Shown: piece after piece, positions 1 through 64,000 of the stretch
How positions within the stretch are numbered: the first letter of the stretch is position 1
How the letters are laid out: the number at the start of each line of letters is the position of its first letter
Assembly: GCA_963716815.1 (NCBI GenBank)
Contig: CAVQUM010000003.1
Coordinates: 261,320-325,319, forward strand
Source: an uncultured Chloroflexia bacterium
GTDB lineage: Bacteria; Chloroflexota; Limnocylindria; Limnocylindrales; CSP1-4
Length of the DNA: 64,000 nucleotides
Reading direction: 5' to 3'
Position numbers and translations under genes: made by a program
The notes under the pieces: generated by a model
What the model saw: only the letters and a program-made list of their open reading frames with translations
Database searches by the model: none
Told to the model about the DNA's origin: nothing

Positions 1-1077
1 GAGCTGGTGGAGATCCAGGAGGCTGGGCCCGGCGACATCGTGGCCCTGGCAGGCCTGCCGGAGATCACCATCGGCGACACCATCACCGACCCGGCCGACC
101 CACGGCCGCTGCCGCGGCTGACCGTCGACGAACCCACCCTGCGCATGACCTTCGGCGTCAACACCTCGCCCATGTCCGGCCGCGAGGGCAGATACCTGAC
201 CTCGCGCCAGATCCGGGCCCGCCTCGAGCGCGAGGTGCTGGGCAACGTCAGCATCGAGTTCCGCCCCACCGGCACGGCCGAGACCTTCGAGGTCCGCGGC
301 CGCGGCGAACTGCAGCTGGCCGTGCTCATCGAGCAGATGCGCCGCGAGGGCTTCGAGCTGCAGGTGTCTCGCCCGGAGGTGTTGCTGCACCGGGTGGACG
401 AGGAGATCCACGAGCCGTACGAGCGGGTGAGCATCGACATCCCGCCCGAGCACATCGGCACCGTCACCGCCTCGCTGGCCGCGCGCCGCGCTCGCGTGCA
501 GCAGATGACCACCGACGCCGACGGCCGCACGCGCCTGGAAGCCATCATGCCCACGCGCGGACTGGTCGGCTACCGCGGTCAGTTCCTGACCGAGACGCGC
601 GGCACGGGCCTCTTGCACCAGATCGGCGAGGGCTACGGGCCGTGGGCCGGCGAGGTCGAGCACCGCACCAGCGGCGTGCTCGTGGCCGACCGCTCCGGCA
701 CCTCCAACGCCTACGGCCTCTTCAACCTGCAGGACCGCGCCACGCTGTTCATCGGCTCGGGCGTGGCCGTGTACGAAGGCATGATCGTGGGTGAGAACTC
801 GCGCCCGGGTGACATGGACGTGAACCCGACCAAGGAGAAGAAGCTGACCAACATCCGCACCCACTCGCACGACGATGCGCTGCGGCTGACGCCGCCTCCG
901 CCGATGACGCTGGAGTCGGCCATCGAGTTCATCGCCGCCGACGAGCTGGTCGAGGTCACGCCCTCGTCGATCCGCCTGCGCAAGCGCCTGCTCTCGGTGC
1001 ACGATCGCCGCCGTGAGCGCGGTCGCGAGGAGGACCGCCGGCGGGCAGCGGAGCGCGAAGCCACCGCAGGGCGCTAG
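1..1077 (+). CDS. typA: Translational GTPase TypA/BipA, C-terminal part; the 5' end lies outside the window
   Basis: The frame is open to the window edge (ORF track 7..1077). It contains 'FEVRGRGELQLAVLIEQMRREGFEL', 'AVYEGMIVGENSR' and 'EKKLTNIRTH', typical of BipA domains III-V and the C-terminal domain. Confidence 0.9.
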   Translation, partial: ELVEIQEAGPGDIVALAGLPEITIGDTITDPADPRPLPRLTVDEPTLRMTFGVNTSPMSGREGRYLTSRQIRARLEREVLGNVSIEFRPTGTAETFEVRGRGELQLAVLIEQMRREGFELQVSRPEVLLHRVDEEIHEPYERVSIDIPPEHIGTVTASLAARRARVQQMTTDADGRTRLEAIMPTRGLVGYRGQFLTETRGTGLLHQIGEGYGPWAGEVEHRTSGVLVADRSGTSNAYGLFNLQDRATLFIGSGVAVYEGMIVGENSRPGDMDVNPTKEKKLTNIRTHSHDDALRLTPPPPMTLESAIEFIAADELVEVTPSSIRLRKRLLSVHDRRRERGREEDRRRAAEREATAGR

Positions 1078-1112
1078 CGGGCACGCTGGCGAGCCCGCCG
1101 TATCATCACGCC

Positions 1113-2288
1113 GTGACCGTCTACCTCGACCATGCAGCCTCCGCGCCGCTGCGTCCCGAAGTGCTGGAGCAGATGCTGCCGCACCTCACCGGCGAGCAGG
1201 CCAACCCGTCTTCACCCCACGGACCCGGCCGGCGTGCCCGAGCCGCCCTCGATGAGGCCCACGAACGCCTGGCCGCGGCCATCGGCGCCGAGCCGCGCGC
1301 GCTCGTCTTCACCGGCGGCGGCACCGAGGCCATCAACCTCGCGGTCAAGGGTGCGGCCTGGGCCGGCAAGGCGGAGGGTCACCGCATCATCACGACCGCG
1401 GTCGAGCACAAGGCCGTGCTGGAGTCGTGCCTGCTGCTGGAGAAGTACGGCTTCGAGGTGCGCAAGCTCGCGGTCGACCGCTACGGACGGGTCGATCCCG
1501 ACGAGCTGACCGCGGCCCTCACCGACAAGACGATCCTCGTGAGCCTGCAGTGGGCCAACAACGAGGTCGGCACGATCCAACCCATCGCGGCACTGATCGA
1601 GCGCGTGCGAGCAGGGTCGTCGGCCCGGGTGCACGTCGACGCGGTGCAGGCTGCCGCCTGGCAGCGGCTCGACATGGAGGCCCTCGATGCGGATCTCGTC
1701 TCCTTCGCCGCGCACAAGGTCGAGGGGCCCAAGGGCGTGGGCGCGCTCTGGATCCGACGCGGGACGGCCATCCTGCCGCAGGTCCACGGCGGCTCACAGG
1801 AGCGCTACCGCCGGGCCGGCACCGAGAACGTCGCCGGAGCGGTCGGTATGGCCGCCGCCTTCAACCTGGCCGCAGCCGAGCGAGCCCAGACGGTCCCGGC
1901 CGTGACCGCCCGTCGTGACCGGCTGCGTGACGTGCTCCTGGACATCGAGGGCGTGGAGCTCACCGGCCATCCGGTCGAGCGCCTGCCCAACTCGCTCTCG
2001 CTCATCGTGCGCGATGCGGGCGGCGACGACATCGTCATCGGCCTCGACCTCGTGGAGGTCGCCTGCTCCACCGGCTCGGCCTGTACCAGCGGCTCCACCG
2101 AACCCTCGCACGTCCTCAGCGCCATGGGCTACCCCCCGGCCGAGGCGCGTGGCTCCCTGCGCCTCTCGCCGGGTCGCACCACCAGCGACGACGACGTCGA
2201 TGCGGTCGCCCGCGTCCTCCCTTCGATCATCGAGCGCGTGCGTCGGGGGCGGGCACGGCTGGCCGCGGCTGGGGAGTCGGGTTCGTGA
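1113..2288 (+). CDS. Cysteine desulfurase (NifS/IscS class V aminotransferase)
   Basis: 391 aa with the PLP-lysine context '[16 protein letters not shown]' and the active-site Cys loop '[10 protein letters not shown]'. It overlaps the downstream mnmA by 4 nt, the classic desulfurase-MnmA pair. Confidence 0.9.
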
Positions 2289-3400
2289 GCGGCGAGCGCG
2301 TCCTGGCCGCGATGTCCGGGGGCGTGGATTCGTCCGCCGCCGCGGCCTTGCTGACCGAAGCCGGGCACGACGTCGTGGGCGTGTGGATGCGCCTGCACGA
2401 CGGCGCCGACAGCTACAGTGCCAGCAACCGCTCCTGCTGTTCGCTCGATGCGGCCGAGGATGCCCGACGCGTGGCCGGACAGCTGGGCATCCCCTTCTAC
2501 GTGCTCAACCTCGAGCGCGAGTTCAGCGAGGGCGTGATGGCGCCGTTCTTCGCGGCCTACCTCGACGGACGCACACCCAGCCCCTGCGTGGAGTGCAACT
2601 CACTGGTCAAGTTCGGGGCGCTCCTCGGGCGGGCCCGCCATCTCTACGCCGCCGACGCGGTGGCCACGGGCCACTACGCCCGCGTCGACCCGGTGGTCGA
2701 GCCCGACGGTCGGACGCGCTATCGGTTGCGTACCGGTCTCGACGAGGAGAAGGACCAGACCTATTTCCTCTACGGTCTCGACCAGGAGCAGCTGGCCCAC
2801 ACCCGCTTCCCGCTGGGCGAGCTGACCAAGCCGGAGGCGCGAGCGGTGGCGCGGCGCCACGGCCTGGTCACGGCCGACAAGCCCGAGAGCCAGGAGATCT
2901 GCTTCGTGCGCGAGGACGACTACCGGGTCGAGCTGGAGCGACGCACGGACTGGCGGCCGACGCCAGGGCCACTCGTCGACGCCGACGGCGAGCACGTCGG
3001 CGAGCACGCCGGCGCGGCGGCCTACACCGTGGGCCAGCGCAGCGGCCTGGGCGTGGCGCTCGGTGAGCGCCAGTACGTCTCGTCCATCGACGCGTCCGCC
3101 AACCTCGTCACGCTGGGACGCCGCGAGGACCTCTATCGCAGCGCCTTCGAGCTCGAGGATGCGGCCTTCATCGACAGCCCACCTCCCGCGCCCTTCCGCG
3201 CACGCGTACGCATCCGCCACCGGGCCGAGCTCGTGCCGGCGACGGTGCTGCGCGTGCCCGAGAGCGACGATCGCTGGCGGGTCGAACTCGAGCGGCCGGC
3301 CTGGGCGCCGGCGCCCGGACAGGCCGCGGTCTTCTACGACGACGAGAACGCCGTCATCGGCGGTGGCCGCATCGGGACCGCCGCCTCGGCCACGGCCTGA
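2285..3400 (+). CDS. mnmA: tRNA-specific 2-thiouridylase MnmA
   Basis: 371 aa with the PP-loop 'AMSGGVDSS', plus 'CVECN' and 'KDQTYFLY'. Confidence 0.93.
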
Positions 3401-3413
3401 GCACGGGCACGAC

Positions 3414-3746
3414 ATGAGCGGCGGTCTGGCCACCTTCGTCCTCGAGCCGGCCTTCGTGCTCTCGCTCCTCGTCGGCGCCTTCCACACCTGCATCTACATC
3501 TTCGTGCGCGGCAACCTGGGCTGGCATGTCCCCGCGGTGCTGCTGGGCGCGGTCACCGGCGCGCTGCTGGGCCAGGCCATCGGGGCGCGTGTCGGCGACG
3601 TCCTGCGCCTGGGCGACTACAGCCTGCTGTGGGCCTCGGCCCTGGCCTGGGTGGGCATCGGCATGGCCATCGTCATCAGCACCCTCGCCACACGACGACC
3701 GGAGGCGACCGAGGAGCACGGCCAGATCCGCCCACGCCGGGGCTGA
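3414..3746 (+). CDS. Small hydrophobic membrane protein (hypothetical)
   Basis: The ATG at 3414 lies inside ORF 3063..3746. The last 110 aa carry 3-4 predicted TM stretches ('FVLEPAFVLSLLVGAF', 'VPAVLLGAVTGALLG', 'LLWASALAWVGIGMAIVI'). Upstream of this ATG the frame is Arg/Pro-rich junk overlapping mnmA. Confidence 0.5.
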   Translation: MSGGLATFVLEPAFVLSLLVGAFHTCIYIFVRGNLGWHVPAVLLGAVTGALLGQAIGARVGDVLRLGDYSLLWASALAWVGIGMAIVISTLATRRPEATEEHGQIRPRRG

Positions 3747-4418
3747 TCAGTCCGCGGCCTGCTCTGCCTCCACCTCGGCGACCGCCTGCTCGTGGGTCTC
3801 GATGGCTGCGTCCACGGTACCCATGCCGATGACCGCCGGCTTGACCGGGATCTCCCTGGCGCGAGTCTTGTCGCGCCATCGCTGGAAGAGGTAGATGCCG
3901 CTTGCGAGAAGCGCCGAGAGCACGAAGCCGATGAGCATGGCCAGCCATGGCTGGTCCTGGATGAGCGCGCCTCCGATGAACCCGGGCAGGGCTGCCTGAA
4001 GGGCCCAGACGACCGCCGCGATGCCGTCGTAGAGGACGAACCGTGGCCAGCTGAAGTGGAGTACGCCGGCACCGATGGCCACGGCCGTGCGACCGCCCGG
4101 GATGAAGCGGCCGATGATGACGAAGAGCCCGCCCCGTCGGTCGAACTGCTCCTGCACGACGTCGAGCTGTGCGGTGTTGCCGCGCAGCACCTTCTCCACC
4201 AACGGCCGGCCTGCCGCCCGACCGATCCAGTAGGCCACGTTGTCGCCCACGAAGGCGCCGAGGCCGGCGGCGATCATGACCCACACGATGTTGAGCTGAC
4301 CTTGGCCTGCGAGCACCGCGGCCGCGGTCACCGTCGCCTCCGCCGGGATGATGGGCACGATCACGTCCAGTGCCGCCATGAAGAAGATGGCGAGGTAGGT
4401 GATCGGCGAATCGGTCAC
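3747..4418 (-). CDS. DedA/SNARE-associated family membrane protein
   Basis: 223 aa with a GTG start. It contains 'VIVPIIPAE', 'GDNVAYWIGR' and 'GRFIPGGRTAVAIGAGV', typical of DedA. Confidence 0.8.
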   Translation of the reverse strand: MTDSPITYLAIFFMAALDVIVPIIPAEATVTAAAVLAGQGQLNIVWVMIAAGLGAFVGDNVAYWIGRAAGRPLVEKVLRGNTAQLDVVQEQFDRRGGLFVIIGRFIPGGRTAVAIGAGVLHFSWPRFVLYDGIAAVVWALQAALPGFIGGALIQDQPWLAMLIGFVLSALLASGIYLFQRWRDKTRAREIPVKPAVIGMGTVDAAIETHEQAVAEVEAEQAAD

Positions 4419-4604
4419 CAGAGCGGTCAGCGAAGTCGATCCACTCGGTCAGCTGGGCGAGGAGGTCAAGGATGCGGTCCACGAGATGGGTAGACTAGCC
4501 TTCCCACGCGCAGGAGGATCCATGAGCCTGGCCGAGCCACCCTCTTCTGCGAACGACATCGCCGCGCTGCGGACGCCCGTCGCTCAGCCGCATACTGTCT
4601 CGCC

Positions 4605-6921
4605 ATGAGCAGCACCCCGGACTCCAACGACACCCAGACGCCGGAGGGCGAAGCGCCGCCACCGGCCGAGCGCACCGAGCTCGAGGAACGCCTGGGCACC
4701 AAGCCACAGAAGCCGGGCCTGGCGCATCGTATCGCCTCGGTCTGGAAGGACGAATACGACACGGCCATGAACTGGCCACGAGGCAAGCGGCATCTGCTCA
4801 TGCGCGGCCTCACCGTCCTCATCGTCAACACCATCGCCCTGCTCCTCGTCGGCGAGTTCATGAACGGCATCCAATGGGTGGGCAGCTTCTGGAGCGTCGT
4901 GCTCAGCGCTGCCCTCGTCACGCTCGTGGCCGGCGGCATCACCTTCGTGGTGCGCCCGGTCGTGTTCGTGGCGCTCGGCATCAACAACGTCATCGTCACC
5001 GCCGTGCTGACGGTCGTCTTCATGGGCCTGACGCTGCTGGTGGCCAGCTGGCTCGTCGAGGGCATCGTCATCGACGGCTTCCTCGTGGCCTTCATCGCCT
5101 CGATCCTCATCGCGGCCATCAACACCGTGCTCGTGGGCATCATCGGGCTCGACGAGGACGAATCGTTCTTCCGCCACTCCATGAAGCGCATGGCTCGCGT
5201 CAGCGGCGACGTCGACGATCGGCCCGGCCCCGGCTTCGTCATCCTCCAGATCGACGGGCTCGCCGAGCCCATCCTGCGCGACGCCCTGCGCACGGGCTAC
5301 ATGCCCTTCCTCAACGACTGGCTGTCCGAGGGCACGCACCGCCTTGGTAAGTACGAGGCGCTGGCGCCCTCGATGACGTCGGCCGGGCCAGGTGGGCATC
5401 CTCCACGGCGTCCAGCCGGGCATCCCGGCCTTCCGCTGGTGGGAGAAGGAACGCAACTACCTCATGGTCTCGAACCATCCCGAGGACGCCTTCGAGATCG
5501 AGCGACGAGCCTCGCAACGAGAGCGACCTGCTGCGCGATGGTGGCGCGAGCATCAGCAACCTCGTGTCCGGTGGCGCCACCCGCGCCATCGCCACCAACA
5601 GCCAGCTGGCGAAGGAGGGCCAGGGGCTGCAGATGAAGTCGTTCAGCATGTTCCTCTACAACCCCTACAACCTCACCCGCGGCATCGCCCAGTTCGTGAC
5701 GGCGGTGATCATCGAGTACTTCCAGGCCCGCCGCCAGCGAGTGCGTGACGTCAAGCCGCGCATCGGGCGGGGCATGCCCTTCCCGTTCCTCAAGGCCAGC
5801 ACCACCACCATCATGCGGGACATGGTCGTGGACCTCATCATCGGCGAGATGGGCCGCGGCACGCCGATCATCTACGCCGACTACCTCGGCTACGACGAGG
5901 TCGCCCACCACGCCGGGCCGGAGCGCCCCGAGTCGATGCAGCAGCTCGACCGCGTCGACCGCATGATGCGCTCCCTTGCGCGCGCCGCCGAGGATGCGCC
6001 GCGCGAGTACCACTTCATCCTCGTCTCCGACCATGGCCAGACCCAGGGCGCACCCTTCGAGGACCGCTACGGCATCAGCCTCGAGGAGCTCACCCGCAGC
6101 CTCATGGAGGGCGACGTCACCTCCCTCGATGCGAGCAACGATGTCGAGGGCTGGGGCCCGGTCAACACGCTTCCTGACCGAGGCCTCGCCGCACACCGGG
6201 CACGACCGGCAGGATCGTCAGCCGCGCGCTGCGCAGCGACACCGAGGACGGCGTCGTGCACATCAACGACGAGGCCGAGGTCAAGGGCGACAAGCAGGAG
6301 GGCGCCGACGAGATCCCCGACCTCATCGTGGCGGCGTCGGGCAATCTCGCCAACATCTACTTCACCGAGGTCCGCGAGCGCGTCAGCCTCGAGGGCATCG
6401 CCAAGCTCCATCCGGAGCTCCTGCCCGGGCTGGTGCGCCACGAGGGCATCGGCTTCATCATGGTCCGCTCCGAGGAGCACGGCCCACTGGTCATCAGCCG
6501 CGACGGCGTGCGCAACCTCGAGACCGACGAGGTCGAGGGCGAGGACCCACTGCGCTGGTACAGCGAGCACACTCCCGCCAACCTCCGCGAGCTCGATTCG
6601 TATCAGCACATCGGCGACATCTTCGTCATCAGCATGTACGACCCCTCCACCGAGGAGGTCGCCCCCTTCGAGCACCAGGTCGGCTCCCATGGCGGCCTCG
6701 GCGGCCTGCAGACCAAGGCCTTCGTGATGTACCCCGCGGCCTTCGCGACGCAGGACAAGACGGTCGACCTGGTCGGCGCGCCGGAGGTCAACCGCAAGAT
6801 CCACGAGTGGATGGACCGGGCCAAGGAGCTCTATGCCGCCGGCGAGACGCCGGAGGCCGCGCTGGTCGAAGAGGAGCAGGAGCTGCCGAGCGTCCTGCGC
6901 ACCGAGTCTGACGCGGCCTGA
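4605..6921 (+). CDS. Membrane-anchored alkaline-phosphatase / nucleotide-pyrophosphatase superfamily protein with a holin-like 4-TM N-terminus; broken by about 4 frame shifts
   Basis: The reading continues across ORFs 4605.., 5392.., 5564.., a short stretch in the 5976 frame, and 6256..6921, with breaks near 5383, 5513, 6175 and 6205. It contains 'PGFVILQIDGLAEPIL', 'GILHGVQPGIPAFRWWEK', 'DYLGYDEVAHHAGP', 'LVSDHGQTQG' and 'QVGSHGGLGG'. Confidence 0.6.
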
Positions 6922-6948
6922 GCCGCAGCGCCGTGGGAGGCGTGACTG

Positions 6949-7861
6949 CTAGCGTGCGACGGTGCCCTTGGGTAGCACCGGCAGGATGAGCATGAACTTG
7001 CCGTCCCGTGCGGGCCACTTCGCGCGCGGGCCGGGCGTAGGGCAGGTAGTCCTGTTTCAATCGACCCACGGGCACGAGTGTGTTGGGCGGGTCCGACGCA
7101 CCCCAGATCGTGCTGACGTAGGGATACCAGGTGTCCTGGATGTAGACGGCCTTGACCGTGAAGTCCTTGCGATAGGCCGGATCGGCCGTGGCGGTGAAGC
7201 CGGACATCACCCAGGAGTGGGCGCCGCGCCAGGTGACCAGGCCCACCGGCTTGCCGGTGAGGCGGATGGCCTGGGCCGCCTTGCGGATGGCGCCGCGACG
7301 GGTCGCCGAGGCCTCGACCACGTAGGGACCGTGCCCGCGCTTGTTGAGCAGCGCCGCCCAGCCGATCAGGTCGATGCCGATGGGTCCCAGCTTGCGCTGG
7401 TTGGGCGAGAGCGACCGACCGCGCTGGTAGAGCTTCTGCTGGAAGGCGGCCGAGCCCTTGGGCTTCCCGGGTTCGAGGATGTTGAGCATGATCGAGGTCG
7501 AGCCGGCCACACACCAGTCCTTGGTGGCCTGGTGCACGAAGTCGCCCTTGCGGTAGAGGTTCATCTCGAACGGCCCGGCGACCGGCCGCGGCTTGAGCCG
7601 GATCACGGTCTTCTGGTCCGTGGCGGCCTTGGCCTGCTTGGTCACGGCCTTGGTCGCCGCCGCCTCGGCTTCGTCCTGCGCTGCCTCGGTCGGGCTCGGC
7701 TTCGGGCTGGGCGTAGCCGCGATCGCCTGGGCGGTCTTCGCCGCCGGTGGTGTGCCCGGCACCCACGTCAGTTGCAGCGAGGTACAGGCACTCACGACGA
7801 GGCCCCCGGCGAGGGCCACGGCGAGCACACGGAGGAGGGGTGTCACGGGTGGAGCGGACAT
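6949..7861 (-). CDS. Putative lipoprotein (hypothetical, Cys-containing hydrolase-like fold possible)
   Basis: Signal peptide plus lipobox-like 'GLVVSAC'. The coding-like sequence runs to about 7030. There a 1-nt shift gives a plausible end '...KWPARDGKFMLILPVLPKGTVAR*' with a stop at 6949..6951. Without the shift the ORF runs on to 6788 and overlaps the convergent upstream gene. Confidence 0.5.
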
Positions 7862-8013
7862 CTGGGGCGCACCCTAGCGGTCGGCTCCGCCGCCCGTCCT
7901 CGAACCTGCAGGAAATCTTCACCGAAGCTCAGTGGAGCATCGTTGACACCGAGCGTATCATCGAGTATCGATAATCGATGGTACGTGCCACCGATCAGCA
8001 CGGAGGAGGGAAC

Positions 8014-8542
8014 ATGTCTCGATCCGTCACGACCGCAGGGGTCCTGGCCCTGGCGCTGGCGCTCTCAGCTTCCACGGCCGCGCTGGCCCAGGAGGGTGAG
8101 CCGACGACGCCCGTGGAGAACCCCAACACCGGGGAGAGTCTCGGACATGCTCATCCCGCAGGCCAACGCCTACGAGACCTACGCCGAGCACATCCGCGTA
8201 CTGAATGATTGCGACTGGCTTGGCCTCATGGCACAGTATCCGGAGGACGCAGAGATCCACCTCGCCGACGGCACCGTGGTCAAGGGACGGCAGGCCATCG
8301 GTGACCTCTTCGCAGGCTTCGTGCTGGACCGTCCGGACGGCAACTGCGGCATGACGTTCACCGAGGAGTCGCGCTTCGAGGTGGGCAACACCGAGAACGT
8401 GCAGTGGGTCGCTGACGCGGACTTCCTCGCGGAGCCGTACCGCGGCTCTGATGCCTACGTGACCGACGGCCAGTACATGGTGGCGATGGTCACGACCTTC
8501 GGCCAGCCGGGAGATACGCTCGTCGACAACGACGCCGAGTAG
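8014..8542 (+). CDS. Secreted SnoaL/NTF2-like protein (hypothetical)
   Basis: The signal peptide 'MSRSVTTAGVLALALALSASTAALAQ' is in frame 1. The body 'ANAYETYAEHIRVLNDCDWLGLMAQYPEDAEIHLADGTVVKGRQAIGDLF' is in frame 2. The apparent frame break is near 8140, with an alternative ATG at 8147. Confidence 0.5.
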
Positions 8543-8560
8543 CCGACGACACGTTCGCCT

Positions 8561-8588
8561 GCCCGCGAGAGCCTCCACTCTCGCGGGC
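8561..8588 (+). terminator. Hairpin, terminator-like
   Basis: Perfect 11-bp stem gcccgcgagag / ctctcgcgggc with a 6-nt loop, 19 nt after the stop at 8542. There is no clear U-tract. Confidence 0.4.
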
Positions 8589-8671
8589 ATCTCCGTGTCG
8601 GGCGCCCGTCGTTCGCTACACTCGCGAGCACATGCCTGACAACGAGAACCGGGCCACTCGCCGAGGCCCGT

Positions 8672-11395
8672 ATGCAACCCCTGTCCACGGACGAGATCCG
8701 CTCGCGCTTCCTGCGCTTCTTCGAGGAGCGCGACCATGAGGTCGTGCCGAGCGCCAGCCTCGTGCCGGCGGGCGACCAGACGTTGCTGTTCACCAACAGC
8801 GGCATGGTCCAGTTCAAGGACGTCTTCCGGGGCGTCGAGCTCGCTCCTACTCGCGCGCCGTCGATTCTCAGCGCTGCTTGCGGGTGGCCGGCAAGCACAA
8901 CGACTTCGAGGAGGTCGGCCGCACGCCGCGGCACCACACCCTCTTCGAGATGCTGGGCAGCTGGTCCTTCGGTGACTACTTCAAGCGCGAGGCCATCCAC
9001 TGGGCCTGGGAGTTCCTGACCGAGGACCTGGGTATCCCGGGCGACCGCCTGGCGGCCACGACCTATACCGACGACGAGGAGTCGTGGGCCATCTGGCGCG
9101 ACGAGATCGGCCTGCCGCCCGAGCGCATGGCGCGCTGGGGTGATGTCGACGGTGGCGACGACCACAACTTCTGGCGCATGGCCGACACCGGCCCGTGCGG
9201 TCCCAACAGCGAGATCCACTTCGACCGCGGGGTCGAGTTCACGCGAGGGTGAGGGCTGCGTGCCCGACCACACCGAGACCTGCCCGCGCTGGCTGGAGAT
9301 CTGGAACCTCGTGTTCATGGAGTTCGACCAGGCGCTCGAGGGGCCACGAACCGAGCTGCCCTTCAAGTCGGTCGACACGGGCATGGGTCTTGAGCGCCTG
9401 GCCTCGGTGCTGCAGGGCGTACCCACCAACTACGACACCGACCTCTTCATCCCCATCCACCAGAAGATGCGCGAGCTGCTCGGGCACGATCCGGAGGCCT
9501 TCGAGAGCGAGCGCTTCAGCTACCAGGTCATCGCCGACCACTCGCGCGCGATCACCTTCCTCATCGCCGACGGCATCCTGCCCGCCAATGAGGGTCGGGG
9601 CTACGTGCTCCGGCGCATCGTGCGCCGTGCCGTGCGGCATGGACGCTTGCTCGGTCGCGAGGAGCCCTTCCTGGCCGAGACCGCGCAAGTCGTCATCGAC
9701 CTCATGGGCGAGGCCTACCCGGTCCTGCGCGAGCGGCGCGACGCCATCATCGGCGCGATCCTGCGCGAGGAGACCGCGTTCGCGCGTACGCTCACCGCGG
9801 GCACCAACCACTTCGAGGAGGCGCTCATCTCGCTCACGAGCGCGGAGCGCGTCGTCGGTCGTTCGGTGGAAGACGTGCCGGCCGATGCCCCGGTGCTCGA
9901 TGGGGTGACGGCCTTCCGCCTGCATGACACGTACGGCTTCCCCATCGATCTCACCGTCGAGCTGGCGGCGGAGTACGGCGTGCGCGTGGACCGCGTCGGC
10001 TTCGAGGCCGCCCTGGCGGAGCAGCGCGAGCGCAGCCGCTCGGGCAAGAAGCAGGACCTGGCCCGGCAGGCCGAGATGATGGCGCTGTTCGATGGCGTCA
10101 AGCGCCGTGTCGGTGACTCGAGATTCCTGGGCTACGAGCAGACGTCCGCGCCCGGTCGTGTCCAGGCCATCGTCCGCGACGGCACGGAGTTCGAGGAGCT
10201 CGAAGCGCGGAGCGACGCCGAAGGCCAGGTCGAGGCCGCAGCGGAGGCGCAGATCGTGCTCGACGAGACACCCTTCTACGCCGAGGGCGGCGGCCAGATC
10301 GGAGACCAGGGCGTGCTCCGCGACGAGGACGGTGCGGTCCTCTTCACCGTCACCGACACCCAGCGGCCGGTGTCCGGGCTGATCGTCCATCACGGACGAC
10401 TCCACGGCCAGATCGGCCGGCGTCAACAGGTGCAGGCGGAGGTCGACCCCAAGCGGCGCGCCCGCACCATGCGCAACCACACCGGCACGCACGTGCTCCA
10501 CCGCGCCCTGCGCAACACCCTTGGCGAAGGTGCCCGCCAGGCCGGATCGCTCGTCACGCCCGACTACCTTCGCTTCGACTACCCCTCCGATCGCGGCCTC
10601 ACGCAGGCGGAGAAGCGGGCCATCGAGGCGGAAGTGCGCCGGGTCATCCGCGAGGACCGGTCGGTCACGCCCGAGCACATGACCATGGCCGAGGCCCAGA
10701 GCGCCGGTGCTGACGCCTTCTTCGACGAGAAGTACGGCGAGACCGTGCGTACGGTGCGCGTCGAGGGCTACAGCCACGAGCTGTGTGGCGGCACACACTG
10801 CCGTGCCACCGGCCAGATCGGCGGCTTCATCATCACCGGCGAACGCTCCATCGGCTCGGGCATGCGCCGCATCGAAGCCGTCACGGGTGAGGCCGCCGAG
10901 GCACTCACGGAGGAGCGCTTCGCGCTGCTCGAGGCGGCCGTCGCCGCGGCCGGGGTGCAGTCGGGCGAACAGCTCGTCTCACGCATCGAAGGCCTCAAGG
11001 AGCAGAAGCGCGAGAGGCGCGCGAGCGGCCTGGTGCCGTCGGCGGGTGCCGCGGCCAAGGCGGCCGAGATCCTGCACAAGGGCGCCTTCGTGTCGATGAC
11101 CGGCGGGTTCCGCTCGATGGAGGAGCTTCGCGCCTGGGCCAAGGAGGTCCGCGCCGCGCTCAAGAGCGGGGTCATCGCCGCGGGTCTCGACGATCCCGAG
11201 AAGCCGCAGCTGTTCGTGACCGTCAGCGACGACCTCATCGAACAGGGCATCGACGCCGGCGAACTGGTGCGCGATGCGGTGGCCGAGGCTGGGGGCAAGG
11301 GCGGGGGCAAGGCCGGCATGGCCCAAGGCAAGGTGCCCGAACCCGCCGCTCTCCAGACGGCCATCGAGAGACTGCGCGAGCGACTCGAAGGGTAG
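8672..11395 (+). CDS. alaS: Alanine--tRNA ligase
   Basis: Contains '[13 protein letters not shown]', '[32 protein letters not shown]', '[12 protein letters not shown]' and '[12 protein letters not shown]...CGGTHC'. Two frame breaks lie near 8845 (cc where ccc is expected) and 9245. Confidence 0.93.
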
Positions 11396-11399
11396 GGCC

Positions 11400-12666
11400 A
11401 TGTCCCTGCTGCAGCGCGTGTTCCGTCGCCCGGCCGGTCCCGCGCCCAACCCTGCCCAGCTCGCGCTCGATATCGGCACCGAATACGCCAAGGCCCTCGT
11501 CTTCGAGTACGCAGATGGCGGCGGCGCGACGGTCACCGGCGTGGGTCGCCGTCGCCAGGGACTGGCCCACATGCAGTCGGGCACGGTCGCGGACATCCCC
11601 GCGGTGGTGCGCAACTGTCGGGCAGCCCTCGACGAGGCCGAGGAGATGTCAGGGCGGCGGGCCGAGAAGGTCATCATCGGCATCGCGGGCGAGCTGGTCA
11701 AGGGCTTCACCACGACACGCACCGTGGAACGGCGGCGGCCCAACAGCTCGGTCACGCACTCGGAGCTGGAGCGGCTACTGGAGGAGATCGAGTCCGATTC
11801 CGCCGCCGAGGCCCAACGCACGATCACCTGGGAGACGGGCCTGCCCAACGTCGACGTGCGCCTGGTCCATGCCGGTGTCGCCTCCGCCGGCATCGACGGC
11901 TATGCCGTCTCCAACCCGGTCGGTTTCCAGGGCCGGCACCTGCGTATCTCGGTCTTCAATGCCTACGCCCCGCTGGTGCACCTCGGAGCACTCGAATTGG
12001 TCGTGGAGCGGTTGGGCCTGCAGCTCATCAAGGTCGTGGCCGAGCCATACGCCGTAGCCCGCTCCATCGCCGGCGAGCAACTGGGCCAGTCGGGCGCGCT
12101 CTTCATCGACGTCGGCGGTGGCACCACGGACGTGGCCCTCGTGCGCTCCGGCTCGGTCGAGGGCACGCGCATGTTCGCCCTCGGCGGTCGCGCCTTCACC
12201 AAGTCACTGGCCGACCGGCTGGACCTCGCCTTCGAGGCTGCCGAGCGCGTCAAGGTGGCCTATGCGCATGGAGAGACGCCGTCGGACGCGGACGAGGTCG
12301 CGGCCATCATCGGCGAGGACATCGCGGTGTGGGCGGCCGGGGTCGAACTCGTGCTGGAGGAGTTCCGCGAGGGCGGCCTGCTGCCCGGCCGCATCGAGCT
12401 GTGTGGCGGCGGGGCCGCTCTACCTGAGATCCGCGCCGCACTCGAGGCCGATGGCTTCGCCGCCAACCTGCCCTTCGCCCGACGGCCGCAGGTCTCGATG
12501 ATGGAGCCCGACATCGGTCACCGAGATCACCGATGCCACCGGCCTGCTCGTGGACCAACAGGACGTGACACCGATGGCGCTGGCCTTCCAGGCCGTCGAA
12601 GCCGCGCAAGAACAGGAGCCGCTGGACGCGGCGCTCACACGCGTGCTCAAGGGCATGCGCGTCTAG
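11400..12666 (+). CDS. Actin-fold ATPase of the FtsA/PilM/MreB type
   Basis: Contains 'LALDIGTEYAKALV', 'GALFIDVGGGTTDVALV', 'FALGGRAFTKSLA' and 'ELCGGGAALPEI'. A frame break near 12512 leads to the C-terminus '...VTEITDATGLLVDQQDVTPMALAFQ...LKGMRV*'. Confidence 0.7.
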
Positions 12667-12752
12667 GGGGCTGCACCTCCCCGCGCCCGGTCGCACGCGC
12701 AGCGTGCCGCCCCCTCGAACGCGGACTCCGCTGGTAGGGCAGACTGCTAGCG

Positions 12753-14270
12753 ATGGCCGTCTGGTACCTGGACAACGACGACGAGATCACCGACGCGGTC
12801 GCGCGCCTGCGGGGCAGCGAAGACGAGCGGGTGGTCTTCGTCGTGCCGCCGGGGTCGCGCATCGCCACCGGACGCATCAACTTCAAACTGCTCGCGCGGG
12901 AGGCCACGACCCGGGGCCTGCGCATGGCCGTGGCCAGCCCTGACGAGCAGGTCCGGGCCATGGCCGCCTCCGCCGGCGTGCTCGCCTGCGCCACACCCGA
13001 CGAGGCCGAAGCAGCCCTCGCTCGCGGCGATGAACCGCCGGCGGCACCAGTACCGGAGCCGGTCGTGGCGGCGTCCGCGAGCGCGCCCACGTCGGGCGAC
13101 GGGTCGGCCCCGCACGGTCTGCTCACGTGGCGCAGCCAACGCCGGCGCTTCGCCACCGCGGCCCTCCTGGCCGTGGTCGTCGTGGCCGCCTTCCTGCTCG
13201 TGACGGTCATGCCCACCGCCGAGATCACCCTGGTCCCGCGCGTGGCCACCGTCGGTCCGCTGGAGGTGCCCGTGGTCGCCTCCGCCGCGACTACCCAGGT
13301 CGACCCCGAGCGTGGCGCCATCCCCGCGACCACGCTAGAGGTCCCGCTCGAGGTCAAGGACACCTATTCCGCCAGCGGCTCCGAGACGACCCAGGTCCCG
13401 GCGGTCGGCACCGTCGTGTTCTCCGCCCTCGACCAGGAGATCGGGCAGGTGATCCCCGAAGGCACTCGCGTGAAGACGATCGACGAGGTCGCCTTCCTCA
13501 CGACCGCGGAGGTGACGCTGCCGCGTTCGGACGGCGTCACCGCCACGGTCACCGCGCCGGTCGAGGCACTGGTGCCCGGCGAAGGGGGCAACGTCGGCGC
13601 GGGCGAGATCTCCCTCGTGCCCGACCTCGCCGGCCAGGGCATCACCGTGAGCAACCCCGAAGCCATGTCAGGCGGGCTCCTGGAGTCGACCCCGCTGGTC
13701 ACCGCGGCCGACTACGTGGCGGCTGAGGCCGAACTGATCAACCGGCTCAACGACGACATGCGCGCCTATCTGCGCGACCCGGTCGGCGCCCCTGCCGGCT
13801 ACACCGTCTACCCTGGGACGGCGACGCTGGGACCCGTGACCCTGGTGCCCACGGAGGACGAGGTCGTGGGTGTCGCGCTGGCCCGCTTCGAGCTGGCCGG
13901 TTCAGCCACCGCACGCGTGCTCGCCGTGGACGAGTCGGCCGTCGACGAGGTCGCCCGAGCGCGCCTCTCGGCGGCCGTCCCGGCGGGACTCGTGCTGCTC
14001 GCCCGGACGGTCGAGATCGGACACGGGGAGGGCAATGCCGACGGGGACACCGTGGCCTACATCGGCACGGCCATCGGGCGCGCGACGCCCGCGATCGACG
14101 TCGAGGCGCTGACGACCCAAGTGGCTGGCCTGCCGGTTTCCGAAGCACAAGCCATACTGGAGGTGCTCGGGACGGCGACCGTGAGCGTCTGGCCCGGGTT
14201 CCTGGGCGATCTGCCGAACGATCGCGAACGCATCAGGCTGGATGTCCTCGAGGCATCCGACACGGAGTGA
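12753..14270 (+). CDS. Hypothetical single-pass membrane protein with a large Val/Thr/Ala-rich extracytoplasmic region
   Basis: 505 aa, intact. It has a soluble N-terminal domain ('VVFVVPPGSRIATGRINFKLL'), one TM ('AALLAVVVVAAFLLVTVM'), then a beta-rich region. I did not recognise a family. Confidence 0.6.
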   Translation: MAVWYLDNDDEITDAVARLRGSEDERVVFVVPPGSRIATGRINFKLLAREATTRGLRMAVASPDEQVRAMAASAGVLACATPDEAEAALARGDEPPAAPVPEPVVAASASAPTSGDGSAPHGLLTWRSQRRRFATAALLAVVVVAAFLLVTVMPTAEITLVPRVATVGPLEVPVVASAATTQVDPERGAIPATTLEVPLEVKDTYSASGSETTQVPAVGTVVFSALDQEIGQVIPEGTRVKTIDEVAFLTTAEVTLPRSDGVTATVTAPVEALVPGEGGNVGAGEISLVPDLAGQGITVSNPEAMSGGLLESTPLVTAADYVAAEAELINRLNDDMRAYLRDPVGAPAGYTVYPGTATLGPVTLVPTEDEVVGVALARFELAGSATARVLAVDESAVDEVARARLSAAVPAGLVLLARTVEIGHGEGNADGDTVAYIGTAIGRATPAIDVEALTTQVAGLPVSEAQAILEVLGTATVSVWPGFLGDLPNDRERIRLDVLEASDTE

Positions 14271-14322
14271 GTTCAACCGACCCCATGACGATCGACACGC
14301 ACCCCCGCGCGCCGAGGTGCCA

Positions 14323-14784
14323 GTGACCGTGCTGCTTGGCATCGACCTCGGCGAACGCCGCATCGGCATCGCCACCGGTGACACGTCCACCGGCTCGGTC
14401 AGACCCCTGCTGACGCTGCGTCGTGGCAGTCCACGGCAGGACGCCGAGGCCCTGTCCCGCATCTGCGCTGAGCGCCACGCCGAGGCCATCGTCGTGGGCC
14501 TGCCCCTGAACATGGACGGCAGCGAGAGCGAACAGTCACAGCGCACGCGCGACTGGGTCATCGCGGTCGCGCCGGCGCTGGACCTACCCGTGTCCATGCG
14601 CGACGAGCGACGATCCAGCAGCGAAGCTGAGGATCGCATGGGTCGCCCTCCGCGAGGGCCCTCCGGCGGTCCGCCGTCGGCGGTGGCGCGTGATGCCTGG
14701 CGTGCCCGCATCGACCGCGAGGCAGCGGCCCAGATCGTCCAGCGCGAGATCGACGCCCGCAGCGAGCTGGGAGTGCACGCATGA
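14323..14784 (+). CDS. ruvX: Holliday-junction resolvase-like RNase RuvX/YqgF
   Basis: GTG start at 14323. It contains 'LLGIDLGERRIGIATGD' and 'IVVGLPLNMDGSES', and sits in the conserved alaS-ruvX-mltG neighbourhood. Confidence 0.85.
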   Translation: MTVLLGIDLGERRIGIATGDTSTGSVRPLLTLRRGSPRQDAEALSRICAERHAEAIVVGLPLNMDGSESEQSQRTRDWVIAVAPALDLPVSMRDERRSSSEAEDRMGRPPRGPSGGPPSAVARDAWRARIDREAAAQIVQREIDARSELGVHA

Positions 14785-16085
14785 GCAGCAGCACGCCTCG
14801 TGACGGTGGCGGCCGCGTCGGCATCGTCGAGAACTGGGAGCTGCGCCAGCGCAGGCGCACCGATGCCAACTCGGGCGCCTTCAAGGGCATGCTCTTCGTG
14901 GTCGTGGCCCTGCTGCTCATCACGGTCGGGGGTTGGTACGCCGCCCGGCCCATGGTCGGCCCCTTCCTGACCGACGCCTTCGAGGAGCATCCGGGCATCA
15001 TCAACTACCCCATCGTGGGCGATCTCGTCGCGACCGAGTTCGCCGATCGGCTCGACGATCCCGCCGGCAACCAGAAGCAGTCAAGTTCGTCATCGAGCCC
15101 GGCCAGAAGGTGGCCGACATCCAGGCCAACCTCGTCGATGCGGGCCTGCTCAGCGACGAGTCCGCGTTCATGTACGCGGTCGTGCGCGACCGCGTCGACC
15201 AGCTGATCAAGCCTGGTACGTACACGCTGGCACCACAGATCACGCCGGCCGGTCTGGCGGCCCGCTTCCAGGCCAACCCTGACCCGCCCACGCCGCTGGT
15301 GACGCTGGACATGCGGCCTGGCCGCCGGCTCGAGCAGACCGTAGCCTACCTCCAGCAGGAGGTGGAGGAGACGGAGCTCAAGGTCGACCCCAAGGAGTTC
15401 CTCAAGCTCGCGCGCAACCCCAACAGCAAGCTGCGCAACCAGTACCCCTTCCTCAAGCAGTCTCCTGCCGGCAGCAGCCTCGAGGGTTTCCTCTACCCGG
15501 GTACGTACGAGGTCCCGATCGACATCACCGCCGAGGAGCTCATCAACCAGATGCTGGGCAAGTTCGACACCCGCGCCGCCAGGTACGTGGGCCAGGCCCA
15601 GAAGAAGAAGGTCGACTTCTGGGACGCGCTGCGCGTCGCCAGCCTCGTGGACCGCGAGGCCAAGGCCGATAGCGACCGGCGCAAGATCGCCGGCGTCTAC
15701 TGGAACCGGCTGGACCCCAAGGTCAACAAGCAGACCGGCGGCCTGCTGCAGGCGGACCCGACGGTGGTCTACGCCACCGATTCGATGGAGCTCAAGGACG
15801 TCGCGGTCAAGGACTGGGACGACTACCTCTTCTGGGACCTGCTTGGCCGTGCCGATTACTCGACCGTGACGGTCGACCCGGAGTACGCCTCGTTCCAGAC
15901 GTACCAGAACACCGGCCTGCCCGACTGGCCCATCGTCGACCCCCTCAGCCAAGTCGATCGAGGCGGCGCTGAACCCGGCCACCGGGTCCAAGCTGCTCTT
16001 CTTCTACGCCTGCGAAGGATCGGACACGCACAACTTCGCCAAGACCTTCAAGCAGCACCAGCGCAACATCAACAAGTGCAGCTAG
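14781..16085 (+). CDS. mltG: Endolytic murein transglycosylase MltG (YceG family)
   Basis: N-terminal TM, then 'LEGFLYPGTYEV', 'ASLVDREAK', 'IAGVYWNRL', 'LQADPTVVYA' and 'YQNTGLPDWPI'. Frame breaks lie near 15080 and in the C5 run 15940..15944. The end '...FFYACEGSDTHNFAKTFKQHQRNINKCS*' is at 16085. Confidence 0.88.
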
Positions 16086-16148
16086 GCGTGGCCTGCGCCT
16101 GAGCGCGCGGCCGCGACCCGTTCCAGCTCAAGGGAGACCACACCACCC

Positions 16149-16707
16149 ATGATCTCAGTCGGAGACCTGCGCCGCGGCATCGTCATCGAGCTCGACGACG
16201 AACTCTGGCAGATCCTCGAGTACCACCACATCAAGATGGCCCGGGGCTCCGCCCAGATCCGCATCAAGCTCAAGAACGTCAAGCGCGGTCAGACCGTCGA
16301 GCGGACCTTCCAGGCCACCGCCAAGTGGCCGCGCGCCATCCTCGACACGCGCCCGGTCCAGTTCCTCTACCAGGACGGCGACGAGTACCACTTCATGGAG
16401 AACGAGACCTACGACCAGTTCCACCTCACGGCGGACCAGTTGGGCGATGCCACCAGCTATCTCATCGAAGGCATGACCCTCGACCGCACCACGTACGAGG
16501 GCGAGACCATCGGCGTGGAGCTGCCCATCTCGGTGGAGCTGAAGGTGGCCGAGACCGAGCCTGGCTTCGCTGGTGACACGCAGTCGGGTGCCAAGAAGCC
16601 GGCCACGCTCGAATCGGGCCTGGTCGTGCAGGTGCCGATCTTCGTGGAGGAGGGTGACACCGTCAAGCGTCGACACGCGCACAGGGGAGTACCAGACCCG
16701 CGTGTAG
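16149..16707 (+). CDS. efp: Elongation factor P
   Basis: Begins 'MISVGDLRRGIVIELDDELWQILEYHHIKMARGSAQIRIKLKNV'. One inserted base near 16668 fuses it to xseA in the raw ORF. The corrected frame ends with the canonical 'GDTVKVDTRTGEYQTRV*'. Confidence 0.9.
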
Positions 16708-16715
16708 CGGACATC

Positions 16716-18077
16716 ATGGAGCCGCGCGGTCTGTGGGACGACGCCTCGCCGCCTCCCGAGCCGAACGAGGCTGTGCAGCCGGCCGGCCCAGCGGTGCTCA
16801 CCGTGGCCGCGGTCAACCGGCTGGTGCGCGACACGATCCGTCGCCAGCCACGCCTCAACCCGGTCTGGGTCGAGGGCGAGATCGGCAACGTCTCGACCAG
16901 CGCCGCGGGGCACGCCTACTTCACGCTCAAGGACGAGCACGCCCAGCTGCGCTGCGTCGTTTTCCGCCAGGAGCGACTGGCCCTGCCCCTGGAGCCCAAG
17001 ACCGGCCTGCGCGTGGTAGCCCAGGGCCGTATCGACATCTTCGAGCAGCAGGGCGCTTACCAGCTCTACGTGGAGACGCTGCAGCCAGCCGGCATGGGCG
17101 ACCTGGCCCAGCGTTACGAGGCACTCAAGGCACGGTTGCAGGCCGAGGGCCTCTTCGATAGCTCACGCAAGCGCCCGTTGCCCACGTGGCCTCGGGTGAT
17201 CGGCGTGGTCACGTCCACTTCGGGAGCGGTGCTCCACGACATCCGCCGCGTGATCGAGCGTCGCTGGCCGCTGACCCGGCTCGTCATCAGCTCCTGCCAG
17301 GTCCAGGGGGCCGGTGCCGAGCGCTCGATCGTGCACGCGCTGGACCGTCTTGGCCGCTGGACCGAGCCCACTTCTGGCCGGCCTGTGGACCTCGTCATCG
17401 TGGCTCGCGGCGGCGGCTCGCTCGAAGACCTGTGGGCCTTCAACGAGGAGGCCGTGGTCCGCGCCATCGCCGGCCATCCCCGCCCGGTCATCGTGGGCGT
17501 GGGACATGAGACCGACGTGACCCTCTCGGAGTTCGCCGGCGACCGCCGCGCCGCGACCCCGTCGGTCGCCGCCGAGCTGGCCGTACCCGATCGCGCCGCC
17601 CAGCGCCACGACCTGCGCGCGCTGGAGGCAGCCCTGGCCACGGGCGCCCGCCGGCGCCTGAGCAGCACACGCAGCTCCCTCGAGGCGGAGCGTCGGGCGC
17701 TGGACACCTTCCGACCCGGGGCCTACCTCGCGAGCGAGCGGGAGCAGGTGGGCCTGTTGCTGGACCGGGCCACGCGCGCGCTCGCCGGGCAGCTGATGCG
17801 AGACCGGTCGGACCTCGCCCTGGGTGGGCAACGGCTGCCGGGCCTGTTGCGGGCGCAGATCACGGACGCGCGCGCGCAACTGACGAGATACGGCGCCGGA
17901 CTCGACGCACTCGACCCGTTCGCGACGCTCGAACGCGGTTATGCCATCGTGCGACGGCCTGACGGACGGGTCGTGCTCGACGCCGCCGCGCAGGCTCCCG
18001 GCGACGCGCTCGAAGTGCGCCTGGCGAAGGGCGCGTTGGACGTCTCGGTCGATACCGTGCGAGACTCCGCGACGTGA
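16716..18077 (+). CDS. xseA: Exodeoxyribonuclease VII large subunit
   Basis: ATG at 16716. It contains 'VWVEGEIGNVSTSAAGHAYFTLKD', 'GRIDIFEQQGAYQLYV', 'IGVVTSTSGAVLHDI' and 'RGGGSLEDLWAFN'. Confidence 0.9.
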   Translation: MEPRGLWDDASPPPEPNEAVQPAGPAVLTVAAVNRLVRDTIRRQPRLNPVWVEGEIGNVSTSAAGHAYFTLKDEHAQLRCVVFRQERLALPLEPKTGLRVVAQGRIDIFEQQGAYQLYVETLQPAGMGDLAQRYEALKARLQAEGLFDSSRKRPLPTWPRVIGVVTSTSGAVLHDIRRVIERRWPLTRLVISSCQVQGAGAERSIVHALDRLGRWTEPTSGRPVDLVIVARGGGSLEDLWAFNEEAVVRAIAGHPRPVIVGVGHETDVTLSEFAGDRRAATPSVAAELAVPDRAAQRHDLRALEAALATGARRRLSSTRSSLEAERRALDTFRPGAYLASEREQVGLLLDRATRALAGQLMRDRSDLALGGQRLPGLLRAQITDARAQLTRYGAGLDALDPFATLERGYAIVRRPDGRVVLDAAAQAPGDALEVRLAKGALDVSVDTVRDSAT

Positions 18078-18382
18078 CAGAGACACGCACACCGAACCCG
18101 GCTGCGGGCGCCGTGGGCCCGGCGGACACGGATGACATCAGCGCACTCACCTTCGACAAGGCCCTCGACGAGCTCCGTGACGTGGTCGCCCGCCTGGAGG
18201 AGGGTGGGCTGCCACTGGAGGAGTCCATCACGCTGTATGAACGCGGCGCCGCCCTGCACGAGCACTGCGGGGCGCTGCTCGACCGGGCTGAGCTGCGCGT
18301 GCAGCGTCTGGTCGACGGTGCCGGCGGAAGCGCGCCGCGCCTCGTGGACCTGCGCCCTGAAGACAGCGACGACGAGGCCTAG
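18074..18382 (+). CDS. xseB: Exodeoxyribonuclease VII small subunit
   Basis: 102 aa with 'FDKALDELRDVVARLEEGGLPLEESITLYERG'. It overlaps xseA by 4 nt. Confidence 0.9.
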   Translation: MTETRTPNPAAGAVGPADTDDISALTFDKALDELRDVVARLEEGGLPLEESITLYERGAALHEHCGALLDRAELRVQRLVDGAGGSAPRLVDLRPEDSDDEA

Positions 18383-18385
18383 GGC

Positions 18386-20366
18386 GTGGTCGCGCTACGC
18401 GAGCTTCGCGGACCGGAGGACCTCAAGGGCATCAGCCACGCCGAGGCCAGGGCGCTCTGCAGCGAGATCCGCTCGGAGATCGATCGAGACGGTGGCCAGC
18501 ACGGGTGGTCATCTGGGCAGCTCGCTGGGCGCGGTCGAGCTGACCGTCGCCCTGCACCGCATCCTCTCGAGCCCGGTGGACCGCATCGTCTGGGATACCG
18601 GCCACCAGGCCTACGCCCACAAGCTGCTCACCGGGCGACTCGACCGCTTCGATACCCTGCGCCAGCTGGGCGGCATCGGCGGCTTCCCGCGGCGCTCGGA
18701 AAGCGAGCACGACGTCATGGACGGCGGCCACGCCGGCACCGGCATCTCCATCGCGGAGGGCCTGGCCCTGGCCCGTGACGCTCGCGGCAGCGACGAGCGC
18801 ATCGCGGTGGTGGTCGGTGACGCAGCCCTCATGAGCGGCCTCTCGCTCGAGGCCCTCAACGACATCGGCCATCGCAAGACGCGCCTGCTCATCCTGCTCA
18901 ACGACAACGAGATGAGCATCAGCCCGTCGGTCGGAGCGGTCAGCGCGTATCTCTCGCGCATCAAGCTCTCCCGCCAGTGGCGCCGTTCGCGGCGCCGTTT
19001 CGACAGCGACGTGGCGCGCGTGCCGCTGATCGGCGGGTTCCTCCTGGAATGGTCCCGGCGCATCCGTCATGCGGTCGTCGACCTGAGCCAGCCGGGTCGG
19101 CTGTTCGAGGACCTGGGTGTGACCTACGTGGGTCCGGTCCCGGGCCACGACCTGGCCGTGCTCGACTCCACGCTGCGCAAGGCCTTCGAAGAAGAGGACA
19201 AGCCCATCATCGTGCACGTGCGCACGCGCAAGGGCTACGGCTACCGCCCCGCGGAAGCGGACAAGATCGGCTTCCACGGTGCCGCCCTGCCGCCCATGCC
19301 CAGCCAAACGATGGCGATGCCTTCGGTCAACGGCTCGGGTCCGTCGGACGGCGAGGCCAAGCCGCCCGCGGAGGAGCGCGCTCAGCCCAAGGGGCCAAAC
19401 TACACCGCGGTCATGGCCGACGAGCTCGTGCGCATCGCGACCGATGACCCGCGCGTCGTCGCCGTCACCGCGGGCATGCCCACCGGCACGGGCATCTCCG
19501 CCTTTGGGCGGCGCTTCCCCGAACGCACCTACGATGTGGGCATCGCCGAGCAGCACGCCATGGCCATGGCTGCCGGCCTGGCCCTTGCCGGACAGCGCCC
19601 CTTCGTCGCGCTCTACTCCACCTTCCTGCAGCGCGCCTTCGACCAGGTCGTCCACGATGTCTGCCAGAACGACACGCCGGTCGTCATCGGCATCGACCGA
19701 GCCGGCCTCGTGGGCGAGGATGGCACCAGCCACCAGGGCATGTTCATGCTCTCGGCCTTGCGTCAGCTGCCCAACCTCGTCCTGGCCGCACCACGTGACG
19801 AGCAGCAGCTGCGGCGCTTGCTGCGCACGGCCTTCGCCCAGGACCACCCCTTCGCCATCCAGTACCCGCGTGACGCCGGCTTCGACCTGCCGGCCGTGGA
19901 CCCCCGACCGCTCGAGATCGGTCGCGGCGAGGTCCTGCGCGAGGGCTCGGACATCCTCATCGTCGGCCTCGGCCCCATCATCGCGCGGGGCCAGGCCGTG
20001 GCCCACGGGCTGAGCGCGGCCGGCTGGTCAGTCGGCCTCCTCGATGCCCGCTTCGTGCGGCCCCTCGACCGGGCGCTCATCCTCGAGCAGGCGCGCGACG
20101 TACAGCTCATCGTCACGCTCGAGGAGAGCGTCCTGCCCGGCGGTTTCGGCTCGGCCGTGCTGGAGGCACTGGCCGACAGCGAGGAGCGGTCGTCATTCGC
20201 CCCGGTCAAGCGCATCGGCCTGCCCGACGGGAAGTTCGTCGACCACGGCTCGGTCTCCGACCTGCGTGCGCTCGTTCGCCTCGACGAGGCCGGGATCTCG
20301 GCCCAGGTCGAGGCAGCCATCGCCGTGCACGGGCTCTCGCCTCGTGGCGCTCCCGTCGAAGCCTGA
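18386..20366 (+). CDS. dxs: 1-deoxy-D-xylulose-5-phosphate synthase
   Basis: Contains 'PEDLKGISHAE...EIRSEI' then 'IETVASTGGHLGSSLGAVELTVALH', plus 'VVGDAALMSG' and 'IAEQHAMAMAAG'. One frame break lies near 18480. Confidence 0.92.
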
Positions 20367-21156
20367 GACCAAGGGCGCCCGCAGGCCCCGGGTGCAACGC
20401 CTCGACCAGCTGCTCGTCGAGCGTGGTCTGGCGCCTTCACGCAGCCGGGCACAGGCGCTGCTCCTGGCCGGTGCCGTGCGCGTCGGCGCGGGTGATGCCG
20501 CCCGCCGGGACCGTCGTGCCGGGGAGCGACTGCCCGTGGACGTCGAGATCGAGGTCGAGACGCCGCCGCGATTCGTCTCGCGCGGTGGCGAGAAGCTGGC
20601 GGGCGCGCTGGAGGCCTTCGCGATCGATCCGGCCGGACGCGCCTGCCTCGACGTGGGCGCTTCGACCGGCGGCTTCACCGACTGCTTGCTGCAGGCCGGC
20701 GCCGTGCGGGTCTACGCCCTCGACGTCGGCCGCGGCCAGTTGGCCCAGGCGCTACGCACCGACCCCCGCGTGATCAGCCTGGAGCGGACGCACGCAGCCC
20801 GTCTGGACCCGGCGGACGCCGATCCACTGGCGCTGCCCGAGGTGGTGAGCCTCGCGGTCGCCGACGTCTCGTTCATCTCACTCACGCGCCTGCTGCGCGG
20901 CGTGGCCGCACACGTTTCGCCCGGTGGTGACATCCTGCCCATGGTGAAACCGCAATTCGAGCTCGGTCCGAGCGAGGTACCCAAGGGCGTGGTGCGTGAC
21001 CCGGCCGCGCGGGCCCGCGCCGTGACCCGCGTGCGGGAGCATGCGCGCGACCTCGGTCTCGAGGTCGTGGCCGAGGTCGAGTCCCCGCTGGTCGGGCCGT
21101 CGGGCAACCACGAGTTCTTCCTGCACCTGCGCGTGCCCCCGGGCGGACTCGCATGA
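20344..21156 (+). CDS. tlyA: TlyA-family rRNA 2'-O-methyltransferase (S4 domain plus FtsJ-like MTase)
   Basis: Contains 'RLDQLLVERGLAPSRSRAQALL', 'FVSRGGEKL' and 'LDVGASTGGFTDCLLQ'. The start is uncertain; I chose the GTG at 20344. Confidence 0.8.
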   Translation: MALPSKPETKGARRPRVQRLDQLLVERGLAPSRSRAQALLLAGAVRVGAGDAARRDRRAGERLPVDVEIEVETPPRFVSRGGEKLAGALEAFAIDPAGRACLDVGASTGGFTDCLLQAGAVRVYALDVGRGQLAQALRTDPRVISLERTHAARLDPADADPLALPEVVSLAVADVSFISLTRLLRGVAAHVSPGGDILPMVKPQFELGPSEVPKGVVRDPAARARAVTRVREHARDLGLEVVAEVESPLVGPSGNHEFFLHLRVPPGGLA

Positions 21157-21989
21157 AACGGCTCGGCTTCGCCTACAACCCCACCTCGGAACAGGCCGTG
21201 GAGCTGCGCGAACGCGCCCTCGGCTGGTGTGACCAGCACGGACTCGAGGCCTGGGCCCGGCCGGCGGTGGAGGCCGGCGACGAGCCGCAGCTGCCGGTCA
21301 CCGAGGCCATCGTCGTGCTCGGCGGTGACGGCACCTTCCTGCGGGCAGCACAGGCCGTGGTCGACGTACGCGTGCCCATCCTCGGTGTCAACGTGGGCAA
21401 GGTCGGCTTCCTCTCCAAGGCCGAGCACCATGGGCTCGAGGACGTGCTGGCTCAGCTGAAGGAGGGCGACTACGAGCTGGAGCCCCGGCTCATGCTGGAG
21501 GTGCGCGTGGTCCGCGTCGATCGGGCGCGCCCCGGCTCGTCATATCGCGCGCTCAACGAAGCGGCGATCGTGCGCGGGCGACACGTGCAGGTCATGCGCC
21601 TGGCCGTGGACGTGGGCGATTCGCGCGTGGCCACCTATGTCTGTGATGGCGTGGTCGTGGCCTCGCCGACCGGCTCCACCGGCTACAGCTTCAGCGCCGG
21701 TGGCCCCATCATCGAGCCCACCAGTCGCAGCATCGTGGTCACGCCCATCGCGGCCTACCTCACGCCCCTGCGTTCGAGCGTGGTCGGACCCCAGCACGTG
21801 GTCACGGCCACGGTCAAGGCCGCGCACGACTGCCTCGTCAGCATCGACGGCCGCGAGGACGTGGCGCTCGAGGTCGGCGACCGCGTGGAGATCCGCGCCT
21901 GCGAGCAGCCCATCACCTTCCTCCAACCGCGTGGCGCGCTGCCGTTCTGGGACCTGCTGCGCCAGAAGGCCACGCTGCTGCCCGACTGA
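21153..21989 (+). CDS. nadK: NAD kinase
   Basis: 278 aa with 'IVVLGGDGTFLRAA', 'GVNVGKVGFL' and 'SPTGSTGYSFSAGGP'. Confidence 0.92.
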   Translation: MKRLGFAYNPTSEQAVELRERALGWCDQHGLEAWARPAVEAGDEPQLPVTEAIVVLGGDGTFLRAAQAVVDVRVPILGVNVGKVGFLSKAEHHGLEDVLAQLKEGDYELEPRLMLEVRVVRVDRARPGSSYRALNEAAIVRGRHVQVMRLAVDVGDSRVATYVCDGVVVASPTGSTGYSFSAGGPIIEPTSRSIVVTPIAAYLTPLRSSVVGPQHVVTATVKAAHDCLVSIDGREDVALEVGDRVEIRACEQPITFLQPRGALPFWDLLRQKATLLPD

Positions 21990-21991
21990 CG

Positions 21992-22936
21992 ATGACGCAC
22001 GACGGTGGTACGGCGGCGAGCACATCCGAGGCCCCGCGCGACCTGGTCGTGGCCATCGACGCGTACGCCGACTACCTCCGCGTCGAGCGCGGCCTGGCCG
22101 CTGCCACCATCCGCGCCTACGACACCGACCTGCGACTCTTCGGCCAGGAGGCTCCTGGCATCGAGCGCTGGTCCAGCTCACCCGACCCGGCACGTGACTA
22201 CCTCGGCGCCATGACCCGGCCGCCGCGCACCCTGCGGCCGAACAGCCTGCGGCGCAAGGCGGCCTCGATCCGTGCCTTCTACCGCTTCTGCTACGCGGAG
22301 GAGCTGATCGAGGCCGACGTCGCCGCGCTCATCGACCTGCCTCGCCAGATGCAGCGGCTGCCCGACACCCTCGACCAGGCAGAGGTCGTGCGCCTGCTCG
22401 AGGCCGCCGGCGGTGATGACCTGCTGGGCCGGCGCGACCGGGCGCTGCTGGAGCTGCTCTATGCCGCGGGGCTGCGCATCAGCGAGGCCCTGCAGCTCGA
22501 TCGCGGGGACCTCGCGGGCCGAGGCTTCGTGCGCGTCATCGGCAAGGGCGACAAGGAGCGACTGGTACCGGTGGGGGACATCGCGGTCGCGGCCGTCGCG
22601 GCCTACCTCGCGGAGCGCGACCGGCTCAGCCACGATGTCGATGAGACCCTGCGGGGTCGTGAGCCGCTCTTCCTCTCGATCCGTGGCCGACGGCTCGAAC
22701 GCATGTCTGCCTGGCGCATCATGCGCGCCGCCGCGCTGCGGGCCGGGTTGAGCGAACGTGTCACGCCGCACACGTTGCGGCATAGTTTCGCTACACACCT
22801 GCTCGAGGGCGGGGCCGACCTGCGCGTGGTGCAGGAACTCCTCGGCCACGCCAGCATCACCACTACCCAGCTGTACACGCACATCACCGGAGAACGCATC
22901 CGCCAGGTCTACGCACGGGCTCACCCGCGCGCCTGA
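21992..22936 (+). CDS. xerD: Tyrosine recombinase XerD/XerC type
   Basis: 314 aa with 'RDRALLELLYAAGLRISE', 'HTLRHSFATHLLEGGADLRVVQELLGHASITTTQLYTH'. It sits in a housekeeping context next to nadK and scpAB. Confidence 0.85.
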   Translation: MTHDGGTAASTSEAPRDLVVAIDAYADYLRVERGLAAATIRAYDTDLRLFGQEAPGIERWSSSPDPARDYLGAMTRPPRTLRPNSLRRKAASIRAFYRFCYAEELIEADVAALIDLPRQMQRLPDTLDQAEVVRLLEAAGGDDLLGRRDRALLELLYAAGLRISEALQLDRGDLAGRGFVRVIGKGDKERLVPVGDIAVAAVAAYLAERDRLSHDVDETLRGREPLFLSIRGRRLERMSAWRIMRAAALRAGLSERVTPHTLRHSFATHLLEGGADLRVVQELLGHASITTTQLYTHITGERIRQVYARAHPRA

Positions 22937-22955
22937 CGGGGAAGGAGAGAGCCGT

Positions 22956-23757
22956 ATGGGAACGTACGCCGAATCGCTGCTCACGCCCGACGAGCGGGTG
23001 CTCCGGCGCGAGCGCCAGCATCCGATCGCGCTCATCGCCGACAGCTGGCCGGCCATCATCGTCTGGGGCATCACCATCGTGCTCATCGTCGCCCGCCTCA
23101 TCGTGCCCGACGATGTCATGGGCCGGAACCTCTTTGGTGACGACACGCTCATCGGCTCGCTGGGCATGGCCGCCACGCTCTTCACCCTGTTGCTGGGCAT
23201 CGCCATCGTGGCCTGGCGTTGGTGGTGGTGGCGGACGCAGGAGTTCCTGGTCACCACCTACCGCCTGGTGTTGGCCTGGGGCGTCATCAACAAGTCGGCG
23301 TCGGACAGCTCGCTGGAGAAGATCAATGACGCCCAACTCGAGATCAGCTGGCTCGGCCGTATCCTCGACTACGGCCACCTCGAGGTGCTCACCGCGGCCC
23401 CGATCCAGGGCGCTGACATGCTCCACCGACTCCACCACGCCAAGGACTTCAAGAAGGCCATGATGACGGCCAAGCACGACCTCCAGACCGGGGGCGGCAA
23501 CGGTGACGATTACGGCGCGTCCGCCAAATCGCCCGCACCCACGCGTGCGCCTGCGTCCTCGCCCGCGGCCCAGGCGACCTACGGCCGAGGCGACCGCCAA
23601 GCGTATCGACGTCTCCGGTGGCGACGACCCGACCAAGGCCGACACGCCCGAAGAGGTCAGCGCTGTGCTCGAGGAGCTGGCCCGCCTGCGCGACGCCGGC
23701 ACCATCAACGCCGAGGAGTACGAGGCCAAGAAGACCGAACTGCTCGGGCGCCTGTGA
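22956..23757 (+). CDS. Membrane protein with a bacterial PH domain (YdbS/YdbT-like) and a C-terminal SHOCT motif
   Basis: RBS ggaaggagag precedes the ATG at 22956. Two TMs are followed by 'EFLVTTYRLVLAWGVINKSASDSSLEKINDAQLE'. After a frame break near 23575 the sequence reads 'VLEELARLRDAGTINAEEYEAKKTELLGRL*'. Confidence 0.65.
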
Positions 23758-23797
23758 TCAGGCAGATCGACGCCTGCGGGCAGACGATTGACGCCTG

Positions 23798-24556
23798 ATG
23801 GACCAGAACACCGTCCAGGCGCTCTTCTCCGCTTTCATCGTGGTGGCGGTGATGCTGCTCGTCGGGTTCCCCGTGCACGAGGCGCTGCACGCGTGGACCG
23901 CGCAACGGCTCGGCGACAACACCGCCCGTTGGATGGGCCGGGTCACGCTCGACCCACGCGCGCACTTCGACCAGACCGGCGGTCTCATCCTGGGCATCAC
24001 CGCGGTGCTCAATGCGCTGGGCGTCTTCGGCCTGCTGTTCGGCTACGCCAAACCCACCCCGGTGAACCCGGCCAACATGCGGCACGGACGCCAGGGCCAT
24101 GCCCTCGTGGCCTTCGCCGGCCCGGCCAGCAATATCGTCATCGCCCTCATCGTGGCGGTCCCGATGCGGGTCGTGCTCAGCTCCTACGACAGCTACCGCT
24201 TCGTCGTCGACAATCCGCTGGGCAGCCTCTTCTGGCAGGTCGGCTCGCTGCTGCTGGTGCTCAACATCCTGCTCTTCATCTTCAACCTCATCCCCATCCC
24301 CCCGCTCGATGGCTGGGCCGTGCTCAAGGGCATCGTGCCCACGCCGACGGCGCGTCAGCTGGAAGACCTCGAGTTCCGCTACGCCAACATGATCCCGATG
24401 CTCTTCTTCGGCGTGTTGCTCGTGATCTGGATCGGCGGGGGCGGCTTCCTGGGTACGCTCATCTACGGCATCGCGCGACCTGCTGCTGGGCATCTGAGGT
24501 GCGTTGGTGGTCGACCAAGGTGCGGCAGACCGCACGCCATCTCCTGGGCCGCGTGA
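23798..24556 (+). CDS. Site-2 protease family (M50) membrane metalloprotease
   Basis: Contains 'HEALHAW' (HExxH) and 'NLIPIPPLDG'. The 3' end is uncertain. A 1-nt shift near 24478 would end it at 24497 ('...IYGIARLLLGI*'), immediately before the next start. Confidence 0.75.
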   Translation: MDQNTVQALFSAFIVVAVMLLVGFPVHEALHAWTAQRLGDNTARWMGRVTLDPRAHFDQTGGLILGITAVLNALGVFGLLFGYAKPTPVNPANMRHGRQGHALVAFAGPASNIVIALIVAVPMRVVLSSYDSYRFVVDNPLGSLFWQVGSLLLVLNILLFIFNLIPIPPLDGWAVLKGIVPTPTARQLEDLEFRYANMIPMLFFGVLLVIWIGGGGFLGTLIYGIARPAAGHLRCVGGRPRCGRPHAISWAA

Positions 24557-24990
24557 GTCCCGCCGAGCGGGCCGGACTTCGCGCCTGGTTGGAGCCACCT
24601 CAGCTGGCGCTCTTCGATTCGATGCATCGTGCCGACCAGCGCCACGGCCTCGACGTCATGGGTCTGCTGCGTGACGAGGGTTTCGACGACCGCGAGCTGC
24701 TGCTGGCGGCGTTGCTGCACGACTGCTCCAAGGGGCCGGAGACGCGCCTGCCGCACCGCGTCGCATGGTCGCTCGCAGAACGCTACGGTGAGGGGGTGCT
24801 GACCGTCCTGGCCAGGCTGCCCGGGTTCGATGCGGCCTTCGAGCGGCTGCGCCGTCACGCCGACGACTCCGCCCGCCTTGCGCTCGAGGCCGGCTGCAGC
24901 GAACGCACCGCCGCACTCATCCGCGAGCAGGCCGCACCTACCGACCCGGCCGCGGGTGCTGCGCTCAGGGCCGCCGATGAGGCATCCTGA
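24499..24990 (+). CDS. HD-domain protein (hypothetical phosphohydrolase)
   Basis: GTG at 24499. It contains 'DQRHGLDV' and 'LLAALLHDCSKG'. Confidence 0.55.
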   Translation: MRWWSTKVRQTARHLLGRVSPAERAGLRAWLEPPQLALFDSMHRADQRHGLDVMGLLRDEGFDDRELLLAALLHDCSKGPETRLPHRVAWSLAERYGEGVLTVLARLPGFDAAFERLRRHADDSARLALEAGCSERTAALIREQAAPTDPAAGAALRAADEAS

Positions 24991-25014
24991 GACCCAGCAT
25001 GGAACGACCCGCCG

Positions 25015-25868
25015 ATGACTGACACGATCGTCCGTCTACCGCAGGCCCGCGAGATCGGGGTCTCGGTGCTGCCGCCGCTGCGCCAGCCCGTGCGTGGCGA
25101 CACCAGCGTCCGCTTCACCGACACCGACCATCCCGACCGTGCGGCCCACGTCGCGGTCGAAGGCTTCGAGGGTCCGCTCGGTCTCTTGCTCGGCCTCATC
25201 GAACAGCGCGAGCTGGACATCCTCGAGGTACCGCTGGGCGACCTCGCGGGAGCCTACCTGGAGGCACTGGCCTCGCTCGACGAGGAGCAGATGTCACACA
25301 TCAGCTCGTTCGTGACCGTCGCCAGCCAGCTCATCCTGGTCAAGAGCCGCGCCATCCTGCCCCGTCCGCCGGTCGTCGCCATCCCCGTGGAGGAGGGCCC
25401 CGACCCGGAGGCGGCCCTGCGCGAGCGACTCATCCTCTACCGCCTCTACCGCGACGCCGGCCGGGACCTCAAGGGTCGGCTCGAGAGCAGCTGGGAGGTC
25501 TTCCGCCGCGAGCCCATCGCGGCAGGAGCCTCGGCCAAGGCCGGCTCGCGGCCGGACGAGGGGCCGCCGCTGGACCCCGCGGTCCTGGTCGAGGCGCTCA
25601 CCCGTACCCTGCACCAGGCACCACCGCCGCCGACGCCACCGGAGGTCGTGCCCCGGCTCGTCACTCTCGAGGAGCGGGCCGCGATCATCCGCGCAGCGCT
25701 GACCGATACGCCCGTGGTCGTGCTGCAGGACCTGCTCGAGGACCTGACCGACCGGGTCGTGGTGACTATCACCTTCCTGGCCATGCTGGAACTGGTCAAG
25801 AACAACGAGCTGTCGGTCGAGCAGGAGCAGCCCTTCGGTCCCATCGTCTGCCGCTCGGTGGCGGCCTC

Positions 25869-25872
<4 letters not shown>
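25015..25872 (+). CDS. scpA: Segregation and condensation protein A
   Basis: 285 aa with 'VEGFEGPLGLLLGLIEQRELDILEVPLGDLAGAYL' and 'ITFLAMLELVKN'. Confidence 0.9.
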
Positions 25873-26583
<711 letters not shown>

Positions 26584-26591
<8 letters not shown>

Positions 26592-27348
26592 ACCGGTCCG
26601 CGTGCAGAAGGCGCTTGCCGATGCCGGCGTGGCCTCCCGTCGTGGAGCGGACGCGTTGGTCGGCGCCGGTCGCGTGACCGTCAACGGCGAGGTCGCGGTC
26701 ACCGGCCAGCGGGTGGACCCTGCGGTCGACGCCCTCGCGGTCGACGGCCGTCCCATCGTGCCCGTCCGCACGCGTACGTACCTCGCGCTGCACAAGCCTG
26801 CCGGCGTGACCAGCACCGTCAGCGACCGTCACGCGGAGCAGACCGTGCTCGACCTGGTGCCGCCGGAACTGCGCGCCACGCGCCTCTACCCGGTCGGGCG
26901 CCTGGACAAGGACTCCGAGGGCCTCATCCTGCTCACCGATGACGGCGACTGGACCCAGGGCCTGCTGCATCCCCGCTACGGGGTCGAGCGGGAGTACGCC
27001 ATCGGCCTGCGCCTGCCGCTGGGGGCCGCCCAGGCGGAGCAGCTCAGCGCCGGTATCGAGCTCGACGAGGGCCTGGCCACGCTGGTCTCGCTGCGCCAGG
27101 CCTCGCGCCTCGAGGGGGCGCGGCTCGAGGGCGCGCGGGAAGCCTCGCTGGCCTGGTACCACGGGGTCCTGACCCAGGGCTGGAAACGACAGCTGCGGCG
27201 CATGTTCGCGGCGGTGGGCACGCCCGTGGAGCGACTCGTGCGCGTGCGCATCGGCACGCTTCGCCTGGGCGACCTCGCACCGGGCGCCGTGCGTCCGCTG
27301 AGCGCCGCCGAACGCGAGCGACTGACCGCGACCAGGAGCGGCCGGTGA
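26584..27348 (+). CDS. rluB: Pseudouridine synthase, RluB/RsuA family, with an S4 domain
   Basis: ATG at 26584. It contains 'VQKALADAGVASRRGADALVGAGRVTVNG' and 'YPVGRLDKDSEGLILLTDDG'. Confidence 0.85.
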
Positions 27349-28032
27349 GCGGTCTGACGGTCGCCCTTGACGGGCCCGGCTCCAGCGGCAAGTCGTCGGT
27401 CGGCGCCGCAGCGGCGGCGCGGCTGGGCTACCGCTTCCTTGACACCGGCGTGGTCTACCGCGCCATCACGCTCGCGGCCGTGGTGCGCGGCATCGAGCCC
27501 ACCGACGGGGAGGCGCTGGCGGCGGTGGTGCCCCAGATCGGGCTGCTGGCCGACGACGCCGGCGCCTTGCGTCGCGTGACGCTGGCCGGCGAGGAGGTCA
27601 CCGGCCGCATCCACGTGCCCGAGGTCGACCGCGACGTCAGCGCGGTCTCGGCCCAGCCGGAGCTACGCGCGGCACTGCTGGACCTGCAGCGCGAGATCGC
27701 CGCGCCGGGTTCGGTCATCCTCGCCGGCCGCGACATCGGGACGGTGGTGCTGCCCGACGCCGATCTGAAGCTGTTCCTGGAGGTCTCTGCCCAGGAGCGG
27801 GCGCGCCGGCGGGCTGAGGAGCGCGGCCTGGACCCGGACTCCGAGGAGGCCGCGCGCATCCTCGCCGAGCTGCAGCGGCGCGACCACCTCGACGGCAGCC
27901 GCAAGGTCGGCACCCATGCGGGTGCCCCACGATGCGGTCATCGTCCGCTCGGATGGCCTCGACTTCGAGCAGGCCGTGGAGCAGGTCGTGGCCATCATCA
28001 GCGAGCGAGCAGGGCAGGGGATAGACACATGA
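27345..28032 (+). CDS. cmk: Cytidylate kinase
   Basis: Contains 'VALDGPGSSGKSS' and 'GRDIGTVVLPDADLKLFL'. After a frame break near 27909 it ends '...DAVIVRSDGLDFEQAVEQVVAIISERAGQGIDT*'. Confidence 0.88.
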
Positions 28033-28709
28033 GCGACGACTTCCAGGCCATGTCGGCATATCCCACGTTCATCGCGGGACTGTGCCGCTTCGGCCTGCAG
28101 GCTATCGGGCGGGTCAAGGTCAAGGGCCTCGACGACCTGCCCCAGGAGGGGCCGCTCATCCTCGCTGCCAACCACATGAGCAACGTGGATCCGCCCTTCA
28201 TCGGCGGCTGGCTGGGCCCGGCGCTCGGCCGACGGCCCACGTTCCTGGCCAAGGAGGCGCTCTTCGGCGGTCCCCTCGGCATGCTCATCCGCTCGCTCGG
28301 GGCCGAGCCGGTGAAGGCCGGCGGCAACGACATCGGCGCCTACCGTGTCGCCAAGCGCATCCTCGACCAGGGCGGCGTGGTGGCCGTCCTGCCCGAGGGC
28401 ACGCGCGCCTTCGACGGCGTCATGGCCGAGCCCAAGCCGGGTGTCTCGATGCTGGCCACGCGCACCGGCACGCCGGTGCTGCCGGTGGGCATCAGCGGCA
28501 CCGACGAGCTCCTCGGCCGCGAGCAGGTGCTGCCCAGGATCGGCAGCCGCATCACCCTGCGGGTCGGCCGCCCGTTCCAGCTGACGATCCCACCGGGCGT
28601 GGACCGGCGCGAAGCCCTGGCCGCCGCTGACGAGGAGCTGATGCGCCGCATCGCGGCGCTCGTGGAACCCCGACACCGTGGCCGCTGGGAGCCCTGGCCC
28701 GAGGCGTAG
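28029..28709 (+). CDS. plsC: 1-acyl-sn-glycerol-3-phosphate acyltransferase family
   Basis: Contains 'ANHMSNVDP' (HX4D) and 'VLPEGTRAF'. Its ATG overlaps the cmk stop (ATGA). Confidence 0.82.
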   Translation: MSDDFQAMSAYPTFIAGLCRFGLQAIGRVKVKGLDDLPQEGPLILAANHMSNVDPPFIGGWLGPALGRRPTFLAKEALFGGPLGMLIRSLGAEPVKAGGNDIGAYRVAKRILDQGGVVAVLPEGTRAFDGVMAEPKPGVSMLATRTGTPVLPVGISGTDELLGREQVLPRIGSRITLRVGRPFQLTIPPGVDRREALAAADEELMRRIAALVEPRHRGRWEPWPEA

Positions 28710-28782
28710 GTCGGTCGCAGGGTTCGGTGCCCACGCGCGGTCGCAGGCCAACTAGTAGCGCCGATGCGATACTTGCGCTCCC

Positions 28783-29730
28783 ATGGGTTCCGTCACCGAG
28801 GTCCGTATCGCTCGCCGCACCGGTTTCTGCTATGGCGTGCGCGAAGCCATCGACGCTGCGCGCCTCAGCGCGGCCGAGGGCAAGACCACGCACACGCTCG
28901 GCCAGGTCGTGCACAACGAGGGCGTCAACGCCAAGCTGCGTGACGAGGGCGTGGTGCCAGTCAAGGCGCTCGCCGAGGTCGAGGACGGGAGCTCGGTCGT
29001 CATCCGCGCCCACGGCGTGACCCCGGAGGTCATGGGCGCGGCGCACGAGCGGGGGCTGGACGTCATCGACGGCACCTGCAGCTGGGTGACCCAGGAGCAG
29101 AAGGAGCTGGCCGCCTTGGTCGAGGAGGGCTACACGGTCGTGCTGTTGGGCACGCCCAACCATCCCGAGGTCGTGGGCCTGCTCGGCTTCGCACCCGACG
29201 CCATCCTCGTCGACGAGGAGGCGGACTGGGGCAGTATCCCCCGACGCAAGCGCATGGCCCTGCTCACGCAGTCGACCCAGCCGCCGTGGAAGTTCGAGCG
29301 GCTCGCCGGCTACCTCACCACCCGTGCGCACGAGCTCAAGATCGTCAACACCGTCTGCCCCGTGACCATCCGCCGGCAGCAGGACACCACGGACCTGGCC
29401 CAAGCCGTGGACCTCGTCGTCGTGGTCGGCGGCCGCAACAGCGCCAACACCCGGGAGCTCACGCGCCTCGTCGGCATCGTCGGCAAGCGCGCGCTGCAGA
29501 TCGAGCACGCGAGCGACTTGGAGGACGCCGACGCGTTCGCGGACGTCGGGCTCGTCGGTGTCACCGGCGGCACGTCGACACCCATCGAAGACCTGCAGGC
29601 CGTGGCCGCACGCATCTACGAGCTCGCGGGCGCGGGCGATACGCCGGCGCGGGCGGCGGAGCTGGCGCGGGCAGCCGTCACCGAGGTCGCCGAGTCGCCC
29701 TACCGCACCAGCTCGCTGGACGCTGCCTGA
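28783..29730 (+). CDS. ispH: 4-hydroxy-3-methylbut-2-enyl diphosphate reductase
   Basis: 315 aa with '[10 protein letters not shown]', 'GQVVHNEGV', 'CSWVTQEQ' and '[14 protein letters not shown]'. Confidence 0.92.
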
Positions 29731-29732
29731 CC

Positions 29733-31349
29733 GTGCCCACCCGCCGTGCCCGCCGTCGTCCCCGCAGCGTCGATCGGGATGCGCCCATCAGCGGCTTGCC
29801 CGTGGTGGCGGTCGTCGGCCGTCCGAACGTAGGCAAGTCCACGCTCTTCAACCGCATCGTGGGCGAACGCAAGGCCATCGTCGAGGATCGCGCGCGCACG
29901 ACGCGGGACCGGCTCTACGGGGTGGCCGAGTGGAACGGCCGACGCTACGTGGTCATCGATACCGGCGGCATGGAGATCGACCCCGGCGACGCCATCGAGG
30001 AACGGGTCCAGGACCAGGCCCGCCTGGCCATCGAGGAGGCCGACGTCATCGTCTTCGTGGTCGATGCCGCGATCGGTCAGACACCGGCCGACCAGGAGGT
30101 GGCCGAGACGCTGCGCCGCGCCGAGGCGCCGGTGATCATGGCCATCAACAAGGCCGACAACGAGAGGCTGGAGTTGCAGGGCCACGAGTTCCTGCAACTG
30201 GGCTGGGAGGACTGGTACGCGGTCAGTGCGCTCCACGGACGCGGCAGCGGCGACCTGCTCGACGCCATCGTGGAGGCTCTGCCGGAGGAATCGTTCGAGG
30301 AGCTCGAGCGCAAGCGGCGTGAGACCCAGGCCGATGAACTCGCGGCGTCGATCGACGAAGGCATCATCCCCGAGGAGCTCGAGGCCGAAGCAGCAGCAGA
30401 AGAGGGCGCGGAGGGCGTGGACCTCACCGGCGGGGCCTGGTTCGATGAGGACGCACCCGTGCCTCGCGTGGCCATCGTGGGCCGGCCCAACGTGGGCAAG
30501 TCATCGCTGCTCAATCAGCTCCTGGGCGAGGAGCGCGCCATCGTCAGCGACATCCCCGGCACCACCCGCGATGCCATCGATACCACGCTCGGGTGGCAGG
30601 GCCACGAGGTGCGACTCGTCGACACCGCCGGCCTGCGCCGGCGGGGCAAGGTGGCCGCAGGACCGGCCGCTGAGCGCTACTCGGCCGTGCGCGCGCTCAA
30701 GGCCATCGGCCGCGCCGACGTCTGCGTCCTCGTGCTCGATGCCCAGGACGGCCTGGCTGCCCAGGACGCTCACGTGGCGGGTTACGTCGTGGACGAAGGC
30801 GTCGGCCTGGTCCTGGCCATCAACAAGTGGGACCTCGTGGAGAAGGACGACAAGACCTTCGAGGAGTACGTCGCCCGCATCCGCCGGCAGGCACCGTTCC
30901 TGCACTTCGCGCCCGTGGTGGCCATCAGCGCCCTCACCGGCCAGCGCGCCGGCCGCGTGCTCGACGAGGCCCTGACCATCGCTGCCGAACGCCGTCGGCG
31001 AGTGCCCACCCCGCGCCTCAACAAGATCCTCTCCGAAGCCGTCGCGCGGCACCAGCCACCCGCGGTCAAGGGTCGCCGGCCGCGCTTCTACTACGCCACC
31101 CAGGCCGCCATCGAACCGCCTACCTTCGTGCTCTTCGCCGCCGATGCACATTCGGTGCACTTCTCGTACGAGCGCTTCCTCGAGAACCGCATCCGCGACG
31201 CCTTCGATTTCGAGGGCACGCCACTGCGCCTCATCTTCCGCGAGCGCTCCAAGGTCCGGCTCGAGCCCAAGAAGCGCAAGACCAAGGTCGCGGCCAAGCC
31301 CAGGGGCAAGAGCAAGCCGACCAAGAAGTCGAAGCGCAAGGGTTCCTGA
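29733..31349 (+). CDS. der: Ribosome-associated GTPase Der/EngA
   Basis: GTG at 29733. It has two G domains ('[13 protein letters not shown]' and '[13 protein letters not shown]'), a KH-like C-terminus and a Lys-rich tail. Confidence 0.92.
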
Positions 31350-32368
31350 TGTCCGCCGGTGGGCCGACGCTCGCCGTCGTCGGCGCGGGCGCCTGGGGCA
31401 CGACACTCGCGACCCTGCTCTCCAAGGCCGCCCCGGTGACACTGCTGGCGCGGGACGAGGCGCACGCGGCCACGCTGCGAGCGGACAGCGAGAACCGGCA
31501 CTACCTGCCGGGCGTGCCGCTCGATGCGCGCATCTCCGTCGTCGCCGAACCGGCCGCACTGGCGGACGCGTCGCAGCTGGTCATCTTCGCGGTGCCCTCG
31601 CGAGCCATGCGCTCGACCGCGGCCGTGCTCGCGCCGTCACTGTCTCCCGACGCGGTGCTGCTGTCCGTCGCCAAGGGCATCGAGGCCGGCACGCTGATGC
31701 GCATGACCGAGGTCATCGCCGCGGAGGTACCGGAAGCGGCCGCGCGCGTGGCGGCACTGTCCGGGCCCAACCTCGCCCTGGAGATCTCGCGCGGGTTGCC
31801 GGCGGCGGCCGTGGTCGCGGCGGTGGACGACGCGGTCAGCCGGCGAGTCGTGGAACTGCTCGGCGGACGCACCTTCCGCCTCTACCGCAACCGCGACCTC
31901 GTCGGCGTCGAGCTGGCGGGCGCGCTCAAGAACATCGTGGCCATCGTGGCCGGTGCCGTCGACGAGCTGGGCGCGGGCGACAACGCCAAGGCCGCCATCA
32001 CCACGCGCGGCCTCGCGGAGGTGACCCGCCTCGGTGCCGCCATGGGCGCCAATCCGCTGACGTTCGCCGGCCTCGCGGGCATCGGCGACATCCTGGCCAC
32101 CTCCACCTCGGCCCTCTCGCGCAACCACCGTCTGGGTGTGGAGCTGGCCTCGGGCCGATCCTGGAGCCAGATCGAGGGTACGCTGCCGGGCGTGGCCGAA
32201 GGTGCCTACACGGTGCAGGCGGCGGTGGCGCTCGCCGAGCGGCACGGCGTAGACCTGCCCATCGCCCGCGAGGTCTACGCGGTGCTCTACGAGGGCAAGG
32301 ATGTCCGCGCCTCGGTCGTCTCGCTGCTCGACCGCGCGTCGAAGGACGAGCTGACCGGAGAGGCATGA
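31349..32368 (+). CDS. gpsA: NAD(P)H-dependent glycerol-3-phosphate dehydrogenase
   Basis: Contains 'VVGAGAWGTTLA', 'GPNLALEI', 'GALKNIVAI' and 'LPGVAEGAYT'. Confidence 0.92.
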   Translation: MSAGGPTLAVVGAGAWGTTLATLLSKAAPVTLLARDEAHAATLRADSENRHYLPGVPLDARISVVAEPAALADASQLVIFAVPSRAMRSTAAVLAPSLSPDAVLLSVAKGIEAGTLMRMTEVIAAEVPEAAARVAALSGPNLALEISRGLPAAAVVAAVDDAVSRRVVELLGGRTFRLYRNRDLVGVELAGALKNIVAIVAGAVDELGAGDNAKAAITTRGLAEVTRLGAAMGANPLTFAGLAGIGDILATSTSALSRNHRLGVELASGRSWSQIEGTLPGVAEGAYTVQAAVALAERHGVDLPIAREVYAVLYEGKDVRASVVSLLDRASKDELTGEA

Positions 32369-33227
32369 GGGTCCATCGTTTCGCCGCACCACTCCTGGCC
32401 GCCGCGCTGGCGGTGACCGCCGTGTCGTGGCCCGCTGCGGCCCAGGACACGGACGCGCCGTTCCCATCGCCGCCGACCGCGCCGTTCGCCGTCCTGCTCG
32501 ACCAGGCTGTCGAGGCCAAGGACGCCACGGAGACGGAGGAGGCTGGTCGAGGGCTGCCGAGGCTGCCGAGGCCAAGGAGACGACTGCGAAGGTCGTGCGC
32601 AAGGGTCGCCGCGCGACCGGGGCCGTGGCCCTGACCTTCGACGACGGCATCAACCGCAGGGCCTGTGCCCGCATCGCCAACGTCCTGCGCGAGCACGATG
32701 TCGTGGGCACCTTCTTCATCAACGGCCAGTGGCTGCAGAAGGCGCCCAACCAGTGGCGGCACATCCTCGAAGGCATGGAGGTGGCCAACCACACCCGCTC
32801 ACATCGCGACCTCACGCGTGAGCCGCATCCGGTGGTCAAGAACCAGATCCGCACCAACCAGTGGATCCACGAGCAGGTGCTGGGCCGGCCCATGCTCAAG
32901 GTCCTGCGGCCGCCGTACGGCGCCTACGGTGAACGCGTCGGACGCATCGCGGCAGCGCTGGGCTACGAGACCATCGCGATGTGGAACGTGGACACCGGCG
33001 ACTGGCGGCCGAGCAGCAAGCCCGGGACCGTCACGCGACGGGCCATCGGCGGACCGCCCGGCTCGATCATCCTCATGCACTGCTCACGCGACGCCACCGT
33101 CAAGGCGCTGCCACGGATCATCAAGCACTACCGCGGTCGTGGCATCGACATCGAGCCGCTGAGCGTGGTCCTCGAGGGCGCACGTGGCGTTGAGGAGGGC
33201 AGCGGCTCGCAGCGCTACGGCAACTGA
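32365..33227 (+). CDS. Secreted polysaccharide deacetylase (NodB homology domain)
   Basis: Signal peptide 'MRVHRFAAPLLAAALAVTAVSWPAAAQ', a frame break near 32548, then 'VALTFDDG', 'ANHTRSHRDL', 'LRPPYGAY' and 'IILMH'. Confidence 0.8.
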
Positions 33228-33360
33228 ACGAGGCCCGAGTCCGCTGCGGTGCGGAGCGGTCGGTTCTGCGCCGGTCCGGTTCCGTACATGTCGCCCATGG
33301 GAAGTCCCGGCCACTTCTGCGACCGTCAGCGGAGACCCGCATCCGCCAAGGAACACGACC

Positions 33361-34175
33361 ATGACCCAGGCAAGTCTGTCGCCGCGCGAGGACCAGGGTG
33401 GGCGCGGAGCCAACGGCTCCGAAGCCGCACTGTGGCTCTTCGGCCTGACCTCGCTCTCGCTCGTCTTTGCCTGCGCTGATGATGCTCGGATTGCTGGCCC
33501 AGGGTGCAGCCGGGGACCCGGCGATCGGTGGCTTCCTGGCCGCGATCGCGGTGGGCATCGCGGCCATCGGCGTGGCCGGGATCGCCTACGTGCTCTCCGT
33601 CGCCAGACGCGCGGGCTACCTCGACTCGGGGATCGTGGCCCGCCCGGCCCGAGCGGTGGAAGCTCCGCCCGAGAACGATGGCTTGCGCGTGGTCGCGGCC
33701 GTCCCGGTCGACCTCGGTCCGGCCAAGCGTCGGGAATTGACTGGATGAGCGGGTCGCCCGCAGCAAGCAGGCACGGGCCATCGCCGCGGCCGAGGAGAAG
33801 CGCCGGAGTGAGCAGTCGCCGGCCGTCAGCGCCCCGCTCCGACCTGCCGCTCCCGTGCGGACACAGGTCATCGCCACGCCTCCCGCGCGGCCAGCTGCCC
33901 ATCCGCCGCAGCCGACCCCGTCGCCGGTGGCCCTCGCTGTGCGCACGCCTTCTCGACCACCCGCTGCGGCGCGCGTGCCGACCCGTCCACCGGTACCCGC
34001 CCGCATGTCGCCCGCACCCGTGCGCCCGACGCCTGCGCCCGTGCGTATGCCCACGCCGATCGTGCGGCCACGGACCCAGGCCGCCCTGTCCCAGATCGCC
34101 AGCGTCAGCACTCGCGCCGGCTGGATGCCCCGCTACCCACGCCCGCTGCCGCCCACGATCGTCCCGAGACGCTGA
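33361..34175 (+). CDS. Hypothetical membrane protein with a charged coil and a Pro-rich tail; reconstruction needs 2 frame shifts
   Basis: The reconstructed reading is 'MTQASL...AALWLFGLTSLSLVF', break near 33465, 'LMMLGLLAQG...FLAAIAVGIAAIGVAGIAYVL', break near 33738, 'LDERVARSKQARAIAAAEEKRRSEQ...PTPSPVALAV...'. It has no homology anchor. Confidence 0.3.
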
Positions 34176-34225
34176 TCCCGCGGAGGACCGGCCGGCGGGA
34201 GGTGCGCTAGACTTCTGGTTCGCGC

Positions 34226-34303
34226 CGGGGCGTGGCGCAGCTTGGTTAGCGCACTTGACTGGGGGTCAAGAGGTCGCTGGTTCGAATCCAGTCGCCCCGA
34301 CCA
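34226..34303 (+). tRNA. tRNA-Pro (anticodon GGG), CCA encoded
   Basis: The cloverleaf can be read directly. The acceptor is CGGGGCG/CGCCCCG, the anticodon stem CTTGA/TCAAG with loop CTGGGGG, the T-loop GGTTCGAATCC, and the 3' end is A-CCA. Confidence 0.92.
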
Positions 34304-34322
34304 CAAATCACTCACGAACTGG

Positions 34323-34344
34323 CCCTCCGAGAGGACTCGGAGGG
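34323..34344. terminator. Hairpin between tRNA-Pro and the convergent - strand operon
   Basis: Perfect 9-bp stem ccctccgag / ctcggaggg with loop agga, followed by tctgtcgtt. Confidence 0.5.
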
Positions 34345-34359
34345 TCTGTCGTTACCCGG

Positions 34360-34381
34360 TGTGTGGGCAGATGTGTGGGCA
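34360..34381. repeat. Two copies of tgtgtgggca at 12-nt spacing
   Basis: ggTGTGTGGGCAgaTGTGTGGGCAac is read directly, about 55 nt downstream of tRNA-Pro. Confidence 0.6.
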
Positions 34382-34434
34382 ACTTCTCCTCGACGAGCCG
34401 GAAATCGGGCATCCACGGCAATACGACCGTGGGC

Positions 34435-34641
34435 CTAGTACTGCGGCAAGCGGCCCTTCTTGATCCGGAAGGCGATGCTGTACGGGATGCCCAGCAGGTA
34501 GCCACCGATGGCCACCACGATGGCCGCCTGGAGCGCCACGATCGTGGCTGCGACAATGACGGCGAACCCGATGACCGGGACGCCGACGACCACGAGGATG
34601 ACAATCCCCACCACGGCTGCGATTACCTCGCCGATGTCCAC
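34435..34641 (-). CDS. Small two-TM membrane protein (hypothetical)
   Basis: 68 aa, almost entirely hydrophobic ('IAAVVGIVILVVVGVPVIGFAVIVAATIVALQAAIVVAIGGYLLG'). Its start lies 2 nt after the upstream stop. Confidence 0.5.
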   Translation of the reverse strand: MDIGEVIAAVVGIVILVVVGVPVIGFAVIVAATIVALQAAIVVAIGGYLLGIPYSIAFRIKKGRLPQY

Positions 34642-34643
34642 GC

Positions 34644-35003
34644 TCAGGACTCGCTCTTTGTGCGGGCATAGCGGGCACGCCTCTTGGCCAGCACCTCGTC
34701 GTGCCAGCGCTTGTCCTTTGGAGATACCTCCAAGCCGAAGGCCAGTCGGTACGAGATGCCCGACCAGCGGCGCTCCTCGGCCAGAGCGATGTAGTCGTAC
34801 TTCTCACGGTGCTCCAGGACCATCCTGCTCATGGCCTGTGACTCGGCAATGCGGGCACGCTCGTCGTCACGGCGCTCGCGCTCAGCCTGCACGTTGAGGG
34901 CGTACTCGGTCGGGCCGCAGTTGCTGCACAGGCAGTCGTCGCTGTGCGGGTTGCCGATGGGGTCCCAGACTCCGTAGGTGTCGATGTCGCAGTCGTCGCT
35001 CAT
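34644..35003 (-). CDS. Hypothetical Cys-rich / charged protein
   Basis: The start is taken at 'MSDDCDIDTYGVWDPIGNPHSDDCLCSNCGP...', followed by a highly charged helix. I did not recognise a family. Confidence 0.4.
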   Translation of the reverse strand: MSDDCDIDTYGVWDPIGNPHSDDCLCSNCGPTEYALNVQAERERRDDERARIAESQAMSRMVLEHREKYDYIALAEERRWSGISYRLAFGLEVSPKDKRWHDEVLAKRRARYARTKSES

Positions 35004-35628
35004 CCGTTCATGATCGCCCGCGAGCGTGACACCTGTGTGGCACGGGTAGAGCCCGTAGGCGATACGCGATGCCCGGCCCGGCAGCCGACCTGCGATCGCC
35101 TGGCGCACCGCCAGATAGCACCCACACCCGCCTCGTCGGGACATCGGCGCGGCGTGCCCTGAGTTTCCGCCCTACCCCCTCCCACCCCCTGGCGTTTCTG
35201 GCGTTGTCTGGGGGCGGGGGATGCGGGTCCCATCCCAGTGGCTACGATTGGTCGTACCGGCGAGTGGGGCTACCTGCTGTCGAGGAGTTCTGCGGGCAGA
35301 ACGATGGTGGTGTGGCACGAGAACGACGACCCGGCGGTCCTGACGGTACCTCCGAACTGGTTCTCGAACCTGGTGCAGACATCGCCCCTGAGGGTGACTG
35401 TCAGTGGCATCGTATTGGCAGGCTGGGTGATGCGCACGAGCTGCAGTCCCGAACTCGTCTACCCGAGTACGTTCTGTCTCCAGCATCTGTTTGCCCGCGA
35501 CCACGCCGACCCTGCGCCGATGGCGACCCCCCACTGAAAGAGCGATGGCTGTGCCCGCAATCCTTGCCCGGTCGTCCATTCCATATCCCTTCAATCGCTG
35601 CCAGTCGTCGTCCCGTCGCCCGGACGAC

Positions 35629-36136
35629 CTACCGGTATCCGGCCTTGCGCATGCGGCGCTGTCGTTCCTGCTCGATGCGCCGCTGACCCTCCAGCGTGCC
35701 GTAGTTGTCACGCAGGAACTGCTTGTATGCGGGGTCCTTGAGGAGTTCGTCGCAATACTCGGACGGGGTTCTGCTTCGCGTGCATGTTGCGGACCATCGC
35801 CTGCACGAGGTCTTGGTTGTTCTTGTAGCCGTGCTTGGTCAGCGTCGGCTGCAACTGCTCATCGAGGAAGGCTTCACGCGCCTGCGGCGAATCCGGGTCC
35901 ATTCCGGTGCGAGCGGTGAACGAGGCGTACTTCCGCTCGATGTCATCCTGCTCGCGCTGTCGCTTCGACTCTTCGGCGAGGATGCTGGGCATCGCTGCGC
36001 TGAGGTTCCGCGAGGCGAGGTCCATGTCGGCCTTGCGTGCGTGGCGGTCGTTGACTCGCTGCTGCCCAGCTGGGCTGTGCGAGTAGAGAATGAAGGCGCC
36101 AGGAAGCACACCTCCGATGACCGAGACGATTTCCAT
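35629..36136 (-). CDS. Hypothetical protein, N-terminal TM plus charged helical region
   Basis: Begins 'MEIVSVIGGVLPGAFILYS...'. After a frame break near 35745 it continues '...SEYCDELLKDPAYKQFLRDNYGTLEGQRRIEQERQRRMRKAGYR*'. Confidence 0.4.
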
Positions 36137-36451
36137 GCGTTGACTCCCGGTGTTCGTGGCGTGGCGCGATGCGCCGACGGATGCTGCAGTCACGCCGCAA
36201 CCGAATGGTCGCTGCCTTCCCGGCGCAGGTCACCTGCACACGCCGGCACGCCGGCACATCGACACGCCCGTCGTTGCCGCAGGCAAGCAGAAACGGACGT
36301 TCGAGGGTGTGGGCACCCGCGCTGGGCGACCTCGTCAGAACGCCGTACGCCCCGCCGTGGCCGTGGGCGGTCAGTCCCCTGCCGTGGGGCTATCGCCGCT
36401 CTCCGTGCGTCGTGGGCAGGCTGGGGAATCGTGAGGGCGTGGCAAGGAAGA

Positions 36452-36476
36452 GGCCCGCCCCTCAGCGGGACGGGCC
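36452..36476 (-). terminator. Hairpin downstream of the 36504..37034 gene
   Basis: ggcccgccc / gggacgggcc (one bulge) with loop ctcagc. On the - strand it is followed by ctcttcctt. Confidence 0.4.
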
Positions 36477-36503
36477 GCAGGCGGCCGAGGCGGCGCGATG
36501 GGG

Positions 36504-37034
36504 TTACTCGGCGGGCGGCTCGACCGGGTCAGGCATGGGAGGTCGCTCACCTTCGAAGATCTGGCCCTCGCATCCTTCAGACGTGCATTGGAGGACGGCG
36601 ACGAGTCCTTCGTAGGCTCCCTCACCGAAGTAGGTGTCCCAGCCGACACCACGCCCGTCAACGTACTGCATCGTCATGGCACCCCCGGTCCAAGCGCCGA
36701 CGGAGTCCTCCATCCGCATCGCGGTCTGGCCCATGAGGCCCCGGCCGTCCCCTTCGCCCGCATAGGAGTTGAAGTTCATGATGCTCTGCTTCACCGCTGG
36801 GAGCCGCGGGTCGCTCCACTCGTAGGTCTCGGTGATGAGCATGCCCCGTCCGTAGTTGACACCACCCTCACTCGTGAACTCCATCTGCGAGTCGTCCCAG
36901 ACCGAGTCGATGACCGTGCCGGTGACAGGCGTGACAAGCACGGCTTCGTTGGCCTCGGACTGGGCCGCAGCGCCAAGACTGCCGGCCAACATCAGGCTGA
37001 CCGCTCCAACCGTGGCCAGTCGCAACGCACGCAT
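36504..37034 (-). CDS. Secreted hypothetical protein
   Basis: 176 aa. RBS aagggggа-like (aagggggac) lies upstream, with signal peptide 'MRALRLATVGAVSLMLAGSLGAAAQS'. The C-terminus is 'GEGAYEGLVAVLQCTSEGCEGQIFEGERPPMPDPVEPPAE'. Confidence 0.6.
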   Translation of the reverse strand: MRALRLATVGAVSLMLAGSLGAAAQSEANEAVLVTPVTGTVIDSVWDDSQMEFTSEGGVNYGRGMLITETYEWSDPRLPAVKQSIMNFNSYAGEGDGRGLMGQTAMRMEDSVGAWTGGAMTMQYVDGRGVGWDTYFGEGAYEGLVAVLQCTSEGCEGQIFEGERPPMPDPVEPPAE

Positions 37035-37221
37035 GCAGGTCCCCCTTCTTTCATGCGGGCCGGGTTCGCTAGTGGCTCAGCACGGTCCATAGCGGCCATG
37101 GTCACGGGGCCGTGCTTCGCAGCCTCCCGCTATCGATGATTCTCCCCCGGCTGGCAAGGATGGAGTAGCCTACATCGGCCACCGCCCGCCCTTCAAGTGG
37201 CATGGCCACCTATGCCGGCAG

Positions 37222-37491
37222 GTGGCGGTTCCACCCACTCAACGAGCCCATCCAGCTCGAAGCCGTCGCCATGGTCGTCACCACGAAGATGGCCGCTGGG
37301 TCGGGACGGGTCGAGGCATCTGGAGCCCAGAGGCCGAGTTCGGCGACCATCTCTGGCTCGTGATGGAGGGTGAGGGCGCCTATGAGGGCCTGACCGCGTA
37401 CCTCACAAACGATATCGCCCATGAGGAGTCCGTCTACCGAGGCTTCATCTGCGCCGACGAGTTGCCATCGTTCCCGGAGCCCGCCGAGTAA
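37222..37491 (+). CDS. C-terminal fragment paralogous to 36504..37034 (possible gene remnant)
   Basis: Shares 'GEGAYEGLTAYL' and a terminal '...PSFPEPAE*' with the neighbour. It has no signal peptide, and the N-terminal part of the ORF is Arg/His junk. Confidence 0.3.
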   Translation: MAVPPTQRAHPARSRRHGRHHEDGRWVGTGRGIWSPEAEFGDHLWLVMEGEGAYEGLTAYLTNDIAHEESVYRGFICADELPSFPEPAE

Positions 37492-37724
37492 CCCTTCGCG
37501 CGACCTCGGCTGCCTGCGGCGCTGGCAGGGGTCCGTCCCGCGAGGGCGGGCCTCCTCCGATGTCTCCGGCTGCCTGAGCCGCGGCACCGGTCGCATCGGG
37601 CTCATGTTCTGGTCGTTGGCTGGAATCTCGTGCCGGTGTGCAGTGCCATCCAGTCAGCACGGGCGCCCATCAGGCGTCCCCGCGATCCATCCCGCCGGGC
37701 CGCCCGGGGTAGCGGGAGGGACCC

Positions 37725-38567
37725 ATGCACGTCTTCTACGTCAAGCGCCTGATGGCAGCGCTCGGCACGGCCGCTCTGGTGGCCAGCGCGATCACGGCCT
37801 CCGCGGCACCGGCTGCGGCCGCGCCCGCCTGTACCTTCACCTTCGACCCTGCCGGTGAGGTGTATCTGCACGGCGTGGTCAAGGCCGGCGATGCGCTCTG
37901 CAGCGGTCCCGGCGACGACTTCGTGATGCAGATGGACGGTGGCGTCTTCATCGGCGGCCGCAGCGACGACGGGGTCGGCTACAGATACGGCGGCCGCTTC
38001 TACGGCAACCTCGGCCATGACAGCATCGGCATCCAATACGGCGGCAAGTTCATCGGCGGCTTCGGGGCTGATCTCGTCCAGGGCCTTGACGGCGGCACCT
38101 TCGAGGGTGGCCCTGGCAACGACCGGATCAATGTGGTCGAGGGCGGCGCCATCTTCGAGGGTGAACTCGGTCAGGACCGCGCCGACTACGTCGCTGTCGG
38201 TGGCCTGTTCCGCGGCGGTCCCGGCGCCGACAGCGTTCGACATTGGATCAAGGGCGTCTTCCGCGGCGGTCCTGGCGCCGACAGCGCGTATGCCGTCCAG
38301 ACGGCAAGCGTATTCTACGGCGGCCTGGGGCAGGACTCGGCCAAGGACGTCTACGGCCGTTTCCTCGGCGGGGCGGCCCCTGACACGGTCGCGACCATGT
38401 CTCCCGGCTCGAAGTTCGTCGACGCCCGCGGCAACGACGCGGTGACCAGCGCCATGTTCGGGGCTACCTTCCACGGTAGCGCCGGCACGGACTCGGCCAA
38501 GGTCTGCCCCGGCCGCGGCAACACGCGCACCGGCGTGGAGGTCGAGACGCCGATCGTCTGCGCCTGA
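37725..38567 (+). CDS. Secreted repeat protein with about 11 tandem 17-18-aa F-x-G-G-x-G-x-D units (beta-roll / RTX-like)
   Basis: RBS gggaggga and signal peptide 'LMAALGTAALVASAITASAAPAAAAP'. Repeats read directly include 'FIGGFGADLVQGLDGGT', 'FEGGPGNDRINVVEGGAI', 'FRGGPGADSVRHWIKGV', 'FRGGPGADSAYAVQTASV' and 'FYGGLGQDSAKDVYGR'. Confidence 0.7.
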   Translation: MHVFYVKRLMAALGTAALVASAITASAAPAAAAPACTFTFDPAGEVYLHGVVKAGDALCSGPGDDFVMQMDGGVFIGGRSDDGVGYRYGGRFYGNLGHDSIGIQYGGKFIGGFGADLVQGLDGGTFEGGPGNDRINVVEGGAIFEGELGQDRADYVAVGGLFRGGPGADSVRHWIKGVFRGGPGADSAYAVQTASVFYGGLGQDSAKDVYGRFLGGAAPDTVATMSPGSKFVDARGNDAVTSAMFGATFHGSAGTDSAKVCPGRGNTRTGVEVETPIVCA

Positions 38568-38611
38568 CCCGAGCCATCCCCAGCACACTGCGTGGCGGTG
38601 ATCGCGAACAC

Positions 38612-38646
38612 GACCAAGACCCTCCTCTCCCGGGAGGGTCTTGGTC
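38612..38646. terminator. Bidirectional terminator-like hairpin between convergent genes
   Basis: Perfect 14-bp stem gaccaagaccctcc / ggagggtcttggtc with a 7-nt loop. Confidence 0.55.
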
Positions 38647-38671
38647 GATCGGGTTTGCGTCGTGGGTGCCG

Positions 38672-38872
38672 CTAGGCGACCTGACGAGCGGAACCCACCG
38701 TTTGGCGCCGTTCTGCGAAGGCTGGGTGGCCGCCAGAAGTCGCGCAACCCTCGGCCCAGGCGTGCGTGCCGTTGCACAGATAGCACCAGGCCGTCGCAGG
38801 TGCCGGCCAGCCGGCCCTGCGCTCCTTCTGCCCGATGGTCCGTCCGTGTTTGCCTGTACCGTTCTTGGCCAT
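38672..38872 (-). CDS. Small hypothetical protein (66 aa) with a C-x2-C...C motif
   Basis: Strong RBS ccGAAGGAGcgcctcATG. The protein is 'MAKNGTGKHGRTIGQKERRAGWPAPATAWCYLCNGTHAWAEGC...'. Confidence 0.45.
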   Translation of the reverse strand: MAKNGTGKHGRTIGQKERRAGWPAPATAWCYLCNGTHAWAEGCATSGGHPAFAERRQTVGSARQVA

Positions 38873-39042
38873 GAGGCGCTCCTTCGGTCGATGACTCGCT
38901 CAGCGTCACCCCGTGCGGGGGGCGTCGTTCGAGAACGATGGTCGCGACCAGGGGCCTCCGGGTCACGGGCGCGTGTCGGCAGACTCGACCGTGCCGGATT
39001 GCAGACAGGCTGCAAGATCATCGCGGCTGTCACATCGTCGGA

Positions 39043-39666
39043 CTACCCGGCCTTGGCACAGGCCTCGGCTGCGGCGTCCAGGTCCACGTCGGTGAGGTTC
39101 CCGACGCCGGCCCACAGCTGGCGTACGGCCTTGCGCATCGGTGCCGGCTCGAGCGTGCGGATGGAACGTCGCACGGCCTTGGCGCCCTGGCGCACCTGGA
39201 TCACGCCCTTCCGCCACTGCTTGTGGACGTCCCTGTAGCACGCCTGCGGCGGATGGTCATCGAGCCACTTGCGCTGCTGCTTCGCCCACGCCGCGACGCT
39301 CACGGCCGCGGCGTCGAGTTTCGTGAGCGAATCGACTCCCTCGTGGTGCTCAGCGAGGGCCCTGAGCTCGATGGCTGCACCTGCGCCGCGTGCCACGAAG
39401 CGCATATAGGAGGTGCCCTTGGGCCTGACTGGACTTGGAGGTTCTGCCGGGGCGCAGATCTGGGGCTCGAGTACCACGACCTGCACGTCCCCGTCGATGA
39501 GGAGCTGCCCCAATTCGGCCGGCGCGAGACCAGCCAGCGACACCTCGCTGGTCAGGCGCACGCACGTGTCCACCGTATCGGCACCGGCATCGTCCTGTGC
39601 CAGCGTGGGTACGGCGAACCCGTGGACCATCAGGGCGATGGACAGGGAAAGGGCGATGGCCTTCAC
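39043..39666 (-). CDS. Secreted hypothetical protein
   Basis: 207 aa with signal peptide 'MKAIALSLSIALMVHGFAVPTLAQ'. I did not recognise a family. Confidence 0.55.
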   Translation of the reverse strand: MKAIALSLSIALMVHGFAVPTLAQDDAGADTVDTCVRLTSEVSLAGLAPAELGQLLIDGDVQVVVLEPQICAPAEPPSPVRPKGTSYMRFVARGAGAAIELRALAEHHEGVDSLTKLDAAAVSVAAWAKQQRKWLDDHPPQACYRDVHKQWRKGVIQVRQGAKAVRRSIRTLEPAPMRKAVRQLWAGVGNLTDVDLDAAAEACAKAG

Positions 39667-39749
39667 GAGGTGCTCCTACAGCGGGTCGAGGACTCCATGA
39701 TGCAGCGGGCGGCCGCGGCCGGAAAGGCCCCGCACGGGACCCGACCGAG

Positions 39750-40175
39750 CTAGGGCACGCGATAGCCGCAGACGAAGCACTCGAACGCCGATGGACGGCG
39801 CCGATGGCGCGCGAGCAGGAGCAGGGCCACGCCCGCGATGAAGAGCGCCATGGAGAGCGCGGACGCGTCGGCCACGTACAGGCCGGCATCACCGAAGAGC
39901 ACGACGAGCACCAGACCGGCGATGCCGATGATGAGTGCGACGAAACCGATGATCATGGTGGCGTCGGCATCGATCCGCACAGCCTGCATACGGTAGCCGC
40001 CGCAGTTGGGGCACTGCACGCCGGCGGGGTCACGGCGCCGTTCGAAGGCTTCGACCGCGGCCTCCCGACGGTGCCGCATCGAACCAGCACCGGCGGCGCC
40101 ACCGAGCGGCGTGCCGCAGCGCACGCAGAACGTGGCCTCCGCGGCGAGCTCGGCACCACAACGACTGCAGAGCAT
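39750..40175 (-). CDS. Zinc-ribbon membrane protein (hypothetical)
   Basis: The start is taken at 'MLCSRCGAELAAEATFCVRCG'. A second 'CPNCGG' and a terminal 'CFVCG' flank two TM segments. Confidence 0.55.
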   Translation of the reverse strand: MLCSRCGAELAAEATFCVRCGTPLGGAAGAGSMRHRREAAVEAFERRRDPAGVQCPNCGGYRMQAVRIDADATMIIGFVALIIGIAGLVLVVLFGDAGLYVADASALSMALFIAGVALLLLARHRRRPSAFECFVCGYRVP

Positions 40176-40347
40176 GGACCAGACCTCCCGCCACAAGGGT
40201 AGGGCAGGCGCAGCCGGGCTGTCGCGTGCCCAACGGCCAGTTCGCGCAGGCGGGAGTACCATCGCTTCGCTGTGCCCGAGCCCGAGAACGACTCCATCGC
40301 TGCGCGCCCCGGCCTCGACGAAGCCCAGCAGCCGGGCCGTCGGCGAC

Positions 40348-41799
40348 ATGCCACCCGCCGAGCTGCGGGCTGCGCTCCACCAAGCCGCCGACCTGGTGGC
40401 CGACTACCTCGAGGGCATCGAGGACTACGCGGTCCTGCCGCCAGTCCGGCCGGGCGAGCTCACCGAGCGCCTCGACGGACCGCCACCCGAAGACCCCGAG
40501 CCGCTGGCCCAGATCATGCGTGACCTCGCGACCGAGGTCGTGCCCAACGTGACCCACTGGCAGAGCCCCAACAACCTGGCCTACTTCAGCTCGAACGCCT
40601 CGGGCATCGGCATCGCGGGTGAGCTGGTCAGCGCCGGGCTCAACGCCAACGCCTTCATCTGGCGTGTCTCGCCGGTCGGCGCCGAGCTCGAGGGCATCAC
40701 CGTCGACTGGCTGCGGCAGGGACTCGGCCTGCCCGACGCATTCGACGGCGTCTTCAACGACACCGCTTCGATCAGCACCCTCTCGGGCCTCGCCTGCGCT
40801 CGTCAGCAGGCCACCGGCGACGCCTCGCAGGCCGGGCTGGGCGCTACTCCACCGCTGCGCTTCTACAGCAGCGGCCAGGCCCACTCCTCGGTCGAACGAG
40901 CGGCCATGATCCTGGGGGTCGGCCGGGAAGGCGTGCGCGCGATCGCTGTCGACGACGAGCTGGCCATGCGCCCCGCAGCGCTGCGCACCGCCATCGCCGA
41001 GGATCGCGCGGCCGGCTCGATCCCGGCGGGCATCGTCGCCACCATCGGCACCACCTCCACCACGGCCGTGGACCCCGTGGACGAGATCGCCGATGTGGCC
41101 CAGGAGCAGGACCTGTGGCTGCACGTCGACGCGGCCTACGCCGGGCCCAGCGCGCTGATCCCCGAGATGCGCCGCTACTTCGCCGGCTGGGAACGGGCCG
41201 ACTCCATCGTGGTCAACCCGCACAAGTGGATGTTCACGCCCTTCGACTGCTCGCTGCTGCTGACGCGCAGGATGGAGACGCTGCGAGACGCGCTCAGCCT
41301 CGTGCCCGAGTACCTGCGCGCGTACGATGGCAAGGACACGGGCCGCGACTACAGTGAGTACGTGCCCCAGCTGGGACGCAAGGCCCGCGGCATCAAGATG
41401 TGGATGCAGCTGCGCTACTTCGGCCTCGCGGGCATCCGCGAGCGCCTCCGGCAGCACATCGCGCTGGCGCAGGAACTGGCCGGCTGGATCGAGGCGGATC
41501 CCGATGCCGAGCTGCTCTTTCCCGTGCCCTTCGGCACCGTCTGCTTCCGGCTTCGTCCGCGCCGCTTCGAGGGCAGGGAAGGGGAGCCGGTGGTAGCCGA
41601 GGCCCTCGACGCGCTCAACGAGGCGGTCATGAACCGGCTCAACGACTCGGGCCAGATCTTCCTCTCGCACACCAGGATCGAGGGCGTCTTCGTGCTGCGC
41701 CTGGTGGTCGGCAACCTCCGCCAGGAGCGGCGCCACGTCGAGCGAGCCTGGCGCTTGCTGCGAGAAGCCGCCCGTGAGCTGGATGATACGAGCGCGTGA
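40348..41799 (+). CDS. PLP-dependent group II decarboxylase (aromatic-L-amino-acid / tyrosine decarboxylase-like)
   Basis: Contains 'THWQSPNNLAYF', 'LWLHVDAAYAG' and 'SIVVNPHKWMFTPFDCS' (PLP lysine). Confidence 0.82.
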   Translation: MPPAELRAALHQAADLVADYLEGIEDYAVLPPVRPGELTERLDGPPPEDPEPLAQIMRDLATEVVPNVTHWQSPNNLAYFSSNASGIGIAGELVSAGLNANAFIWRVSPVGAELEGITVDWLRQGLGLPDAFDGVFNDTASISTLSGLACARQQATGDASQAGLGATPPLRFYSSGQAHSSVERAAMILGVGREGVRAIAVDDELAMRPAALRTAIAEDRAAGSIPAGIVATIGTTSTTAVDPVDEIADVAQEQDLWLHVDAAYAGPSALIPEMRRYFAGWERADSIVVNPHKWMFTPFDCSLLLTRRMETLRDALSLVPEYLRAYDGKDTGRDYSEYVPQLGRKARGIKMWMQLRYFGLAGIRERLRQHIALAQELAGWIEADPDAELLFPVPFGTVCFRLRPRRFEGREGEPVVAEALDALNEAVMNRLNDSGQIFLSHTRIEGVFVLRLVVGNLRQERRHVERAWRLLREAARELDDTSA

Positions 41800-42869
41800 C
41801 CCGCACCGGCGCGATCCGGGCGGGGATGGCAGCCGCGGCGCTGCTCCTGGCCCTCGCGGCGCTGGCCGCTCCCGGGCTTGCACCCTCGGCCTCTGCCCAG
41901 GGCGTCGGAGGCGGGACCTGGACGCCGAGCGGATCGGAAACGACCGTCGAGCGTAGCCGCTTCCTGCTGCCTGGTGATGCCGTCGAGTTCCACACCGTCG
42001 CCACCTGGGACCCGGACCAGTCGCGCGGCCTGTCCGGCTACATCGCCGGCGGCCTGCGCTACACCCACGAGGTCAACGATCGCTCCGGCCGGCTCAACGC
42101 CACCGGCTTCTGGGCCACCAACCATCCCGACCCCGCCTACGATCGGGACGACGACGACGGCGACCGCCGCTGGGAGGAGGCCGAGATCATCGCCGGACCG
42201 TACGCCCCCGAACCGGATACGAGCTACACCACCGTACTCCAGTTCTCGCGCTGGCACCCCAAGCGCGTGAAGGGTGTCTGCACGTGGGCCTGGGACCGCC
42301 GCAAGGGGTCCGCCGAGGTCCTCTCCCAGCTGTCACGGGACCTCTTCGGCGAGTGGCAGGCGGAGCGCTACACGCTGGCCTATGAGACGCTCGACTACGA
42401 GCGCGTGGGCACCGCACCGGAGCTGCCGGCCGCTACCGCCCTCGCTCGCTGTCGCGACGCCGATCCCGGTGCCAACCAGCACGGCTTCGTGGTCACCTTC
42501 GCCCGGCCCCTGGGCTGGGGTGAGCTGCGCGATCTCATCACCGTGGGCAACGCCAAGTGGACCGCCTTCGAAGCCGTGGGCTCGGCTGAGGACGATACGC
42601 TGACGTGGACCTGTGGTGGACCTTGGGACGACGAGCTGCGCCTGGGTCCGTGCAAGACCCTGGGCGTGCGTGTCGACGGCATCAGCGCCGCGGTCGGCTA
42701 CCTCGACGACCACGCCGTCGGCCAGCTGCGCGAGCACGCGGACGTGGCCGCGGTCGATGGCCTGCGCGACTCGCTCACGGGGCTGCTCTTCGACGTCGGT
42801 GGCTTCGGGGTCGAGCGACCGGGCCTCACCATCAACGACCGCTACTGGCAGCTGGTCCTGACCGACTGA
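41796..42869 (+). CDS. Secreted hypothetical protein
   Basis: 357 aa, intact, with signal peptide 'AAAALLLALAALAAPGLAPSASAQ'. It overlaps the decarboxylase stop by 4 nt. I did not recognise a family. Confidence 0.55.
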   Translation: MTRTGAIRAGMAAAALLLALAALAAPGLAPSASAQGVGGGTWTPSGSETTVERSRFLLPGDAVEFHTVATWDPDQSRGLSGYIAGGLRYTHEVNDRSGRLNATGFWATNHPDPAYDRDDDDGDRRWEEAEIIAGPYAPEPDTSYTTVLQFSRWHPKRVKGVCTWAWDRRKGSAEVLSQLSRDLFGEWQAERYTLAYETLDYERVGTAPELPAATALARCRDADPGANQHGFVVTFARPLGWGELRDLITVGNAKWTAFEAVGSAEDDTLTWTCGGPWDDELRLGPCKTLGVRVDGISAAVGYLDDHAVGQLREHADVAAVDGLRDSLTGLLFDVGGFGVERPGLTINDRYWQLVLTD

Positions 42870-42919
42870 CGCTTCCGTGGGAACATGTGTTCCCACACTG
42901 CATGAACGAAGGAGAAGAC

Positions 42920-43362
42920 ATGGCCCAAGTCCGACGAGCAGAAGCGAACTGGAGCGGGGATCCTTGAGCGGTGGGGGCTCGGTCAGCGCCTCGACCAGCG
43001 GGATCTTCAGCGACCAGGCCATCACCTGGCGTGCCCGCACCGAGGCTTCCGAAGGCAAGACCAGCCCCGAGGAGCTGCTCGCGGCTGCCCACGCCTCGTG
43101 CTACTCCATGGCCTTCAGCCACGAGCTGGCCCAGGTCGGCTTCCCCCCCGAGCGCGTCGATGTCACGGTCGAGGTCAGCGCCGACAAGACCGACATCGGC
43201 TGGGCCGTGCGGCGCAGCGCCATCAGCGTGCGGGCGGTGGTACCCGGTGCCGACGAGGCGCTCTTCCTCGAGAAGGCGAACGCGGCCAAGGGTGGCTGCC
43301 CCATCTCGCGCGCCATCAGCGACTCGGTCGAGATCACGCTCGAGGCCACGCTCGAGAGCTAG
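42920..43362 (+). CDS. osmC: OsmC-family peroxiredoxin
   Basis: RBS gaaggag. 'MAQVRRAEANWSGD' is followed by a frame break near 42962, then 'SGGGSVSASTSGIF', 'TSPEELLAAAHASCYSMA' and 'GGCPISRA'. Confidence 0.82.
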
Positions 43363-43557
43363 GCTCACGCCCGGCAGGTGGGCTCACGCCCGGCATGTGC
43401 TTATGAACCCAGGCTAGGAAGTCTTCACATCGCGACAACCCCGGATTCACCCTGCGTTGGGTACAACGGGGGAAACGTCGTCGCCATCCCCCGCGACGAC
43501 CCCGGCCTCGCCGCGTCCTTCCCCGGGACGCGGTCGCCGTCGCTCTGTGAGGTTGGC

Positions 43558-44763
43558 ATGACCACGACCGTTCGAACCATCTCTTCCACCCGTCCACGCA
43601 CGATGCTTGCGCTGGCCGGGGCGCTGTCTCTGAGCGGCCTCGTGGCACTCCCCGGATTCACGCACGCTGCCCGGGGTGACGACGACGTCGTCATCGGTGT
43701 CATCGAGACGGCCTCGCCCGCGGTCGTGACCATCCAGACGCCGCCCGGCGCCTTCGGTGACTTCGACGAGCTGGTGCCAGGGGACATCGAGCTGCCCGAG
43801 GGCGCCGAGCTGCCGGAGGGCTTCGAGATGCCCGAGGGCCTGGGCGACCTGCGCGACCTGCTGCCCGAAGGCTTCGGCCTGCCCCAGGAGTTCGGCTTCG
43901 GCGGCACCGGCTCGGGTGTCGTCATCGATCCCGACGGGCTCATCATCACCAACGGCCACGTCGTGGGCAACGCCGACGAGGTGACGGTCATCCTTGACGA
44001 CGGCACCGTGCTCGACGGCGACGTGGTGGGCGTGGACACGCTCACCGACTTCGCCTTCGTGCAGGTGGAGGGAAGCGACCTGCCGGCCGTGACCCTCGGC
44101 GACTCGTCGACGCTGAAGGTCGGCCAGCTGGCGATCTCCATCGGCAACCCGCTGGGCCGCTTCCCCAGCAGCGCCGCGGTCGGCATCATCAGCGGCCTCG
44201 ACCGCAGCATCAGCGCCTTTGGCCGGAGTCTCGCGACCGACCGCCTGAACCACCTCATCCAGACGGACGCGGCCATCAACTCCGGCAACAGCGGCGGCGC
44301 CCTCTTCGACGGAGACGGTGAGCTCATCGGCATCACCACCGCGGAGGCCGGCCTCAATGACGGCATCGGCTTCGCTCTGCCCATCGACCTGGCCAAGCCC
44401 ATCATCGAGCAGGCACTCGCCGGTGAGGCCATCAGCCGCCCCTACGTGGGCGTGGTCTACACCGCCATCGACGCGCAGGTGGCGAAGGAAGAGGGCCTGC
44501 CCGTGACCGAAGGCGCCTGGATCGGCGGCGACTCGCGCGAGGAGCCGGTCGTGGCCGGCAGCCCCGCCGACGAGGCTGGGCTGCAGGCCGGCGACGTCAT
44601 CATCGCCGTCGACGGCGTGGCGGTCGACCGCAGCAACCCGCTCGACCTGCAGGTCCTGCGCTTCGCGCCCGGCGACGAGGTCACCCTCGACGTCCTGCGG
44701 GGCGAGGACGAGCTGCAGCTGGAGGCCACGCTGGGTACGCGCCCGGCCGACCTCAACGGCTAG
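43558..44763 (+). CDS. HtrA/DegP-type serine protease with a PDZ domain
   Basis: TM anchor plus 'GSGVVIDPDGLIITNGHVV', 'TDAAINSGNSGGALF' and the PDZ motif 'GSPADEAGLQAGDVIIAVDG'. The linker is unusual, 'ELPEGAELPEGFEMPEGLGDLRDLLPEGFGLPQEFGFGG'. Confidence 0.88.
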   Translation: MTTTVRTISSTRPRTMLALAGALSLSGLVALPGFTHAARGDDDVVIGVIETASPAVVTIQTPPGAFGDFDELVPGDIELPEGAELPEGFEMPEGLGDLRDLLPEGFGLPQEFGFGGTGSGVVIDPDGLIITNGHVVGNADEVTVILDDGTVLDGDVVGVDTLTDFAFVQVEGSDLPAVTLGDSSTLKVGQLAISIGNPLGRFPSSAAVGIISGLDRSISAFGRSLATDRLNHLIQTDAAINSGNSGGALFDGDGELIGITTAEAGLNDGIGFALPIDLAKPIIEQALAGEAISRPYVGVVYTAIDAQVAKEEGLPVTEGAWIGGDSREEPVVAGSPADEAGLQAGDVIIAVDGVAVDRSNPLDLQVLRFAPGDEVTLDVLRGEDELQLEATLGTRPADLNG

Positions 44764-44779
44764 CCAGCGATCACTCCCA

Positions 44780-44808
44780 GCGGCCCTGCTCGTCGTCGGC
44801 AGGGCCGC
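44780..44808 (+). terminator. Terminator-like hairpin after the protease gene
   Basis: Perfect 10-bp stem gcggccctgc / gcagggccgc with a 9-nt loop, followed by tt. Confidence 0.45.
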
Positions 44809-44834
44809 TTCCGCATGTCTCGGGCCCTGCTAGC

Positions 44835-45269
44835 ATGACGCGGTCCCGCCGCACAGACCAGAGGAGGCCAGCCGACTCGATGCCGCCCACCGAGAACCTG
44901 CAGCGCGTCCCGCAGGTGGCCCTCGACCGCCTGCTGCACCAGGGGCTGTTCACGACCGGCCTCTTCCTCGAGGTCTCCGAGACGCGCACGCGCCGCCAGT
45001 ACCTGGCCGACCAGATCGGCGTGGACATCACCGACATCGATGACTGGCGAGACGAGGCCCTGCTGCTGAACCTGGCCAACTTCGGACCCGACGAGCAGCG
45101 CATCCTGACCCAGGCCGGACTGATCGGCCTCCGCGATGTCGTCGATCTGGAGGCACAGGACTTCCACGACAAGGTGGCCGAGGCGGCCTACACGCTCGGT
45201 GTCGAGATACCCACGGACCTGACCATCCAGGGTTGGTACGACCAGGCGCTGGTCCTCGCCGAGGGCTAG
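44835..45269 (+). CDS. Hypothetical protein (possible helix-hairpin-helix / DUF4332-like)
   Basis: 144 aa containing 'NFGPDEQRILTQAGLIGLRDVVDL'. The family assignment is tentative. Confidence 0.45.
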   Translation: MTRSRRTDQRRPADSMPPTENLQRVPQVALDRLLHQGLFTTGLFLEVSETRTRRQYLADQIGVDITDIDDWRDEALLLNLANFGPDEQRILTQAGLIGLRDVVDLEAQDFHDKVAEAAYTLGVEIPTDLTIQGWYDQALVLAEG

Positions 45270-45294
45270 TCCCGCGTCCCCCTCACCCGGCATC

Positions 45295-45960
45295 GTGGCC
45301 CGCGTCGGGCTCTTCGCCGGTACCGTCCTGGTGGTCATCGCGGCCGCGGTGCTGCCGTTGCTCACGCCCTGGTTCATCCACTTCGCCCTTGACACGGCCG
45401 ACTCGGCGGGGCGGCTGGGCCTGAGCGCGGCGCAGACCTACGCGCTGTCGGACCGCTCGGTGGAGGAGCTGGTCCTGGGGCCGGGCTCGTTCGAGTTCGC
45501 CGGGCCCGACGGCGAACCCTTCTACGACATCGACGAGCGCGGACACCTCGGCGACGCGCGCGTGCTGCTCTACGTCTTCCTCGTGGCCGGCGGTGTGTCG
45601 CTCATCGGCCTGGCCGCGGCGCTCGTCCGTTGGCCGGCGCGGCGAGTCGCGATCTGGACCGTCATCCGCCGGGCCGGACTGGCCACGGCCGGGGCCACGC
45701 TCGTGCTCGGCGCGGTCTCGCTGCTCGCGTTCGACTCGCTCTTCACGCTCTTCCACCAGCTCTTCTTCCCCGGCGGCAACTGGTCCTTCGACCCGGCCAC
45801 GCAACGGCTGGTGCAGCTCTACCCCTTCGCCTTCTGGCAGATCGCGGCGACCGCGCTGGGCATCCTCGTCTTCGTCCTGGGCATGGCGACCTGGCTCCTG
45901 GGCCGCTGGGCCAGCAGGCGCGACCCGGGCGAACTCACGCCCTCGGCCACATCGGGCTAG
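45295..45960 (+). CDS. Integral membrane protein, TIGR01906/DUF1461 (Lit-like) family
   Basis: 221 aa with 'FTLFHQLFFPGGNWSFDPATQRLVQLYPFAFWQ' and 4 TMs. Confidence 0.65.
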   Translation: MARVGLFAGTVLVVIAAAVLPLLTPWFIHFALDTADSAGRLGLSAAQTYALSDRSVEELVLGPGSFEFAGPDGEPFYDIDERGHLGDARVLLYVFLVAGGVSLIGLAAALVRWPARRVAIWTVIRRAGLATAGATLVLGAVSLLAFDSLFTLFHQLFFPGGNWSFDPATQRLVQLYPFAFWQIAATALGILVFVLGMATWLLGRWASRRDPGELTPSATSG

Positions 45961-45970
45961 GCTCAACGCC

Positions 45971-47249
45971 ATGGCCGGTCACCAACTGCTCCCGCTCGAA
46001 GAAGCTCGCGCGCGCATCCTCGAGGACGTGCTGCCACTTCGCGCCGAGTCGGTGCCCCTGTCCGAGGCCCTGGGCCGAGTGCTGGCCGAAGACGCGACCG
46101 CACTGCTGACGCTGCCGCGATGGGACAACAGCGCCATGGACGGCTATGCCGTGCGCAGCGAGGACGTGGCCGCGGCGACTCTCGCTATGCCGGTGACGTT
46201 GCGCGTGGTGGGCGAGGTCGCGGCTGGCCACGAACCCGAAGGGGCCGTTGGACCCGGCACGGCGATGCGCGTGCTCACCGGCGCGATGATGCCATCGGGC
46301 AGCGACGCGGTGGTGAAGGTGGAGGACACCGATGCTGCCGCCGGCGTGGCGGCGCTGCCCCCGATGGTCGCGGTCCATACCGCGGTCAGGCAGGGCAAGG
46401 ACGTGCGCACCGCCGGCAGCGACATGCGCCAGGGTGACCGGCTGCTGGCCGCCGGCACCAGGGTCACGCCGGCCGTCATCGCCGTGCTCGCCGCCGCCGG
46501 ACATGCGCGCCTCGACCTCCACCGCCGTCCGCGGGTCGGCATCATCGCCACCGGCGACGAGTTGACGCCGCTCGGTCAGCCGCTGGGTCCCGCGTCGATC
46601 CCCGACAGCAACAGCGAATTGATCGACCGCCCAGGTGATCGACGCCGGAGCCGAACCGCTGCGGCTGGGTATCGCCACCGATGATCCTGACTCCGTGCGC
46701 GAGCGGCTGCTCGAGGGGATCCTCACGGCCGACCTCCTGGTCGTCACCGGCGGCGTCTCGGTCGGTGCGCACGACGTGGTCAAGGAGGTCTTCGCCGAGA
46801 TCGGCTCGCTTGACCTCTGGCGCGTGGCCATCCAGCCGGGCAAGCCGCTGGCCTACGGCAGCGCGCCGCGGCCCGACGGCGGCCAGTGCCTGCTCTTCGG
46901 CCTGCCGGGCAACCCGGTCAGCACCTTCGTCACGTTCGAGCTCTTCGTGCGCCCGGTGCTGCGACGCCTGCGCGGCGAGGACCCCGACGGCGGGCGACTC
47001 CGCGTCCGAGCCACGCTCGCCGACCCGGTACGCAAGTCGGCCGGGCGACGAGCCTTCATCAGGGTCTCGCTCGAGGAGGACCCCGGCCTGTCTCCGACCT
47101 GGACGGCACGGCTGGCCGGCGGGCAGGGATCGCACGTACTCTCAGCACTGGCCCTCGCAGATGGGCTGGCAGTCATCCCGGAAGAGACCGACAGTGTCCC
47201 CGCCGGAACGCAAGTGGAGGTCATCAGGCTTGACGCCGAAGTCGCGTGA
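45971..47249 (+). CDS. moeA: Molybdopterin molybdenumtransferase MoeA
   Basis: Contains '[11 protein letters not shown]', '[13 protein letters not shown]', '[12 protein letters not shown]' and 'FGLPGNPVS'. One frame break lies near 46620. Confidence 0.88.
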
Positions 47250-47878
47250 TACCTGGCCCGGTGGGGCCAAGAGCGGGGATCGTTCCAGCCGCAAGGACCG
47301 GCGCCGGCTGAGCCATGTCGACCGCCTGGGCCGTCCACGCATGGTCGACGTCAGCCACAAGCCGGTGAGCGCGCGACGGGCGGTGGCCGAGGCCACGGTC
47401 AAGATGGACCAGGACACGCTCACGCTCGTCATCGACGGCGAGGGGGCCAAGGGCGACGTGCTCAGCGTGGCCGAGCTGGCCGGCATCATGGCCGCCAAGC
47501 GCACCTCGGAACTCATCCCGCTGTGTCACCCGCTGCCGCTGACCGAGATCTCCGGTGGAGATCCAGCCCGAGCGCAAGACCGGCACCTTGATCGTCACCG
47601 CGTCGGCGGCCACCACGGCCCAGACGGGCGTGGAGATGGAGGCCATGACCGCGGCCGCGATCGCAGCCCTGACCATCTACGACATGGTCAAGTCGGCCGA
47701 CCGGTTCGTGACGGTGACGAACGTGCGACTGCTCGAGAAGAGCGGAGGCGCGAGCGGCCACTGGAAGCGACCGGCCCCGGCCGAGCAGCGCGCGGACGAC
47801 GAAGCCAAGCCGGCCCACACCAAGGGCAAACCCGCGGCGGCGCCGACCAAGCGTGCCCGCGCCCCCCGGAAGGGCTGA
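47230..47878 (+). CDS. moaC: Cyclic pyranopterin monophosphate synthase MoaC with a basic Ala/Lys/Pro tail
   Basis: Contains '[10 protein letters not shown]', '[10 protein letters not shown]' and '[21 protein letters not shown]'. A frame break lies near 47557 (tccggtggag where tccgtggag is expected). The start is uncertain, either TTG 47230 or ATG 47341. Confidence 0.85.
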
Positions 47879-47884
47879 GCGATC

Positions 47885-48386
47885 GTGCCCCACGAGAGCC
47901 ATGTGGACGGCCTGCCGGCGCTGGTGCTGACCGTCAGCGATGGCGTCAGCGCGGGCACCCGCGAGGACCGCAGCGGCGAGGTCGTGGCCGAGCGCCTGAC
48001 CGGGCTCGGCTTCGAGGTGCGCCGTGAAGCCGTGGCCGACGAACCCGCTGACATCGCCCGCGTCGTGGCCGCGGCGGCGGACGGCGGTACCCGCCTCGTC
48101 GTCACCTCTGGCGGCACCGGGCTGGGCCCGCGCGACCGCACGCCCGAAGGCGTCACCACCGTCATCGACTACGTCGTGCCGGGCTTCGGCGAGGCCATGC
48201 GCGCCGAGGGCCGGACGCACACGCCGCTGGCGAGCCTCTCACGCTCGTTCGGCGCGGTGCGCAGACAGACGCTGATCCTGTGCCTGCCCGGCAGCCCCCG
48301 CGGCGCCCTCGAATCGCTCGATGCGGTGGACATCGATCCTGGGCCACACGCTCGAGACCCTCGCGGGGCGCACGGCCCACACGTAG
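47885..48386 (+). CDS. mog: Molybdenum cofactor biosynthesis protein MogA/MoaB
   Basis: Contains 'VLTVSDG' and '[13 protein letters not shown]'. A frame break near 48338 gives the end '...[16 protein letters not shown]'. Confidence 0.82.
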
Positions 48387-48408
48387 CGGTGGTGTAACCT
48401 CACGAGCG

Positions 48409-48973
48409 ATGCGCTGTCCGAACTGCGGGACGCTGGACGGCCGAGTCATCGATTCCCGTGATCTCGACGAGTCGACGACCGTCCGACGGCGCCGCGAATG
48501 CTCCGGTTGCCGCTCGCGCTACACCACCTACGAGCGCGTGGAATCTGCGCGTCTGGTAGTGGTCAAGACGGACGGCACGCGCGAGGAGTTCGACCGCGAC
48601 AAGCTCGCCGATGGACTGAAGAAGGCGCTGGTGCGCCGCCCGGTGGGGGCGGGTGCGGCCGACGGGGCCGCGGACGAGATCGAAGCTGCACTGCGCGCCC
48701 AGGGCCTCAACGAGATCCGCCTCACGCGAGATCGGCCAGCTGGCCATGGAGAAGCTGCGCGCGCTCGACCACATCGCCTTCATCCGCTTCATGAGCGTGT
48801 ACCAGTCGTTCGACGACATCGAGCAGCTCAAGCAGGAGGTCGACGCCCTTTACGAGGAGCGCAGCGACCGCGTACCCGGCCAGACGACGCTGCGCCTGGT
48901 CGCGGAAGATGGGGCCATCACGCCCATCGGCCCGCGGGGCACGCCGCGCCGCCGACCGACCAAGCGCAAGTAG
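48409..48973 (+). CDS. nrdR: Transcriptional repressor NrdR
   Basis: Zn ribbon 'MRCPNCG...CSGC' and ATP-cone '[16 protein letters not shown]'. After a frame break near 48722 it reads '[32 protein letters not shown]'. Confidence 0.88.
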
Positions 48974-48981
48974 GGGTTCCC

Positions 48982-50622
48982 ATGAGCGTCCTCGCCGACC
49001 GCGATATCCGTACCGCCATGCAGGAAGGGCGCATCCGCATCGATCCCTTCGACGAGGACTGTCTGCAGCCATCCTCGGTCGACCTCCACCTCGACCGCGA
49101 GTTCCGCGTCTTCCACAACTACCGCTACGCACGCATCGACCCACGCGTGGAGATGCCCGACCTGACCGAGCCGACCGAGGTCGACGGTGACGAGCCGTTC
49201 ATCCTGCATCCGGGCGAGTTCGTGCTGGGCCAGACGCTCGAATGGGTCGAACTGCCCGACGACCTCGTGGCTCGCCTGGAGGGCAAGGCACTCGCGCTCG
49301 ACACGCCGGTGCCAACGCCCAGCGGCTGGCGCAGGATCGGTGACCTGGAGATCGGCGACTACGTCTTCCACGAGAGCGGACGGCCGATCCCGATCATCGA
49401 TGCTACGGATGTGATGCTGGACCGCCCGTGCTATGAGGTCATCTTCTCCGATGGCCAGCGCGTCATCGCCGACGCCTCGCACCAGTGGGTCACCATCGAC
49501 AAGAGCGGACGTCGTCGCGGACGCCAGGTCCGCACGGTTCGCACGACCGCCGAGATCGCCGAATCGGTACGTCGCCAGGGCGAGATGAATCACCACATCC
49601 CTCTCGCGTCGCCAGTGGAGTACCCGCATCGTCTTGACCTGCCGATCGAGCCGTACACCCTCGGTGCCTGGCTCGGCGACGGGACCACGACGACGGCCGA
49701 GATCACCTGCTGTGACGAGGGTGTCCTCGAGCGCATCAGCGGGGACGGCTACACCGTCAGGCGCACTGGCTATGGCACACGCTTGTACCGCATCGGTGGG
49801 ACCGGCAGCACGAGAGACCTGCTGAGCGGTCGATACACTCGCAACGGCTCGCTCTCGAGTGAGCTCCGCAACCTCGGACTGATGAACGGTAAGTTCGTGC
49901 CTCGGCCATACCTGGAGGCGAGCGTCGCGCAGCGGCAGGCACTTCTCGAAGGCCTGATGGACACCGACGGCTTCGTGGACGACGTCGCCGGCCGCTGCGA
50001 ATTCGTCAGCACCAACGAGAGCCTCGCGAACGGCGTGCTGGAGCTTGCCGCGAGCCTCGGCTTCAGGCCGATCAAGTCCGAAGGCCGAGCGATGCTCGAT
50101 GGAGTCGACCACGGCCTCAAGTACCGTGTGAAGTTCACGCCGGATCGACCGGTCTTCGGACTCCAGCGGAAGGTGGCCCGCCAGCGGCCGAGCGACTCGC
50201 GGTTCCACCGCTTCCGGGCGATCGACGCGGTGCGTAAGGTCGCCTCGGTTCCCGTTCGCTGCATCCAAGTGGCCTCGCCCGATGGCGTCTTCCTCGTCTC
50301 GAAGTCGTTCATCCCGACGCACAACAGCTCCCTCGGACGGCTGGGACTGCTCATCCACTCGACCGCGGGGTACGTGGATCCAGGCTGGAAGGGCAACCTC
50401 ACGCTCGAGCTCTCGAACGTGGCCAACCTGCCCATCGCGCTCTACTTCGGGATGCGCATCGGCCAGATCTCGTTCTTCGAGATGTCCAGCCCGGTCGAGC
50501 GGCCATACGGCAGCAAGGGCCTGGGCTCGCGCTACCAGGGACAGCGTTCACCCACCGCCAGCGGCGCCTACCGCGACTTCGAGGACAGCCGCCGCACGAC
50601 CAAGGGAGGCCCGCGCAGCTGA
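48982..50622 (+). CDS. dcd: dCTP deaminase interrupted by an intein
   Basis: The N-extein is '[23 protein letters not shown]...[30 protein letters not shown]'. The C-extein is '[31 protein letters not shown]...'. The exteins join to the conserved G(K/R)SSLGRLG active-site motif. Confidence 0.9.
49288..50325 (+). mobile_element. Intein (346 aa) with a LAGLIDADG homing-endonuclease domain; Ala1 and a class 3 (WCT) signature
   Basis: Block A is '[26 protein letters not shown]'. Block B is '[13 protein letters not shown]'. The LAGLIDADG motifs are '[10 protein letters not shown]' and '[12 protein letters not shown]'. Block F is 'PVRCIQV' and block G is 'FIPTHN|S'. Confidence 0.88.
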
Positions 50623-51484
50623 TGGCCATCGACGCGACCGCCGACTGGCGCAGCGACCTCGGCGGCGGTACCACCATCGCCCTGGTCCAGGCCGGCGTCT
50701 TCACCACCGACGCCGGCACCGATCCTGGGTCCCGTACCGCGCGAGATGTGGGAGCACCTCGTGGAGGACGAGCTCGACGAGCGCCACCGCGTGACGCAGG
50801 CGCTCAACTGCCTGCTGGTGGAGACGCCTGCGGGCCGGGTGCTGGTCGAGACCGGCGTCGGTGAGCGCATGGACGACCACCACAAGGCCCAGCGCGGCGT
50901 GCGCGGGAAGCCCATCCTGCCCTCGCTGCGGGACGGCCGGGTTCGACCCTGACTCGATCGACTACGTGGCCCTCTCGCACCTCCACTTCGACCATGCCGG
51001 CGGCCTGCTCACCACGGCCGGTGAGTACGCCTTTCCCAAGGCGCGCATCGTGGCCCAGGCCGACGAGTGGCGCTTCGCGCTCGACGACAACCCTCGCCTC
51101 ATCGCCTCGTACGAGCAGGCCGAGCTGCGGCTGGCTGAGGCCTGGGCACGCCCCGGTTCGGCCGATGGCGACGAGGAGCTCATGCCCGGTGTCGAGGTGC
51201 GCCGCACGAGTGGTCATTCGGGCGGCCACCAGGCGGTCATCGTGCGCGGCCGCGACGAGACCGTCGCCTTCATCGGCGACCTGTGCATGCGACCGTGGTC
51301 GGCCAACCCCAGGTGGGTCACGTCCTTCGACGACTTTCCCTTGACCTCGGTGGAGGTGAAGGCCGCGCTCTTCGCGGAGGCGGCCGCCGAGGACTGGACG
51401 ATCGTGCTCTCGCACGAGCCGCGCGCACCCGTGGGCAAGCTGCGGCCCTACAAGGACAAGTACCGCTTCGAGTCGATCCTCTAG
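50622..51484 (+). CDS. MBL-fold metallo-hydrolase
   Basis: Contains 'NCLLVETPAGRVLVETG', 'LSHLHFDHAGG' and 'GHSGGHQAV'. Frame breaks lie near 50725 and 50935. The ATG overlaps the dcd stop. Confidence 0.75.
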
Positions 51485-51624
51485 ACGAGCGGCCACCTGG
51501 GCCGTCGGTCGACGCGTGGGCAGATCGGCCGCACAGTGCCGACCGTATCGGAGCACCGACGCGGTCGTCACGAGTTGCCCAGCCTCGTAGCGGCGCAGGA
51601 TCGGTCGAGATGTCGACCACTGCG

Positions 51625-52291
51625 TCAGGGTGTCGCCACCAGCAGTGGCTCGATGAGCTCGGCCGCCGTCTCGCGATCGACCGGGCCGTAGCGCAGGTGG
51701 GCGATCTCGCCCTCGGCGTCGATGAAGACGTGCGTCGGCAACCCGAAGCCACCGTACGTCTCGAAGACCGCGCCGGTGGCGTCGAAGCCGATGGTGTACG
51801 GGAGTGAGTAGCGCTCGGCATACGCCGCCACGTCCGTCGCTGTCGTCTCCTGCACGCTGATCGCGATCATCTCCAGGCCCTCGTCGTGGTAGGTCTGGTA
51901 CGCCTCGCGCAGCACTGGCGTCTCCTCCTGGCAGGGCGGGCACCAGGTAGCGAAGAAGCTCAGCCAGACGGGGCTGCCACGGTGCTCCGCGAGGCTCACG
52001 ACCGCGCCCTCGAGGTCACGCAATGGCTGCGTCTCGCCGTCGACCTCGCCTTCCAGCTCCGGCGCCAGCTGGCCCAGCGGCGAGGCCCGTCGTCCGTTCG
52101 CCGGTCTGGTAGAAGCCCGAGCCGGGCGACACGGGCGCTGGCTCGGGCACGCTGATGGGCGTCGTCAGCAGGGCCAGCCCACCAGCGGCCACGACCAGGA
52201 CGACCACGAGGATCACCAGATGGCGCAGGGTGAACGGACCGATGACCTTCTTCTGCCAGCGTGACGGCGGCGGGGTCGGAGCGTCGGTCAA
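51625..52291 (-). CDS. TlpA/ResA-like thiol:disulfide oxidoreductase (membrane-anchored thioredoxin fold)
   Basis: A TTG start overlaps the ccdA stop. The TM is 'LVILVVVLVVAAGGLALL', a frame break lies near 52078, and the redox motif is 'WLSFFATWCPPCQEE'. Confidence 0.78.
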
Positions 52292-53115
52292 ATCGGAGTC
52301 TCGATCCAGGTGCTGAAGTCGAGCCAGGCGAACTGCTGGGCGAACCAGCCGAGCCAGTCGAAGATGAGCGCCAGGCCGAGCAGGACGATGAGCGCGCCGC
52401 CGGCGATCTCGATGTAGCGGCTGTAGCGCACGAGCGGGCGGGTGATGAGCGGCGCCCGGTCGACCGCGAGCGCGACCACGATGAATGGGATGCCCAGTCC
52501 GAGCGAGTAGGCGACGAGCAGGCCGACGACCTGAGGGCTTGCACCCACCGCGGCCATCATCAGGATGCTGCCCAGGACGGGGCCGATGCAGGGCGTCCAG
52601 CCGACGGCGAAGACGCTGCCGAGGACGAAGCCGCCGAGGAGCCCGCCGCGCCGCTGGCCCGGATCGCCGCCACCGAAGCGCTCGAGTGGCTTCCACGATC
52701 GCGCCAGCGTGCGGAACTGGAACACGCCCATGAGGTTGAGGCCCAGGATCACCAGGATGACGCCGCCGATCTGTCGCAGCAGCGGCATGTGCTCGCGCAG
52801 CGGGCTGGCTGCCTGGTAGATGAGGATGCCCACGACCGTGAAGACGAGCGTGAAGCCGAGCACGAAGGCGAAGGCGTTGGGAATGGCTCGCCAACCGCTC
52901 GCGCGTGGAGGCACGGGTGTCCGTGGGGCCGTGCCGAAACCGCCGTCGACCGCGATCTCACCGACCGCAGCCAGGTTCGTGGCGCCCAGGCCGGCGGGTT
53001 TGGGCGCGGCCACGATGCCAAGCTGGCCCAGGTAGGCCGGCACCACCGGCAGCACGCACGGGGACAGGAAGCTGAGCAGGCCGGCCAGGAGTGCGGCGCC
53101 GAGGGTGACGTCCAC
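52288..53115 (-). CDS. ccdA: Cytochrome c biogenesis protein CcdA (DsbD family)
   Basis: 275 aa with 'FLSPCVLPVVPAYLG' and 'FAVGWTPCIGPVLGSIL'. Confidence 0.88.
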   Translation of the reverse strand: MDVTLGAALLAGLLSFLSPCVLPVVPAYLGQLGIVAAPKPAGLGATNLAAVGEIAVDGGFGTAPRTPVPPRASGWRAIPNAFAFVLGFTLVFTVVGILIYQAASPLREHMPLLRQIGGVILVILGLNLMGVFQFRTLARSWKPLERFGGGDPGQRRGGLLGGFVLGSVFAVGWTPCIGPVLGSILMMAAVGASPQVVGLLVAYSLGLGIPFIVVALAVDRAPLITRPLVRYSRYIEIAGGALIVLLGLALIFDWLGWFAQQFAWLDFSTWIETPI

Positions 53116-53131
53116 GCTCAGGTGCGCCGCA

Positions 53132-53416
53132 TCACTGCGGCGAGGGGAGGGCGTGGGCCAGGAACTCGCGCACCTGACGGCCGCTCGTCACGAGTTCGCT
53201 CTCGACTTCGCCGATGGCGAAGACCGGGATGCGGCGGCGGTAGCGCGACTCCAGCTCAGGGTCGGTGGAGATGTCGACGCGGACCACCTCGACCGGCGGC
53301 AGGCCGGCCCGGGCACGCTCGGCCAGTTCGTCCCGCAGCAGCAGCTCTGCGTCGTCGCACAGGTGGCAGCCAGGACGGCGGTAGATCGTCAGCGTCGGGC
53401 GCACGGTGTCGTTCAT
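53132..53416 (-). CDS. Glutaredoxin-like protein (DUF836 type)
   Basis: 94 aa with 'TIYRRPGCHLCDDA' and 'IPVFAIG'. Confidence 0.7.
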   Translation of the reverse strand: MNDTVRPTLTIYRRPGCHLCDDAELLLRDELAERARAGLPPVEVVRVDISTDPELESRYRRRIPVFAIGEVESELVTSGRQVREFLAHALPSPQ

Positions 53417-53456
53417 GTCAGCGCTGATTCTACGGTGCGCTACGATTCGAGCCCGC

Positions 53457-53532
53457 GCCCCCGTAGCTCAGTGGATAGAGCGGCAGCGTCCTAAGCTGCG
53501 CGTCGGCGGTTCGAATCCGTCCGGGGGCGCCA
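53457..53532 (+). tRNA. tRNA-Arg (anticodon CCT), CCA encoded
   Basis: The acceptor is GCCCCCG/CGGGGGC, the D-arm GTAGCTCAGTGGATAGAGC, the anticodon stem GCAGC/GCTGC with loop GTCCTAA, the T-arm GGCGGTTCGAATCCGTC, and the 3' end is G-CCA. Confidence 0.92.
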
Positions 53533-53605
53533 GCCCATGCCTAACCCATGAGCATGTGCGAAGCGACGGCCGTGTCAAGCCAGGTGTCGATGCTGTTCTT
53601 CTGCC
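53533..53605. repeat. Segment X, copy A: about 73 nt directly 3' of tRNA-Arg, repeated at 57607..57678
   Basis: My hand alignment gives roughly three-quarters identity (gcccatgcctaacccatgagcatgtgcgaagcg... against gctcatacccaacctatgagctgtgcgaggcg...). A conserved 7-bp hairpin lies at its start. Confidence 0.6.
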
Positions 53606-53642
53606 GTCGGCCGCTGGCCGGACTCGGCGCGCTACGGTCAGG

Positions 53643-53853
53643 GAAATCGGAAAAGACTCCTCGCCTCGACCCCTCGTACACATAGAGGTCGGTGCCACGT
53701 GCTTCACTAGCACGGACGCAGACCGGTTCGGGAGAGGAGGGGTATGGATCCGGAGGTCGTGGTGCGAGCGCAACACGGTGACGAGGCCGCGTTCGAGTCG
53801 ATCTCCGTCGCCGGTTACCCGCGCCTCTATCGCATCGCCTACGGCATCCTACG
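53643..53853. repeat. Segment Y, copy A: duplicate of the ECF-sigma upstream region plus its first 37 codons (partner 59773..59983)
   Basis: About 210 nt align by eye with only scattered mismatches, from gaaatcggaaaagactcct to ggcatcct. Similarity stops abruptly at 53853/59983. Confidence 0.8.
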
Positions 53854-53854
53854 A
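53744..53854 (+). pseudogene. 5' fragment of an ECF sigma factor gene (first 37 codons only)
   Basis: 'MDPEVVVRAQHGDEAAFESISVAGYPRLYRIAYGILR' against the intact 'MDREVVVRAQHGDEAAFESITVAAYPRLYRIAYGILR' at 59874. The sequence after it is unrelated and Arg-rich. Confidence 0.75.
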
Positions 53855-53986
53855 CCTCTCGATCGCGTCGGATGGATCGGCCTGGATGGTCGTGCGTCGG
53901 AAGTCCGGGCCGGACGCGACCAGGCCCGACGGCATCTACATCCTCGATCCGGATCGCGCGACGGGTCAGCGCACCGGAGGATGACG

Positions 53987-54805
53987 ATGAAGCGCGTGAT
54001 CACGATGATGCTCCTCGCCATGGCCGTGCTCGCGCCCACGACGACGGCTCAGGACGCGTCCGCGGTCCCAGGCGCCGACGCGGCCACCTCCATACCGGTG
54101 CGCTTCGCGGTCGCCCCGACCGACCCCGCCGACGTCGACGAGCAGCCGTACTCCTTCGCTGAGCTCCAGGAGCGTGCCGACCGCGTCCACCGATCGCTCG
54201 TCGATGCGGGCTACCCGAACGTGGCCACCTCGACCCACATCACCGGCGGCGGGGTCATCCCGGTCTCGGTCCAGCAGATGGGCGATCTCCCGGCCGACCC
54301 CGACGGCGTCCTCGCCTTCGTGCCAGAGGACCTGCGAGCCGATGTCGAGCTCGATGTGACCGTGGCCCCGCCGCGTCCGTCGGCCGAGCCCGGGGCGTGG
54401 GGTCCGCTCGCGGTCGTCTATCGACCGCAGGGCTTCGGTCCGGGTGTCGGGCTGGGTCCGGTGACGCTGCGCATCGGCGACCGTTGTGTCTGGCTTGAGT
54501 CGGCGAACGGGAAGTACGCCACGACCATCGTGTGGGAAGGCAACCACGTCGACTGGCGACCGACCAACCGGCGCATCATCTTCACCGACCGCAAGGGCCG
54601 GACCGTAAGCCTCTCCGATAGGGATCGCATCGAGGGCGGCGGCGTCAGCATCTGGCGGCCCGTGGGCGAGGGGAGCTCTGATCAGCCGCGGGCAGACTCG
54701 ATCCTGGAGGCCATGACCGCCGTGCCCGACGACGATTGGCTACAGGAGCCGCACGCATCGTGTCCGGAGTCACTCTTCTTCGTGACCGAGCTGGAGGTCG
54801 AGTGA
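53987..54805 (+). CDS. Secreted hypothetical protein
   Basis: RBS ggagg lies 6 nt upstream. The signal peptide is 'MKRVITMMLLAMAVLAPTTTAQ', and the 272-aa frame is intact. Confidence 0.55.
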   Translation: MKRVITMMLLAMAVLAPTTTAQDASAVPGADAATSIPVRFAVAPTDPADVDEQPYSFAELQERADRVHRSLVDAGYPNVATSTHITGGGVIPVSVQQMGDLPADPDGVLAFVPEDLRADVELDVTVAPPRPSAEPGAWGPLAVVYRPQGFGPGVGLGPVTLRIGDRCVWLESANGKYATTIVWEGNHVDWRPTNRRIIFTDRKGRTVSLSDRDRIEGGGVSIWRPVGEGSSDQPRADSILEAMTAVPDDDWLQEPHASCPESLFFVTELEVE

Positions 54806-55887
54806 TGCGGCTCTCGATGACCATCGAGTCACACCGGCGCCTTCTCCGCGTCGCTGCGACGACCGCCCTGGTCGTGGCATCCGTGATCGGCGGAAGCGCG
54901 GCCCTCGCCGCGATCGGGCCCGAGCCGACCGAGCCGACCCTGGCGGGCACCTGGTCAAGATCCCGGACGCCCCGTGGGGCACGGTGTTCCCGGCCGCGGC
55001 CTTCACCGGAGAGGAGATGCTCGTCGTCGACCTCGAGAGCGGTCGCACGCCGAACCTACCACCCGGAGAACCGGACCTGGACCCCCACGAGACGGCACCG
55101 AAGGCGTTCGACGGCCTCAGCCCGTCGGTCTGGACCGGCACGGAGCTGCTGGTGTTCGACCGCTACAAGGCCGGCCGTTCCTACGCCTACGACCCCGAGG
55201 CGCGGAGCTGGCGCCGGCTCGCCCCCTCGCCGCTCAAGGAGCGGTGGCATGCGGAGTGGGCTGGCGGGCAGGTCGTGGTCCGCGGACGCACGAAGCTCGA
55301 ATGGGCGGCGTACGACGTGGCGGCCGATACATGGCGGTCGCTGCCGGCCCCGCCCGGCGCCCATCGGTTGTGGAGCGTGCACTGGACCGGCGACACGCTG
55401 CTCGCCGTGGCGGGTGGATACGGGGAGCGCCTTCCCCATGTGGTCGCACTGGACCTCGATACCGATATCTGGGGAAAGCCGATGAAGGGCCCAGCGGACG
55501 GGGCCCCGCGGAACCCGAGTGGATTGGCGACCAGCTCGTCTTCGTCTTCGGGTGGCCGTGGGACGACGAGCCGGTCGCCGACGCGACCTTCGACCTAGCA
55601 AGCGGCGAGTGGACCCTCGTGGACTTCGACTGTCCGATCTTGACCGGCCACGCGTCTTCGACTGGCGAGCTCTTGGTCAGCAGCCACTTCGCCCTCGATC
55701 CGGACACCGGTGTCTGTCAGGCCTTGCCCGACCGTGACCTGTGGGCGGCCTTCACCGAGGACGATGATCGGAGCTGGATCCTCAACCTCTGGACCGGCGA
55801 CCAGTTGCTGTTCTGGTCGGGGCGAACGAGGACACCAGCCCGCCCAAGACCGACGGACTCGCCTTCAGGATCGGCGTGATCCAGTGA
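54805..55887 (+). CDS. Membrane-anchored Kelch/beta-propeller-like repeat protein (paralog of 63086..64000)
   Basis: The ATG overlaps the upstream stop. The TM is 'VAATTALVVASVIGGSAALAA'. It contains 'IPDAPWGTVFPAAAF', 'WTGTELLVFD' and 'YAYDPEARSWRRLAPSPL'. About 3 frame breaks lie near 54950, 55505 and 55825. Confidence 0.5.
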
Positions 55888-55910
55888 TGAAACAGACGAG
55901 GAGGGCGAGT

Positions 55911-57510
55911 ATGGGTCTCGCACTGGCGACTTCCGCGTTGATCATGGCGTCGACGCCCGCCCTCGCCGGTGGGGGCGCGTGGTCCGCCGCGGGCGGCATC
56001 GACGAGTGCGTCGACGCAGGCGCGGAGTTCTTCACCGGTGACCTCCAAGGGGCCAGAGCACGACGTTCTGCTTCACGATGGCGCCGGGGGCGAGGGCCGC
56101 GAACTCCACCTACTTCATGTCCTTCCCTGACACCCGACCGGCATCTGCGCGAGTGATGGCCGCGAACGGCTGCTACCTGGGCGTCGCGATCCCGCAGTGG
56201 GAAGCGAAACGGCGACTCGTCGTCCGCGCTGCCGAGGGCAAGCGAAGGGTCAACGACTACGGCCTGCCCGAGAGGTACGACGGCGAGTTCAGGACGGCGC
56301 GGGCGCGCGTCGACTGCGCACGGGCTGCCAGTGCACCGCCTTCGATCCCGGCCACCCTCCCCGGGTCCGCGGTCGCGGCCGACGAGGCTCCGCTCGATCT
56401 CCTTTCGAAGCTGGAGACCGAGGAGGTCGAGCCTGGCGTGCTTCGCATCGTCTCGGACGGGCACCGTGACCTTTCCGGAGCGACCGCGGCCGATGCGCCC
56501 GAGACCTACGCGGAATACCTCGATACCCACGTCGCGCGCAACCTGGTCGTCGGGCGCGACGGTCGTGTGTGGGTCATCGAGCCTGACCGGCTCTTCCGGC
56601 TCGGGTCGCCAACCGACATCCGATGGCCACAGCCGACCCGACATGTCTCCTTCAACGACCTGGAGGTGTCGCCGGACGGCCGCTTGTGGCGCCTGGTCCC
56701 CATTCGGCGCCTCCAGTCATTCGACGGCGAGACCTGGCGTCGGCACCTCCAGCGCCAGCTCCCGTGGAGCATCGAGATGGAGCCCGACGGCACCCTGTGG
56801 GCTACCTGGACCGAGTCGGGCGTCTGCTTCGAACCCGAGGGCTGCACACCGACCCGGTTGGGACGCCGCGACCGCGAGGGCTGGTCGGTCGTCGACATCC
56901 CGAAGCTCTACCACTACTCCGGGAGCCATCTGGCGGTCACCGGCGACGGCGAGGCCTGGACGTGCTGCAAGCACGACCCACAGAAGCACGGCCCGGGGCT
57001 GCTGCGGTTCGACGGGCGACGCTGGTACGTGGAGCAGCCAGCCACCGGTGTCGATGCGGACATGGTGCTGCGCATGGATGCCGCGGAGGACGGCACCCTC
57101 TGGCTGCGTCGTTCGACATCGGCACTCGAACGCTACCGGGATGGGGTGTGGACGGTCTTCACCGATGCTGACGGCGTCCCGCCACTCGGATACACCGGCA
57201 GTGAGCTGCAGAAGCTGGTGGCCGCGCCGGACGGAGGCGTTTGGGTCGCGCCGGCGGTGTCGACGGGTCATCCCGACGACGAGCTGCGGTGCGACGGCGT
57301 GGCCCACTTCGATGGGTCGATCTGGACCCGCTATCTCCGTGACACCTGCGTCTTCTCGATGGACGTCGCGCCGGACAGATCCTCTGGCTCCAAGCCGCCA
57401 GGGTCGACATCGAGAACATCGACTCGTACCGGCTCGGCGAGACCGTGGAGCCAGTCCAGTCCTACGCCATCAGGCCGGGAGGTGGCAAGCGCTCGGCACC
57501 CGGCGACTGA
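55911..57510 (+). CDS. Secreted protein with two-component-regulator-propeller-like repeats
   Basis: RBS aggagg. The signal peptide is 'MGLALATSALIMASTPALAGG'. The repeats include 'GRDGRVWVIEPDRLFRLG', 'SPDGRLWRLV...FDGETWRR', 'EPDGTLWATW', 'AEDGTLWLRR...YRDGVWTVF' and 'APDGGVWVAP...FDGSIWTRY'. Frame breaks lie near 56050 and 57380. Confidence 0.5.
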
Positions 57511-57535
57511 GCAGGACGAGCAGGCCAGCACGTCG

Positions 57536-57608
57536 ACCCAGCGGGTACCACGCGAGCGGGTCCGACGGTTTGCTTTCCGAGCCCCCGAGTCCGTCCGGGG
57601 GCGCCAGC
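57536..57608. repeat. Right-end segment plus orphan tRNA-Arg 3' end, copy B
   Basis: 57590..57608 (tccgtccgggggcgccagc) is identical to 53516..53534. 57536..57589 aligns with 59692..59743 (acccagcgGgtaccaCgcGagcgg...ggtttgcTttccgAgcccc). Confidence 0.75.
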
Positions 57609-57678
57609 TCATACCCAACCTATGAGCTGTGCGAGGCGTCGGTCGTGTCAAGCCTGGTGCGGATGCGGTCTCCTCGGG
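57607..57678. repeat. Segment X, copy B
   Basis: See 53533..53605. It starts with the perfect hairpin gctcata-cccaacc-tatgagc. Confidence 0.6.
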
Positions 57679-57680
57679 AC

Positions 57681-57708
57681 TTGACGAGCGTAGCAACAAC
57701 TATATCGT
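57681..57708 (+). promoter_or_regulatory. Candidate sigma-70-type promoter giving a leaderless or near-leaderless transcript
   Basis: TTGACG (57681), a 16-nt spacer, then TATCGT (57703). The ATG at 57716 lies 7 nt after the -10 hexamer. This stretch is the most AT-rich in the neighbourhood. Confidence 0.4.
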
Positions 57709-57715
57709 TATCGCA

Positions 57716-58416
57716 ATGGTTGATACTACGCCTCGACCCATGGAGCGCTACCTGACGACGGCACAAGCCGCCAAGCTGCTGGGCGTTCACAGCCGCGAGT
57801 CCGTGCGCTGATCGCGAGTGGCGAGTTGCGTGCGACGAAAGCTGGACACGACTGGAGCGTCATGCGCTCGGACGTCGAGGCACGCGTCGATCGCGACGCC
57901 CCAGGAGGGCGACCCCTATCTCCCGCCTCGGCGTGGGGACTGTTCGAGCTGGCCGACGGTCGCGTCCCCGGTTGGCTGGACCGCCAACAGCGCTGGCGGG
58001 TATCGAAGTTCATCCCCCGCCTCCGTTCCGGTGATCTCAGTGGTCGCTTGGTTCGACGCGCTGTGCGTCGGCCGTTCCACGTCCATCCCGGGGTGATGGA
58101 ACGACTTCGTACGGACAGCGCGCTCATGCTGACCGGCACCTCGGTAAGTGGTCCGCTCCGACTCGGACTCACCGGCGGACCAGACAGTGTCGAGGCCTAC
58201 GTCAGCGAGCGTGATGTCGAGGACGTCGTGCGGCGCTACTTCCTGGAGCCAGCCGACGACGATGCCAACGTCCTCCTGCGCGTCGTCCCGGACCTCGGCT
58301 CATCCTGGCTGTCCCGTGAGGTCGCGCCATCCGCAGCCGTGGCACTCGACCTGCTGGAACACCCGGACCCACGAGCCCGCCAGGCCGGGCGTGATCTGTT
58401 GCGAGCCAAGCCGTGA
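57716..58416 (+). CDS. HTH (excisionase/MerR-like) DNA-binding protein with a C-terminal domain; candidate AbiEi/MenA-like antitoxin
   Basis: Contains 'YLTTAQAAKLLGVHSRESVRALIASGELRATKAGHDWSVMRSDVEARV', with a frame break near 57800. An approximately 170-aa C-terminal domain follows. It overlaps the next gene by 4 nt (GTGA). Confidence 0.55.
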
Positions 58417-59150
58417 CGGATGTCACCGCGCTGCATCCAGTCGACCAGCAGCAGGCTGCCGTCTGGCGGCTGGCGAAGGAGGTGGCGTCGGCGTTCGCCG
58501 GGTTGCCGTTCGTCCTGATCGGCGGCCTGATGGTCCAGCTGCTCGAGGCCGAACGCGGAGTTGTCAGCGGCTTCGCGACCGGCGACATGGATGTCGTCCT
58601 CGACGTCCGCCCTCTAACGGGTGCGACAGCACGTGCCGCAGCCGCGTCGGTGGATGCCGGCTTCGCGCCTGAGCGATACGACGACGACCTGACCTACAGG
58701 TTCGTCCGTGGCGACGACGTCGTGGACCTGCTCGCTCCCGACCATCTCGGTGTCCGGACGAGCATCGTGACCGTGCCGCCCGCCTCGACCCTCCCTGCGC
58801 TCGGAGCCCGCCAGGCGCTGAACCGCCTCCGGACCGTCCGGGTCGATGCCGGAGACGGCGCGTTCGACTTGCCCGTGCCGTCACTGACCGGCGCCATCGT
58901 GCTCAAGGCCAGGGTCGTGGAGAGCGCGGCTGGGCGAGCGAGCCTTCCGAAGCACGAGCGCGACCTAGCCCGACTCCTGGCACTCGTCGAGGACCCGGAC
59001 ACTGAGGCGGCGGGGCTGACCCACAAGGAGCGTGGCTACTTGCGCGCACGTGGCGACATGGCTGACACCCGCCATCGAGCGTGGCGCGGGATCGAGAACC
59101 CACTTGACGGGGTCGCCGCCCTCCGCATCCTCGCGGCCGACCGAGCCTGA
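58413..59150 (+). CDS. Pol-beta-fold nucleotidyltransferase; candidate AbiEii/MenT-like toxin
   Basis: 245 aa, intact. It contains 'FVLIGGLMVQLL...TGDMDVVLD' (G-G ... D-x-D), 'VVDLLAP', 'AIVLKARV' and 'KHERDLARLLAL'. Confidence 0.55.
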   Translation: MTDVTALHPVDQQQAAVWRLAKEVASAFAGLPFVLIGGLMVQLLEAERGVVSGFATGDMDVVLDVRPLTGATARAAAASVDAGFAPERYDDDLTYRFVRGDDVVDLLAPDHLGVRTSIVTVPPASTLPALGARQALNRLRTVRVDAGDGAFDLPVPSLTGAIVLKARVVESAAGRASLPKHERDLARLLALVEDPDTEAAGLTHKERGYLRARGDMADTRHRAWRGIENPLDGVAALRILAADRA

Positions 59151-59277
59151 TCTGGCCTAAGGGCTGATAGCGGCCGAACCTCGACGCGGCCCTCCATGCC
59201 GTAGTGGTTGCGTTCGTCGTCATGCGCATCGCGCCCAGCGGCATGATCGCCGTGATGTCGGTGCTCTTGCTGTTCGC

Positions 59278-59394
59278 ATGATGGCCGGCGTCCTGCGCAT
59301 CGCCATGGTCGTCCTGATGCCTGAGGTCTTCTTGCCGGTCGTGTTCCTGATCATCCACTTCGTCGTGCTCATCATCATCCTCGGCGTGCCTTAG
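59278..59394 (+). CDS. Candidate 38-aa hydrophobic peptide
   Basis: 'MMAGVLRIAMVVLMPEVFLPVVFLIIHFVVLIIILGVP*'. By hand count, wobble positions are G/C in 36 of 38 codons, against about 24 of 38 for the codon-aligned antisense His/Asp-rich ORF 58903..59619. Confidence 0.3.
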   Translation: MMAGVLRIAMVVLMPEVFLPVVFLIIHFVVLIIILGVP

Positions 59395-59691
59395 ATCGCC
59401 GTGCCCGTGGTGATGATCGTACGCGATCCACGTGGTCCCGGTGCCCGTGCTTGTCGCGCCCGTTCTCGTCATAGCCTGCTCTACCGGATCGGCAGCAGCA
59501 GGGCCGGCGCCAGCAGCGTTGGCAGTAGCGGTTGTGGTACCGGCAGCGTCGTCGCCGCCAACCACATCATCGGCGGCGGTGGCTTCGTCATCGCTGTCAC
59601 CAGCAGAAGTCGGCGACATGAGAGTCTGGATAGACCCTCACTGGACGACCGGTTCCGGCGACCTGCGGAGCCGATCTGACGGCTACTCGCT

Positions 59692-59761
59692 ACCCAGCGC
59701 GTACCAAGCCAGCGGTCGGGTGGTTTGCCTTCCGCGCCCCTTCATCCGTCCGGGGGCGCCA
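59692..59761. repeat. Right-end segment plus orphan tRNA-Arg 3' end, copy C
   Basis: 59744..59761 (atccgtccgggggcgcca) is identical to 53515..53532. The upstream 52 nt align with 57536..57589. Confidence 0.75.
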
Positions 59762-59772
59762 TGGCCACGCAC

Positions 59773-59983
59773 GAAATCGGAAAAGACTCCTGGACTCAAC
59801 CCCTCGTGCACATAGAGGTCGGCCGGGCGTGCTTCACTAGCATGGAGACAGACCGGTTCGCAACAGGAGGGGTATGGATCGGGAGGTCGTGGTGCGAGCG
59901 CAACACGGTGACGAGGCCGCATTCGAGTCGATCACCGTCGCTGCCTACCCGCGCCTCTACCGCATCGCCTATGGCATCCTGCG
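59773..59983. repeat. Segment Y, copy C: native ECF-sigma upstream region plus 5' coding end
   Basis: See 53643..53853. Confidence 0.8.
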
Positions 59984-60434
59984 CGAGCACGGTGCCGCCG
60001 ACGATGCTGCCCAGACCGCGCTCGTGGACATCTGGCGCCGCCTCCCACGACTGCGTGGCCCTGAGAAGTTCGACGGTTGGTCGTACCGGCTGCTGGTCCG
60101 CATCTGCTACGCCGAGGCCAAGCGCCGGCCGAAGTGGCTGCCCGGCGAAGCCATCACGCGCTCGGTCGAGCCTCGCGCCGCCGATCCGTTCGGCACCGTG
60201 CTCGACCAGGACCAGCTGGAGCGGGCGTTCGGGGCCCTGACCGTCGACCACCGCGCGGTCATCGTCCTGCGCTACCTGCTGGACCTGCCCCTCGAGCAAG
60301 TGGCGCAGGCGCTCGACATCCCCGTCGGCACGGTCGGCTCGCGACTCCATCGTGCACTCGAGGTCCTGCGCGCGAGCGTCGAGGCTGGCGAACGCACCGC
60401 ACCGCTCGAAGCCAACTCGGAGGGACGCTCATGA
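59874..60434 (+). CDS. ECF-type RNA polymerase sigma-70 family factor
   Basis: 186 aa, intact, with RBS aggagggg. Region 2 is 'AAFESITVAAYPRLYRIAYGIL...AQTALVDIWRRL' and region 4 is 'VIVLRYLLDLPLEQVAQALDIPVGTVGSRLHRA'. Confidence 0.88.
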   Translation: MDREVVVRAQHGDEAAFESITVAAYPRLYRIAYGILREHGAADDAAQTALVDIWRRLPRLRGPEKFDGWSYRLLVRICYAEAKRRPKWLPGEAITRSVEPRAADPFGTVLDQDQLERAFGALTVDHRAVIVLRYLLDLPLEQVAQALDIPVGTVGSRLHRALEVLRASVEAGERTAPLEANSEGRS

Positions 60435-61111
60435 GCGACGAGCTGTTCACCCCGTTCGTGCAGTCCTGGCTCCGCTCGAGCGACCTGGTGCCACCGGAGC
60501 CCCTCGACCGAGCCGACCGCGTGATGGCTCGCGTCCGGTCCACGCGCCAGCTCGGCCGCCACTGGCCACCGGAGGTCTTGGTGACCGAGGTCAAGCCGCC
60601 CACCGACGGAGCCGACTTCGGCGGCCTCCCCGCTCGGGCTCGGCAGGTCCGCTGGCTGCCGAGCCGGTTCTCGGTCGTCATCGCGATGCTCGTCGCGGTG
60701 GTGGCACTGCTGACCGCCAACCTGCTCCTGCTCGACCCGGCACCGATCGAGCAGCGAAGCGTCGTCCCACTCCCGGGAGCCGAGGAATCCGCCGCGCCGG
60801 CCAAGGCCATCGGCTGGATCACCCAACCCGTTCGGCTCGAAGCGGACGCGCTGCGACTCCACCTCGGCGACGCCGTCGCGACGGGCGCAGCCGAAGCCTC
60901 GGTCGAGGGCTCTGGAGACCAGGCTCGCCGGCGAGAGCTGGCAGTCGACTGGCGTGAGAACGACACGTGGTACCAGCTGCAGTTGTACCTCGCTGCCGAC
61001 GACACGCACTGGTGGATCAGCGAGCTCATCACCACCGACGGCACCGAGGCCGGCAACACCGTCACCTTCGATACCGCGTCCCTGCCTCGGATCCGCTCGG
61101 AGACGCGCTGA
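60431..61111 (+). CDS. Single-pass membrane protein translationally coupled to the ECF sigma (candidate anti-sigma factor); it may continue into the next ORF
   Basis: ATGA overlap with the sigma stop. The cytoplasmic N-terminus is 'MSDELFTPFVQSWL' and the TM is 'FSVVIAMLVAVVALLTANLLLL', followed by an extracytoplasmic domain. There is no zf-HC2 motif. Confidence 0.55.
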   Translation: MSDELFTPFVQSWLRSSDLVPPEPLDRADRVMARVRSTRQLGRHWPPEVLVTEVKPPTDGADFGGLPARARQVRWLPSRFSVVIAMLVAVVALLTANLLLLDPAPIEQRSVVPLPGAEESAAPAKAIGWITQPVRLEADALRLHLGDAVATGAAEASVEGSGDQARRRELAVDWRENDTWYQLQLYLAADDTHWWISELITTDGTEAGNTVTFDTASLPRIRSETR

Positions 61112-61192
61112 TCGACGATCTTCGACTCGTGGGCACGCCCGACACCGACAGCACCCTGACCGGGCCGGTCGACCTGGAGTTCGACGGATTCG

Positions 61193-63095
61193 GTGCTCCG
61201 GGCCTTCGAACCCGGCACCGGTGTCGATCGCGTGGCGACGGTGGTCGAGCGCGTGACCGCGACGGGCGACACCGTCGCGCCAGGGGTGCTGCGGGTCGTC
61301 GACGACGGCACGAGCCACGGCCTAGAGAGCGTGTCGCACGTAGCCGTGACCCCCGATGGCCGCGTCTGGGCGGCCACGCCGACCCATCTCTACGAGCTCG
61401 GCGTCGAGGGCGGTCTGCGCGCCATCGACGGTGGACCACAGCGCATCGCCGGCCTCGAGGGCGGCGCGGACGGTCGGCTGCTGGTACCTGCCGATGGTGG
61501 CGGATGGTTGGTCACCGACGGCAAGACCTGGCCGAGCTCGGCCAGGCCGGGGTCGGAGGCGTACAGCGATGCGGCGCTCTCCGCAGATGGCGCGCTCTGG
61601 GGCGTCACCGATGATCCCGTCATGTATGTCGATCGAGCCACCGAGGATGGTGTCTCGACCGCGTTCGGGATGGAGTTCGCCGACCCCTCGGTCGCGGAGC
61701 TCGAGGACAGCCCGAGCGATCGTTCGGTCCTCGCGCTCGCCGACGGCTCGGTGTGGGTCTCGACCGGCCTCGGAGCAGGCCTCGTGCGCTTCGATGGGGC
61801 GGACCCGGAGGCCGGCGGCGTGGGGCACCAGCCGCTCGGCGCCTACGAGGTGGGGCAGCGCGTCCTTGACATCGCGGGCAACGACGACGGGGTGGTCTGG
61901 GCACTCCTCGAGGACTCCGCCGGACAGTATCTCGGGCGTTTCGACGGCTCGACGTGGTCGCTGCATGCCTGGGACGACGTGGTCGCCGGGCTGCCCGTCT
62001 CCACGGCCGGCGGCCGCGGGCGCTCCTGGACGTTCCCGGACGAGATCGGGGCCGTGCTGTCCGATGGTGCAGTGGTCGTCGCGCCCATCGACGTGTACGC
62101 CGACAGCGGCGTATCCGCGCTGCTCCGGTACGACGGCGACGCCTCGACGGTGGCGTTCGACCTTGGGCTCGACGCTGCCGCCGCGACGCCCGATGGTCGC
62201 GCCTGGGCAGCCAGCTGGTCCGGCCTGCACCTGCTCGACCCGGCCCTCTGGCCCGGCGTGGCCGCCGCGACCGGGGCGCCCGACGACCACGTGGCTCCCG
62301 GTCGGCTCGTGCTCGATCTGCGGCCCAGCCGTCGGCTCGAACAAGCCGTGGCCTACCTCCAGCGCCAGACCGAGCAGACCGACCTCGCGCTCGACCCGGA
62401 GGCATTCCTCCGACTGGCTCGTGACCCGAGTGACCACTGGCGCGAGCGCTACCCGTTCCTGCAGGAGGCTCCGGAGGGCAACAGCCTGGAAGGCTTCCTC
62501 GCCTCCGGGACCTACGAGGTGTCGGCGGACATTGCCGCCGAGGACCTCGTCACGCAGATGCTCGAGGAGTGGGACGAACAGATGTCGTGGTACGTCGCGG
62601 AGGCAGACCGGAGAGGTATCGACTTCTACGACGCACTGGTGATCGCCAGTCTCGTCGAGCGCCAGGCCCGCGACGACTCCGACCGCGCGAGGATCGCCGG
62701 CGTCTACTGGAACCGGCTCGACCCCGAGGTCTACGGCGACCAGACCGGTGGCCTGTTGAACGCTGACCCGGCTGTCGTCTACGCCACCGAATTCGATGGC
62801 GCTCGAGGATCTGTCGGTCGCGGACTGGGACGAGCATCGGTTCTGGGAACTGCTCGGCGTCGATGACTACAGCGCCGTCGAGGTCGACCCTGAGTACGCC
62901 TCCTTCCACACCTACCGCTCCACGGGGCTGCCCGACTGGCCCATCGCCACCCCGAGCGCGGCCTCGATGGCGGCGGCGCTGGACCCGGACACCCGCGACG
63001 GCAACCTCTTCTTCTTCGCCTGTCCCGGCTCTGCCACGCACGAATTCGCGCAGACCTTCGAGCAGCACTTGGAGAACACCGCGCGATGCGAGTGA
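61193..63095 (+). CDS. Propeller-repeat domain fused to a C-terminal YceG (MltG-like) domain
   Basis: The repeats include 'TPDGRVWAAT', 'SADGALWGVT', 'LADGSVWVST...VRFDG', 'NDDGVVWALL...GRFDGSTWS' and 'TPDGRAWAAS'. Then come 'LEGFLASGTYEV', 'IASLVERQAR', 'IAGVYWNRL', 'LNADPAVVYA' and 'YRSTGLPDWPI'. A frame break lies near 62790 (gaattcgatg where gaatcgatg is expected). Confidence 0.6.
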
Positions 63096-64000
63096 TCTTG
63101 GCGTTGGCGCTCTCGCTGGTGCTGTCGTCTGCGGCCGTCACGCAGGCGGCAGACCGGCCCACGCCGAACGAGCTGGCCATCTTCTCCGACGACGTCCAGC
63201 GGCAGGTGATGCCCTGGCTCGAACAGCAACCCGAGTACGCAGGTATGTGGCTCGACCGCGACGCAGTCCAGATCGTCGTGAGCCTGACCGACGCGGACCC
63301 CGAGATCATCGCCGGCCTCGATGCCCGGGTCCCCGGTGGCGGCGACGGCTGGCGCCTGGAGGTGCCCGCCTACACCTGGAAGCAACTGAGCCGGGCGACG
63401 CACGAGGCACACAGGATCAGGTCCGGGTTGCCCGGCGCCGGGCGGCTGGAGTCGTCCTGGGTCGATGTCGAGGAGAACCGGGTCGGCCTGCGCTTCGAGC
63501 GCGGCGCCATCAAGCGCGCAGACATGGCGTCGGCCGAACGCAAGTGGGAGCGGGCGCTGGGCGTGCCAAGCCACATCTGGCGCGAGGAGATCGCGCCGTC
63601 GACACCGCACGCCGGCGAGTGGGAAAAGCTGCCCGACGCCCCGTGGGGCGCAGCCAACGCCGTCGCGCTGGCCGTCGATGGGGACATGCTCGTGCTCGAG
63701 CCCGAGACAGGCCGGGTCCTCCGCTACGACACGGACGTCCGCACGTGGAAGCGCGGAGCACGGGCACCGAAGCGCTTCGACTACTGGGCCCCGTGGGTCT
63801 GGACCGGCACGGAGCTGGTCGTGCTCGACGGCCGTCGATCCGCGCGTGTGTTCGCGTACGACCAGGCGGAGGATCACTGGCGTGGACTCCCGCGATCACC
63901 CCTTGACGGGGCGGACCTCGCGGTCTGGGCTGATGGGCGAGTGGTCGTGGCGGACATCGAGACGGAGAGCGAGGTCGACATCGAGCGCTCGCTGGCTGTG
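63086..64000 (+). CDS. Secreted protein with a Kelch/propeller-like C-terminal region; the 3' end lies outside the window
   Basis: ATG at 63086. I checked by hand that 305 codons are open to the window edge. The signal peptide is 'MRVILALALSLVLSSAAVTQA'. 'LPDAPWGAANAVALAV', 'WTGTELVVLD' and 'FAYDQAEDHWRGLPRSPL' parallel 54805..55887. Confidence 0.6.
   Translation, partial: MRVILALALSLVLSSAAVTQAADRPTPNELAIFSDDVQRQVMPWLEQQPEYAGMWLDRDAVQIVVSLTDADPEIIAGLDARVPGGGDGWRLEVPAYTWKQLSRATHEAHRIRSGLPGAGRLESSWVDVEENRVGLRFERGAIKRADMASAERKWERALGVPSHIWREEIAPSTPHAGEWEKLPDAPWGAANAVALAVDGDMLVLEPETGRVLRYDTDVRTWKRGARAPKRFDYWAPWVWTGTELVVLDGRRSARVFAYDQAEDHWRGLPRSPLDGADLAVWADGRVVVADIETESEVDIERSLAV

Follow-up and report, generated by a model that had tools for sequence, protein, structure and literature searches.

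A predicted class 3 intein with a LAGLIDADG homing endonuclease domain inside the dCTP deaminase gene of an uncultured Limnocylindria bacterium

What divides a dCTP deaminase gene (dcd) in the middle of its active-site motif, and can a gene so divided still yield the enzyme? The window analyzed here, the whole 64,000-nucleotide stretch of DNA from an uncultured member of the Chloroflexota, contains such a gene. An earlier note had described dcd as split inside its conserved motif by 346 codons and had assigned the insert to the class 3 inteins. We arrive at the same view and put at roughly 0.85 the probability of a class 3 intein bearing a LAGLIDADG homing endonuclease, with the scheme of splicing and homing proposed below.

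Direct reading of the locus bore out the split. The insert of 1038 nt (346 codons) is in frame and free of stop codons, and it lies between Lys102 and Ser103 of the dcd product, in the motif EGK↓SSLGRLG (the arrow marks the insertion point). The host gene and the splicing parts of the insert are arranged as follows.

48982–50622, forward strand: reading frame of dcd with the intein, ATG at 48982, TGA at 50620–50622, 546 aa, read directly
48982–49287, forward strand: dcd N-extein, 102 codons, ending in RLEGK; Pfam DCD match over residues 3–102
49288–50325, forward strand: predicted class 3 intein, 346 codons, Ala1 to Asn346; sequence, E = 7.5e-32 to 6RIX, structural model
49288–49587, forward strand: N-terminal splicing (HINT) domain with blocks A and B, about aa 1–100; gapless alignment to 6BS8 and 6RIX
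50173–50325, forward strand: C-terminal splicing domain with blocks F and G; aligned to Msm Cys118/Mch Cys124 and to the PTHN end
50326–50622, forward strand: dcd C-extein, 98 codons and the stop, beginning with Ser+1; TIGR02274 match over residues 448–527

The dCTP deaminase model NCBIfam TIGR02274 matches the reading frame in two stretches with 197.6 bits (cut-off, 92.8), and the Pfam DCD match is likewise in two stretches. When the insert is taken out, a 200-aa protein reading RLEGK↓SSLGRLGLL across the junction remains; this spliced product corresponds to a full-length dCTP deaminase (E = 5e-72 to M. tuberculosis Dcd:dut), and by similarity the host protein is a dCTP deaminase closest to this bifunctional enzyme. 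In the alignment to 1XS1 and 2QXX (E. coli Dcd and Mtb Dcd:dut), Lys102 of the N-extein corresponds to E. coli Arg110, and in that to 1XS1, Ser+1 (AGC, 50326–50328) corresponds to Ser111, inside SSLGRLG. The motif G(K/R)SSxxRxG is conserved and aligns to E. coli G109-R110-S111-S112...R115.

The insert itself has the composition of an intein: it shows a HINT fold in which blocks A, B, F, and G can be recognized, ends in His-Asn, and is followed by a nucleophile at +1. Its removal restores the host sequence, and natural intein-free alleles share the same junction. Residue 1 is Ala, encoded by GCA in codon 103 of the reading frame (49288–49290). Block B reads DASHQW, with His65 at 49480–49482 and Trp67 at 49486–49488, and the same N-terminal domain contains Cys48 (49429–49431) and Asp62. 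Block F reads VPVRCIQV, with Cys325 (F:4) at 50260–50262, and block G reads IPTHN, with Thr344-His345-Asn346 at 50317–50325; the 3' end is CAC AAC (His-Asn, 50320–50325), followed by the AGC codon of Ser+1. All these motifs, as well as the two LAGLIDADG motifs discussed below, are as the earlier note had read them.

In a phmmer search against the PDB, the insert matched a solved class 3 intein with E = 7.5e-32, so the pattern of motifs is not a chance one. The first 69–70 residues align without gaps to MchDnaB1 (6RIX) and Msm DnaBi1 (6BS8) at 57–58% identity, and the last 35 residues of the intein are 49% identical to the same two inteins. His65 and Trp67 bear the same numbers as in the catalytic site of MchDnaB1 (PMC7664689), Cys325 is aligned with Mch Cys124 and Msm Cys118, and Thr344 with Mch Thr143. 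The earlier note had fixed in advance, as a test of the class, that Trp, Cys, and Thr should fall at B:12, F:4, and G:5, and the alignment to MchDnaB1 and Msm DnaBi1 puts them there. Together with the non-nucleophilic residue 1 and Ser+1, this triplet gives the combination by which class 3 inteins, including their non-nucleophilic position 1, are defined (PMC2807308), and homology to the solved members points to the same assignment. One small correction concerns the prototype, the DnaB intein from mycobacteriophage Bethlehem: that intein (MP-Be DnaB) begins with Pro, not Ala (PMC2807308).

A sequencing error in the first codon had been a concern. Among 120 homologous dcd inteins with 70–100% identity, Ala1 is found in 119, which settles the point, and His345 is likewise present in 119, while Cys48, His65, Trp67, Cys325, Thr344, Asn346, and Ser+1 are each found in all 120.

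An alanine at position 1 would also suit splicing of the class 2 type, as in Mja KlbA, in which the first attack on the N-terminal junction would come directly from the +1 residue and not from Cys325. In Mja KlbA, the class 2 intein that has been characterized, the +1 position is Cys, whereas the residue here is Ser. All three residues of the Trp/Cys/Thr triplet are there, without exception across the 120 homologues, which is not the make-up of class 2, and the homology (E = 7.5e-32) is to inteins that need the block F Cys, the C118A mutant of Msm DnaBi1 being splicing-dead (PMC6195587). Class 2 inteins, too, have Ala1 (PMC7664689); even so, we regard class 2 splicing as very improbable here.

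The middle of the insert is occupied by a second domain.

49588–50172, forward strand: LAGLIDADG homing endonuclease domain, about aa 101–295 (approximate limits); Pfam and PI-SceI match
49654–49689, forward strand: LAGLIDADG motif 1, aa 123–134, with Asp131; Pfam and sequence
49942–49977, forward strand: LAGLIDADG motif 2, aa 219–230, with Asp227; Pfam and sequence

Two Pfam models exceed their cut-offs in this region: LAGLIDADG_3 (PF14528; 23.7 bits against 22.5) and Hom_end (PF05204; 22.1 bits against 21.1). PI-SceI matches intein residues 121–285 by sequence (E = 2e-6) and is also the best structural match of the predicted model (E = 4.8e-20, TM 0.69–0.72), which matches I-DmoI as well. 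The fold is of the alpha-beta-beta-alpha-beta-beta-alpha type, and both motifs contain a conserved acidic residue: Asp131 and Asp227 are present in 120 of 120 dcd inteins. The sequence and model comparisons thus support the endonuclease proposed in the earlier note, a predicted homing endonuclease of the PI-SceI type.

The splicing domain was recognized solely through PDB and family searches. It had no match to the intein splicing models of Pfam at E ≤ 0.1, and the combined NCBIfam and Pfam searches found only the endonuclease and DCD parts, with no match to an intein splicing domain at that threshold. The predicted structure of the intein has a pLDDT of 89 and a pTM of 0.88, and its TM score to 6BS8 and 6RIX is 0.82–0.86 (normalized to the target). 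In automated annotation, these intein-containing Dcd proteins of 530–560 aa appear simply as 'dCTP deaminase' or 'LAGLIDADG family homing endonuclease', with the intein unflagged.

The assembly around dcd is rich in errors, as had been claimed: 1-nt insertions specific to the window interrupt the genes on either side near 47550, 48334, 48718, 50722, and 50934. Since several genes around dcd are frameshifted, one could take the insert for a decayed, non-splicing intein and dcd for a pseudogene, a known case of such decay being the Arthrobacter Arth_1007 intein (PMC3196547). Four of the five nearby frameshifts are, however, single-base insertions at GATC and resemble sequencing errors; dcd with its intein has none of these insertions, as the earlier note had also said, and its reading frame of 1641 nt is intact. 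The splice-junction and catalytic residues are all present and invariant across 120 homologues, and the dN/dS of the extein is 0.07–0.10 against the three closest alleles, so that decay can be given hardly any credence. The median dN/dS values of 0.17 for the splicing domain and 0.13 for the endonuclease (0.18 for the extein) are low, which indicates that both intein domains are under purifying selection.

We infer every step of splicing and homing in the following scheme from homology. The gene would be translated into a 546-aa precursor with its EGK↓SSLGRLG motif split, which is presumably inactive. Cys325 (F:4), placed by His65, Thr344, and Trp67, would attack the Lys102-Ala1 bond; the N-extein would then be carried as a thioester branch on Cys325 and handed to the side chain of Ser+1. 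Cyclization of Asn346, aided by His345, would free the intein, and an O-to-N acyl shift would create the native Lys-Ser bond and active Dcd. The free intein would act as a PI-SceI-like endonuclease that cuts intein-free dcd at the site encoding GK↓SS, and repair of the cut gene would copy the intein into it. A more speculative possibility is that the conserved pair Cys48–Cys325 places Dcd maturation, and hence the provision of dUMP from which dTTP is made, under redox control; redox-sensitive splicing reported for Msm DnaBi1 serves as the model for this proposal.

An empty dcd site in orthologues, which the earlier note had suggested looking for, does exist. The syntenic allele L001, with a Dcd 95% identical to that of the window and without an intein, can be aligned with the window as far as 49287 and then from 50331 onward; inspection by eye shows exact boundaries and puts the junction at 49287/50326, with CGCCTGGAGGGCAAG before the junction and TCGAGCCTCGGCCGC after it. 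The dcd intein is thus polymorphic, with occupied and exact empty alleles. The corresponding sequence around the intein of the window is given below.

49273–50340, forward strand: presumed halves of the homing site, CGCCTGGAGGGCAAG before and AGCTCCCTCGGACGG after the intein, about 15 nt on each side; extent assumed

In the Chloroflexota, where it occurs in Limnocylindria, the intein was found in 31 GTDB genomes. It is also present in the Actinomycetota, including the isolate Geodermatophilus sp. URMC 62, and a phage-like contig carries a further copy; overall, the allele occurs in more than 200 sequence clusters and in at least two phyla. In the extein tree, occupied and empty alleles are interspersed (neighbor-joining on short alignments without support values, indicative only). 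IMG/VR, searched with the window precursor and with P0289, gave no dcd copy; its matches are relatives in terminase-like or other P-loop sites only, plus one non-P-loop site. The exact empty site, the interspersed alleles, and the occurrence in two phyla and on a phage-like contig speak for mobility of the intein.

The same distribution could arise if the intein splices as proposed but its endonuclease no longer homes, the pattern being due to vertical inheritance with repeated precise losses, and the endonuclease domain being conserved because of a structural or some other role. In favor of this, across 119 alleles the identity of the intein to that of the window rises with the identity of the extein (r = 0.62), a single class of Ser codons is found in all 29 occupied alleles of the Chloroflexota, as common descent predicts, and Msm DnaBi1 and MchDnaB1, which are the nearest relatives with solved structures, are mini-inteins whose endonuclease has been lost (PMC6195587). 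Against this stand the retention of both catalytic aspartates in every one of the 120 dcd inteins and the endonuclease dN/dS, which is the lowest of the three regions. The presence of the intein in two phyla also argues against loss of homing, as does the phage-like copy, in which the intein is 47% identical to that of the window and the extein only 39%. Empty alleles nearest to occupied ones often differ from them in the Ser-codon class, with L001, L035, and L040 as examples. Loss of homing is therefore, in our estimate, improbable, and we retain an active splicing and homing element as the preferred reading.

The codons at +1/+2 deserve separate consideration. AGY-TCN is found in 29 of 29 occupied Chloroflexota alleles and in 29 of 80 empty ones. 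AGY-TCN as a universal requirement of the target is ruled out by two actinobacterial occupied alleles (TCA-TCG and TCG-AGC), and the pattern could have its cause in common ancestry or co-conversion and not in the specificity of the endonuclease.

Where the intein came from can be judged from a wider sample of 121 full-length copies, taken from cluster representatives at 50% identity. Trp and Cys of the triplet are present in 121 of 121 and Thr in 119 of 121; residue 1 is Ala in 101 copies and Pro in 10, and Ser or Thr occupies +1 in 116 of 120. The insertion site is GK↓S/T in 77 of 120 copies, and Lys stands at −1 in 92 of 120. A neighbor-joining tree (short alignment, no support values, indicative only) joins the dcd inteins into one group, and their 17 nearest neighbors outside dcd are all at GK↓S/T or AK↓S/T sites. 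By sequence, then, the dcd intein is a member of a very large class 3 family, most of it found in terminases and helicases at the GK↓S/T site of Walker A, and the lineage probably entered dcd once, from this family. Dcd has the same G-K-S(S/T)-L peptide as the Walker A site, in an unrelated fold.

A bolder version of this history is that the lineage crossed from P-loop NTPases by way of the convergent G-K-S-(S/T)-L peptide, or of the DNA encoding it, and that synonymous Ser codons (TCN-AGY, TCN-TCN) mark endonuclease-resistant alleles in a homing cycle of the Limnocylindria, possibly with redox control as a further layer. Resistant synonymous codons would explain the difference in AGY-TCN between occupied and empty alleles. 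We offer this combination tentatively and consider it rather unlikely as a whole.

Our literature search for class 3 inteins together with dCTP deaminase found none, and that for Limnocylindria and inteins found no paper linking the two. According to a citation of MacGregor 2013, that study reported dCTP deaminases with inteins from a proteobacterium and from a member of the Chloroflexi; unless this Chloroflexi case is the same allele, host and site seem to be new for class 3 inteins. Phage PaBG, considered as another instance, has its inteins in the terminase and not in Dcd. The element itself is ordinary in kind, the family is well studied, and the wide spread of the allele and the huge set of class 3 inteins at P-loop GK↓S/T sites make the finding less surprising. 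What the locus adds is a nucleotide-metabolism enzyme with a dUTPase-type fold among the hosts of class 3 inteins. It also shows that a short G-K-S motif can satisfy the 'P-loop' preference of the family although the fold is unrelated, which bears on how inteins pick new sites. The allele is abundant in uncultured soil and freshwater Chloroflexota, and the cultured Geodermatophilus isolate offers a tractable system. The many natural alleles, some occupied and some empty, differ synonymously at the junction and are a ready resource on target specificity versus co-conversion in homing.

Of the known systems, Msm DnaBi1 (6BS8) and MchDnaB1 (6RIX/6RIY) are clear homologues (E = 1e-29 to 7.5e-32). 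They share with the dcd intein Ala1, Cys48, His65, Trp67, the Cys of VPVRC in block F, the terminal PTHN, and Ser+1; both kinds follow the G-K of a nucleotide-phosphate-binding motif, and in both the +1 Ser has a function in the host enzyme as well. The DnaB1 inteins are, however, mini-inteins that lack an endonuclease, and their host is a P-loop helicase, of which they occupy the Walker A loop, whereas the dcd intein has a full LAGLIDADG domain and a host with the dUTPase fold. The site of DnaBi1 in mycobacterial DnaB, which we take to be GK↓STLGL, would resemble GK↓SSLGR.

The mycobacteriophage class 3 inteins that carry LAGLIDADG endonucleases (those of the Bethlehem and Baka terminase large subunit and the MP-Be DnaB prototype) have the same architecture and length as the dcd intein and share its Trp/Cys/Thr triplet, with full-length tblastn matches at 36–39% identity, far below the identity among dcd copies; their hosts are phage terminases and helicases. 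They also resemble the dcd intein in their 'classic' insertion, which lies between the invariant P-loop Lys and Ser/Thr (PMC5050341). The dCTP deaminase intein of cyanophage vB_AphaS-CL131, for which self-excision in E. coli was demonstrated (PMC6293099), occupies the same motif region, but its insertion point, GKSTYAR↓CGI, is five residues further downstream than the site described here; it has Cys1 and Cys+1 as in class 1 and an HNH rather than a LAGLIDADG endonuclease, and its sequence is unrelated. PI-SceI, the yeast VMA1 intein (1VDE/1LWS), shares the bipartite layout of HINT and LAGLIDADG domains but differs in being of class 1 (Cys1, Cys+1), in its eukaryotic origin, and in an identity of only 16–18%.

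The dcd gene of the window is interrupted in frame by 346 codons, which begin with Ala1, end in FIPTHN and are followed by SSLGRLG. The features concerned are the following.

48407–48975, plus strand: nrdR, directly upstream of dcd
48982–50622, plus strand: dcd reading frame, ATG at 48982 to TGA at 50620–50622, 546 aa (direct reading)
49288–50325, plus strand: in-frame insert of 1038 nt, codons 103–448 of dcd (direct reading)
49429–49431, plus strand: Cys48 of the intein, the equivalent of Cys48 in M. smegmatis (Msm) DnaBi1
50326–50331: codons of Ser+1 and Ser+2, the first two residues after the junction, compared over loci L001–L112

Removal of the insert leaves a 200-aa dCTP deaminase; among solved structures, the M. 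tuberculosis dCTP deaminase:dUTPase 2QXX is closest to it (E 5e-72). On the dcd product, TIGR02274 of NCBIfam (197.6 bits against a cut-off of 92.8) matches in two stretches, and Pfam DCD likewise in two pieces. Alignment to 1XS1 places the break at the position that joins Arg110 to Ser111 in E. coli Dcd, in the motif G-R-S-S-L-A-R-L-G, which we take to be phosphate-binding motif 2 of the dUTPase superfamily; Ser111 and Arg115 are presumably catalytic. Direct reading bears out every element of what the earlier note had observed here, namely an active site split by 346 codons with intein blocks and Ala at residue 1. The dcd stop overlaps the start of a downstream metallo-beta-lactamase-fold gene (TGATG, 50620–50624), which is also found downstream of dcd at the intein-free locus L001 and is aligned in loci L002–L004; the nrdR region upstream aligns in L001–L004, L033 and L034 as well.

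Class 3 inteins are defined by a non-nucleophilic residue 1 that co-varies with a Trp/Cys/Thr triplet, with Ser or Thr at +1 (PMC2807308), and the triplet occupies positions B:12, F:4 and G:5 (PMC5050341). All sequence features of this definition are present in the window intein. In a phmmer search of the PDB, the insert matched the M. chimaera (Mch) DnaB1 intein 6RIX (E 7.5e-32) and M. smegmatis DnaBi1 6BS8 (E 1.1e-29), with residues 1 to 69–70 aligning without gaps at 57–58% identity and the last 35 residues at 49%. Because the N-terminal alignment is gapless, His65 and Trp67 of the window intein carry the same numbers as the active-site residues of Mch DnaB1, where Trp67 accompanies the catalytic triad Cys124-His65-Thr143 (PMC7664689). 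Cys325 is aligned with Mch Cys124 and Msm Cys118, the latter being the residue whose replacement (C118A) leaves Msm DnaBi1 without splicing (PMC6195587), and Thr344-His345-Asn346 with T143-H144-N145. The insert is thus, as judged from homology and beyond the motif alone, a class 3 intein. The class 3 interpretation proposed earlier is supported, with Trp, Cys and Thr landing on catalytic positions of both structures, and we estimate the probability of a functional class 3 intein at roughly 0.85.

The same residues are conserved in 120 cluster representatives of dcd inteins (70–100% identical to the window intein): Cys48, His65, Trp67, Cys325, Thr344, Asn346 and Ser+1 each in 120/120, Ala1 and His345 each in 119/120. 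In one of the 120 aligned proteins (P0001–P0120) residue 1 is Ser, and the Trp/Cys/Thr triplet is retained there. When 1.84 billion representative proteins were searched, 18,621 relatives came out at E <= 0.001. Of 121 full-length copies drawn from the 150 best relatives, all 121 carry the Trp and the Cys, and 119 the Thr; Ala occupies residue 1 in 101 copies and Pro in 10, and Ser or Thr is at +1 in 116/120.

Over 25 complete genes, the median pairwise dN/dS is 0.13 in the endonuclease domain, 0.17 in the splicing domain and 0.18 in the extein (the host Dcd), indicating purifying selection across the whole element; decay of the intein, or of dcd into a pseudogene, is therefore very unlikely. 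In comparisons of the window with L002–L004, dS is higher in the intein (0.67–1.18) than in the flanking exteins (0.49–0.66) of the same genome pairs, which may point to an intein history apart from that of the exteins, or to differing codon bias.

Five single-base insertions distinguish the window from homologous loci.

About 47550: 1-nt insertion in moaC
About 48334: 1-nt insertion in a mog/moaB-like gene
About 48718: 1-nt insertion in nrdR
About 50722 and about 50934: 1-nt insertions in the metallo-beta-lactamase-fold gene

At least three of them, in moaC, nrdR and the metallo-beta-lactamase-fold gene, visibly disrupt the frame, and the break in nrdR leads an ORF finder to join nrdR to dcd in a 780-aa ORF (48280–50622). 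Since four of the five insertions fall on a GATC, they look like systematic errors of long reads at a methylated motif. Within the dcd-intein frame there are 13 GATC sites. The frame itself is unbroken, as the earlier note had stated for this error-rich assembly, and more than 100 homologues agree with it at the key codons, so that the intein call is independent of assembly quality.

Pfam LAGLIDADG_3 and Hom_end both score above cut-off on the insert, and the two LAGLIDADG motifs, with Asp131 and Asp227, are invariant in the 120 sequences. An AlphaFold2 model built from the 120-sequence alignment is confident (pLDDT 89.2, pTM 0.88). In the PDB it is matched best by PI-SceI (E 4.8e-20, TM 0.69–0.72) and other endonuclease-containing inteins, and 6BS8 and 6RIX cover its splicing domain (TM 0.82–0.86, normalised to the target). 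We lean towards present-day homing activity, with less confidence than we place in a functional class 3 intein.

Many intein-free orthologues of 200 aa, up to 95% identical, were found with the spliced Dcd. The empty allele L001 (GCA_040777605.1) is syntenic, with nrdR upstream and the metallo-beta-lactamase-fold gene downstream; it aligns to the window at about 86–88% nucleotide identity up to 49287 and resumes at 50331, and its junction, read by eye, is exact. With 80 further empty alleles from metagenomes, the search for an empty site in orthologous dcd genes was positive. The 31 occupied alleles in GTDB species genomes all belong to uncultured Chloroflexota, most of them carrying the label Limnocylindria or Limnocylindrales, and occupied and empty alleles are interspersed in an extein neighbour-joining tree (short alignment, no support values). 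In L030:3001–4039, from another MAG of the 'MFD' naming series, the intein match is 1 nt too long (1039 against 1038) and weaker (E 3e-104) than the other full-length matches, which reach 1e-155 or better. This implies a frameshift at that locus, probably a further error of assembly.

The same site and signature occur in Actinomycetota (Gaiellaceae, Frankiales, Blastococcus and the isolate Geodermatophilus sp. URMC 62), with inteins 53–57% and exteins 64–66% identical to those of the window. A divergent dcd (protein P0289) also has the intein at this site.

L116:2501–4144: occupied dcd of Geodermatophilus sp. URMC 62 (GCA_052931475.1), class 3 signature, intein 54% identical
L117:612–2126: dcd encoding P0289, Logan contig SRR22000184_133364

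The Geodermatophilus gene is annotated merely 'dCTP deaminase'; this cultured isolate is a potential experimental system for the dcd intein. The L117 contig is probably phage, because endolysin, HNH endonuclease and metallophosphoesterase genes adjoin its dcd. P0289 is 47% identical to the window in the intein and only 39% in Dcd, the pattern expected if the intein had moved between host genes.

Wider-family insertion sites, among the best 150 of 18,621 relatives, are G-K|S/T in 77/120, with Lys at -1 in 92/120, and the sequence around them is that of typical Walker A loops, from terminase large subunits and DnaB-like helicases; the Lys|Thr position has been called the 'classic' P-loop intein insertion by Kelley et al. 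(PMC5050341). Dcd is not a P-loop protein, yet it has the motif G-K|S-S-L, and some family copies at GK|S/T sites have very similar flanks, e.g., GNGK|SSLS and KNGK|STLA. In a neighbour-joining tree, the five cluster representatives of dcd inteins group together as a single clade, whose 17 nearest non-dcd neighbours all lie at GK or AK|S/T sites. We infer that an intein of the GK|S/T family may have jumped ectopically into dcd a single time, enabled by the short shared motif, and would then have spread among dcd genes.

The Ser+1/Ser+2 codons are AGY-TCN in 29/29 occupied Chloroflexota alleles, while the 80 empty alleles comprise 29 AGY-TCN, 29 TCN-AGY, 15 TCN-TCN and 7 AGY-AGY (Fisher's test, phylogeny ignored, p = 1.8e-10). 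L001, L035 and L040 are empty alleles that stand beside occupied ones yet belong to non-AGY-TCN classes. All these codons stand for Ser, and splicing chemistry is therefore not what sets the classes apart. Two readings fit: the endonuclease may cut only AGY-TCN sites, the other classes being resistant alleles, or junction-proximal codons may be carried along with the intein by co-conversion. A universal AGY-TCN rule is ruled out by the two actinobacterial occupied alleles read, TCA-TCG (L116) and TCG-AGC (L118), and the rule is therefore limited to the Limnocylindria intein lineage.

In Msm DnaBi1, Cys48 is essential for splicing and forms a disulfide with the catalytic Cys under oxidative stress, and it was described as non-conserved (PMC6195587). 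Here it is found in all 120 dcd inteins and in 106/121 wider-family copies (best 150 of 18,621). Given this role and conservation, Dcd maturation conditional on redox state is conceivable, though speculative.

Cyanophage CL131 also has an intein in its dCTP deaminase, with self-excision shown (PMC6293099). It begins with Cys and has Cys at +1, whereas the window intein has Ala1 and Ser+1; its endonuclease is HNH rather than LAGLIDADG, and its site, GKSTYAR|CGI, lies five residues downstream. The two are therefore different elements. The same paper also cites dCTP deaminases with inteins from one proteobacterium and one member of the Chloroflexi. Among the papers searched, none describes a class 3 intein in dcd. 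Since the mechanism class, family and endonuclease type of the window intein are all well described, its novelty would lie in the host gene and the insertion site.

Follow-up and report, generated by a model that had tools for sequence, protein, structure and literature searches.

Integrative units lacking a recombinase, probably stacked in tandem at a tRNA-Arg(CCT) gene of a Limnocylindria bacterium

RESULTS

Three copies of the tRNA 3' end bound two units

The window analyzed here, a 64-kb stretch of DNA from a Limnocylindria bacterium (Chloroflexota), carries at the 3' end of its tRNA-Arg(CCT) gene what is probably a tandem array of integrative units without a recombinase, made by the att-site chemistry of a family of large serine recombinases (LSRs). 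Both unit 1 (53533-57606) and unit 2 (57607-59761) retain the pair of att arms and lack a recombinase gene. They are most likely non-autonomous cassettes that were moved or shuffled in trans by an LSR encoded elsewhere, and less likely deletion derivatives formed in situ. The features of the locus are collected in Table 1.

A search of the window with the 17-nt 3' end of tRNA-Arg(CCT), TCCGTCCGGGGGCGCCA, returned exactly three matches, all on the plus strand, and no further ones at up to two mismatches; none of 100 dinucleotide-preserving shuffles gave three matches. Identity runs past this core to 19 nt at copy B (57590-57608) and 18 nt at copy C (59744-59761), bearing out an earlier note on this DNA, which had described the last 18-19 nt of the tRNA as repeated there in direct orientation. 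The sequences 3' of copies A and B (53512-53596 vs. 57586-57669) are 84.7% identical over 85 nt; the homology claimed for these flanks is thus real, but it reaches ~64 nt beyond the core rather than the ~73 nt first given. The sequences 5' of copies B and C (57536-57606 vs. 59692-59761) are 81.7% identical over 71 nt, extending ~54 nt upstream of the core, in agreement with the ~52 nt reported previously. All three cores are exact, while the arms differ by 15-18%. The tRNA gene is intact, and the inserted DNA is bounded by direct repeats of its 3' end, as in a tRNA island. Between the two units, the right-end module B, core B, and left-end module B together form a putative attP-like junction. 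Three exact cores, related arms, and the relatives described below all support the earlier proposal of a tandem footprint of site-specific integration into the tRNA 3' end.

Table 1. Coordinates of features at the tRNA-Arg(CCT) locus, numbered from the first nucleotide of the window
Feature	Position	Strand	Basis or remark
tRNA-Arg(CCT)	53457..53532	+	ARAGORN; Rfam tRNA 60.5 bits
Core copy A, attL-side, last 17 nt of tRNA-Arg(CCT)	53516-53532	+	Core search
Left-end module A (Lend_A)	53533..53642	.	53533-53596 homologous to Lend_B
Y', copy of ECF sigma upstream region and first 37 codons	53643..53853	+	88.6% identical to Y
Unit 1 cargo: secreted or lipoprotein-like ORF, 272 aa, without family match	53987..54805	+	
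Unit 1 cargo: Kelch-repeat gene, membrane or signal anchor, apparent frameshifts	54805..55879	+	
Unit 1 cargo: secreted beta-propeller, weak Reg_prop match, apparent frameshifts	55911..57510	+	
Right-end module B (Rend_B)	57536..57589	-	With core B reads LAPPDGLGGSESKPSDPLAWY, LSR C-terminal tail
Core copy B, between unit 1 and unit 2	57590..57606	+	Core search
Left-end module B (Lend_B)	57607..57680	.	Alignment; L004 orthologous module 76% identical over 147 nt
Unit 2 cargo: excisionase-family HTH (HTH_17) protein, ~226 aa, one apparent frameshift near 57808	57740..58416	+	
Unit 2 cargo: predicted nucleotidyltransferase, 245 aa, distantly AbiEii-like	58413..59150	+	143 homologues
Right-end module C (Rend_C)	59692..59744	-	Reads ...RPLAWYALGSE*; same recombinase tail
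Core copy C, attR-side	59745..59761	+	Core search
Y, upstream region and start of intact ECF sigma gene	59773..59983	+	Alignment with Y'

The right-end modules encode a recombinase C-terminal tail

Read on the minus strand, a right end (Rend) together with its core specifies a conserved peptide, ...APPDG...DPLAWYA*, with a stop at the end. Across 28 distinct Rend-core junctions, entropy was concentrated at third codon positions (0.77 vs. 0.23 at first and 0.43 at second positions), which is a coding signature. Over 21 aa, the Rend_B peptide matches the tail of protein P0127 at 81% identity; Rend_C has a 1-nt frame slip relative to its core. The same C-terminal peptide ends intact proteins of ~500 aa (P0137, P0140, P0141, and P0157) that carry Resolvase, Recombinase, and Zn_ribbon_recom domains. 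P0137, P0140, and P0157 matched all three LSR Pfam models, the zinc-ribbon match of P0140 lying under the gathering score, and P0141 matched Resolvase and Zn_ribbon_recom. Proteins with the make-up by which we define an LSR (Resolvase catalytic, Recombinase, and zinc-ribbon domains in about 450-600 aa) thus occur in relatives from other sources; the window keeps just the last ~21-25 codons, as Rend. Rend thus corresponds to the natural C-terminus of an LSR, which places the att core within the 3'-terminal part of the recombinase gene; the right termini are alike because they encode its last ~25 codons.

Several relatives display this arrangement directly. At locus L081, an LSR gene (Resolvase and Recombinase, one frameshift) spans a core outside the tRNA, and the core also lies inside the 3' end of an LSR gene in L004, L005, L109, and L110. 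Other loci, L048, L076, and L082 among them, have LSR remnants directly beside the tRNA, with a reading frame that continues into it as ...APPDGLEPPTRSLGRCRSIH*. Truncation affects most of the recombinase copies in the relatives' genomes, and the LSR system may be largely fossil. The tails in the window identify the recombinase type as an LSR, of a family that is widespread in Limnocylindria. To judge from the relatives, such an enzyme would have catalyzed these particular insertions as well, and the units in the window may still be mobilizable.

In the mechanism that we propose from intact relatives, the attP core of an autonomous member would duplicate the final 17 nt of the tRNA and sit inside the 3' end of a recombinase gene antisense to the tRNA, with the core encoding APPDG and ~25 further codons (...DPLAWYA*) lying beyond it. 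Upon integration at the tRNA, the recombinase-proximal arm would come to end beside the tRNA as the left end (Lend), and the last codons of the recombinase would be carried to the distal end, to form Rend beside the displaced core copy. Repeated integration would yield the order core-unit-core-unit-core. This model does not account for tandem stacking, since recombination of attP with attL or attR is not normal for LSRs.

Left ends and cassette distribution in relatives

Lend is a conserved module of ~60 nt (GCCCAACC ... TGTCAAG) present in 26 distinct copies from genomes and 21 metagenome contigs, where it stands after the tRNA or after a tail-core junction; an LSR body was found behind none of the 26. 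The module showed neither codon periodicity nor, by RNAalifold, a consensus structure. Over its whole 110 nt, Lend_A is 97% identical to the post-tRNA sequence of the relative L055, and it has weak minus-strand similarity to LSR C-terminal regions or 3' ends. With no more than this weak similarity to LSR 3' ends, the non-coding Lend module is of uncertain origin and role.

Homology to the window ends exactly at 53532, the tRNA 3' end, in eight of nine close relatives. Two to four cores lie downstream of the tRNA in 15 of 80 fetched loci, and five in L082, whose array units measure 0.7-2 kb. One recombinase-less cassette is common to L082 (third unit) and L097 (second unit), with 96% identity over 643 nt; the homology begins at the core, and the left neighbors differ. 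Units are also more alike than the core genes that flank them (84.5% vs. 71% between L072 and L082; 86.4% vs. 80.4% between window unit 2 and L004). Array cargo across relatives consists of ordinary metabolic, regulatory, and secreted-protein genes. Examples are ECF-sigma regulons, nitrile hydratase, nitroreductase-like genes, and a toxin-antitoxin-like pair. The earlier note had considered that related strains might all carry the same three copies, with no empty site anywhere. Instead, L055 lacks a 5.9-kb block (window 53854-59763), and L004 holds unit 2 between two core copies at the same locus with other neighbors, unit 2 being all that the two arrays have in common. Presence/absence polymorphism with a synteny break at the core is therefore found, yet the L055 breakpoints fall in the repeated segments Y and Y' rather than in a core.

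These distributions bear on an unlikely alternative, in which autonomous serine-recombinase elements integrated serially and each later lost its recombinase by deletion, leaving immobile fossils. Such a history would suit the recombinase stubs of many lengths that adjoin the tRNA in dozens of relatives, the one or two mismatches in the L004 core copies, and the loss of the core from the shared cassette in L072. However, the 26 independent Lend copies share roughly one end point (~60 nt), as random deletion stubs would not, and the module is conserved as nucleotide sequence. Nor would fossils readily explain how one recombinase-less cassette comes to occupy differing array positions with homology from the core onward, or why the window cores are exact when their arms have diverged.

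Segment Y is duplicated outside the core-to-core model

The Y' and Y segments are 88.6% identical over 211 nt, and their homology stops abruptly at 53853. Beyond Y, the intact ECF sigma gene (59874-60434) is followed by anti-sigma, propeller/YceG, and Kelch genes, colinear with L055. In seven of the nine close relatives, no Y-related sequence was detected within ~9.5 kb downstream of the tRNA. An ECF-sigma homologue lies 5-6 kb from the tRNA in L004 and L007, and in L004 it sits inside the array, behind a recombinase remnant. Segment Y probably belongs to a variable ECF-sigma unit instead of being a fixed native flank. The earlier note was correct that unit 1 holds a copy of Y, although these data do not show Y to be the native chromosomal flank it was called there, and correct as well that simple insertion does not predict this copy: core-to-core insertion leaves the Y'/Y duplication unaccounted for.

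The difference between the window and L055 could equally have arisen by homologous recombination between Y' and Y. Extended to the whole locus, this becomes a second alternative with a still smaller chance of being right, namely that homologous recombination or segmental duplication between ECF-sigma units, for example of Campbell type through the 211-bp Y/Y' repeat, produced the structure in place of two site-specific insertions. What separates the two loci is indeed a single 5.9-kb block with the Y'/Y direct repeat at its borders, and identity to L055 is 97-98% between the tRNA and ~53620 and 87-98% over Y' vs. about 80% in the flanking genes, which points to a separate, more recent history of the tract from the tRNA through Y'. 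But the three Y copies form a mosaic in which each is roughly as far from the others, with no single crossover point among them, and cores B and C with their conserved arms, which recur in many unrelated arrays, would go unexplained. Recombination between Y copies can add the Y anomaly on top of an array; it does not make the array.

Cargo and recombinase search

The Kelch-repeat gene of unit 1 has a paralogue at 63683-63949 (43% identity), and its beta-propeller gene is a distant paralogue of 61193-62866 (27.5% at the amino acid level). The first gene of unit 2, once its frameshift was repaired, matched TIGR01764 (E = 3e-9); a promoter scan placed a sigma-70-like match ahead of it at 57681-57708. 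Its intact homologues (213-233 aa) are HTH_17/Rv2175c_wHTH proteins that adjoin the same partner gene, and it looks more like a partner of the adjacent nucleotidyltransferase than a directionality factor. The nucleotidyltransferase itself had no direct Pfam, PADLOC, or NCBIfam match; PF08843 was found in two distant homologues, and several homologues are named "predicted nucleotidyltransferase" at source. An AbiE-type (type IV) toxin-antitoxin pair would have an AbiEii nucleotidyltransferase (PF08843) with an HTH antitoxin gene upstream; in unit 2 an excisionase-family HTH gene precedes the nucleotidyltransferase, the two genes are kept together elsewhere, and PF08843 is confined to those distant homologues.

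Neither unit yielded a recombinase or transposase by Pfam on called ORFs, tblastn with LSR queries, or a crude tyrosine-recombinase motif scan, and tblastn with LSR queries found no LSR gene in the whole window. The integrase gene expected within a tRNA island was absent from units 1 and 2 and from the rest of the window. The statement in the earlier note that the units contain no integrase, excisionase-only gene, or transposase consequently stands for recombinases and transposases and fails for the excisionase part, unit 2 having the TIGR01764 HTH gene; with this and the status of Y corrected, its description of tandem integrase-less insertions was largely right. Classical tRNA-targeting islands whose tyrosine integrase has decayed or lies outside the window are a very improbable source of the array. 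A 17-nt repeat of a tRNA 3' end is typical of such islands, tyrosine integrases are the usual enzymes of tRNA-gene islands, and integration into tRNA genes by serine recombinases is described as rare (PMC4383910, PMC3218068). Against this, a crude test for the tyrosine-recombinase box-II motif was negative in every frame of the window and of 110 fetched loci, Phage_integrase was missing among the 25 listed of 56 Pfam families found in 59 island ORFs, and several loci have the att core within a serine-recombinase gene.

The assembly is indel-prone, with at least six apparent frameshifts in conserved housekeeping genes at 46-51 kb, and for this reason the frameshifts in unit genes cannot be read as decay. 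That the tandem structure is itself an assembly artefact, a possibility raised in the earlier note, is nonetheless extremely unlikely, because the repeat copies are 11-18% divergent outside the core and so do not stem from read collapse or duplication, and because L004 independently holds unit 2 between two cores at the same locus.

DISCUSSION

Tandem recombinase-less units at an attachment site are already known from SCC/psiSCC elements and CIMEs, and tRNA genes are classic targets of islands. Among known systems, the composite SCC/psiSCC island of staphylococci comes closest: its psiSCC elements, 2.6-13 kb long and lacking ccr, lie between direct repeats downstream of orfX (PMC9430635). Shared features are large serine recombinases (inferred for our array; the relative P0140 has weak CcrB/XisF/CcrA similarity), integration at the 3' end of a conserved gene that is regenerated, short direct repeats of the target 3' end as unit boundaries, and tandem composites that include small recombinase-less units, as in the window, L082, and others. 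In contrast to SCC, whose target is rlmH/orfX, the target here is a tRNA gene; the recombinase is no Ccr orthologue (P0140 scores 66 bits against CcrB, where the cutoff is 900); the att core lies within the recombinase coding 3' end, integration exchanging the C-terminal tail; and an uncultured Chloroflexota class is the host, with the ordinary cargo described above.

Short, often single-gene cassettes split by a conserved recombination site, as in L082, and many arrays without a functional recombinase recall integrons and CALINs. Here, however, the motif scan detected no IntI tyrosine recombinase, RNAalifold found no attC-type folded hairpin in Lend, cassettes point in either direction, and a tRNA gene serves as the primary site. 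In SSV-type archaeal integrases, attP lies inside the int gene and integration alters the gene. The attachment core within the recombinase ORF is a common feature, but those enzymes are tyrosine recombinases whose gene is split in two large parts, whereas here a serine recombinase would exchange its last ~25 codons. CIMEs and tandem accretion of the ICESt1/ICESt3 type, like tandem AICEs, also place att-flanked units without recombination genes in tandem with related elements at one attachment site, and trans-mobilization is the standard explanation for CIMEs. They differ in their tyrosine integrases and conjugative origin, as opposed to a serine recombinase and no conjugation genes seen here. 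Tandem AICEs in tRNA-Arg and tRNA-Lys have been described, as have triple direct repeats, and serine-recombinase integration into the 3' part of a tRNA is called rare, the cases listed being Mycobacterium AICEs in tRNA-Leu and phage phiRSM1 in tRNA-Ser (PMC3218068). These last two share the enzyme class and the tRNA 3' target with our array and differ in tRNA and host phylum, the phiRSM1 enzyme being small and resolvase-like; the text consulted reports neither recombinase-less cassette arrays nor an att core within the recombinase ORF for them (PMC3218068).

We tentatively consider a broader reading with two linked parts, which we think has a modest chance of holding as a whole: that Limnocylindria carry LSR-based, integron-like cassettes at tRNA-Arg(CCT) together with a tail-exchange switch. 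The cassettes, short and without a recombinase, would have a left module of ~60 nt and a right module of ~55 nt as their sole defining parts, and their capture, stacking, and shuffling would take place in trans; tRNA-Arg(CCT) would be the primary site. Because the att core lies inside the recombinase's own 3' end, each recombination event would swap the enzyme tail (...DPLAWYA*) for antisense-tRNA sequence or for a neighbor's tail. If true, this would be a built-in switch coupling enzyme form to integration state.

Taken by itself, the window gives a more modest result, an explained island array plus one Y'/Y duplication outside the model. A serine recombinase targeting a tRNA gene is a rare pairing, islands in tRNA genes being almost always the work of tyrosine integrases, and a core within the recombinase's own coding 3' end is an unusual att layout, owing to which the conserved right terminus is protein-coding sequence. 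The compact att sites and their recombinases could serve genome engineering. Small-cassette arrays occur across an abundant uncultured soil and freshwater class, and, if the cassettes are still mobilized in trans, they would be a main route of gene flux at one hotspot of these genomes.

Repeated tRNA-Arg 3' ends delimit two units

Exactly three copies of the 17-mer TCCGTCCGGGGGCGCCA are present in the 64-kb window, one of them as the 3' end of tRNA-Arg(CCT), and a search of the whole window allowing up to two mismatches found nothing beyond these copies. None of 100 shuffles gave three matches. Self-comparison of the window revealed further similarity between the left flanks of cores A and B (Lend, the left-end module 3' of the core), between the right flanks of cores B and C (Rend, the right-end module 5' of the core), and between Y, the upstream region and start of the intact ECF sigma gene past core C, and Y', its copy in unit 1. 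The core search and shuffles thus confirm the three tRNA 3'-end copies reported in the earlier note, and the self-comparison confirms the flank likenesses. Because the repeat copies are too divergent outside the core, duplication during assembly is excluded. A suspected fourth, degenerate core upstream of Y' was dismissed, as the match of 53592-53642 to core C and its flank was at chance (788 of 2000 shuffles reached the score). The 3' end of tRNA-Pro (34226-34303) is not repeated in the window, hence there is no comparable array at that gene.

Positions, gene order and self-comparison identities of the array in the window
Feature	Position	Order, note or nucleotide identity
tRNA-Arg(CCT)	53457-53532
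Core A	53516-53532	3' end of tRNA-Arg(CCT)
Core B	57590-57606
Core C	59745-59761
Unit 1	53533-57606	Lend_A, Y', lipoprotein-like ORF, Kelch-repeat gene, beta-propeller gene, Rend_B
Unit 2	57607-59761	Lend_B, promoter-like site, HTH gene, predicted nucleotidyltransferase, Rend_C
Past core C		Intact ECF sigma, anti-sigma, propeller/YceG fusion, Kelch gene
Left flanks (Lend)	53512-53596 vs 57586-57669	84.7%
Right flanks (Rend)	57536-57606 vs 59692-59761	81.7%
Y' vs Y	53643-53853 vs 59773-59983	88.6%

No recombinase or transposase gene was found within unit 1 or unit 2, in agreement with the earlier note. Y' comprises the first 37 codons of the ECF sigma gene together with the region upstream of them, and the Kelch and propeller genes of unit 1 have paralogues downstream of core C (43% and 27.5% amino acid identity, respectively). 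The same note had found no excisionase-type gene in either unit; the HTH gene of unit 2 matches the excisionase-family HTH domain TIGR01764 (E = 3e-9) once one frameshift is repaired. The predicted nucleotidyltransferase gene overlaps it, the two-gene module is kept elsewhere in other contexts, and PADLOC defence models gave zero matches to unit 2. The proposal of tandem integrase-less insertions is largely right, with the recombinase type now specific; the excisionase-free unit 2 did not stand, and Y is probably not a fixed native flank.

Frameshifts in the genes of the two units were not taken as signs of pseudogenisation, because the assembly is indel-prone. At least six comparable frameshifts lie in housekeeping genes, where one ORF, intact in several relatives, is spread over two or three reading frames of the window (at ~46625, ~47554, ~48720, ~48980, ~50725 and ~50930); frame changes this frequent indicate assembly indel errors, or real frameshifts.

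We also noted several features beside this argument. The plus strand is strongly T-rich at 59150-59690 (AT skew down to -0.37), and the coding candidates there are a His/Asp-rich minus-strand ORF of 238 aa (58903-59619) and short hydrophobic plus-strand peptides read by eye, such as MAGVLRIAMVVLMPEVFLPVVFLIIHFVVLIIILGVP; the related locus L004 has a hydrophobic plus-strand ORF at the matching position. Downstream of the anti-sigma gene, the ORF at 61193-62866 joins a beta-propeller region and a YceG/MltG-like domain; the latter is 55% identical (amino acids) to part of the gene at 15215-15781, and the fusion recurs in the related locus L055 (69% amino acid identity). A 1,034-bp in-frame insertion at 49288-50321, seen in comparison with L001, L004-L007 and L055, carries LAGLIDADG homing-endonuclease motifs and is an intein inside the dCTP deaminase (dcd) gene, and the corresponding gene of L081 has a LAGLIDADG_3 match as well. 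ARAGORN called a 97-nt tRNA-Ser(GGA) at 50101-50197 on the minus strand, which is probably a false positive, since it falls within the ORF of the intein and the relatives scanned gave no tRNA-Ser call.

The right terminus is the tail of a serine recombinase gene

Alignment of all copies of the non-tRNA cores revealed a conserved motif that lies ~30 nt upstream of them. Read on the minus strand, core and Rend give ...APPDG(L/R)GG..K..D(P/A)L(A/G)WYA.., with a stop a few codons on, and a second Rend family reads WRPRTDSNLQQQRSVLDWYLEVG followed by a stop. Across 28 distinct junctions the variation falls mainly on codon position 3 (entropy 0.23, 0.43 and 0.77 at positions 1, 2 and 3), figures that the anchoring pattern biases somewhat. 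At several loci a minus-strand ORF to the right of the core encodes a recombinase C-terminus (zinc ribbon and coiled coil) and runs into the core, and homologues of this ORF carry Recombinase and Zn_ribbon_recom domains. A recombinase ORF ending at the tRNA closes with APPDGLEPPTRSLGRCRSIH and a stop, which is antisense tRNA, and one reading across a non-tRNA core has the natural end DPLAWYAAR and a stop. In L081 overlapping Resolvase-domain and Recombinase-domain ORFs are offset by a single frameshift, and the 3' end of this gene holds a non-tRNA core; two short contigs likewise have the core inside the 3' end of a recombinase gene.

A full HMMER search recovered intact relatives of ~500 aa. 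The homologues P0137, P0140 and P0157 match Resolvase, Recombinase and Zn_ribbon_recom, and P0141 matches Resolvase and Zn_ribbon_recom; the C-termini of P0140, P0141 and P0157 contain RPFF, RAFF or RPFY, then APP(D/E)G and finally a tail of the DPLAWW, DLIWY or EKLAAFL type. The translation of Rend_B of the window, LAPPDGLGGSESKPSDPLAWY, shares 81% identity with the tail of P0127. From the coding pattern of the junctions, the tail-bearing intact relatives and the match of Rend_B to P0127, we conclude that the 3' end of a large serine recombinase (LSR) gene contains the core, as an att site, and that Rend is the last ~25 codons of that gene. A 4,983-nt metagenome contig (L110) encodes an intact 496-aa serine recombinase with a natural tail and the core variant TCCCTCCGGGGGCGCTA, preceded by SSB and small ORFs; it possibly belongs to an autonomous element of this recombinase family, with a slightly divergent tRNA sequence as its target.

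The left terminus is a conserved module of ~60 nt

Lend runs from the core via GCCCAACC to TGTCAAG. In all, 26 distinct copies were gathered, from genomes and from 21 metagenome contigs that exact pattern scanning turned up; viral contigs gave zero matches to core plus Lend. The module stands after the tRNA or after a tail-core junction of either family, its copies are mutually unrelated past ~60 nt, and none of the 26 is followed by a recombinase body. It shows weak resemblance to the 3' ends of LSR genes. In our reading, Lend is the att arm on the recombinase side in a family of non-autonomous elements. Other identities were considered and rejected: a protein-coding sequence, as codon periodicity is absent (entropy 1.19, 1.07 and 0.89 at codon positions 1, 2 and 3); a structured RNA, with no Rfam match and no consensus RNA fold; and a minus-strand sigma-70 promoter (TTGACA-N16-xAxxxT), which the promoter scan did not flag.

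Related loci carry arrays of cassette-like units

Through the CcdA-like gene upstream of the tRNA, 80 loci were fetched from species-representative genomes, the closest being Limnocylindria (Chloroflexota) MAGs. The order CcdA-glutaredoxin-tRNA-Arg is kept among these relatives, and nucleotide homology to the window stops at exactly 53532, the tRNA 3' end, in eight of the nine close ones. Two to four cores lie downstream of the tRNA in 15 of the 80 loci, and an additional locus, L082, has five. The cargo between cores consists of ordinary genes, encoding nitrile hydratase, molybdopterin enzymes, argininosuccinate synthase, ECF sigma factors, Kelch proteins, a chloride channel and subtilase. 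The L082 array (10049-20331 in reverse-complement coordinates) includes single-gene cassettes, nitroreductase-like (1.6 kb) and S4-domain (0.7 kb); a truncated recombinase adjoins its tRNA, and its last unit contains an IS110-family transposase.

The S4-domain cassette, third unit of L082, is the second unit of metagenome contig L097 (96% over 643 nt), with homology beginning at the core and unlike left neighbours. The nitroreductase-like cassette is common to L082 and L072 at 84.5% identity vs 71% for the flanking core genes. L004 contains unit 2 of the window (86.4% nucleotide identity vs 80.4% for the flanks) between two slightly degenerate cores and with different neighbours. Signs of decay are also present: truncation affects the majority of recombinase copies in the genome loci, and in places a core is degenerate or missing. 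L015 and L036, taken at one stage for an occupied/empty pair, were retracted; their common flank is ~60 nt of recombinase-stub module without longer homology. Since attL and attR are normally not LSR substrates, tandem stacking by an LSR is left without explanation.

Among known systems, SCC/psiSCC composite islands come closest. They have a large serine recombinase and insert at the 3' end of a conserved gene; direct repeats are present, and some of the tandem units, down to 2.6 kb, lack a recombinase (PMC9430635). CIME-type accretion is similar, as are tandem AICEs at tRNA genes (PMC3218068); both use tyrosine integrases. What sets the arrays described here apart is a tRNA-Arg target, an att core within the recombinase ORF and a different host clade, and very small cassettes are abundant in them. 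An integron-like cassette system based on a serine recombinase, with recombination-dependent swapping of the enzyme's C-terminal tail, is conceivable, and we consider it rather doubtful.

Origin and potential role of the Y' copy

Y could not be demonstrated to be a fixed native flank, as the earlier note had assumed, since no Y-related sequence was found in the ~9.5 kb downstream of the tRNA in seven of the nine close relatives. An empty join of the tRNA to Y would read tRNA-TGGCCACGCAC-Y. In L004 and L007 an ECF-sigma homologue lies 5-6 kb from the tRNA, in L004 inside the array and behind a recombinase remnant. L055 has the layout tRNA-Lend_A-Y-ECF sigma and is colinear with 51641-53853 and 59764-63996 of the window; the intervening 5.9 kb is absent, and this single-block difference is bounded by the Y'/Y repeat. 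Identity between the two is 97-98% from the tRNA to ~53620, 87-98% across Y' and about 80% in the flanking genes.

All three Y copies differ from one another to about the same degree (89-92% identity), in a mosaic pattern that speaks against a single crossover point in the Y of L055. The difference may reflect any of three histories: tandem stacking of two related ECF-sigma units, one of them afterwards truncated at codon 37; loss of the block from L055 through recombination between Y' and Y; or a Campbell-type gain in the window.

A GGAAAAG...CGT(A/G) stretch, read by eye, is retained upstream of the sigma start codon in both Y' (53643-53700) and Y (59773-59830), and judging from its sequence it could be an ECF-type autoregulated promoter. 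We infer that Y' possibly provides the unit 1 genes with such a promoter; if the stretch in Y' does act in this way, the unit 1 genes would be controlled by the ECF sigma factor encoded at 59874-60434.

Follow-up and report, generated by a model that had tools for sequence, protein, structure and literature searches.

In this study, we analysed a window of 64,000 nucleotides (the whole stretch of DNA considered here, to which all coordinates refer unless another contig is named; the features described lie on its + strand) that includes a tRNA-Arg(CCT) gene at 53457..53532. The tRNA was located with ARAGORN and was the sole match in an Rfam search of the locus (Rfam tRNA, 60.5 bits). After a gap of 110 nt it is followed by the first of two copies of a repeated block. 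Copy A (53643..53853), as delimited by alignment to copy B and to the related genome G021, comprises a leader with a signature typical of a family of sigma factor genes, a ribosome binding site (RBS, 53731-53742) and a 37-codon sigma gene stub (53744-53854). Copy B (59773..59983), delimited by the same alignment, comprises a leader with that signature and the first 37 codons of an intact sigma gene. The alignment of 53643-53853 to 59773-59983 is ungapped over 211 nt, with 187 identical positions (88.6%) and 24 mismatches, and in a local BLAST comparison the two copies matched with E = 5e-75. Each copy has 101 nt of leader upstream of its start codon (ATG 53744 in copy A, ATG 59874 in copy B), and the RBS reads GGAGAGGAGGGG in copy A and CAGGAGGGG in copy B. 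The encoded peptides differ at three residues (P3R, S21T and G24A). Similarity begins at GAAATCGG and ends sharply between 53853 and 53854 in copy A. The first-pass annotation had called for a precise alignment of the copies, having described a match of about 210 nt that takes in the RBS and 37 codons with three amino-acid differences and that stops abruptly inside the coding sequence, and the alignment bears out that description in each respect. An upstream extension of the homology at low identity (left arm and spacer before copy A against right arm and core before copy B, see below) was rejected, its alignment being no better than those of shuffles (p = 0.22). There are only two high-identity copies of the block in the genome; the remaining matches are the starts of paralogous sigma genes, at 69-76% identity.

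The gene that copy B heads encodes an ECF sigma factor of 186 residues (sigma B, 59874..60434), identified by Pfam (Sigma70_r2, 3.9e-10; Sigma70_r4_2, 1.7e-13; Sigma70_ECF) and by TIGR02937 (70.7 bits, cut-off 42.9). Regions 2 and 4 are present and region 3 is absent, as in ECF (group 4) sigma factors, and a gene for a membrane partner overlaps the 3' end of the sigma gene (ATGA at 60431). Sigma B is 91 and 93% identical to its orthologs in the related genomes G021 and G056, respectively, with regions 2 and 4 nearly unchanged. The open frame that starts in copy A, ORF 53744..54805, is of another kind. It is 353 codons long and runs in frame across the ATG at 53987 of the next gene, a read-through that had been noted correctly in the first-pass annotation. 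Residues 1-37 alone align to sigma paralogs and the 353-aa ORF has no Pfam family; it is not a sigma gene. Beyond the junction after the stub, which we read as that of a deletion, translation of 53854..53981 revealed the tail of a propeller-type gene, comprising its final 41 codons (53856-53978) and TGA (53979-53981), in a frame different from that of the stub. The closest match to this tail, at 41% amino-acid identity, is the C-terminus of a gene in a G021 cassette that ends at L016:14750.

Three genes follow the propeller tail. Gene a (53987..54805, delimited by a GC3 frame plot) encodes a protein of 272 residues with a signal peptide and no family match; over residues 50-272 this protein shares 79% identity with the C-terminal part of a 672-aa ORF lying beyond the window end, at ~68.4-70.4 kb on the window scale. 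Gene b (54984..55879) is Kelch-like and, according to the frame plot, is spread over two frames with a shift near 55472-55494; its counterpart in G021 is a single ORF of 368-384 aa with Kelch hits. The shift sits among short G and C runs and may be a sequencing error. The source metagenome-assembled genome (MAG) and the related assemblies are probably based on long reads, so that single-base frame breaks are to be read with care. Gene c (56366..57510) encodes a propeller-repeat protein with a weak Reg_prop match; its formal ORF is 56078..57625, and paralogs align only to residues ~97-435. The true stop, reached through a 1-nt frame change near 57370, is likely at 57508-57510. In the alternative frame (57360-57510) we observed a typical propeller ending (…GQILWLQAARVDIENIDSYRL…) followed by that stop; the formal ORF would run through the right arm and core of the cassette. 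Given this ending, the right arm is probably non-coding. Apart from the weak Reg_prop match of gene c, searches with Pfam, NCBIfam and PADLOC gave no match for genes a and c or for the cargo of the second cassette described below.

The last 17 nt of the tRNA (53516-53532, TCCGTCCGGGGGCGCCA) constitute a core repeat, O1, that forms the left limit of a cassette array, and the same 17 nt recur exactly at 57590-57606 (O2) and 59745-59761 (O3). A fourth core copy, identical at 15 of 17 positions, lies ~7.5 kb past the window end. Together with a more diverged fourth right arm (C3:332779-332846 of the same genome), it stands ~110 nt before the next sigma paralog (ATG C3:332961), indicating that the array continues past the window. 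Cassette 1 (53533-57606, 4.07 kb) contains copy A. Its left arm (53533..53642) consists of an element X (53533-53596), which is 83-85% identical to 57607-57669 and is also present after a core copy in the genome G009, and a 46-nt spacer. Its right end (57536..57606), comprising the right arm 'pre' (57536-57585) and O2, is 81.7% identical over 71 nt to 59692-59761 (nhmmer E = 1e-20) and can form a hairpin of 7 G-C pairs; the 'pre' arms of ~50 nt before O2 and O3 are themselves ~81% identical. Cassette 2 (57607-59761, 2.15 kb) has, ahead of its own right arm (57607..59691), the left arm X' (57607-57669) and a two-gene cargo encoding an HTH protein and a 245-aa protein (~57740-59150), and is 86% identical to a G009 cassette that lies between core copies. 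A reading of 57740 as the frameshifted excisionase of an integrase element was rejected, as no integrase is present and the frame shift is possibly a sequencing error. Comparison of arms and cores placed a second right arm (59692-59740), O3 and 11 further nucleotides (TGGCCACGCAC) at 59692..59772. Those 11 nt, directly after which copy B begins, match the beginning of cassette left ends of a second type; in genome G020 'tagccacgcac' follows the tRNA directly.

The array thereby has three junctions, namely tRNA plus left arm, right arm plus core plus left arm, and right arm plus core plus new flank. Because the core repeats carry matching left and right arms, the sequence indicates two cassettes in tandem: two related recombinase-less units that were, by this reading, integrated in succession at the 3' end of tRNA-Arg and now stand before the intact sigma operon. 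As in tRNA-linked genomic islands, the 3' end of the tRNA is directly repeated at the far boundary of each unit. As in cis-mobilizable elements, att-type repeats with element-specific arms occur on both sides (X and X', and the 'pre' arms of O2 and O3, are common to the units), together with an absence of mobility genes. No recombinase was found in this genome's array, as PF00589 matches occurred only elsewhere in the genome and PF00239 had no match in the assembly. The consensus fold of the X arm showed no real covariation. The X arm may conceivably be a remnant of the 3' end of a recombinase gene like that of the genome G005 (see below); the match was marginal (p = 0.026) and not colinear.

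Comparison with relatives at the same locus revealed that homology with this genome stops at 53532 or 53537 in 10 of 11, with different content beyond, the exception being G021, in which it continues through copy A. Thus synteny breaks at the 3' end of the tRNA and the content that follows varies between genomes, which is a hallmark of genomic islands. Of the 12 loci compared across the genus, 7 have core copies downstream of the tRNA. In G021, tRNA-Arg is followed by X and its spacer and then by the block, which there leads into an operon whose ECF sigma gene is complete (186 aa). Agreement of copy A with G021 ends at 53853, and that of copy B sets in at the first base of the block and extends over ~4.8 kb. 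The G021 cassette is 17.7 kb long, has all its genes on one strand and has no mobility genes, and at its end a gene, right arm and core share 91% identity with 56349-57616, which spans gene c, the right arm and the core here.

The left arm and spacer (53533-53642 compared with L016 419-526) are identical to G021 at 105 of 108 aligned positions (97%), compared with 85% for the adjacent host gene and 92% for the block, an excess that suggests either recent exchange of this piece or strong constraint on the attachment arm. After the large cassette, G021 has three more core copies (at 436, 1450 and 2669 of L027, G021:C4:139500-142183), spaced 1.0-1.2 kb apart. The G021 contig ends 7 nt after the last of these (…GCCA TCGCCAC), a sequence that resembles the TGGCCAC preceding copy B, and a second sigma-led unit may lie beyond the contig end.

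Two other relatives extend this picture. G005 has a 571-aa ORF of a large serine recombinase with Resolvase, Recombinase and zinc-ribbon domains (G005:C7, L014 16205-17920, + strand of the locus), which reads towards tRNA-Arg(CCT) and ends inside the tRNA. An ECF sigma paralog lies ~1.2 kb beyond the start of that ORF. A serine recombinase of this type likely drives the cassette arrays of the genus. In G056, a sigma operon of the copy B type follows a tRNA-Val without arms or core repeats, and homology begins within 4 nt of the same left edge, from which it follows that the sigma unit is not always found in a cassette context. This ortholog of the copy B operon (G056:C7 ~312448-312620; tRNA-Val at 6448-6524 of L026) is 81-90% identical to it, lies 95 nt after tRNA-Val(CAC), and meets unrelated sequence at its far end. 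The left edge of the block is thus the same in three unrelated contexts, consistent with a boundary fixed by where a required promoter begins.

The block's leader carries a signature that we found in at least 28 distinct upstream regions of sigma paralogs across the genus: GGA(A/T), ~21 nt, (CC)CT-C(G/A)TAC, 3-4 nt, and TAGAGG. The two stretches that the first-pass annotation had singled out as promoter candidates proved to be parts of it, conserved upstream of the whole paralog family. In all but one of the 28 regions the signature stands 31-64 nt before the start codon, and in most of them GGA(A/T) lies 24-27 nt before C(G/A)TAC, which gives a spacer of ~21 rather than 16-17 nt; many also have TTG 11-12 nt before CGTAC. 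In copy A the elements are GGAAA (53649-53653), CGTAC (53675-53679) and TAGAGG (53683-53688), and in copy B they are GGAAA (59779-59783), CGTGC (59805-59809) and TAGAGG (59813-59818). A strict form of the pattern occurs at 11 places in the genome, 8 of them at sigma starts or the stub, and inside the cassettes of three genomes the signature occurs at sigma starts only. The leader pattern was absent from the metagenome contigs, and among species representatives it was found in G021 and G056 only. Across the genus, TAGAGG stands either 31-36 nt or 55-64 nt before the start codon of sigma paralogs, and the class with the longer distance has a GGACCGG…CGGTCC hairpin with some compensating changes. 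Near either copy, no sigma-70 type promoter and no intrinsic terminator were detected, nor was a terminator found between copy A and gene a, and the leader hairpins were no more stable than those of shuffles (z = -0.4 and +0.3). Textbook ECF promoters have 16-17 nt between -35 and -10. Since the spacing here is longer, the signature may instead be a recognition site for another factor, or an element of the leader. In Bacillus subtilis, the SigW promoter consists of a -35 TGAAAC, 16 nt and a -10 CGTA, and serves an autoregulated operon of an ECF sigma factor and its anti-sigma factor. Copy B is similar in that the ECF sigma gene it heads is overlapped by the gene of a membrane partner, and in the two-part GGAA ... 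CGTA arrangement upstream across the paralogs, and differs in its ~21-nt spacing and in the additional invariant TAGAGG.

On these comparisons, copy A is very probably what is left of a second ECF sigma gene, of which the promoter, leader, RBS and 37 codons survive as a 5' relic. In allele type the stub sides with G021, matching the G021 sigma at 36 of 37 residues versus 34 of 37 for sigma B, and no further pieces of a sigma gene were found between the copies (53854-59772). As G021 has a complete sigma gene in the identical tRNA-spacer context, copy A would represent a native 5' end and not a duplication made by an insertion. The first-pass annotation had suggested a recombination scar from the insertion or excision of an island; the tie to island turnover at tRNA-Arg holds, but the notion of a scar or duplication does not, the body of the gene having apparently been lost by an internal deletion. 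In the blocks, copy A is 88.6% identical to copy B, 92.4% to G021 and 91.0% to G056, and copy B is 91.0 and 90.0% identical to G021 and G056, respectively. Relative to the other three sequences, copy A has 8 sites of its own and copy B has 9, compared with 3 and 7 in the other two, so that there is no excess of lineage-specific change in copy A, and the A-only and B-only sites alternate along the block. This divergence and interleaving give no sign of a recent duplication or a single crossover, and the comparison indicates that copies A and B are the heads of two separately diverged sister cassettes.

Overall, we consider it likely that a sigma-led cassette at tRNA-Arg, an internal deletion and a tandem array together account for the relic stub. 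A cargo cassette headed by a second ECF sigma gene would once have been inserted at the 3' end of tRNA-Arg(CCT). Deletion within the cassette would then have removed the rest of the sigma gene, its anti-sigma partner and most of the following propeller gene, fusing sigma codon 37 to the last 41 propeller codons in another frame. The resulting order would be the deleted cassette 1, the two-gene cassette 2, and a third, intact sigma-led unit that begins at copy B. Since it has the same two ends as the G021 cassette, cassette 1 can be regarded as a shrunken relative of it. Its middle is not colinear with G021, where gene a has no homolog and gene b occupies another place in the gene order. Cassette 1 is therefore not a simple deletion derivative of the G021 cassette, and its parent is a reconstruction rather than an observed sequence.

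Whether the promoter of copy A is still active is close to an even question, with the balance slightly against it. Lacking region 2, the stub cannot give rise to a sigma factor. The lost sigma factor has its ortholog in G021, to which sigma B is ~91% identical, with nearly the same DNA-reading regions, and whatever factor reads copy B would probably also start transcripts near 53690 at copy A. Such transcripts would run, with no recognisable terminator, through the stub and genes a (secreted), b (Kelch-like) and c (propeller). Should these sigma factors recognise their own leaders, the two copies would be expected to fire together. The first-pass annotation had proposed, as an alternative to a scar, a decoy promoter that responds to the intact sigma and would bring 53987-57510 under its control; with the signature intact and no terminator detected, such activity is plausible.

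A stronger form of this idea holds that copy A is a working part rather than a decaying relic, kept by selection as an orphan promoter through which genes a, b and c stay in the regulon of the sister sigma that is still intact. The signature blocks in copy A are indeed unchanged, their sole copy-A-specific change (53678, G to A) moving towards the consensus CGTAC, but 8 lineage-specific changes are too few for constraint to be demonstrable, with ~1.6 expected in the blocks by chance and 1 seen. It is also the only promoter-type signature upstream of genes a-c, just as the full G021 cassette has one signature before all its one-strand genes, and sigma B hardly differs in regions 2 and 4 from the sigma factor of G021, which among intact relatives is closest to the lost protein. 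Several features argue against a useful role. Ribosomes loaded at the strong RBS of the stub would read in frame over the start of gene a and bury its signal peptide, genes b and c have frame breaks (perhaps real decay, possibly sequencing errors), and three more sigma stubs in the genome indicate that relics are common in this family. In addition, the exact junction was absent from the other public and metagenome contigs searched and thus rests on one MAG. We therefore regard a selected orphan promoter as unlikely. Still less probable, in our view, is the general scheme in which the decay of a sister cassette leaves a promoter stub through which the intact sister sigma retains control of secreted, Kelch and propeller genes, as a regular route by which ECF regulons gain target operons and of which other stubs would be further cases.

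Two explanations would dispense with a second sigma gene or with the junction itself. Formally, the genome equals the G021 arrangement with 6130 nt added where the block passes into the remainder of the sigma gene, as might result if a single sigma gene had been split by a ~6.1-kb circle with a homologous 211-nt segment (Campbell-type) or by an insertion that duplicated its target. However, the copies differ by 11%, as do orthologs in other species, and a Campbell-type crossover pattern was looked for in the block and rejected, the interleaved A-only and B-only sites having no switch point. The inserted piece would also need its own core repeats and arms in cassette order, and at its right edge copy A abuts the tail of a gene, as expected after a deletion. 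A split gene is accordingly very improbable. An assembly artefact, with the contig joining two strains or loci of the metagenome at copy A, is the least probable reading of all. The genome is a 24-contig MAG that is 78% complete, the related records are MFD MAGs, and the G021 contig that ends just past a core copy demonstrates that repeats do break assemblies here. Yet an assembler would have met no misleading repeat at the junction between 53853 and 53854, identity between the two copies is only 88.6%, and a single G021 cassette matches cassette 1 on both flanks at 91-97%. Deletion within a sigma-led cassette thus remains our preferred reading of copy A.

Arrays with comparable features are known from other systems. 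In Dehalococcoides, several islands are stacked downstream of a single small-RNA gene, ssrA, each terminated by a direct repeat of ~20 nt of the 3' end of the gene, with a conserved motif just upstream of the repeat (McMurdie et al. 2011, PMC3146451). Many of those islands have no integration module and were proposed to be cis-mobilizable, and the ssrA integrase is a large serine recombinase next to attL (PMC3146451); the concept of cis-mobilizable elements and their accretion is cited both there and in PMC5704250. The array described here resembles them in its stacked units with 3'-end repeats and in apparently belonging to the same phylum, with the G005 recombinase at the tRNA as the counterpart of the attL integrase. 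It differs in that its target is tRNA-Arg(CCT), its cargo consists of ECF sigma, anti-sigma, Kelch and propeller genes and not of dehalogenases, it has no recombinase, and one cassette has a truncated copy of the lead gene of a neighbouring cassette. In Streptococcus thermophilus, islands of the ICESt1/ICESt3 type include recombinase-less units between attachment sites that arose by deletion from fuller elements and stand in tandem with relatives. Those elements have tyrosine integrases, target the 3' end of a protein-coding gene, and have had their mobility shown experimentally. The units studied here share their tandem arrangement of recombinase-less units flanked by att sites, but target a tRNA.

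Copy A is also similar to the ordinary pseudogene stubs that deletions leave in fast-turnover families, as only a 5' fragment and an intact upstream region remain. It differs from them in standing before same-strand cargo genes without a terminator and beside an intact sister sigma gene that is 91-93% identical to its orthologs. The three further truncated sigma stubs in this genome are at C13:9375(-), C14:~184611(+) and C18:68627(-), and cover residues 1-105, 15-100 and 1-120, respectively; the C18 stub has a near-consensus upstream signature. Other sigma paralogs of the genome lie near tRNA sequences, one (C5:9677(-)) 132 nt after tRNA-Ser(TGA) and another (C11:74055(+)) ~190 nt after an orphan tRNA 3' fragment, which itself follows fragments of a tyrosine integrase (C11:73119-73620).

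Copy A is an ordinary decay product, the truncated lead gene of a decayed cassette in a tRNA-linked tandem array with an intact sister adjoining. Nothing in this outcome would be surprising to a specialist in mobile elements or ECF sigma factors. It does have a consequence for annotation, as ORF 53744-54805 should not be recorded as a 353-aa protein or as a sigma factor, being a 37-codon stub read through into the separate gene of a secreted protein. The locus also provides a natural test case, in which one promoter is present in two copies, with and without its sigma gene, and which could reveal autoregulation and cross-talk of sigma paralogs. More broadly, it records the birth and death of ECF sigma modules in recombinase-less cassette arrays at a tRNA.

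What the first reader, a model, noticed from the sequence alone, without database searches (positions are those of the whole stretch)
57681..59150. Two-gene HTH + nucleotidyltransferase cassette (AbiE/MenAT-like toxin-antitoxin architecture) as the main cargo of the 2.1-kb module
**Seen directly**
- The first gene has an excisionase-type HTH followed by an approximately 170-aa domain.
- It overlaps by 4 nt an intact 245-aa protein carrying Pol-beta NTase hallmarks: 'IGG...' then 'GDMDVVLD', a third acidic 'VVDLL', and 'KHERDLARLL'.
- A TTGACG-N16-TATCGT promoter sits so that the first ATG is essentially leaderless, in a locally AT-rich patch.

**Established knowledge**
- AbiEi/AbiEii (type IV TA / abortive infection) and MenA/MenT (type VII) pair a DNA-binding antitoxin with an NTase toxin, and are often carried on integrated elements.

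**Inference**
- This is a TA or defence-type module. The specific subfamily is not clear from motifs alone.
- The N-terminal HTH is excisionase-like rather than the usual AbiEi winged helix.
Basis: partly seen in the sequence, partly recalled or inferred. Interest (0 to 1): 0.72.

Follow-up and report, generated by a model that had tools for sequence, protein, structure and literature searches.

The report
AbiE/MenAT-type toxin-antitoxin pair, variant antitoxin
This is a two-gene toxin-antitoxin operon of the known AbiE/MenAT kind (a DNA-binding antitoxin plus a nucleotidyltransferase toxin that probably disables tRNAs), from a large uncharacterised branch whose antitoxin uses an excisionase-type DNA-binding domain in place of the usual winged helix.

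Summary
A promoter (57681-57708) drives a leaderless gene 1 (57716-58416), which has an excisionase-type HTH and a ~170-aa C-terminal domain. Gene 1 is broken by a 1-nt deletion at 57786/57787. It overlaps by GTGA an intact 245-aa gene 2 (58413-59150).

Gene 2 matches no Pfam, NCBIfam or PADLOC model. Its AlphaFold model (pLDDT 95.8) has an NTase fold, closest to Pb27, a DUF1814 protein. Its family profile hits MenT1 (E 5.9e-4). G37, D58, D105 and D184 are invariant, and D60 and K165 are conserved in 96/97. The MenT/AbiEii phosphoacceptor position (T56) is Thr/Ser in 97/97 homologs.

The two genes are adjacent in 82 of 85 loci, and the other three have the toxin gene at a contig end. Of 73 scorable loci, 55 share the 4-nt overlap. 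The pair often sits in tRNA/integrase/TA islands. A palindrome over the -10 box and start codon covaries across 44 loci, which indicates autorepression.

This is a new variant of a known kind and of moderate interest. The frameshift may be an assembly error, because two other genes nearby are also frame-broken.

The parts
57681..57708 (+). Promoter: -35 TTGACG (57681-57686), 16-nt spacer, -10 TATCGT (57703-57708). The start codon lies 7 nt after the -10 box, so the mRNA is leaderless or nearly so.
   Evidence: This is the only sigma-70-like site in 57400-59900, against 0.3 expected. It is conserved in L006 as TTGACA...TATCTT. The TAnnnT box and the ATG sit in fixed columns in 44 loci.
57688..57731 (.). 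Palindromic operator. The arms are 57688-57703 (GCGTAGCAACAACTAT) and 57716-57731 (ATGGTTGATACTACGC). It is centred 6.5 nt upstream of the ATG and covers the -10 box and the first five codons.
   Evidence: Inverted repeat of 16 nt, 81% complementary. L006 has a compensatory change. Across 44 loci, 75% of cells pair, against 61% in shuffles and 33-45% in slid controls. The covariation score is 0.324 against 0.117, reached by 0 of 500 shuffles.
57716..58416 (+). Gene 1, the antitoxin (233 aa once one base is restored). As it stands in the window it is interrupted: the ATG frame stops at TGA 57809-57811, and the rest reads in the next frame to TGA 58414-58416.
   Evidence: 85 homologs were found. 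dN/dS is 0.23 against L006 and 0.16 against L001.
57749..57888 (+). Excisionase/MerR-type HTH (HTH_17), residues 12-58 of the restored protein. The 1-nt deletion at 57786/57787 falls inside it.
   Evidence: TIGR01764 E 2.6e-11 and PF12728 E 3e-10. The profile hits mycobacteriophage Pukovnik Xis 4j2n at E 3.8e-7. Foldseek matches 4j2n, BldC and RacA with probability about 1.0.
57907..58413 (+). C-terminal domain of the antitoxin (residues ~65-233), the presumed toxin-neutralising domain. Invariant residues are G65, R66, W74, R115, Y162, D212, L213 and R220.
   Evidence: Alignment A2. AF2 pLDDT 90. PF09952 AbiEi_2 matches this domain in relatives, always in the same register. There is no confident PDB fold match.
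58413..59150 (+). Gene 2, an intact 245-aa DUF1814-superfamily (MenT1/AbiEii-like) nucleotidyltransferase toxin. Its GTG start overlaps the gene 1 stop (GTGA).
58518..58526 (+). NTase motif I, hG[GS]: I36-G37-G38.
   Evidence: G37 is present in 97/97 homologs; position 38 is G in 74 and A in 23.
58578..58592 (+). Predicted phosphoacceptor T56 and motif II, D58-M-D60 (T-G-D-M-D).
   Evidence: Position 56 is T/S in 97/97, D58 is in 97/97 and D60 in 96/97. The stretch aligns with MenT1 T39-R-D41-V-D43. The roles of these residues are taken from PMC11375011.
58725..58727 (+). Third catalytic acid, D105 (VVDLL).
   Evidence: Present in 97/97 homologs. It aligns with VVVDLL of MenT1.
58905..58964 (+). 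Motif III lysine K165 (58905-58907) and a motif IV-like pentad K180-H-E-R-D184 (D184 at 58962-58964).
   Evidence: K165 is in 96/97 and D184 in 97/97. Position 181 is H in 61, D in 20 and Q in 16. The motif definitions come from PMC3985639.
57535..57606 (+). Left bracketing repeat (context): a degenerate copy of the tRNA-Arg 3' end. It is followed at 57607-57669 by a copy of the 64 nt that lie downstream of the real tRNA.
59690..59761 (+). Right bracketing repeat (context): a second degenerate copy of the tRNA-Arg 3' end. It is followed by the leader of the ECF sigma gene (59874-60434).

Best explanation
This is a bicistronic, translationally coupled toxin-antitoxin operon of the AbiE/MenAT kind.

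Gene 2 encodes a DUF1814-superfamily nucleotidyltransferase whose closest solved relative by sequence is MenT1. By analogy with MenT1, MenT3, MenT4 and AbiEii, it most likely adds nucleotides to the 3'-CCA end of tRNAs. That would block aminoacylation and stop growth. This step is inferred.

Gene 1 encodes a two-domain antitoxin. A dimer of its N-terminal excisionase-type HTH binds the palindrome that covers the -10 box and the start codon of the leaderless operon, and represses it. This is inferred from strong covariation. Its C-terminal domain binds the toxin and neutralises it. The likely route is antitoxin-induced auto-phosphorylation of the strictly conserved Thr/Ser two residues before the DxD motif (T56 here). 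This step is inferred by analogy only.

The pair travels on small tRNA-linked islets and TA/defence islands, where it could act as an addiction or abortive-infection module.

In this window the antitoxin carries a 1-nt deletion inside the HTH. It is either an assembly error or a very recent mutation. A restart at TTG 57826 or ATG 57862 could still yield the neutralising C-terminal domain.
For: Toxin. The AF2 model has pLDDT 95.8 and pTM 0.92. The top Foldseek hit is 5uvd, the P. brasiliensis NTase-like antigen (E 3.9e-5, probability 1.0), followed by CCA-adding enzymes, Cid1 and poly(A) polymerase. Pb27 of P. brasiliensis is listed as a DUF1814 member in bioRxiv 10.64898/2026.01.19.700257.

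The only significant PDB sequence hit of family profile A5 is MenT1 8an4/8an5/8rr5 (E 5.9e-4), with T-x-D-x-D aligned on T39/D41/D43. PF08843 AbiEii is hit by 14/63 and 20/97 relatives, best E 1.1e-7. PADLOC AbiEii models are hit by a few relatives.

G37, D58, D105 and D184 are present in 97/97 homologs. D60 and K165 are in 96/97. Position 56 is T/S in 97/97.

Antitoxin. The HTH_17/excise assignment comes. PF09952 AbiEi_2 hits fall in the C-terminal domain of 10/53 relatives, always in one register, and one reaches the gathering score.

Operon logic. The genes are adjacent on the same strand in 82/85 loci across three phyla; in the other three the toxin gene lies at or within ~110 nt of a contig end. 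The 4-nt overlap occurs in 55/73 loci. S. agalactiae abiEi/abiEii has the same overlap (PMC3985639).

The palindrome sits at a fixed position and shows compensatory changes. dN/dS is 0.16-0.23 for both genes.

Context. The pair is found in TA and defence islands and next to canonical AbiEi/AbiEii pairs, with a tRNA gene and an integrase in one case. It is also on 29 actinobacterial plasmids, where RefSeq names one homolog 'AbiEii/AbiGii toxin family protein'.
Against: The window protein itself matches no Pfam, NCBIfam or PADLOC model, even at E <= 1. The link to MenT1 is only E 5.9e-4 and covers the N-terminal half.

No MenT or AbiEii structure appears in the top 50 Foldseek hits.

The antitoxin C-terminal domain shows no significant similarity to AbiEi_1-type antitoxins (hhalign E 0.16). 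It also has no confident PDB fold match.

Motif IV is +HxxD here, not +DxxD. The Arg equivalent to MenT1 R37 is Phe/Trp in the window's clade, so the substrate or the activity may differ.

Toxicity, the tRNA target, phosphorylation and DNA binding are all untested. In the window as given, the antitoxin is frameshifted.
Confidence: 0.77

Rival explanations
1. In this particular genome the module is a decaying remnant. The antitoxin frameshift is real, the operon is derepressed or dead, and the intact toxin is tolerated, silenced or neutralised by a restart product that contains only the C-terminal domain.
For: There is a 1-nt deletion relative to L006 and L001 and a premature stop at 57809-57811. 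The module lies in a mosaic, integrase-less tRNA-Arg islet that also holds a truncated sigma-gene copy. Nine of 85 related loci also show one of the two genes split between frames. The AbiEi C-terminal domain alone is sufficient for neutralisation (PMC3985639). In-frame restart codons exist at 57826 and 57862.
Against: It is the only lesion in about 1.4 kb, and both genes show purifying selection (dN/dS 0.16-0.23). At least two other genes within 5.5 kb are also frame-broken. These are yceG, split near 62800-62866, and the propeller gene near 57375 (plus reading). That pattern points to assembly or sequencing error. The closest relative, L006, has an intact gene 1.
Confidence: 0.3
2. The pair is a non-toxic regulator plus enzyme. 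The NTase would modify a small molecule such as an antibiotic, as ANT(2'')-Ia in the same superfamily does, or another cellular target. The HTH protein would simply be its transcriptional regulator.
For: The DUF1814 superfamily includes non-toxin members such as ANT(2'')-Ia and fungal Pb27. The best structural match is Pb27 and not a MenT toxin. The Arg that contacts the incoming nucleotide in MenT1 is replaced by an aromatic residue in this clade.
Against: The pairing is strict and the 4-nt overlap is typical of TA operons. The phosphoacceptor Thr/Ser used for toxin control is conserved in 97/97 homologs. The pair sits among PIN/PhD, HigBA, MNT/HEPN and canonical AbiE modules and on plasmids. 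The partner's large conserved C-terminal domain is not needed for a plain repressor. One natural single-chain fusion exists (P0209).
Confidence: 0.1
3. Gene 1 is an excisionase (recombination directionality factor) of the tRNA-Arg islet, and gene 2 is an accessory cargo gene.
For: The HTH matches the TIGR01764 excisionase family and mycobacteriophage Pukovnik Xis. The module is bracketed by tRNA 3'-end repeats. The family is often next to tRNA genes.
Against: The protein is 233 aa with a conserved extra domain, whereas Xis proteins have about 55-80 aa. There is no integrase in the window's islet. Only 1 of 8 annotated contexts has an integrase within 5 kb. The palindrome lies on the gene's own promoter, not at an att site. 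The pairing with the NTase is universal.
Confidence: 0.04

Closest known systems
MenAT1 of Mycobacterium tuberculosis (MenT1 toxin, Rv0078A; PDB 8AN4/8AN5/8RR5)
   Same: MenT1 is the only solved protein that the toxin family profile reaches by sequence (E 5.9e-4). Both are compact DUF1814 NTases. They share motif I GG, T-x-D-x-D with the phosphoacceptor Thr two residues before the first Asp, VVDLL, and a K...D pair (K137/D152 in MenT1, K165/D184 here).
   Different: The antitoxin is unrelated. MenA1 is a 68-aa, largely disordered peptide with no DNA-binding domain and no autoregulation. Here the antitoxin is a 233-aa HTH protein with a promoter palindrome. The toxin here is about 50 aa longer. 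In the window's clade it has Phe/Trp where MenT1 has R37.
AbiEi/AbiEii of Streptococcus agalactiae and Lactococcus (and MenAT3/MenAT4, RlegTA, SanaTA)
   Same: The architecture matches. An upstream two-domain DNA-binding antitoxin overlaps a downstream DUF1814 NTase toxin by 4 nt. Autorepression works through inverted repeats. The toxin has a conserved Thr/Ser phosphoacceptor (T65 in AbiEii, S78 in MenT3). The systems are carried on mobile elements.
   Different: The DNA-binding domain is HTH_17 (excisionase/MerR-like) and not the AbiEi_4 winged helix (AbiEi_4 E 0.14). The C-terminal domain is not detectably related to the AbiEi_1 type and is only marginally related to PF09952. The operon is leaderless, and the operator spans the start codon. 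The toxin falls below the PF08843 threshold.
Excisionase / MerR-like HTH_17 proteins (Pukovnik Xis gp37, BldC, RacA)
   Same: The N-terminal 50 residues share the fold and are recognisable by sequence.
   Different: Those are small single-domain DNA architectural proteins. Here the domain serves as the DNA-binding head of a TA antitoxin that carries a 170-aa effector domain.

Membership tests
DUF1814 / AbiEii-MenT nucleotidyltransferase toxins | Pol-beta-type nucleotidyltransferase fold | tested here: met
   AF2 pLDDT 95.8. Foldseek hits are NTases only at the top. 5uvd (P. brasiliensis NTase-like antigen; Pb27 is listed as DUF1814 in the literature) has E 3.9e-5 and TM 0.53/0.58. CCA-adding enzymes and Cid1 follow.
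DUF1814 / AbiEii-MenT nucleotidyltransferase toxins | Motif I hG[G/S] and motif II DhD (PMC3985639) | tested here: met
   I36-G37-G38 and D58-M59-D60. G37 and D58 are in 97/97 homologs and D60 in 96/97. The spacing from G38 to D58 is 19 residues, against 15 in AbiEii.
DUF1814 / AbiEii-MenT nucleotidyltransferase toxins | Motif III: a conserved Lys in a hydrophobic context | tested here: met
   A-I-V-L-K165-A-R. K is present in 96/97 homologs.
DUF1814 / AbiEii-MenT nucleotidyltransferase toxins | Motif IV: +DxxD pentad | tested here: inconclusive
   The window has K180-H-E-R-D184. The last Asp is in 97/97 homologs. The first Asp is replaced by His in 61/97, and is D in 20 and Q in 16. The motif is therefore a +[H/D/Q]xxD variant.
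DUF1814 / AbiEii-MenT nucleotidyltransferase toxins | Ser/Thr phosphoacceptor two residues before motif II (MenT1 T39, MenT3 S78, AbiEii T65) | tested here: met
   T56. The position is T in 69 and S in 28 of 97 homologs. It aligns with MenT1 T39. Phosphorylation itself was not tested.
DUF1814 / AbiEii-MenT nucleotidyltransferase toxins | Match to Pfam PF08843 (AbiEii), the operational family definition | tested here: not met
   The window protein has no hit at E <= 1. 14/63 and 20/97 relatives do hit (best E 1.1e-7). I therefore place the protein in the DUF1814 superfamily, outside the current Pfam model.
DUF1814 / AbiEii-MenT nucleotidyltransferase toxins | Growth inhibition relieved by the cognate antitoxin; nucleotide addition to tRNA 3'-CCA ends | not testable with these tools
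   Experimental only.
AbiEi / COG5340 antitoxins (AbiEi, MenA3, MenA4) | N-terminal winged HTH (AbiEi_4, PF13338) | tested here: not met
   AbiEi_4 scores E 0.14 and 12.8 bits against a 25-bit cut-off. The domain is HTH_17 (E 3e-10) or TIGR01764. Its structural neighbours are Xis, BldC and RacA.
AbiEi / COG5340 antitoxins (AbiEi, MenA3, MenA4) | C-terminal antitoxicity domain homologous to the AbiEi C-terminal domain | tested here: inconclusive
   PF09952 AbiEi_2 matches the C-terminal domain of 10/53 relatives in one register. The best is 21.2 bits against a 21-bit cut-off. PADLOC AbiEi models hit 1/53 each. hhalign against an AbiEi_1 family profile gives E 0.16. 6Y8Q and 1ZEL are not among the top 50 fold matches.
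AbiEi / COG5340 antitoxins (AbiEi, MenA3, MenA4) | Encoded directly upstream of the toxin with overlapping stop and start; autorepression through promoter inverted repeats | tested here: met
   Adjacency in 82/85 loci. 4-nt overlap in 55/73 loci. The palindrome covaries across 44 loci. DNA binding itself was not tested.
Excisionase (Xis / RDF, TIGR01764) | Small single-domain protein that works with an adjacent integrase at att sites | tested here: not met
   The protein has 233 aa and an extra conserved domain. There is no integrase in the window's islet, and only 1 of 8 annotated contexts has one nearby. The palindrome is at the gene's own promoter.
MNT-HEPN (type VII) modules | A minimal NTase paired with a HEPN RNase partner | tested here: not met
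   No HEPN domain was found in either protein. The partner is always the HTH_17 protein.

The most novel reading that the evidence does not exclude
The pair founds a distinct and very large TA family (about 2,300 toxin clusters at 50% identity, mostly in Chloroflexota and Actinomycetota) that current Pfam, NCBIfam and PADLOC models miss. In this family a MenT1-like toxin is controlled by a structurally new antitoxin domain fused to an excisionase-type HTH. Each antitoxin would have its own locus-specific operator. In the window's clade the nucleotide-contacting Arg is replaced by an aromatic residue, so the toxin might have a substrate or nucleotide specificity different from the known MenT and AbiEii toxins. 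A bolder version is that the Xis-like head also affects excision of the tRNA-linked islets that carry the pair.
Probability: 0.15. Interest if true: 0.6.

Novelty: new variant of a known kind. Interest (0 to 1): 0.4.

Why it matters
DUF1814 (MenT/AbiEii) toxins are being studied intensively as tRNA-modifying growth arresters in M. tuberculosis and as phage-defence effectors. A recent unifying idea is that structurally unrelated antitoxins all work by inducing toxin auto-phosphorylation.

This family would add a further antitoxin architecture: an HTH_17 head plus an uncharacterised C-terminal domain. It is paired with a toxin that keeps the phosphoacceptor in every member examined, so it would be a natural test of that idea.

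There are practical points too. The family is invisible to the current Pfam, NCBIfam and PADLOC models, although it is abundant in soil Chloroflexota and Actinomycetota and on Rhodococcus and Arthrobacter plasmids. Most members are annotated 'hypothetical protein'. The covarying operators give a ready-made data set for reading the DNA-recognition code of HTH_17 domains.

For this window specifically, the finding is an ordinary accessory module.

Tried and rejected
- Direct Pfam, NCBIfam and PADLOC scans of the two window proteins found only the HTH. NCBIfam over all 97 toxin relatives found nothing relevant.
- The first, narrower toxin profile (A1) found nothing in PDB sequences at E <= 10. 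Only the broader A5 profile reached MenT1.
- phmmer of a canonical AbiEii (from L087) against PDB found nothing, so it could not serve as a bridge.
- hhalign of the toxin profile against one canonical AbiEii gave E 0.074. The antitoxin profile against one AbiEi gave E 0.11, and against an AbiEi_1 family profile E 0.16. None is significant, although the aligned motifs are the expected ones.
- The fold search with the antitoxin model matched only the HTH. The C-terminal domain stayed unmatched.
- A metagenome scan for an 'empty site' (tRNA-Arg 3' end followed directly by the sigma-gene leader) gave 0 hits. The leader is not conserved even in L006, so I did not repeat the scan.
- I tested the idea that the bracketing tRNA-like repeats are functional acceptor-stem minihelices, that is, decoys for the toxin. 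The hairpin exists but is no more stable than shuffled sequence (z +0.3 and -1.5). The element occurs only in the window and L006. I rejected the idea in favour of att-type scars.
- I looked for a third gene in 59151-59713. Small hydrophobic ORFs on the + strand compete with an Asp/Glu/His-rich ORF on the - strand. Neither has conserved ends in L006, where the region is only about 300 nt. This is unresolved, and the region is probably non-coding or decayed.
Full report
OBSERVATION

The window has 69.8% GC. At 57681-57708 there is a TTGACG-16-TATCGT promoter-like site. It is the only one in 57400-59900, against 0.3 expected by chance, and it lies in a 51% GC patch. Seven bases after the -10 box an ATG (57716) opens gene 1.

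Residues 12-58 of gene 1 match the excisionase family TIGR01764 (E 2.6e-11) and Pfam HTH_17 (E 3e-10). The AbiEi winged-helix model AbiEi_4 scores only E 0.14. The ATG frame stops at TGA 57809-57811, and the rest of the protein continues in the next frame to TGA 58414-58416.

A DNA alignment with two relatives locates the break. The window reads GGCGT-TCACAG, where L006 has GGCGTCTCACAG and L001 has ACGGTCTCGCAG. One base is therefore missing at 57786/57787. Restoring it gives a 233-aa protein that aligns without gaps to 52 intact homologs.

Gene 2 (58413-59150, GTG start, 245 aa) overlaps the gene 1 stop by GTGA and is intact. The only correction is that the frame break lies about 13 nt upstream of 'near 57800'.

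WHAT GENE 2 IS

The protein itself matches nothing in Pfam, NCBIfam or PADLOC, even at E <= 1. It nevertheless belongs to a large family. The word-indexed search found 143 relatives. An exhaustive profile search found 2,322 clusters at 50% identity with E <= 1e-3, of which 344 have E <= 1e-30.

In a 97-sequence alignment, G37, D58, D105 and D184 are invariant. D60 and K165 are present in 96/97.

The AlphaFold model is very confident (pLDDT 95.8, pTM 0.92). Its structural neighbours in the PDB are nucleotidyltransferases. First is 5uvd, the Paracoccidioides brasiliensis NTase-like antigen (E 3.9e-5, probability 1.0, TM 0.53/0.58). Then come CCA-adding enzymes, NF90/NF45, Megavirus poly(A) polymerase and Cid1. 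A 2026 preprint from the AbiE/MenAT groups lists P. brasiliensis Pb27 as a member of the DUF1814 superfamily.

By sequence, the only significant PDB hit of the broad family profile is MenT1 of M. tuberculosis (8AN4/8AN5/8RR5, E 5.9e-4). The profile's T-x-D-x-D aligns with MenT1 T39-R-D41-V-D43, and VVDLL aligns with VVVDLL. Individually, 14/63 and 20/97 relatives reach Pfam AbiEii PF08843, best E 1.1e-7. A few reach PADLOC AbiEii models.

The literature defines DUF1814 toxins by four motifs: I (hG[G/S]), II (DhD), III (a Lys in a hydrophobic context) and IV (+DxxD) (PMC3985639). More recent work adds a Ser/Thr phosphoacceptor two residues before motif II: MenT1 T39, MenT3 S78 and AbiEii T65 (PMC11375011; preprint).

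In this protein, motifs I-III are present. Motif IV is a +HxxD variant whose last Asp is invariant. The phosphoacceptor position (T56) is Thr or Ser in 97 of 97 sequences.

One difference is specific to the window's clade. The Arg two residues before the phosphoacceptor is R in 80/97 sequences and corresponds to MenT1 R37, which contacts the nucleotide. In the window's own clade it is Phe or Trp.

WHAT GENE 1 IS

All 53 aligned relatives carry HTH_17. The family profile hits mycobacteriophage Pukovnik Xis (E 3.8e-7). The structural neighbours of the N-terminal domain are Xis, BldC and RacA.

The C-terminal ~170 residues are modelled with confidence (pLDDT 90) but have no confident match in the PDB. 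Ten of 53 relatives match Pfam AbiEi_2 (PF09952) in this domain. The register is always the same, profile positions ~45-135 of 143, and one relative reaches the gathering score.

I built a profile of AbiEi_1-type antitoxins from a canonical AbiEi found next to a family member. It shows no significant similarity to gene 1's family (hhalign E 0.16). Gene 1 is therefore not a COG5340 AbiEi. It has a different DNA-binding head, and its effector domain is at most distantly related to one AbiEi family.

THE TWO GENES FORM ONE UNIT

I fetched 85 loci from reference genomes and metagenomes. In 82 of them a gene 1 homolog lies directly upstream on the same strand. In the other three the toxin gene lies at or within ~110 nt of a contig end. 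The loci come from Chloroflexota, many Actinomycetota (Streptomyces, Kitasatospora, Nocardioides, Aeromicrobium, Knoellia, Planosporangium) and one Acidobacteriota genome.

Of the 73 loci I could score, 55 have the same 4-nt [A/G/T]TGA overlap and 6 have TGATG. S. agalactiae abiEi/abiEii also overlap by 4 nt. One database protein, P0209 (489 aa), is a single-chain fusion of both families.

Between the window and its relatives, dN/dS is 0.16-0.23 for both genes.

REGULATION

The window has a 16-nt inverted repeat, 57688-57703 and 57716-57731. It straddles the -10 box and the start codon. L006 has the same repeat with a compensatory G:C to T:A change.

I anchored 44 Chloroflexota-type loci on the gene 1 start codon, without gaps. 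The ATG and a TAnnnT box fall in fixed columns, so the layout is leaderless or nearly so. A palindrome centred 6.5 nt upstream of the ATG recurs with locus-specific, self-complementary arms.

The formal count gives 75% of cells paired. Shuffles give 61.2 +/- 1.1%, and sliding the partner by 1-3 nt gives 33-45%. There are 122 cells with changes on both sides, against 53.8 +/- 5.7 expected. The covariation score is 0.324 against 0.117, reached by 0 of 500 shuffles.

If transcription starts at or just before the ATG, the left arm is not transcribed. The signal is then best read as a DNA operator for a dimeric HTH protein, which means autorepression as in AbiEi and MenA3. This is an inference; binding was not tested.

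CONTEXT

An intact tRNA-Arg(CCT) lies at 53457-53532. Two degenerate copies of its 3' end (57535-57606 and 59690-59761) bracket the module. The 64 nt downstream of the tRNA are duplicated at 57607-57669. The leader and first 110 nt of the ECF sigma gene at 59874 are duplicated at 53643-53853.

The closest relative, L006, is a Chloroflexia MAG. Its toxin is 91% identical, and the DNA is 87.6% identical over the module. It has the same order: tRNA-Arg, a variable islet, a repeat, the TA pair, a repeat. Its gene 1 is intact.

Elsewhere the family is often next to tRNA genes. In 18 of 45 loci a tRNA lies within 6 kb, about 7 are directly adjacent, and five different tRNA types are involved.

The annotated contexts are TA and defence islands. 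In L005 the neighbours are Z1, HATPase, MTase, Fic, BrnT and PIN/PhD genes. In L087 the pair sits next to a canonical AbiEi_1/AbiEii pair and PIN/PhD genes. In L091 the order is tRNA-Gly, a tyrosine integrase, this pair, canonical AbiEi/AbiEii, Gp49/HTH_3 and MNT/HEPN.

Twenty-nine actinobacterial plasmids carry homologs at about 29% identity. RefSeq calls most of them 'hypothetical protein'. One is called 'AbiEii/AbiGii toxin family protein', with an upstream 'DNA-binding protein' that overlaps it by 4 nt.

THE FRAMESHIFT

Gene 1 carries no lesion other than the single missing base. Two other genes within 5.5 kb are also frame-broken. The housekeeping gene yceG/mltG is split: Pfam YceG positions 71-200 are in ORF 61193-62866 and positions 215-274 are in ORF 62796-63095. 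The propeller gene changes frame near 57375 (GC3 profile, plus the translation).

Three breaks in 5.5 kb suggest assembly or sequencing error at least as strongly as three independent pseudogenes. I put the chance that the gene 1 break is biologically real at about 0.3.

If it is real, the operon would lose autorepression. A product starting at TTG 57826 or ATG 57862 would still contain the whole C-terminal domain. In AbiEi that domain alone is sufficient to neutralise the toxin.

MECHANISM, AND HOW SURE EACH STEP IS

Shown by computation: the NTase fold; conserved catalytic and phosphoacceptor residues; obligatory pairing and translational coupling; a covarying palindrome on the promoter; island and plasmid context; purifying selection.

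Inferred by homology: the toxin adds nucleotides to tRNA 3'-CCA ends and blocks aminoacylation, as MenT1, MenT3, MenT4 and AbiEii do.

Inferred by analogy only: the C-terminal domain of the antitoxin binds the toxin and induces auto-phosphorylation of T56.

The main rivals are a non-toxic regulator plus enzyme pair (about 0.1) and an excisionase role for gene 1 (about 0.04). The first is disfavoured by the TA-type gene organisation and context. The second is disfavoured by the protein's size, the lack of integrases nearby and the position of the palindrome.

NOVELTY AND VERDICT

The kind of system is well known. What differs is the antitoxin: an HTH_17 head in place of a winged helix, and an effector domain outside COG5340. 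The toxin branch is MenT1-like and falls below the thresholds of all three profile libraries tested.

No paper in the searchable library links an HTH_17 or excisionase-type antitoxin to DUF1814 toxins. I therefore rate it a new variant of a known kind.

I score interest at about 0.4. The family is large, unannotated and offers a natural test of the auto-phosphorylation model, but it would not surprise a specialist.

Noticed in passing
window 53457-53853, 57535-57669, 59690-59983: tRNA-Arg(CCT) lies at 53457-53532. It is followed by what looks like tandem islet accretion. Two degenerate copies of the tRNA 3' end are present. The 64-nt tRNA-downstream segment is duplicated (53533-53596 ~ 57607-57669). 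The ECF sigma gene leader and its first 110 nt are duplicated (53643-53853 ~ 59773-59983, 89% identity), leaving a truncated sigma N-terminus fused to another ORF at 53744. No integrase is present. L006 has the same layout, with a 2.4-kb first islet where the window has 4.05 kb.
   Followed up: partly
window 61193-63095: The yceG/mltG-like gene is split between two reading frames near 62800-62866. It also appears fused in frame to an upstream Reg_prop propeller ORF. The window seems rich in frameshifts, which suggests an error-prone (possibly long-read) assembly.
   Followed up: partly
window ~57375 (ORF 56078-57625): The propeller-repeat gene upstream of the module changes frame near 57375. 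The GC3-rich frame continues as ...DGQILWLQAARVDIENIDSYRLGETVEPVQSYAIRPGGGKRSAPGD* and ends at 57510. The listed ORF runs on out of frame to 57625.
   Followed up: partly
window 59151-59713: About 560 nt lie between the toxin stop and the right repeat with no convincing gene. Small hydrophobic ORFs on the + strand (59222-59281, 19 aa; 59281-59397, 38 aa, MAGVLRIAMVVLMPEVFLPVVFLIIHFVVLIIILGVP) mirror an Asp/Glu/His-rich ORF on the - strand (58903-59619). Only about 120 nt are conserved in L006, where the region is about 300 nt.
   Followed up: partly
window 37049-37136 (- strand): Rfam match to the c-di-GMP-II-GAG riboswitch aptamer (50.1 bits, gathering score 40, E 6.9e-7).
   Followed up: no
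P0209 (database protein, 489 aa): A single polypeptide that contains a full gene 1 family region (residues 15-235) followed by a full toxin region (252-489). It is either a natural antitoxin-toxin fusion or a read-through artefact.
   Followed up: partly
L087 9100-10620; L091 10892-12384: In two genomes the HTH_17/NTase pair lies within 0.4-1.2 kb of a canonical AbiEi/AbiEii pair. Two DUF1814 systems with different antitoxin types therefore coexist side by side.
   Followed up: no
window 53744-64000; L002, L086: ECF sigma, putative anti-sigma and beta-propeller (Reg_prop, Kelch, BNR) gene sets recur around the TA pair in the window. They also flank family members in L002 and L086. This may simply reflect how abundant such sets are in these Chloroflexota genomes.
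   Followed up: no
related loci L008, L021, L023, L031, L048, L051, L067, L079: In 9 of 85 loci one of the two genes gives hits in more than one reading frame. Many of these loci come from MAG assemblies, so real decay cannot be told apart from sequencing error.
   Followed up: no
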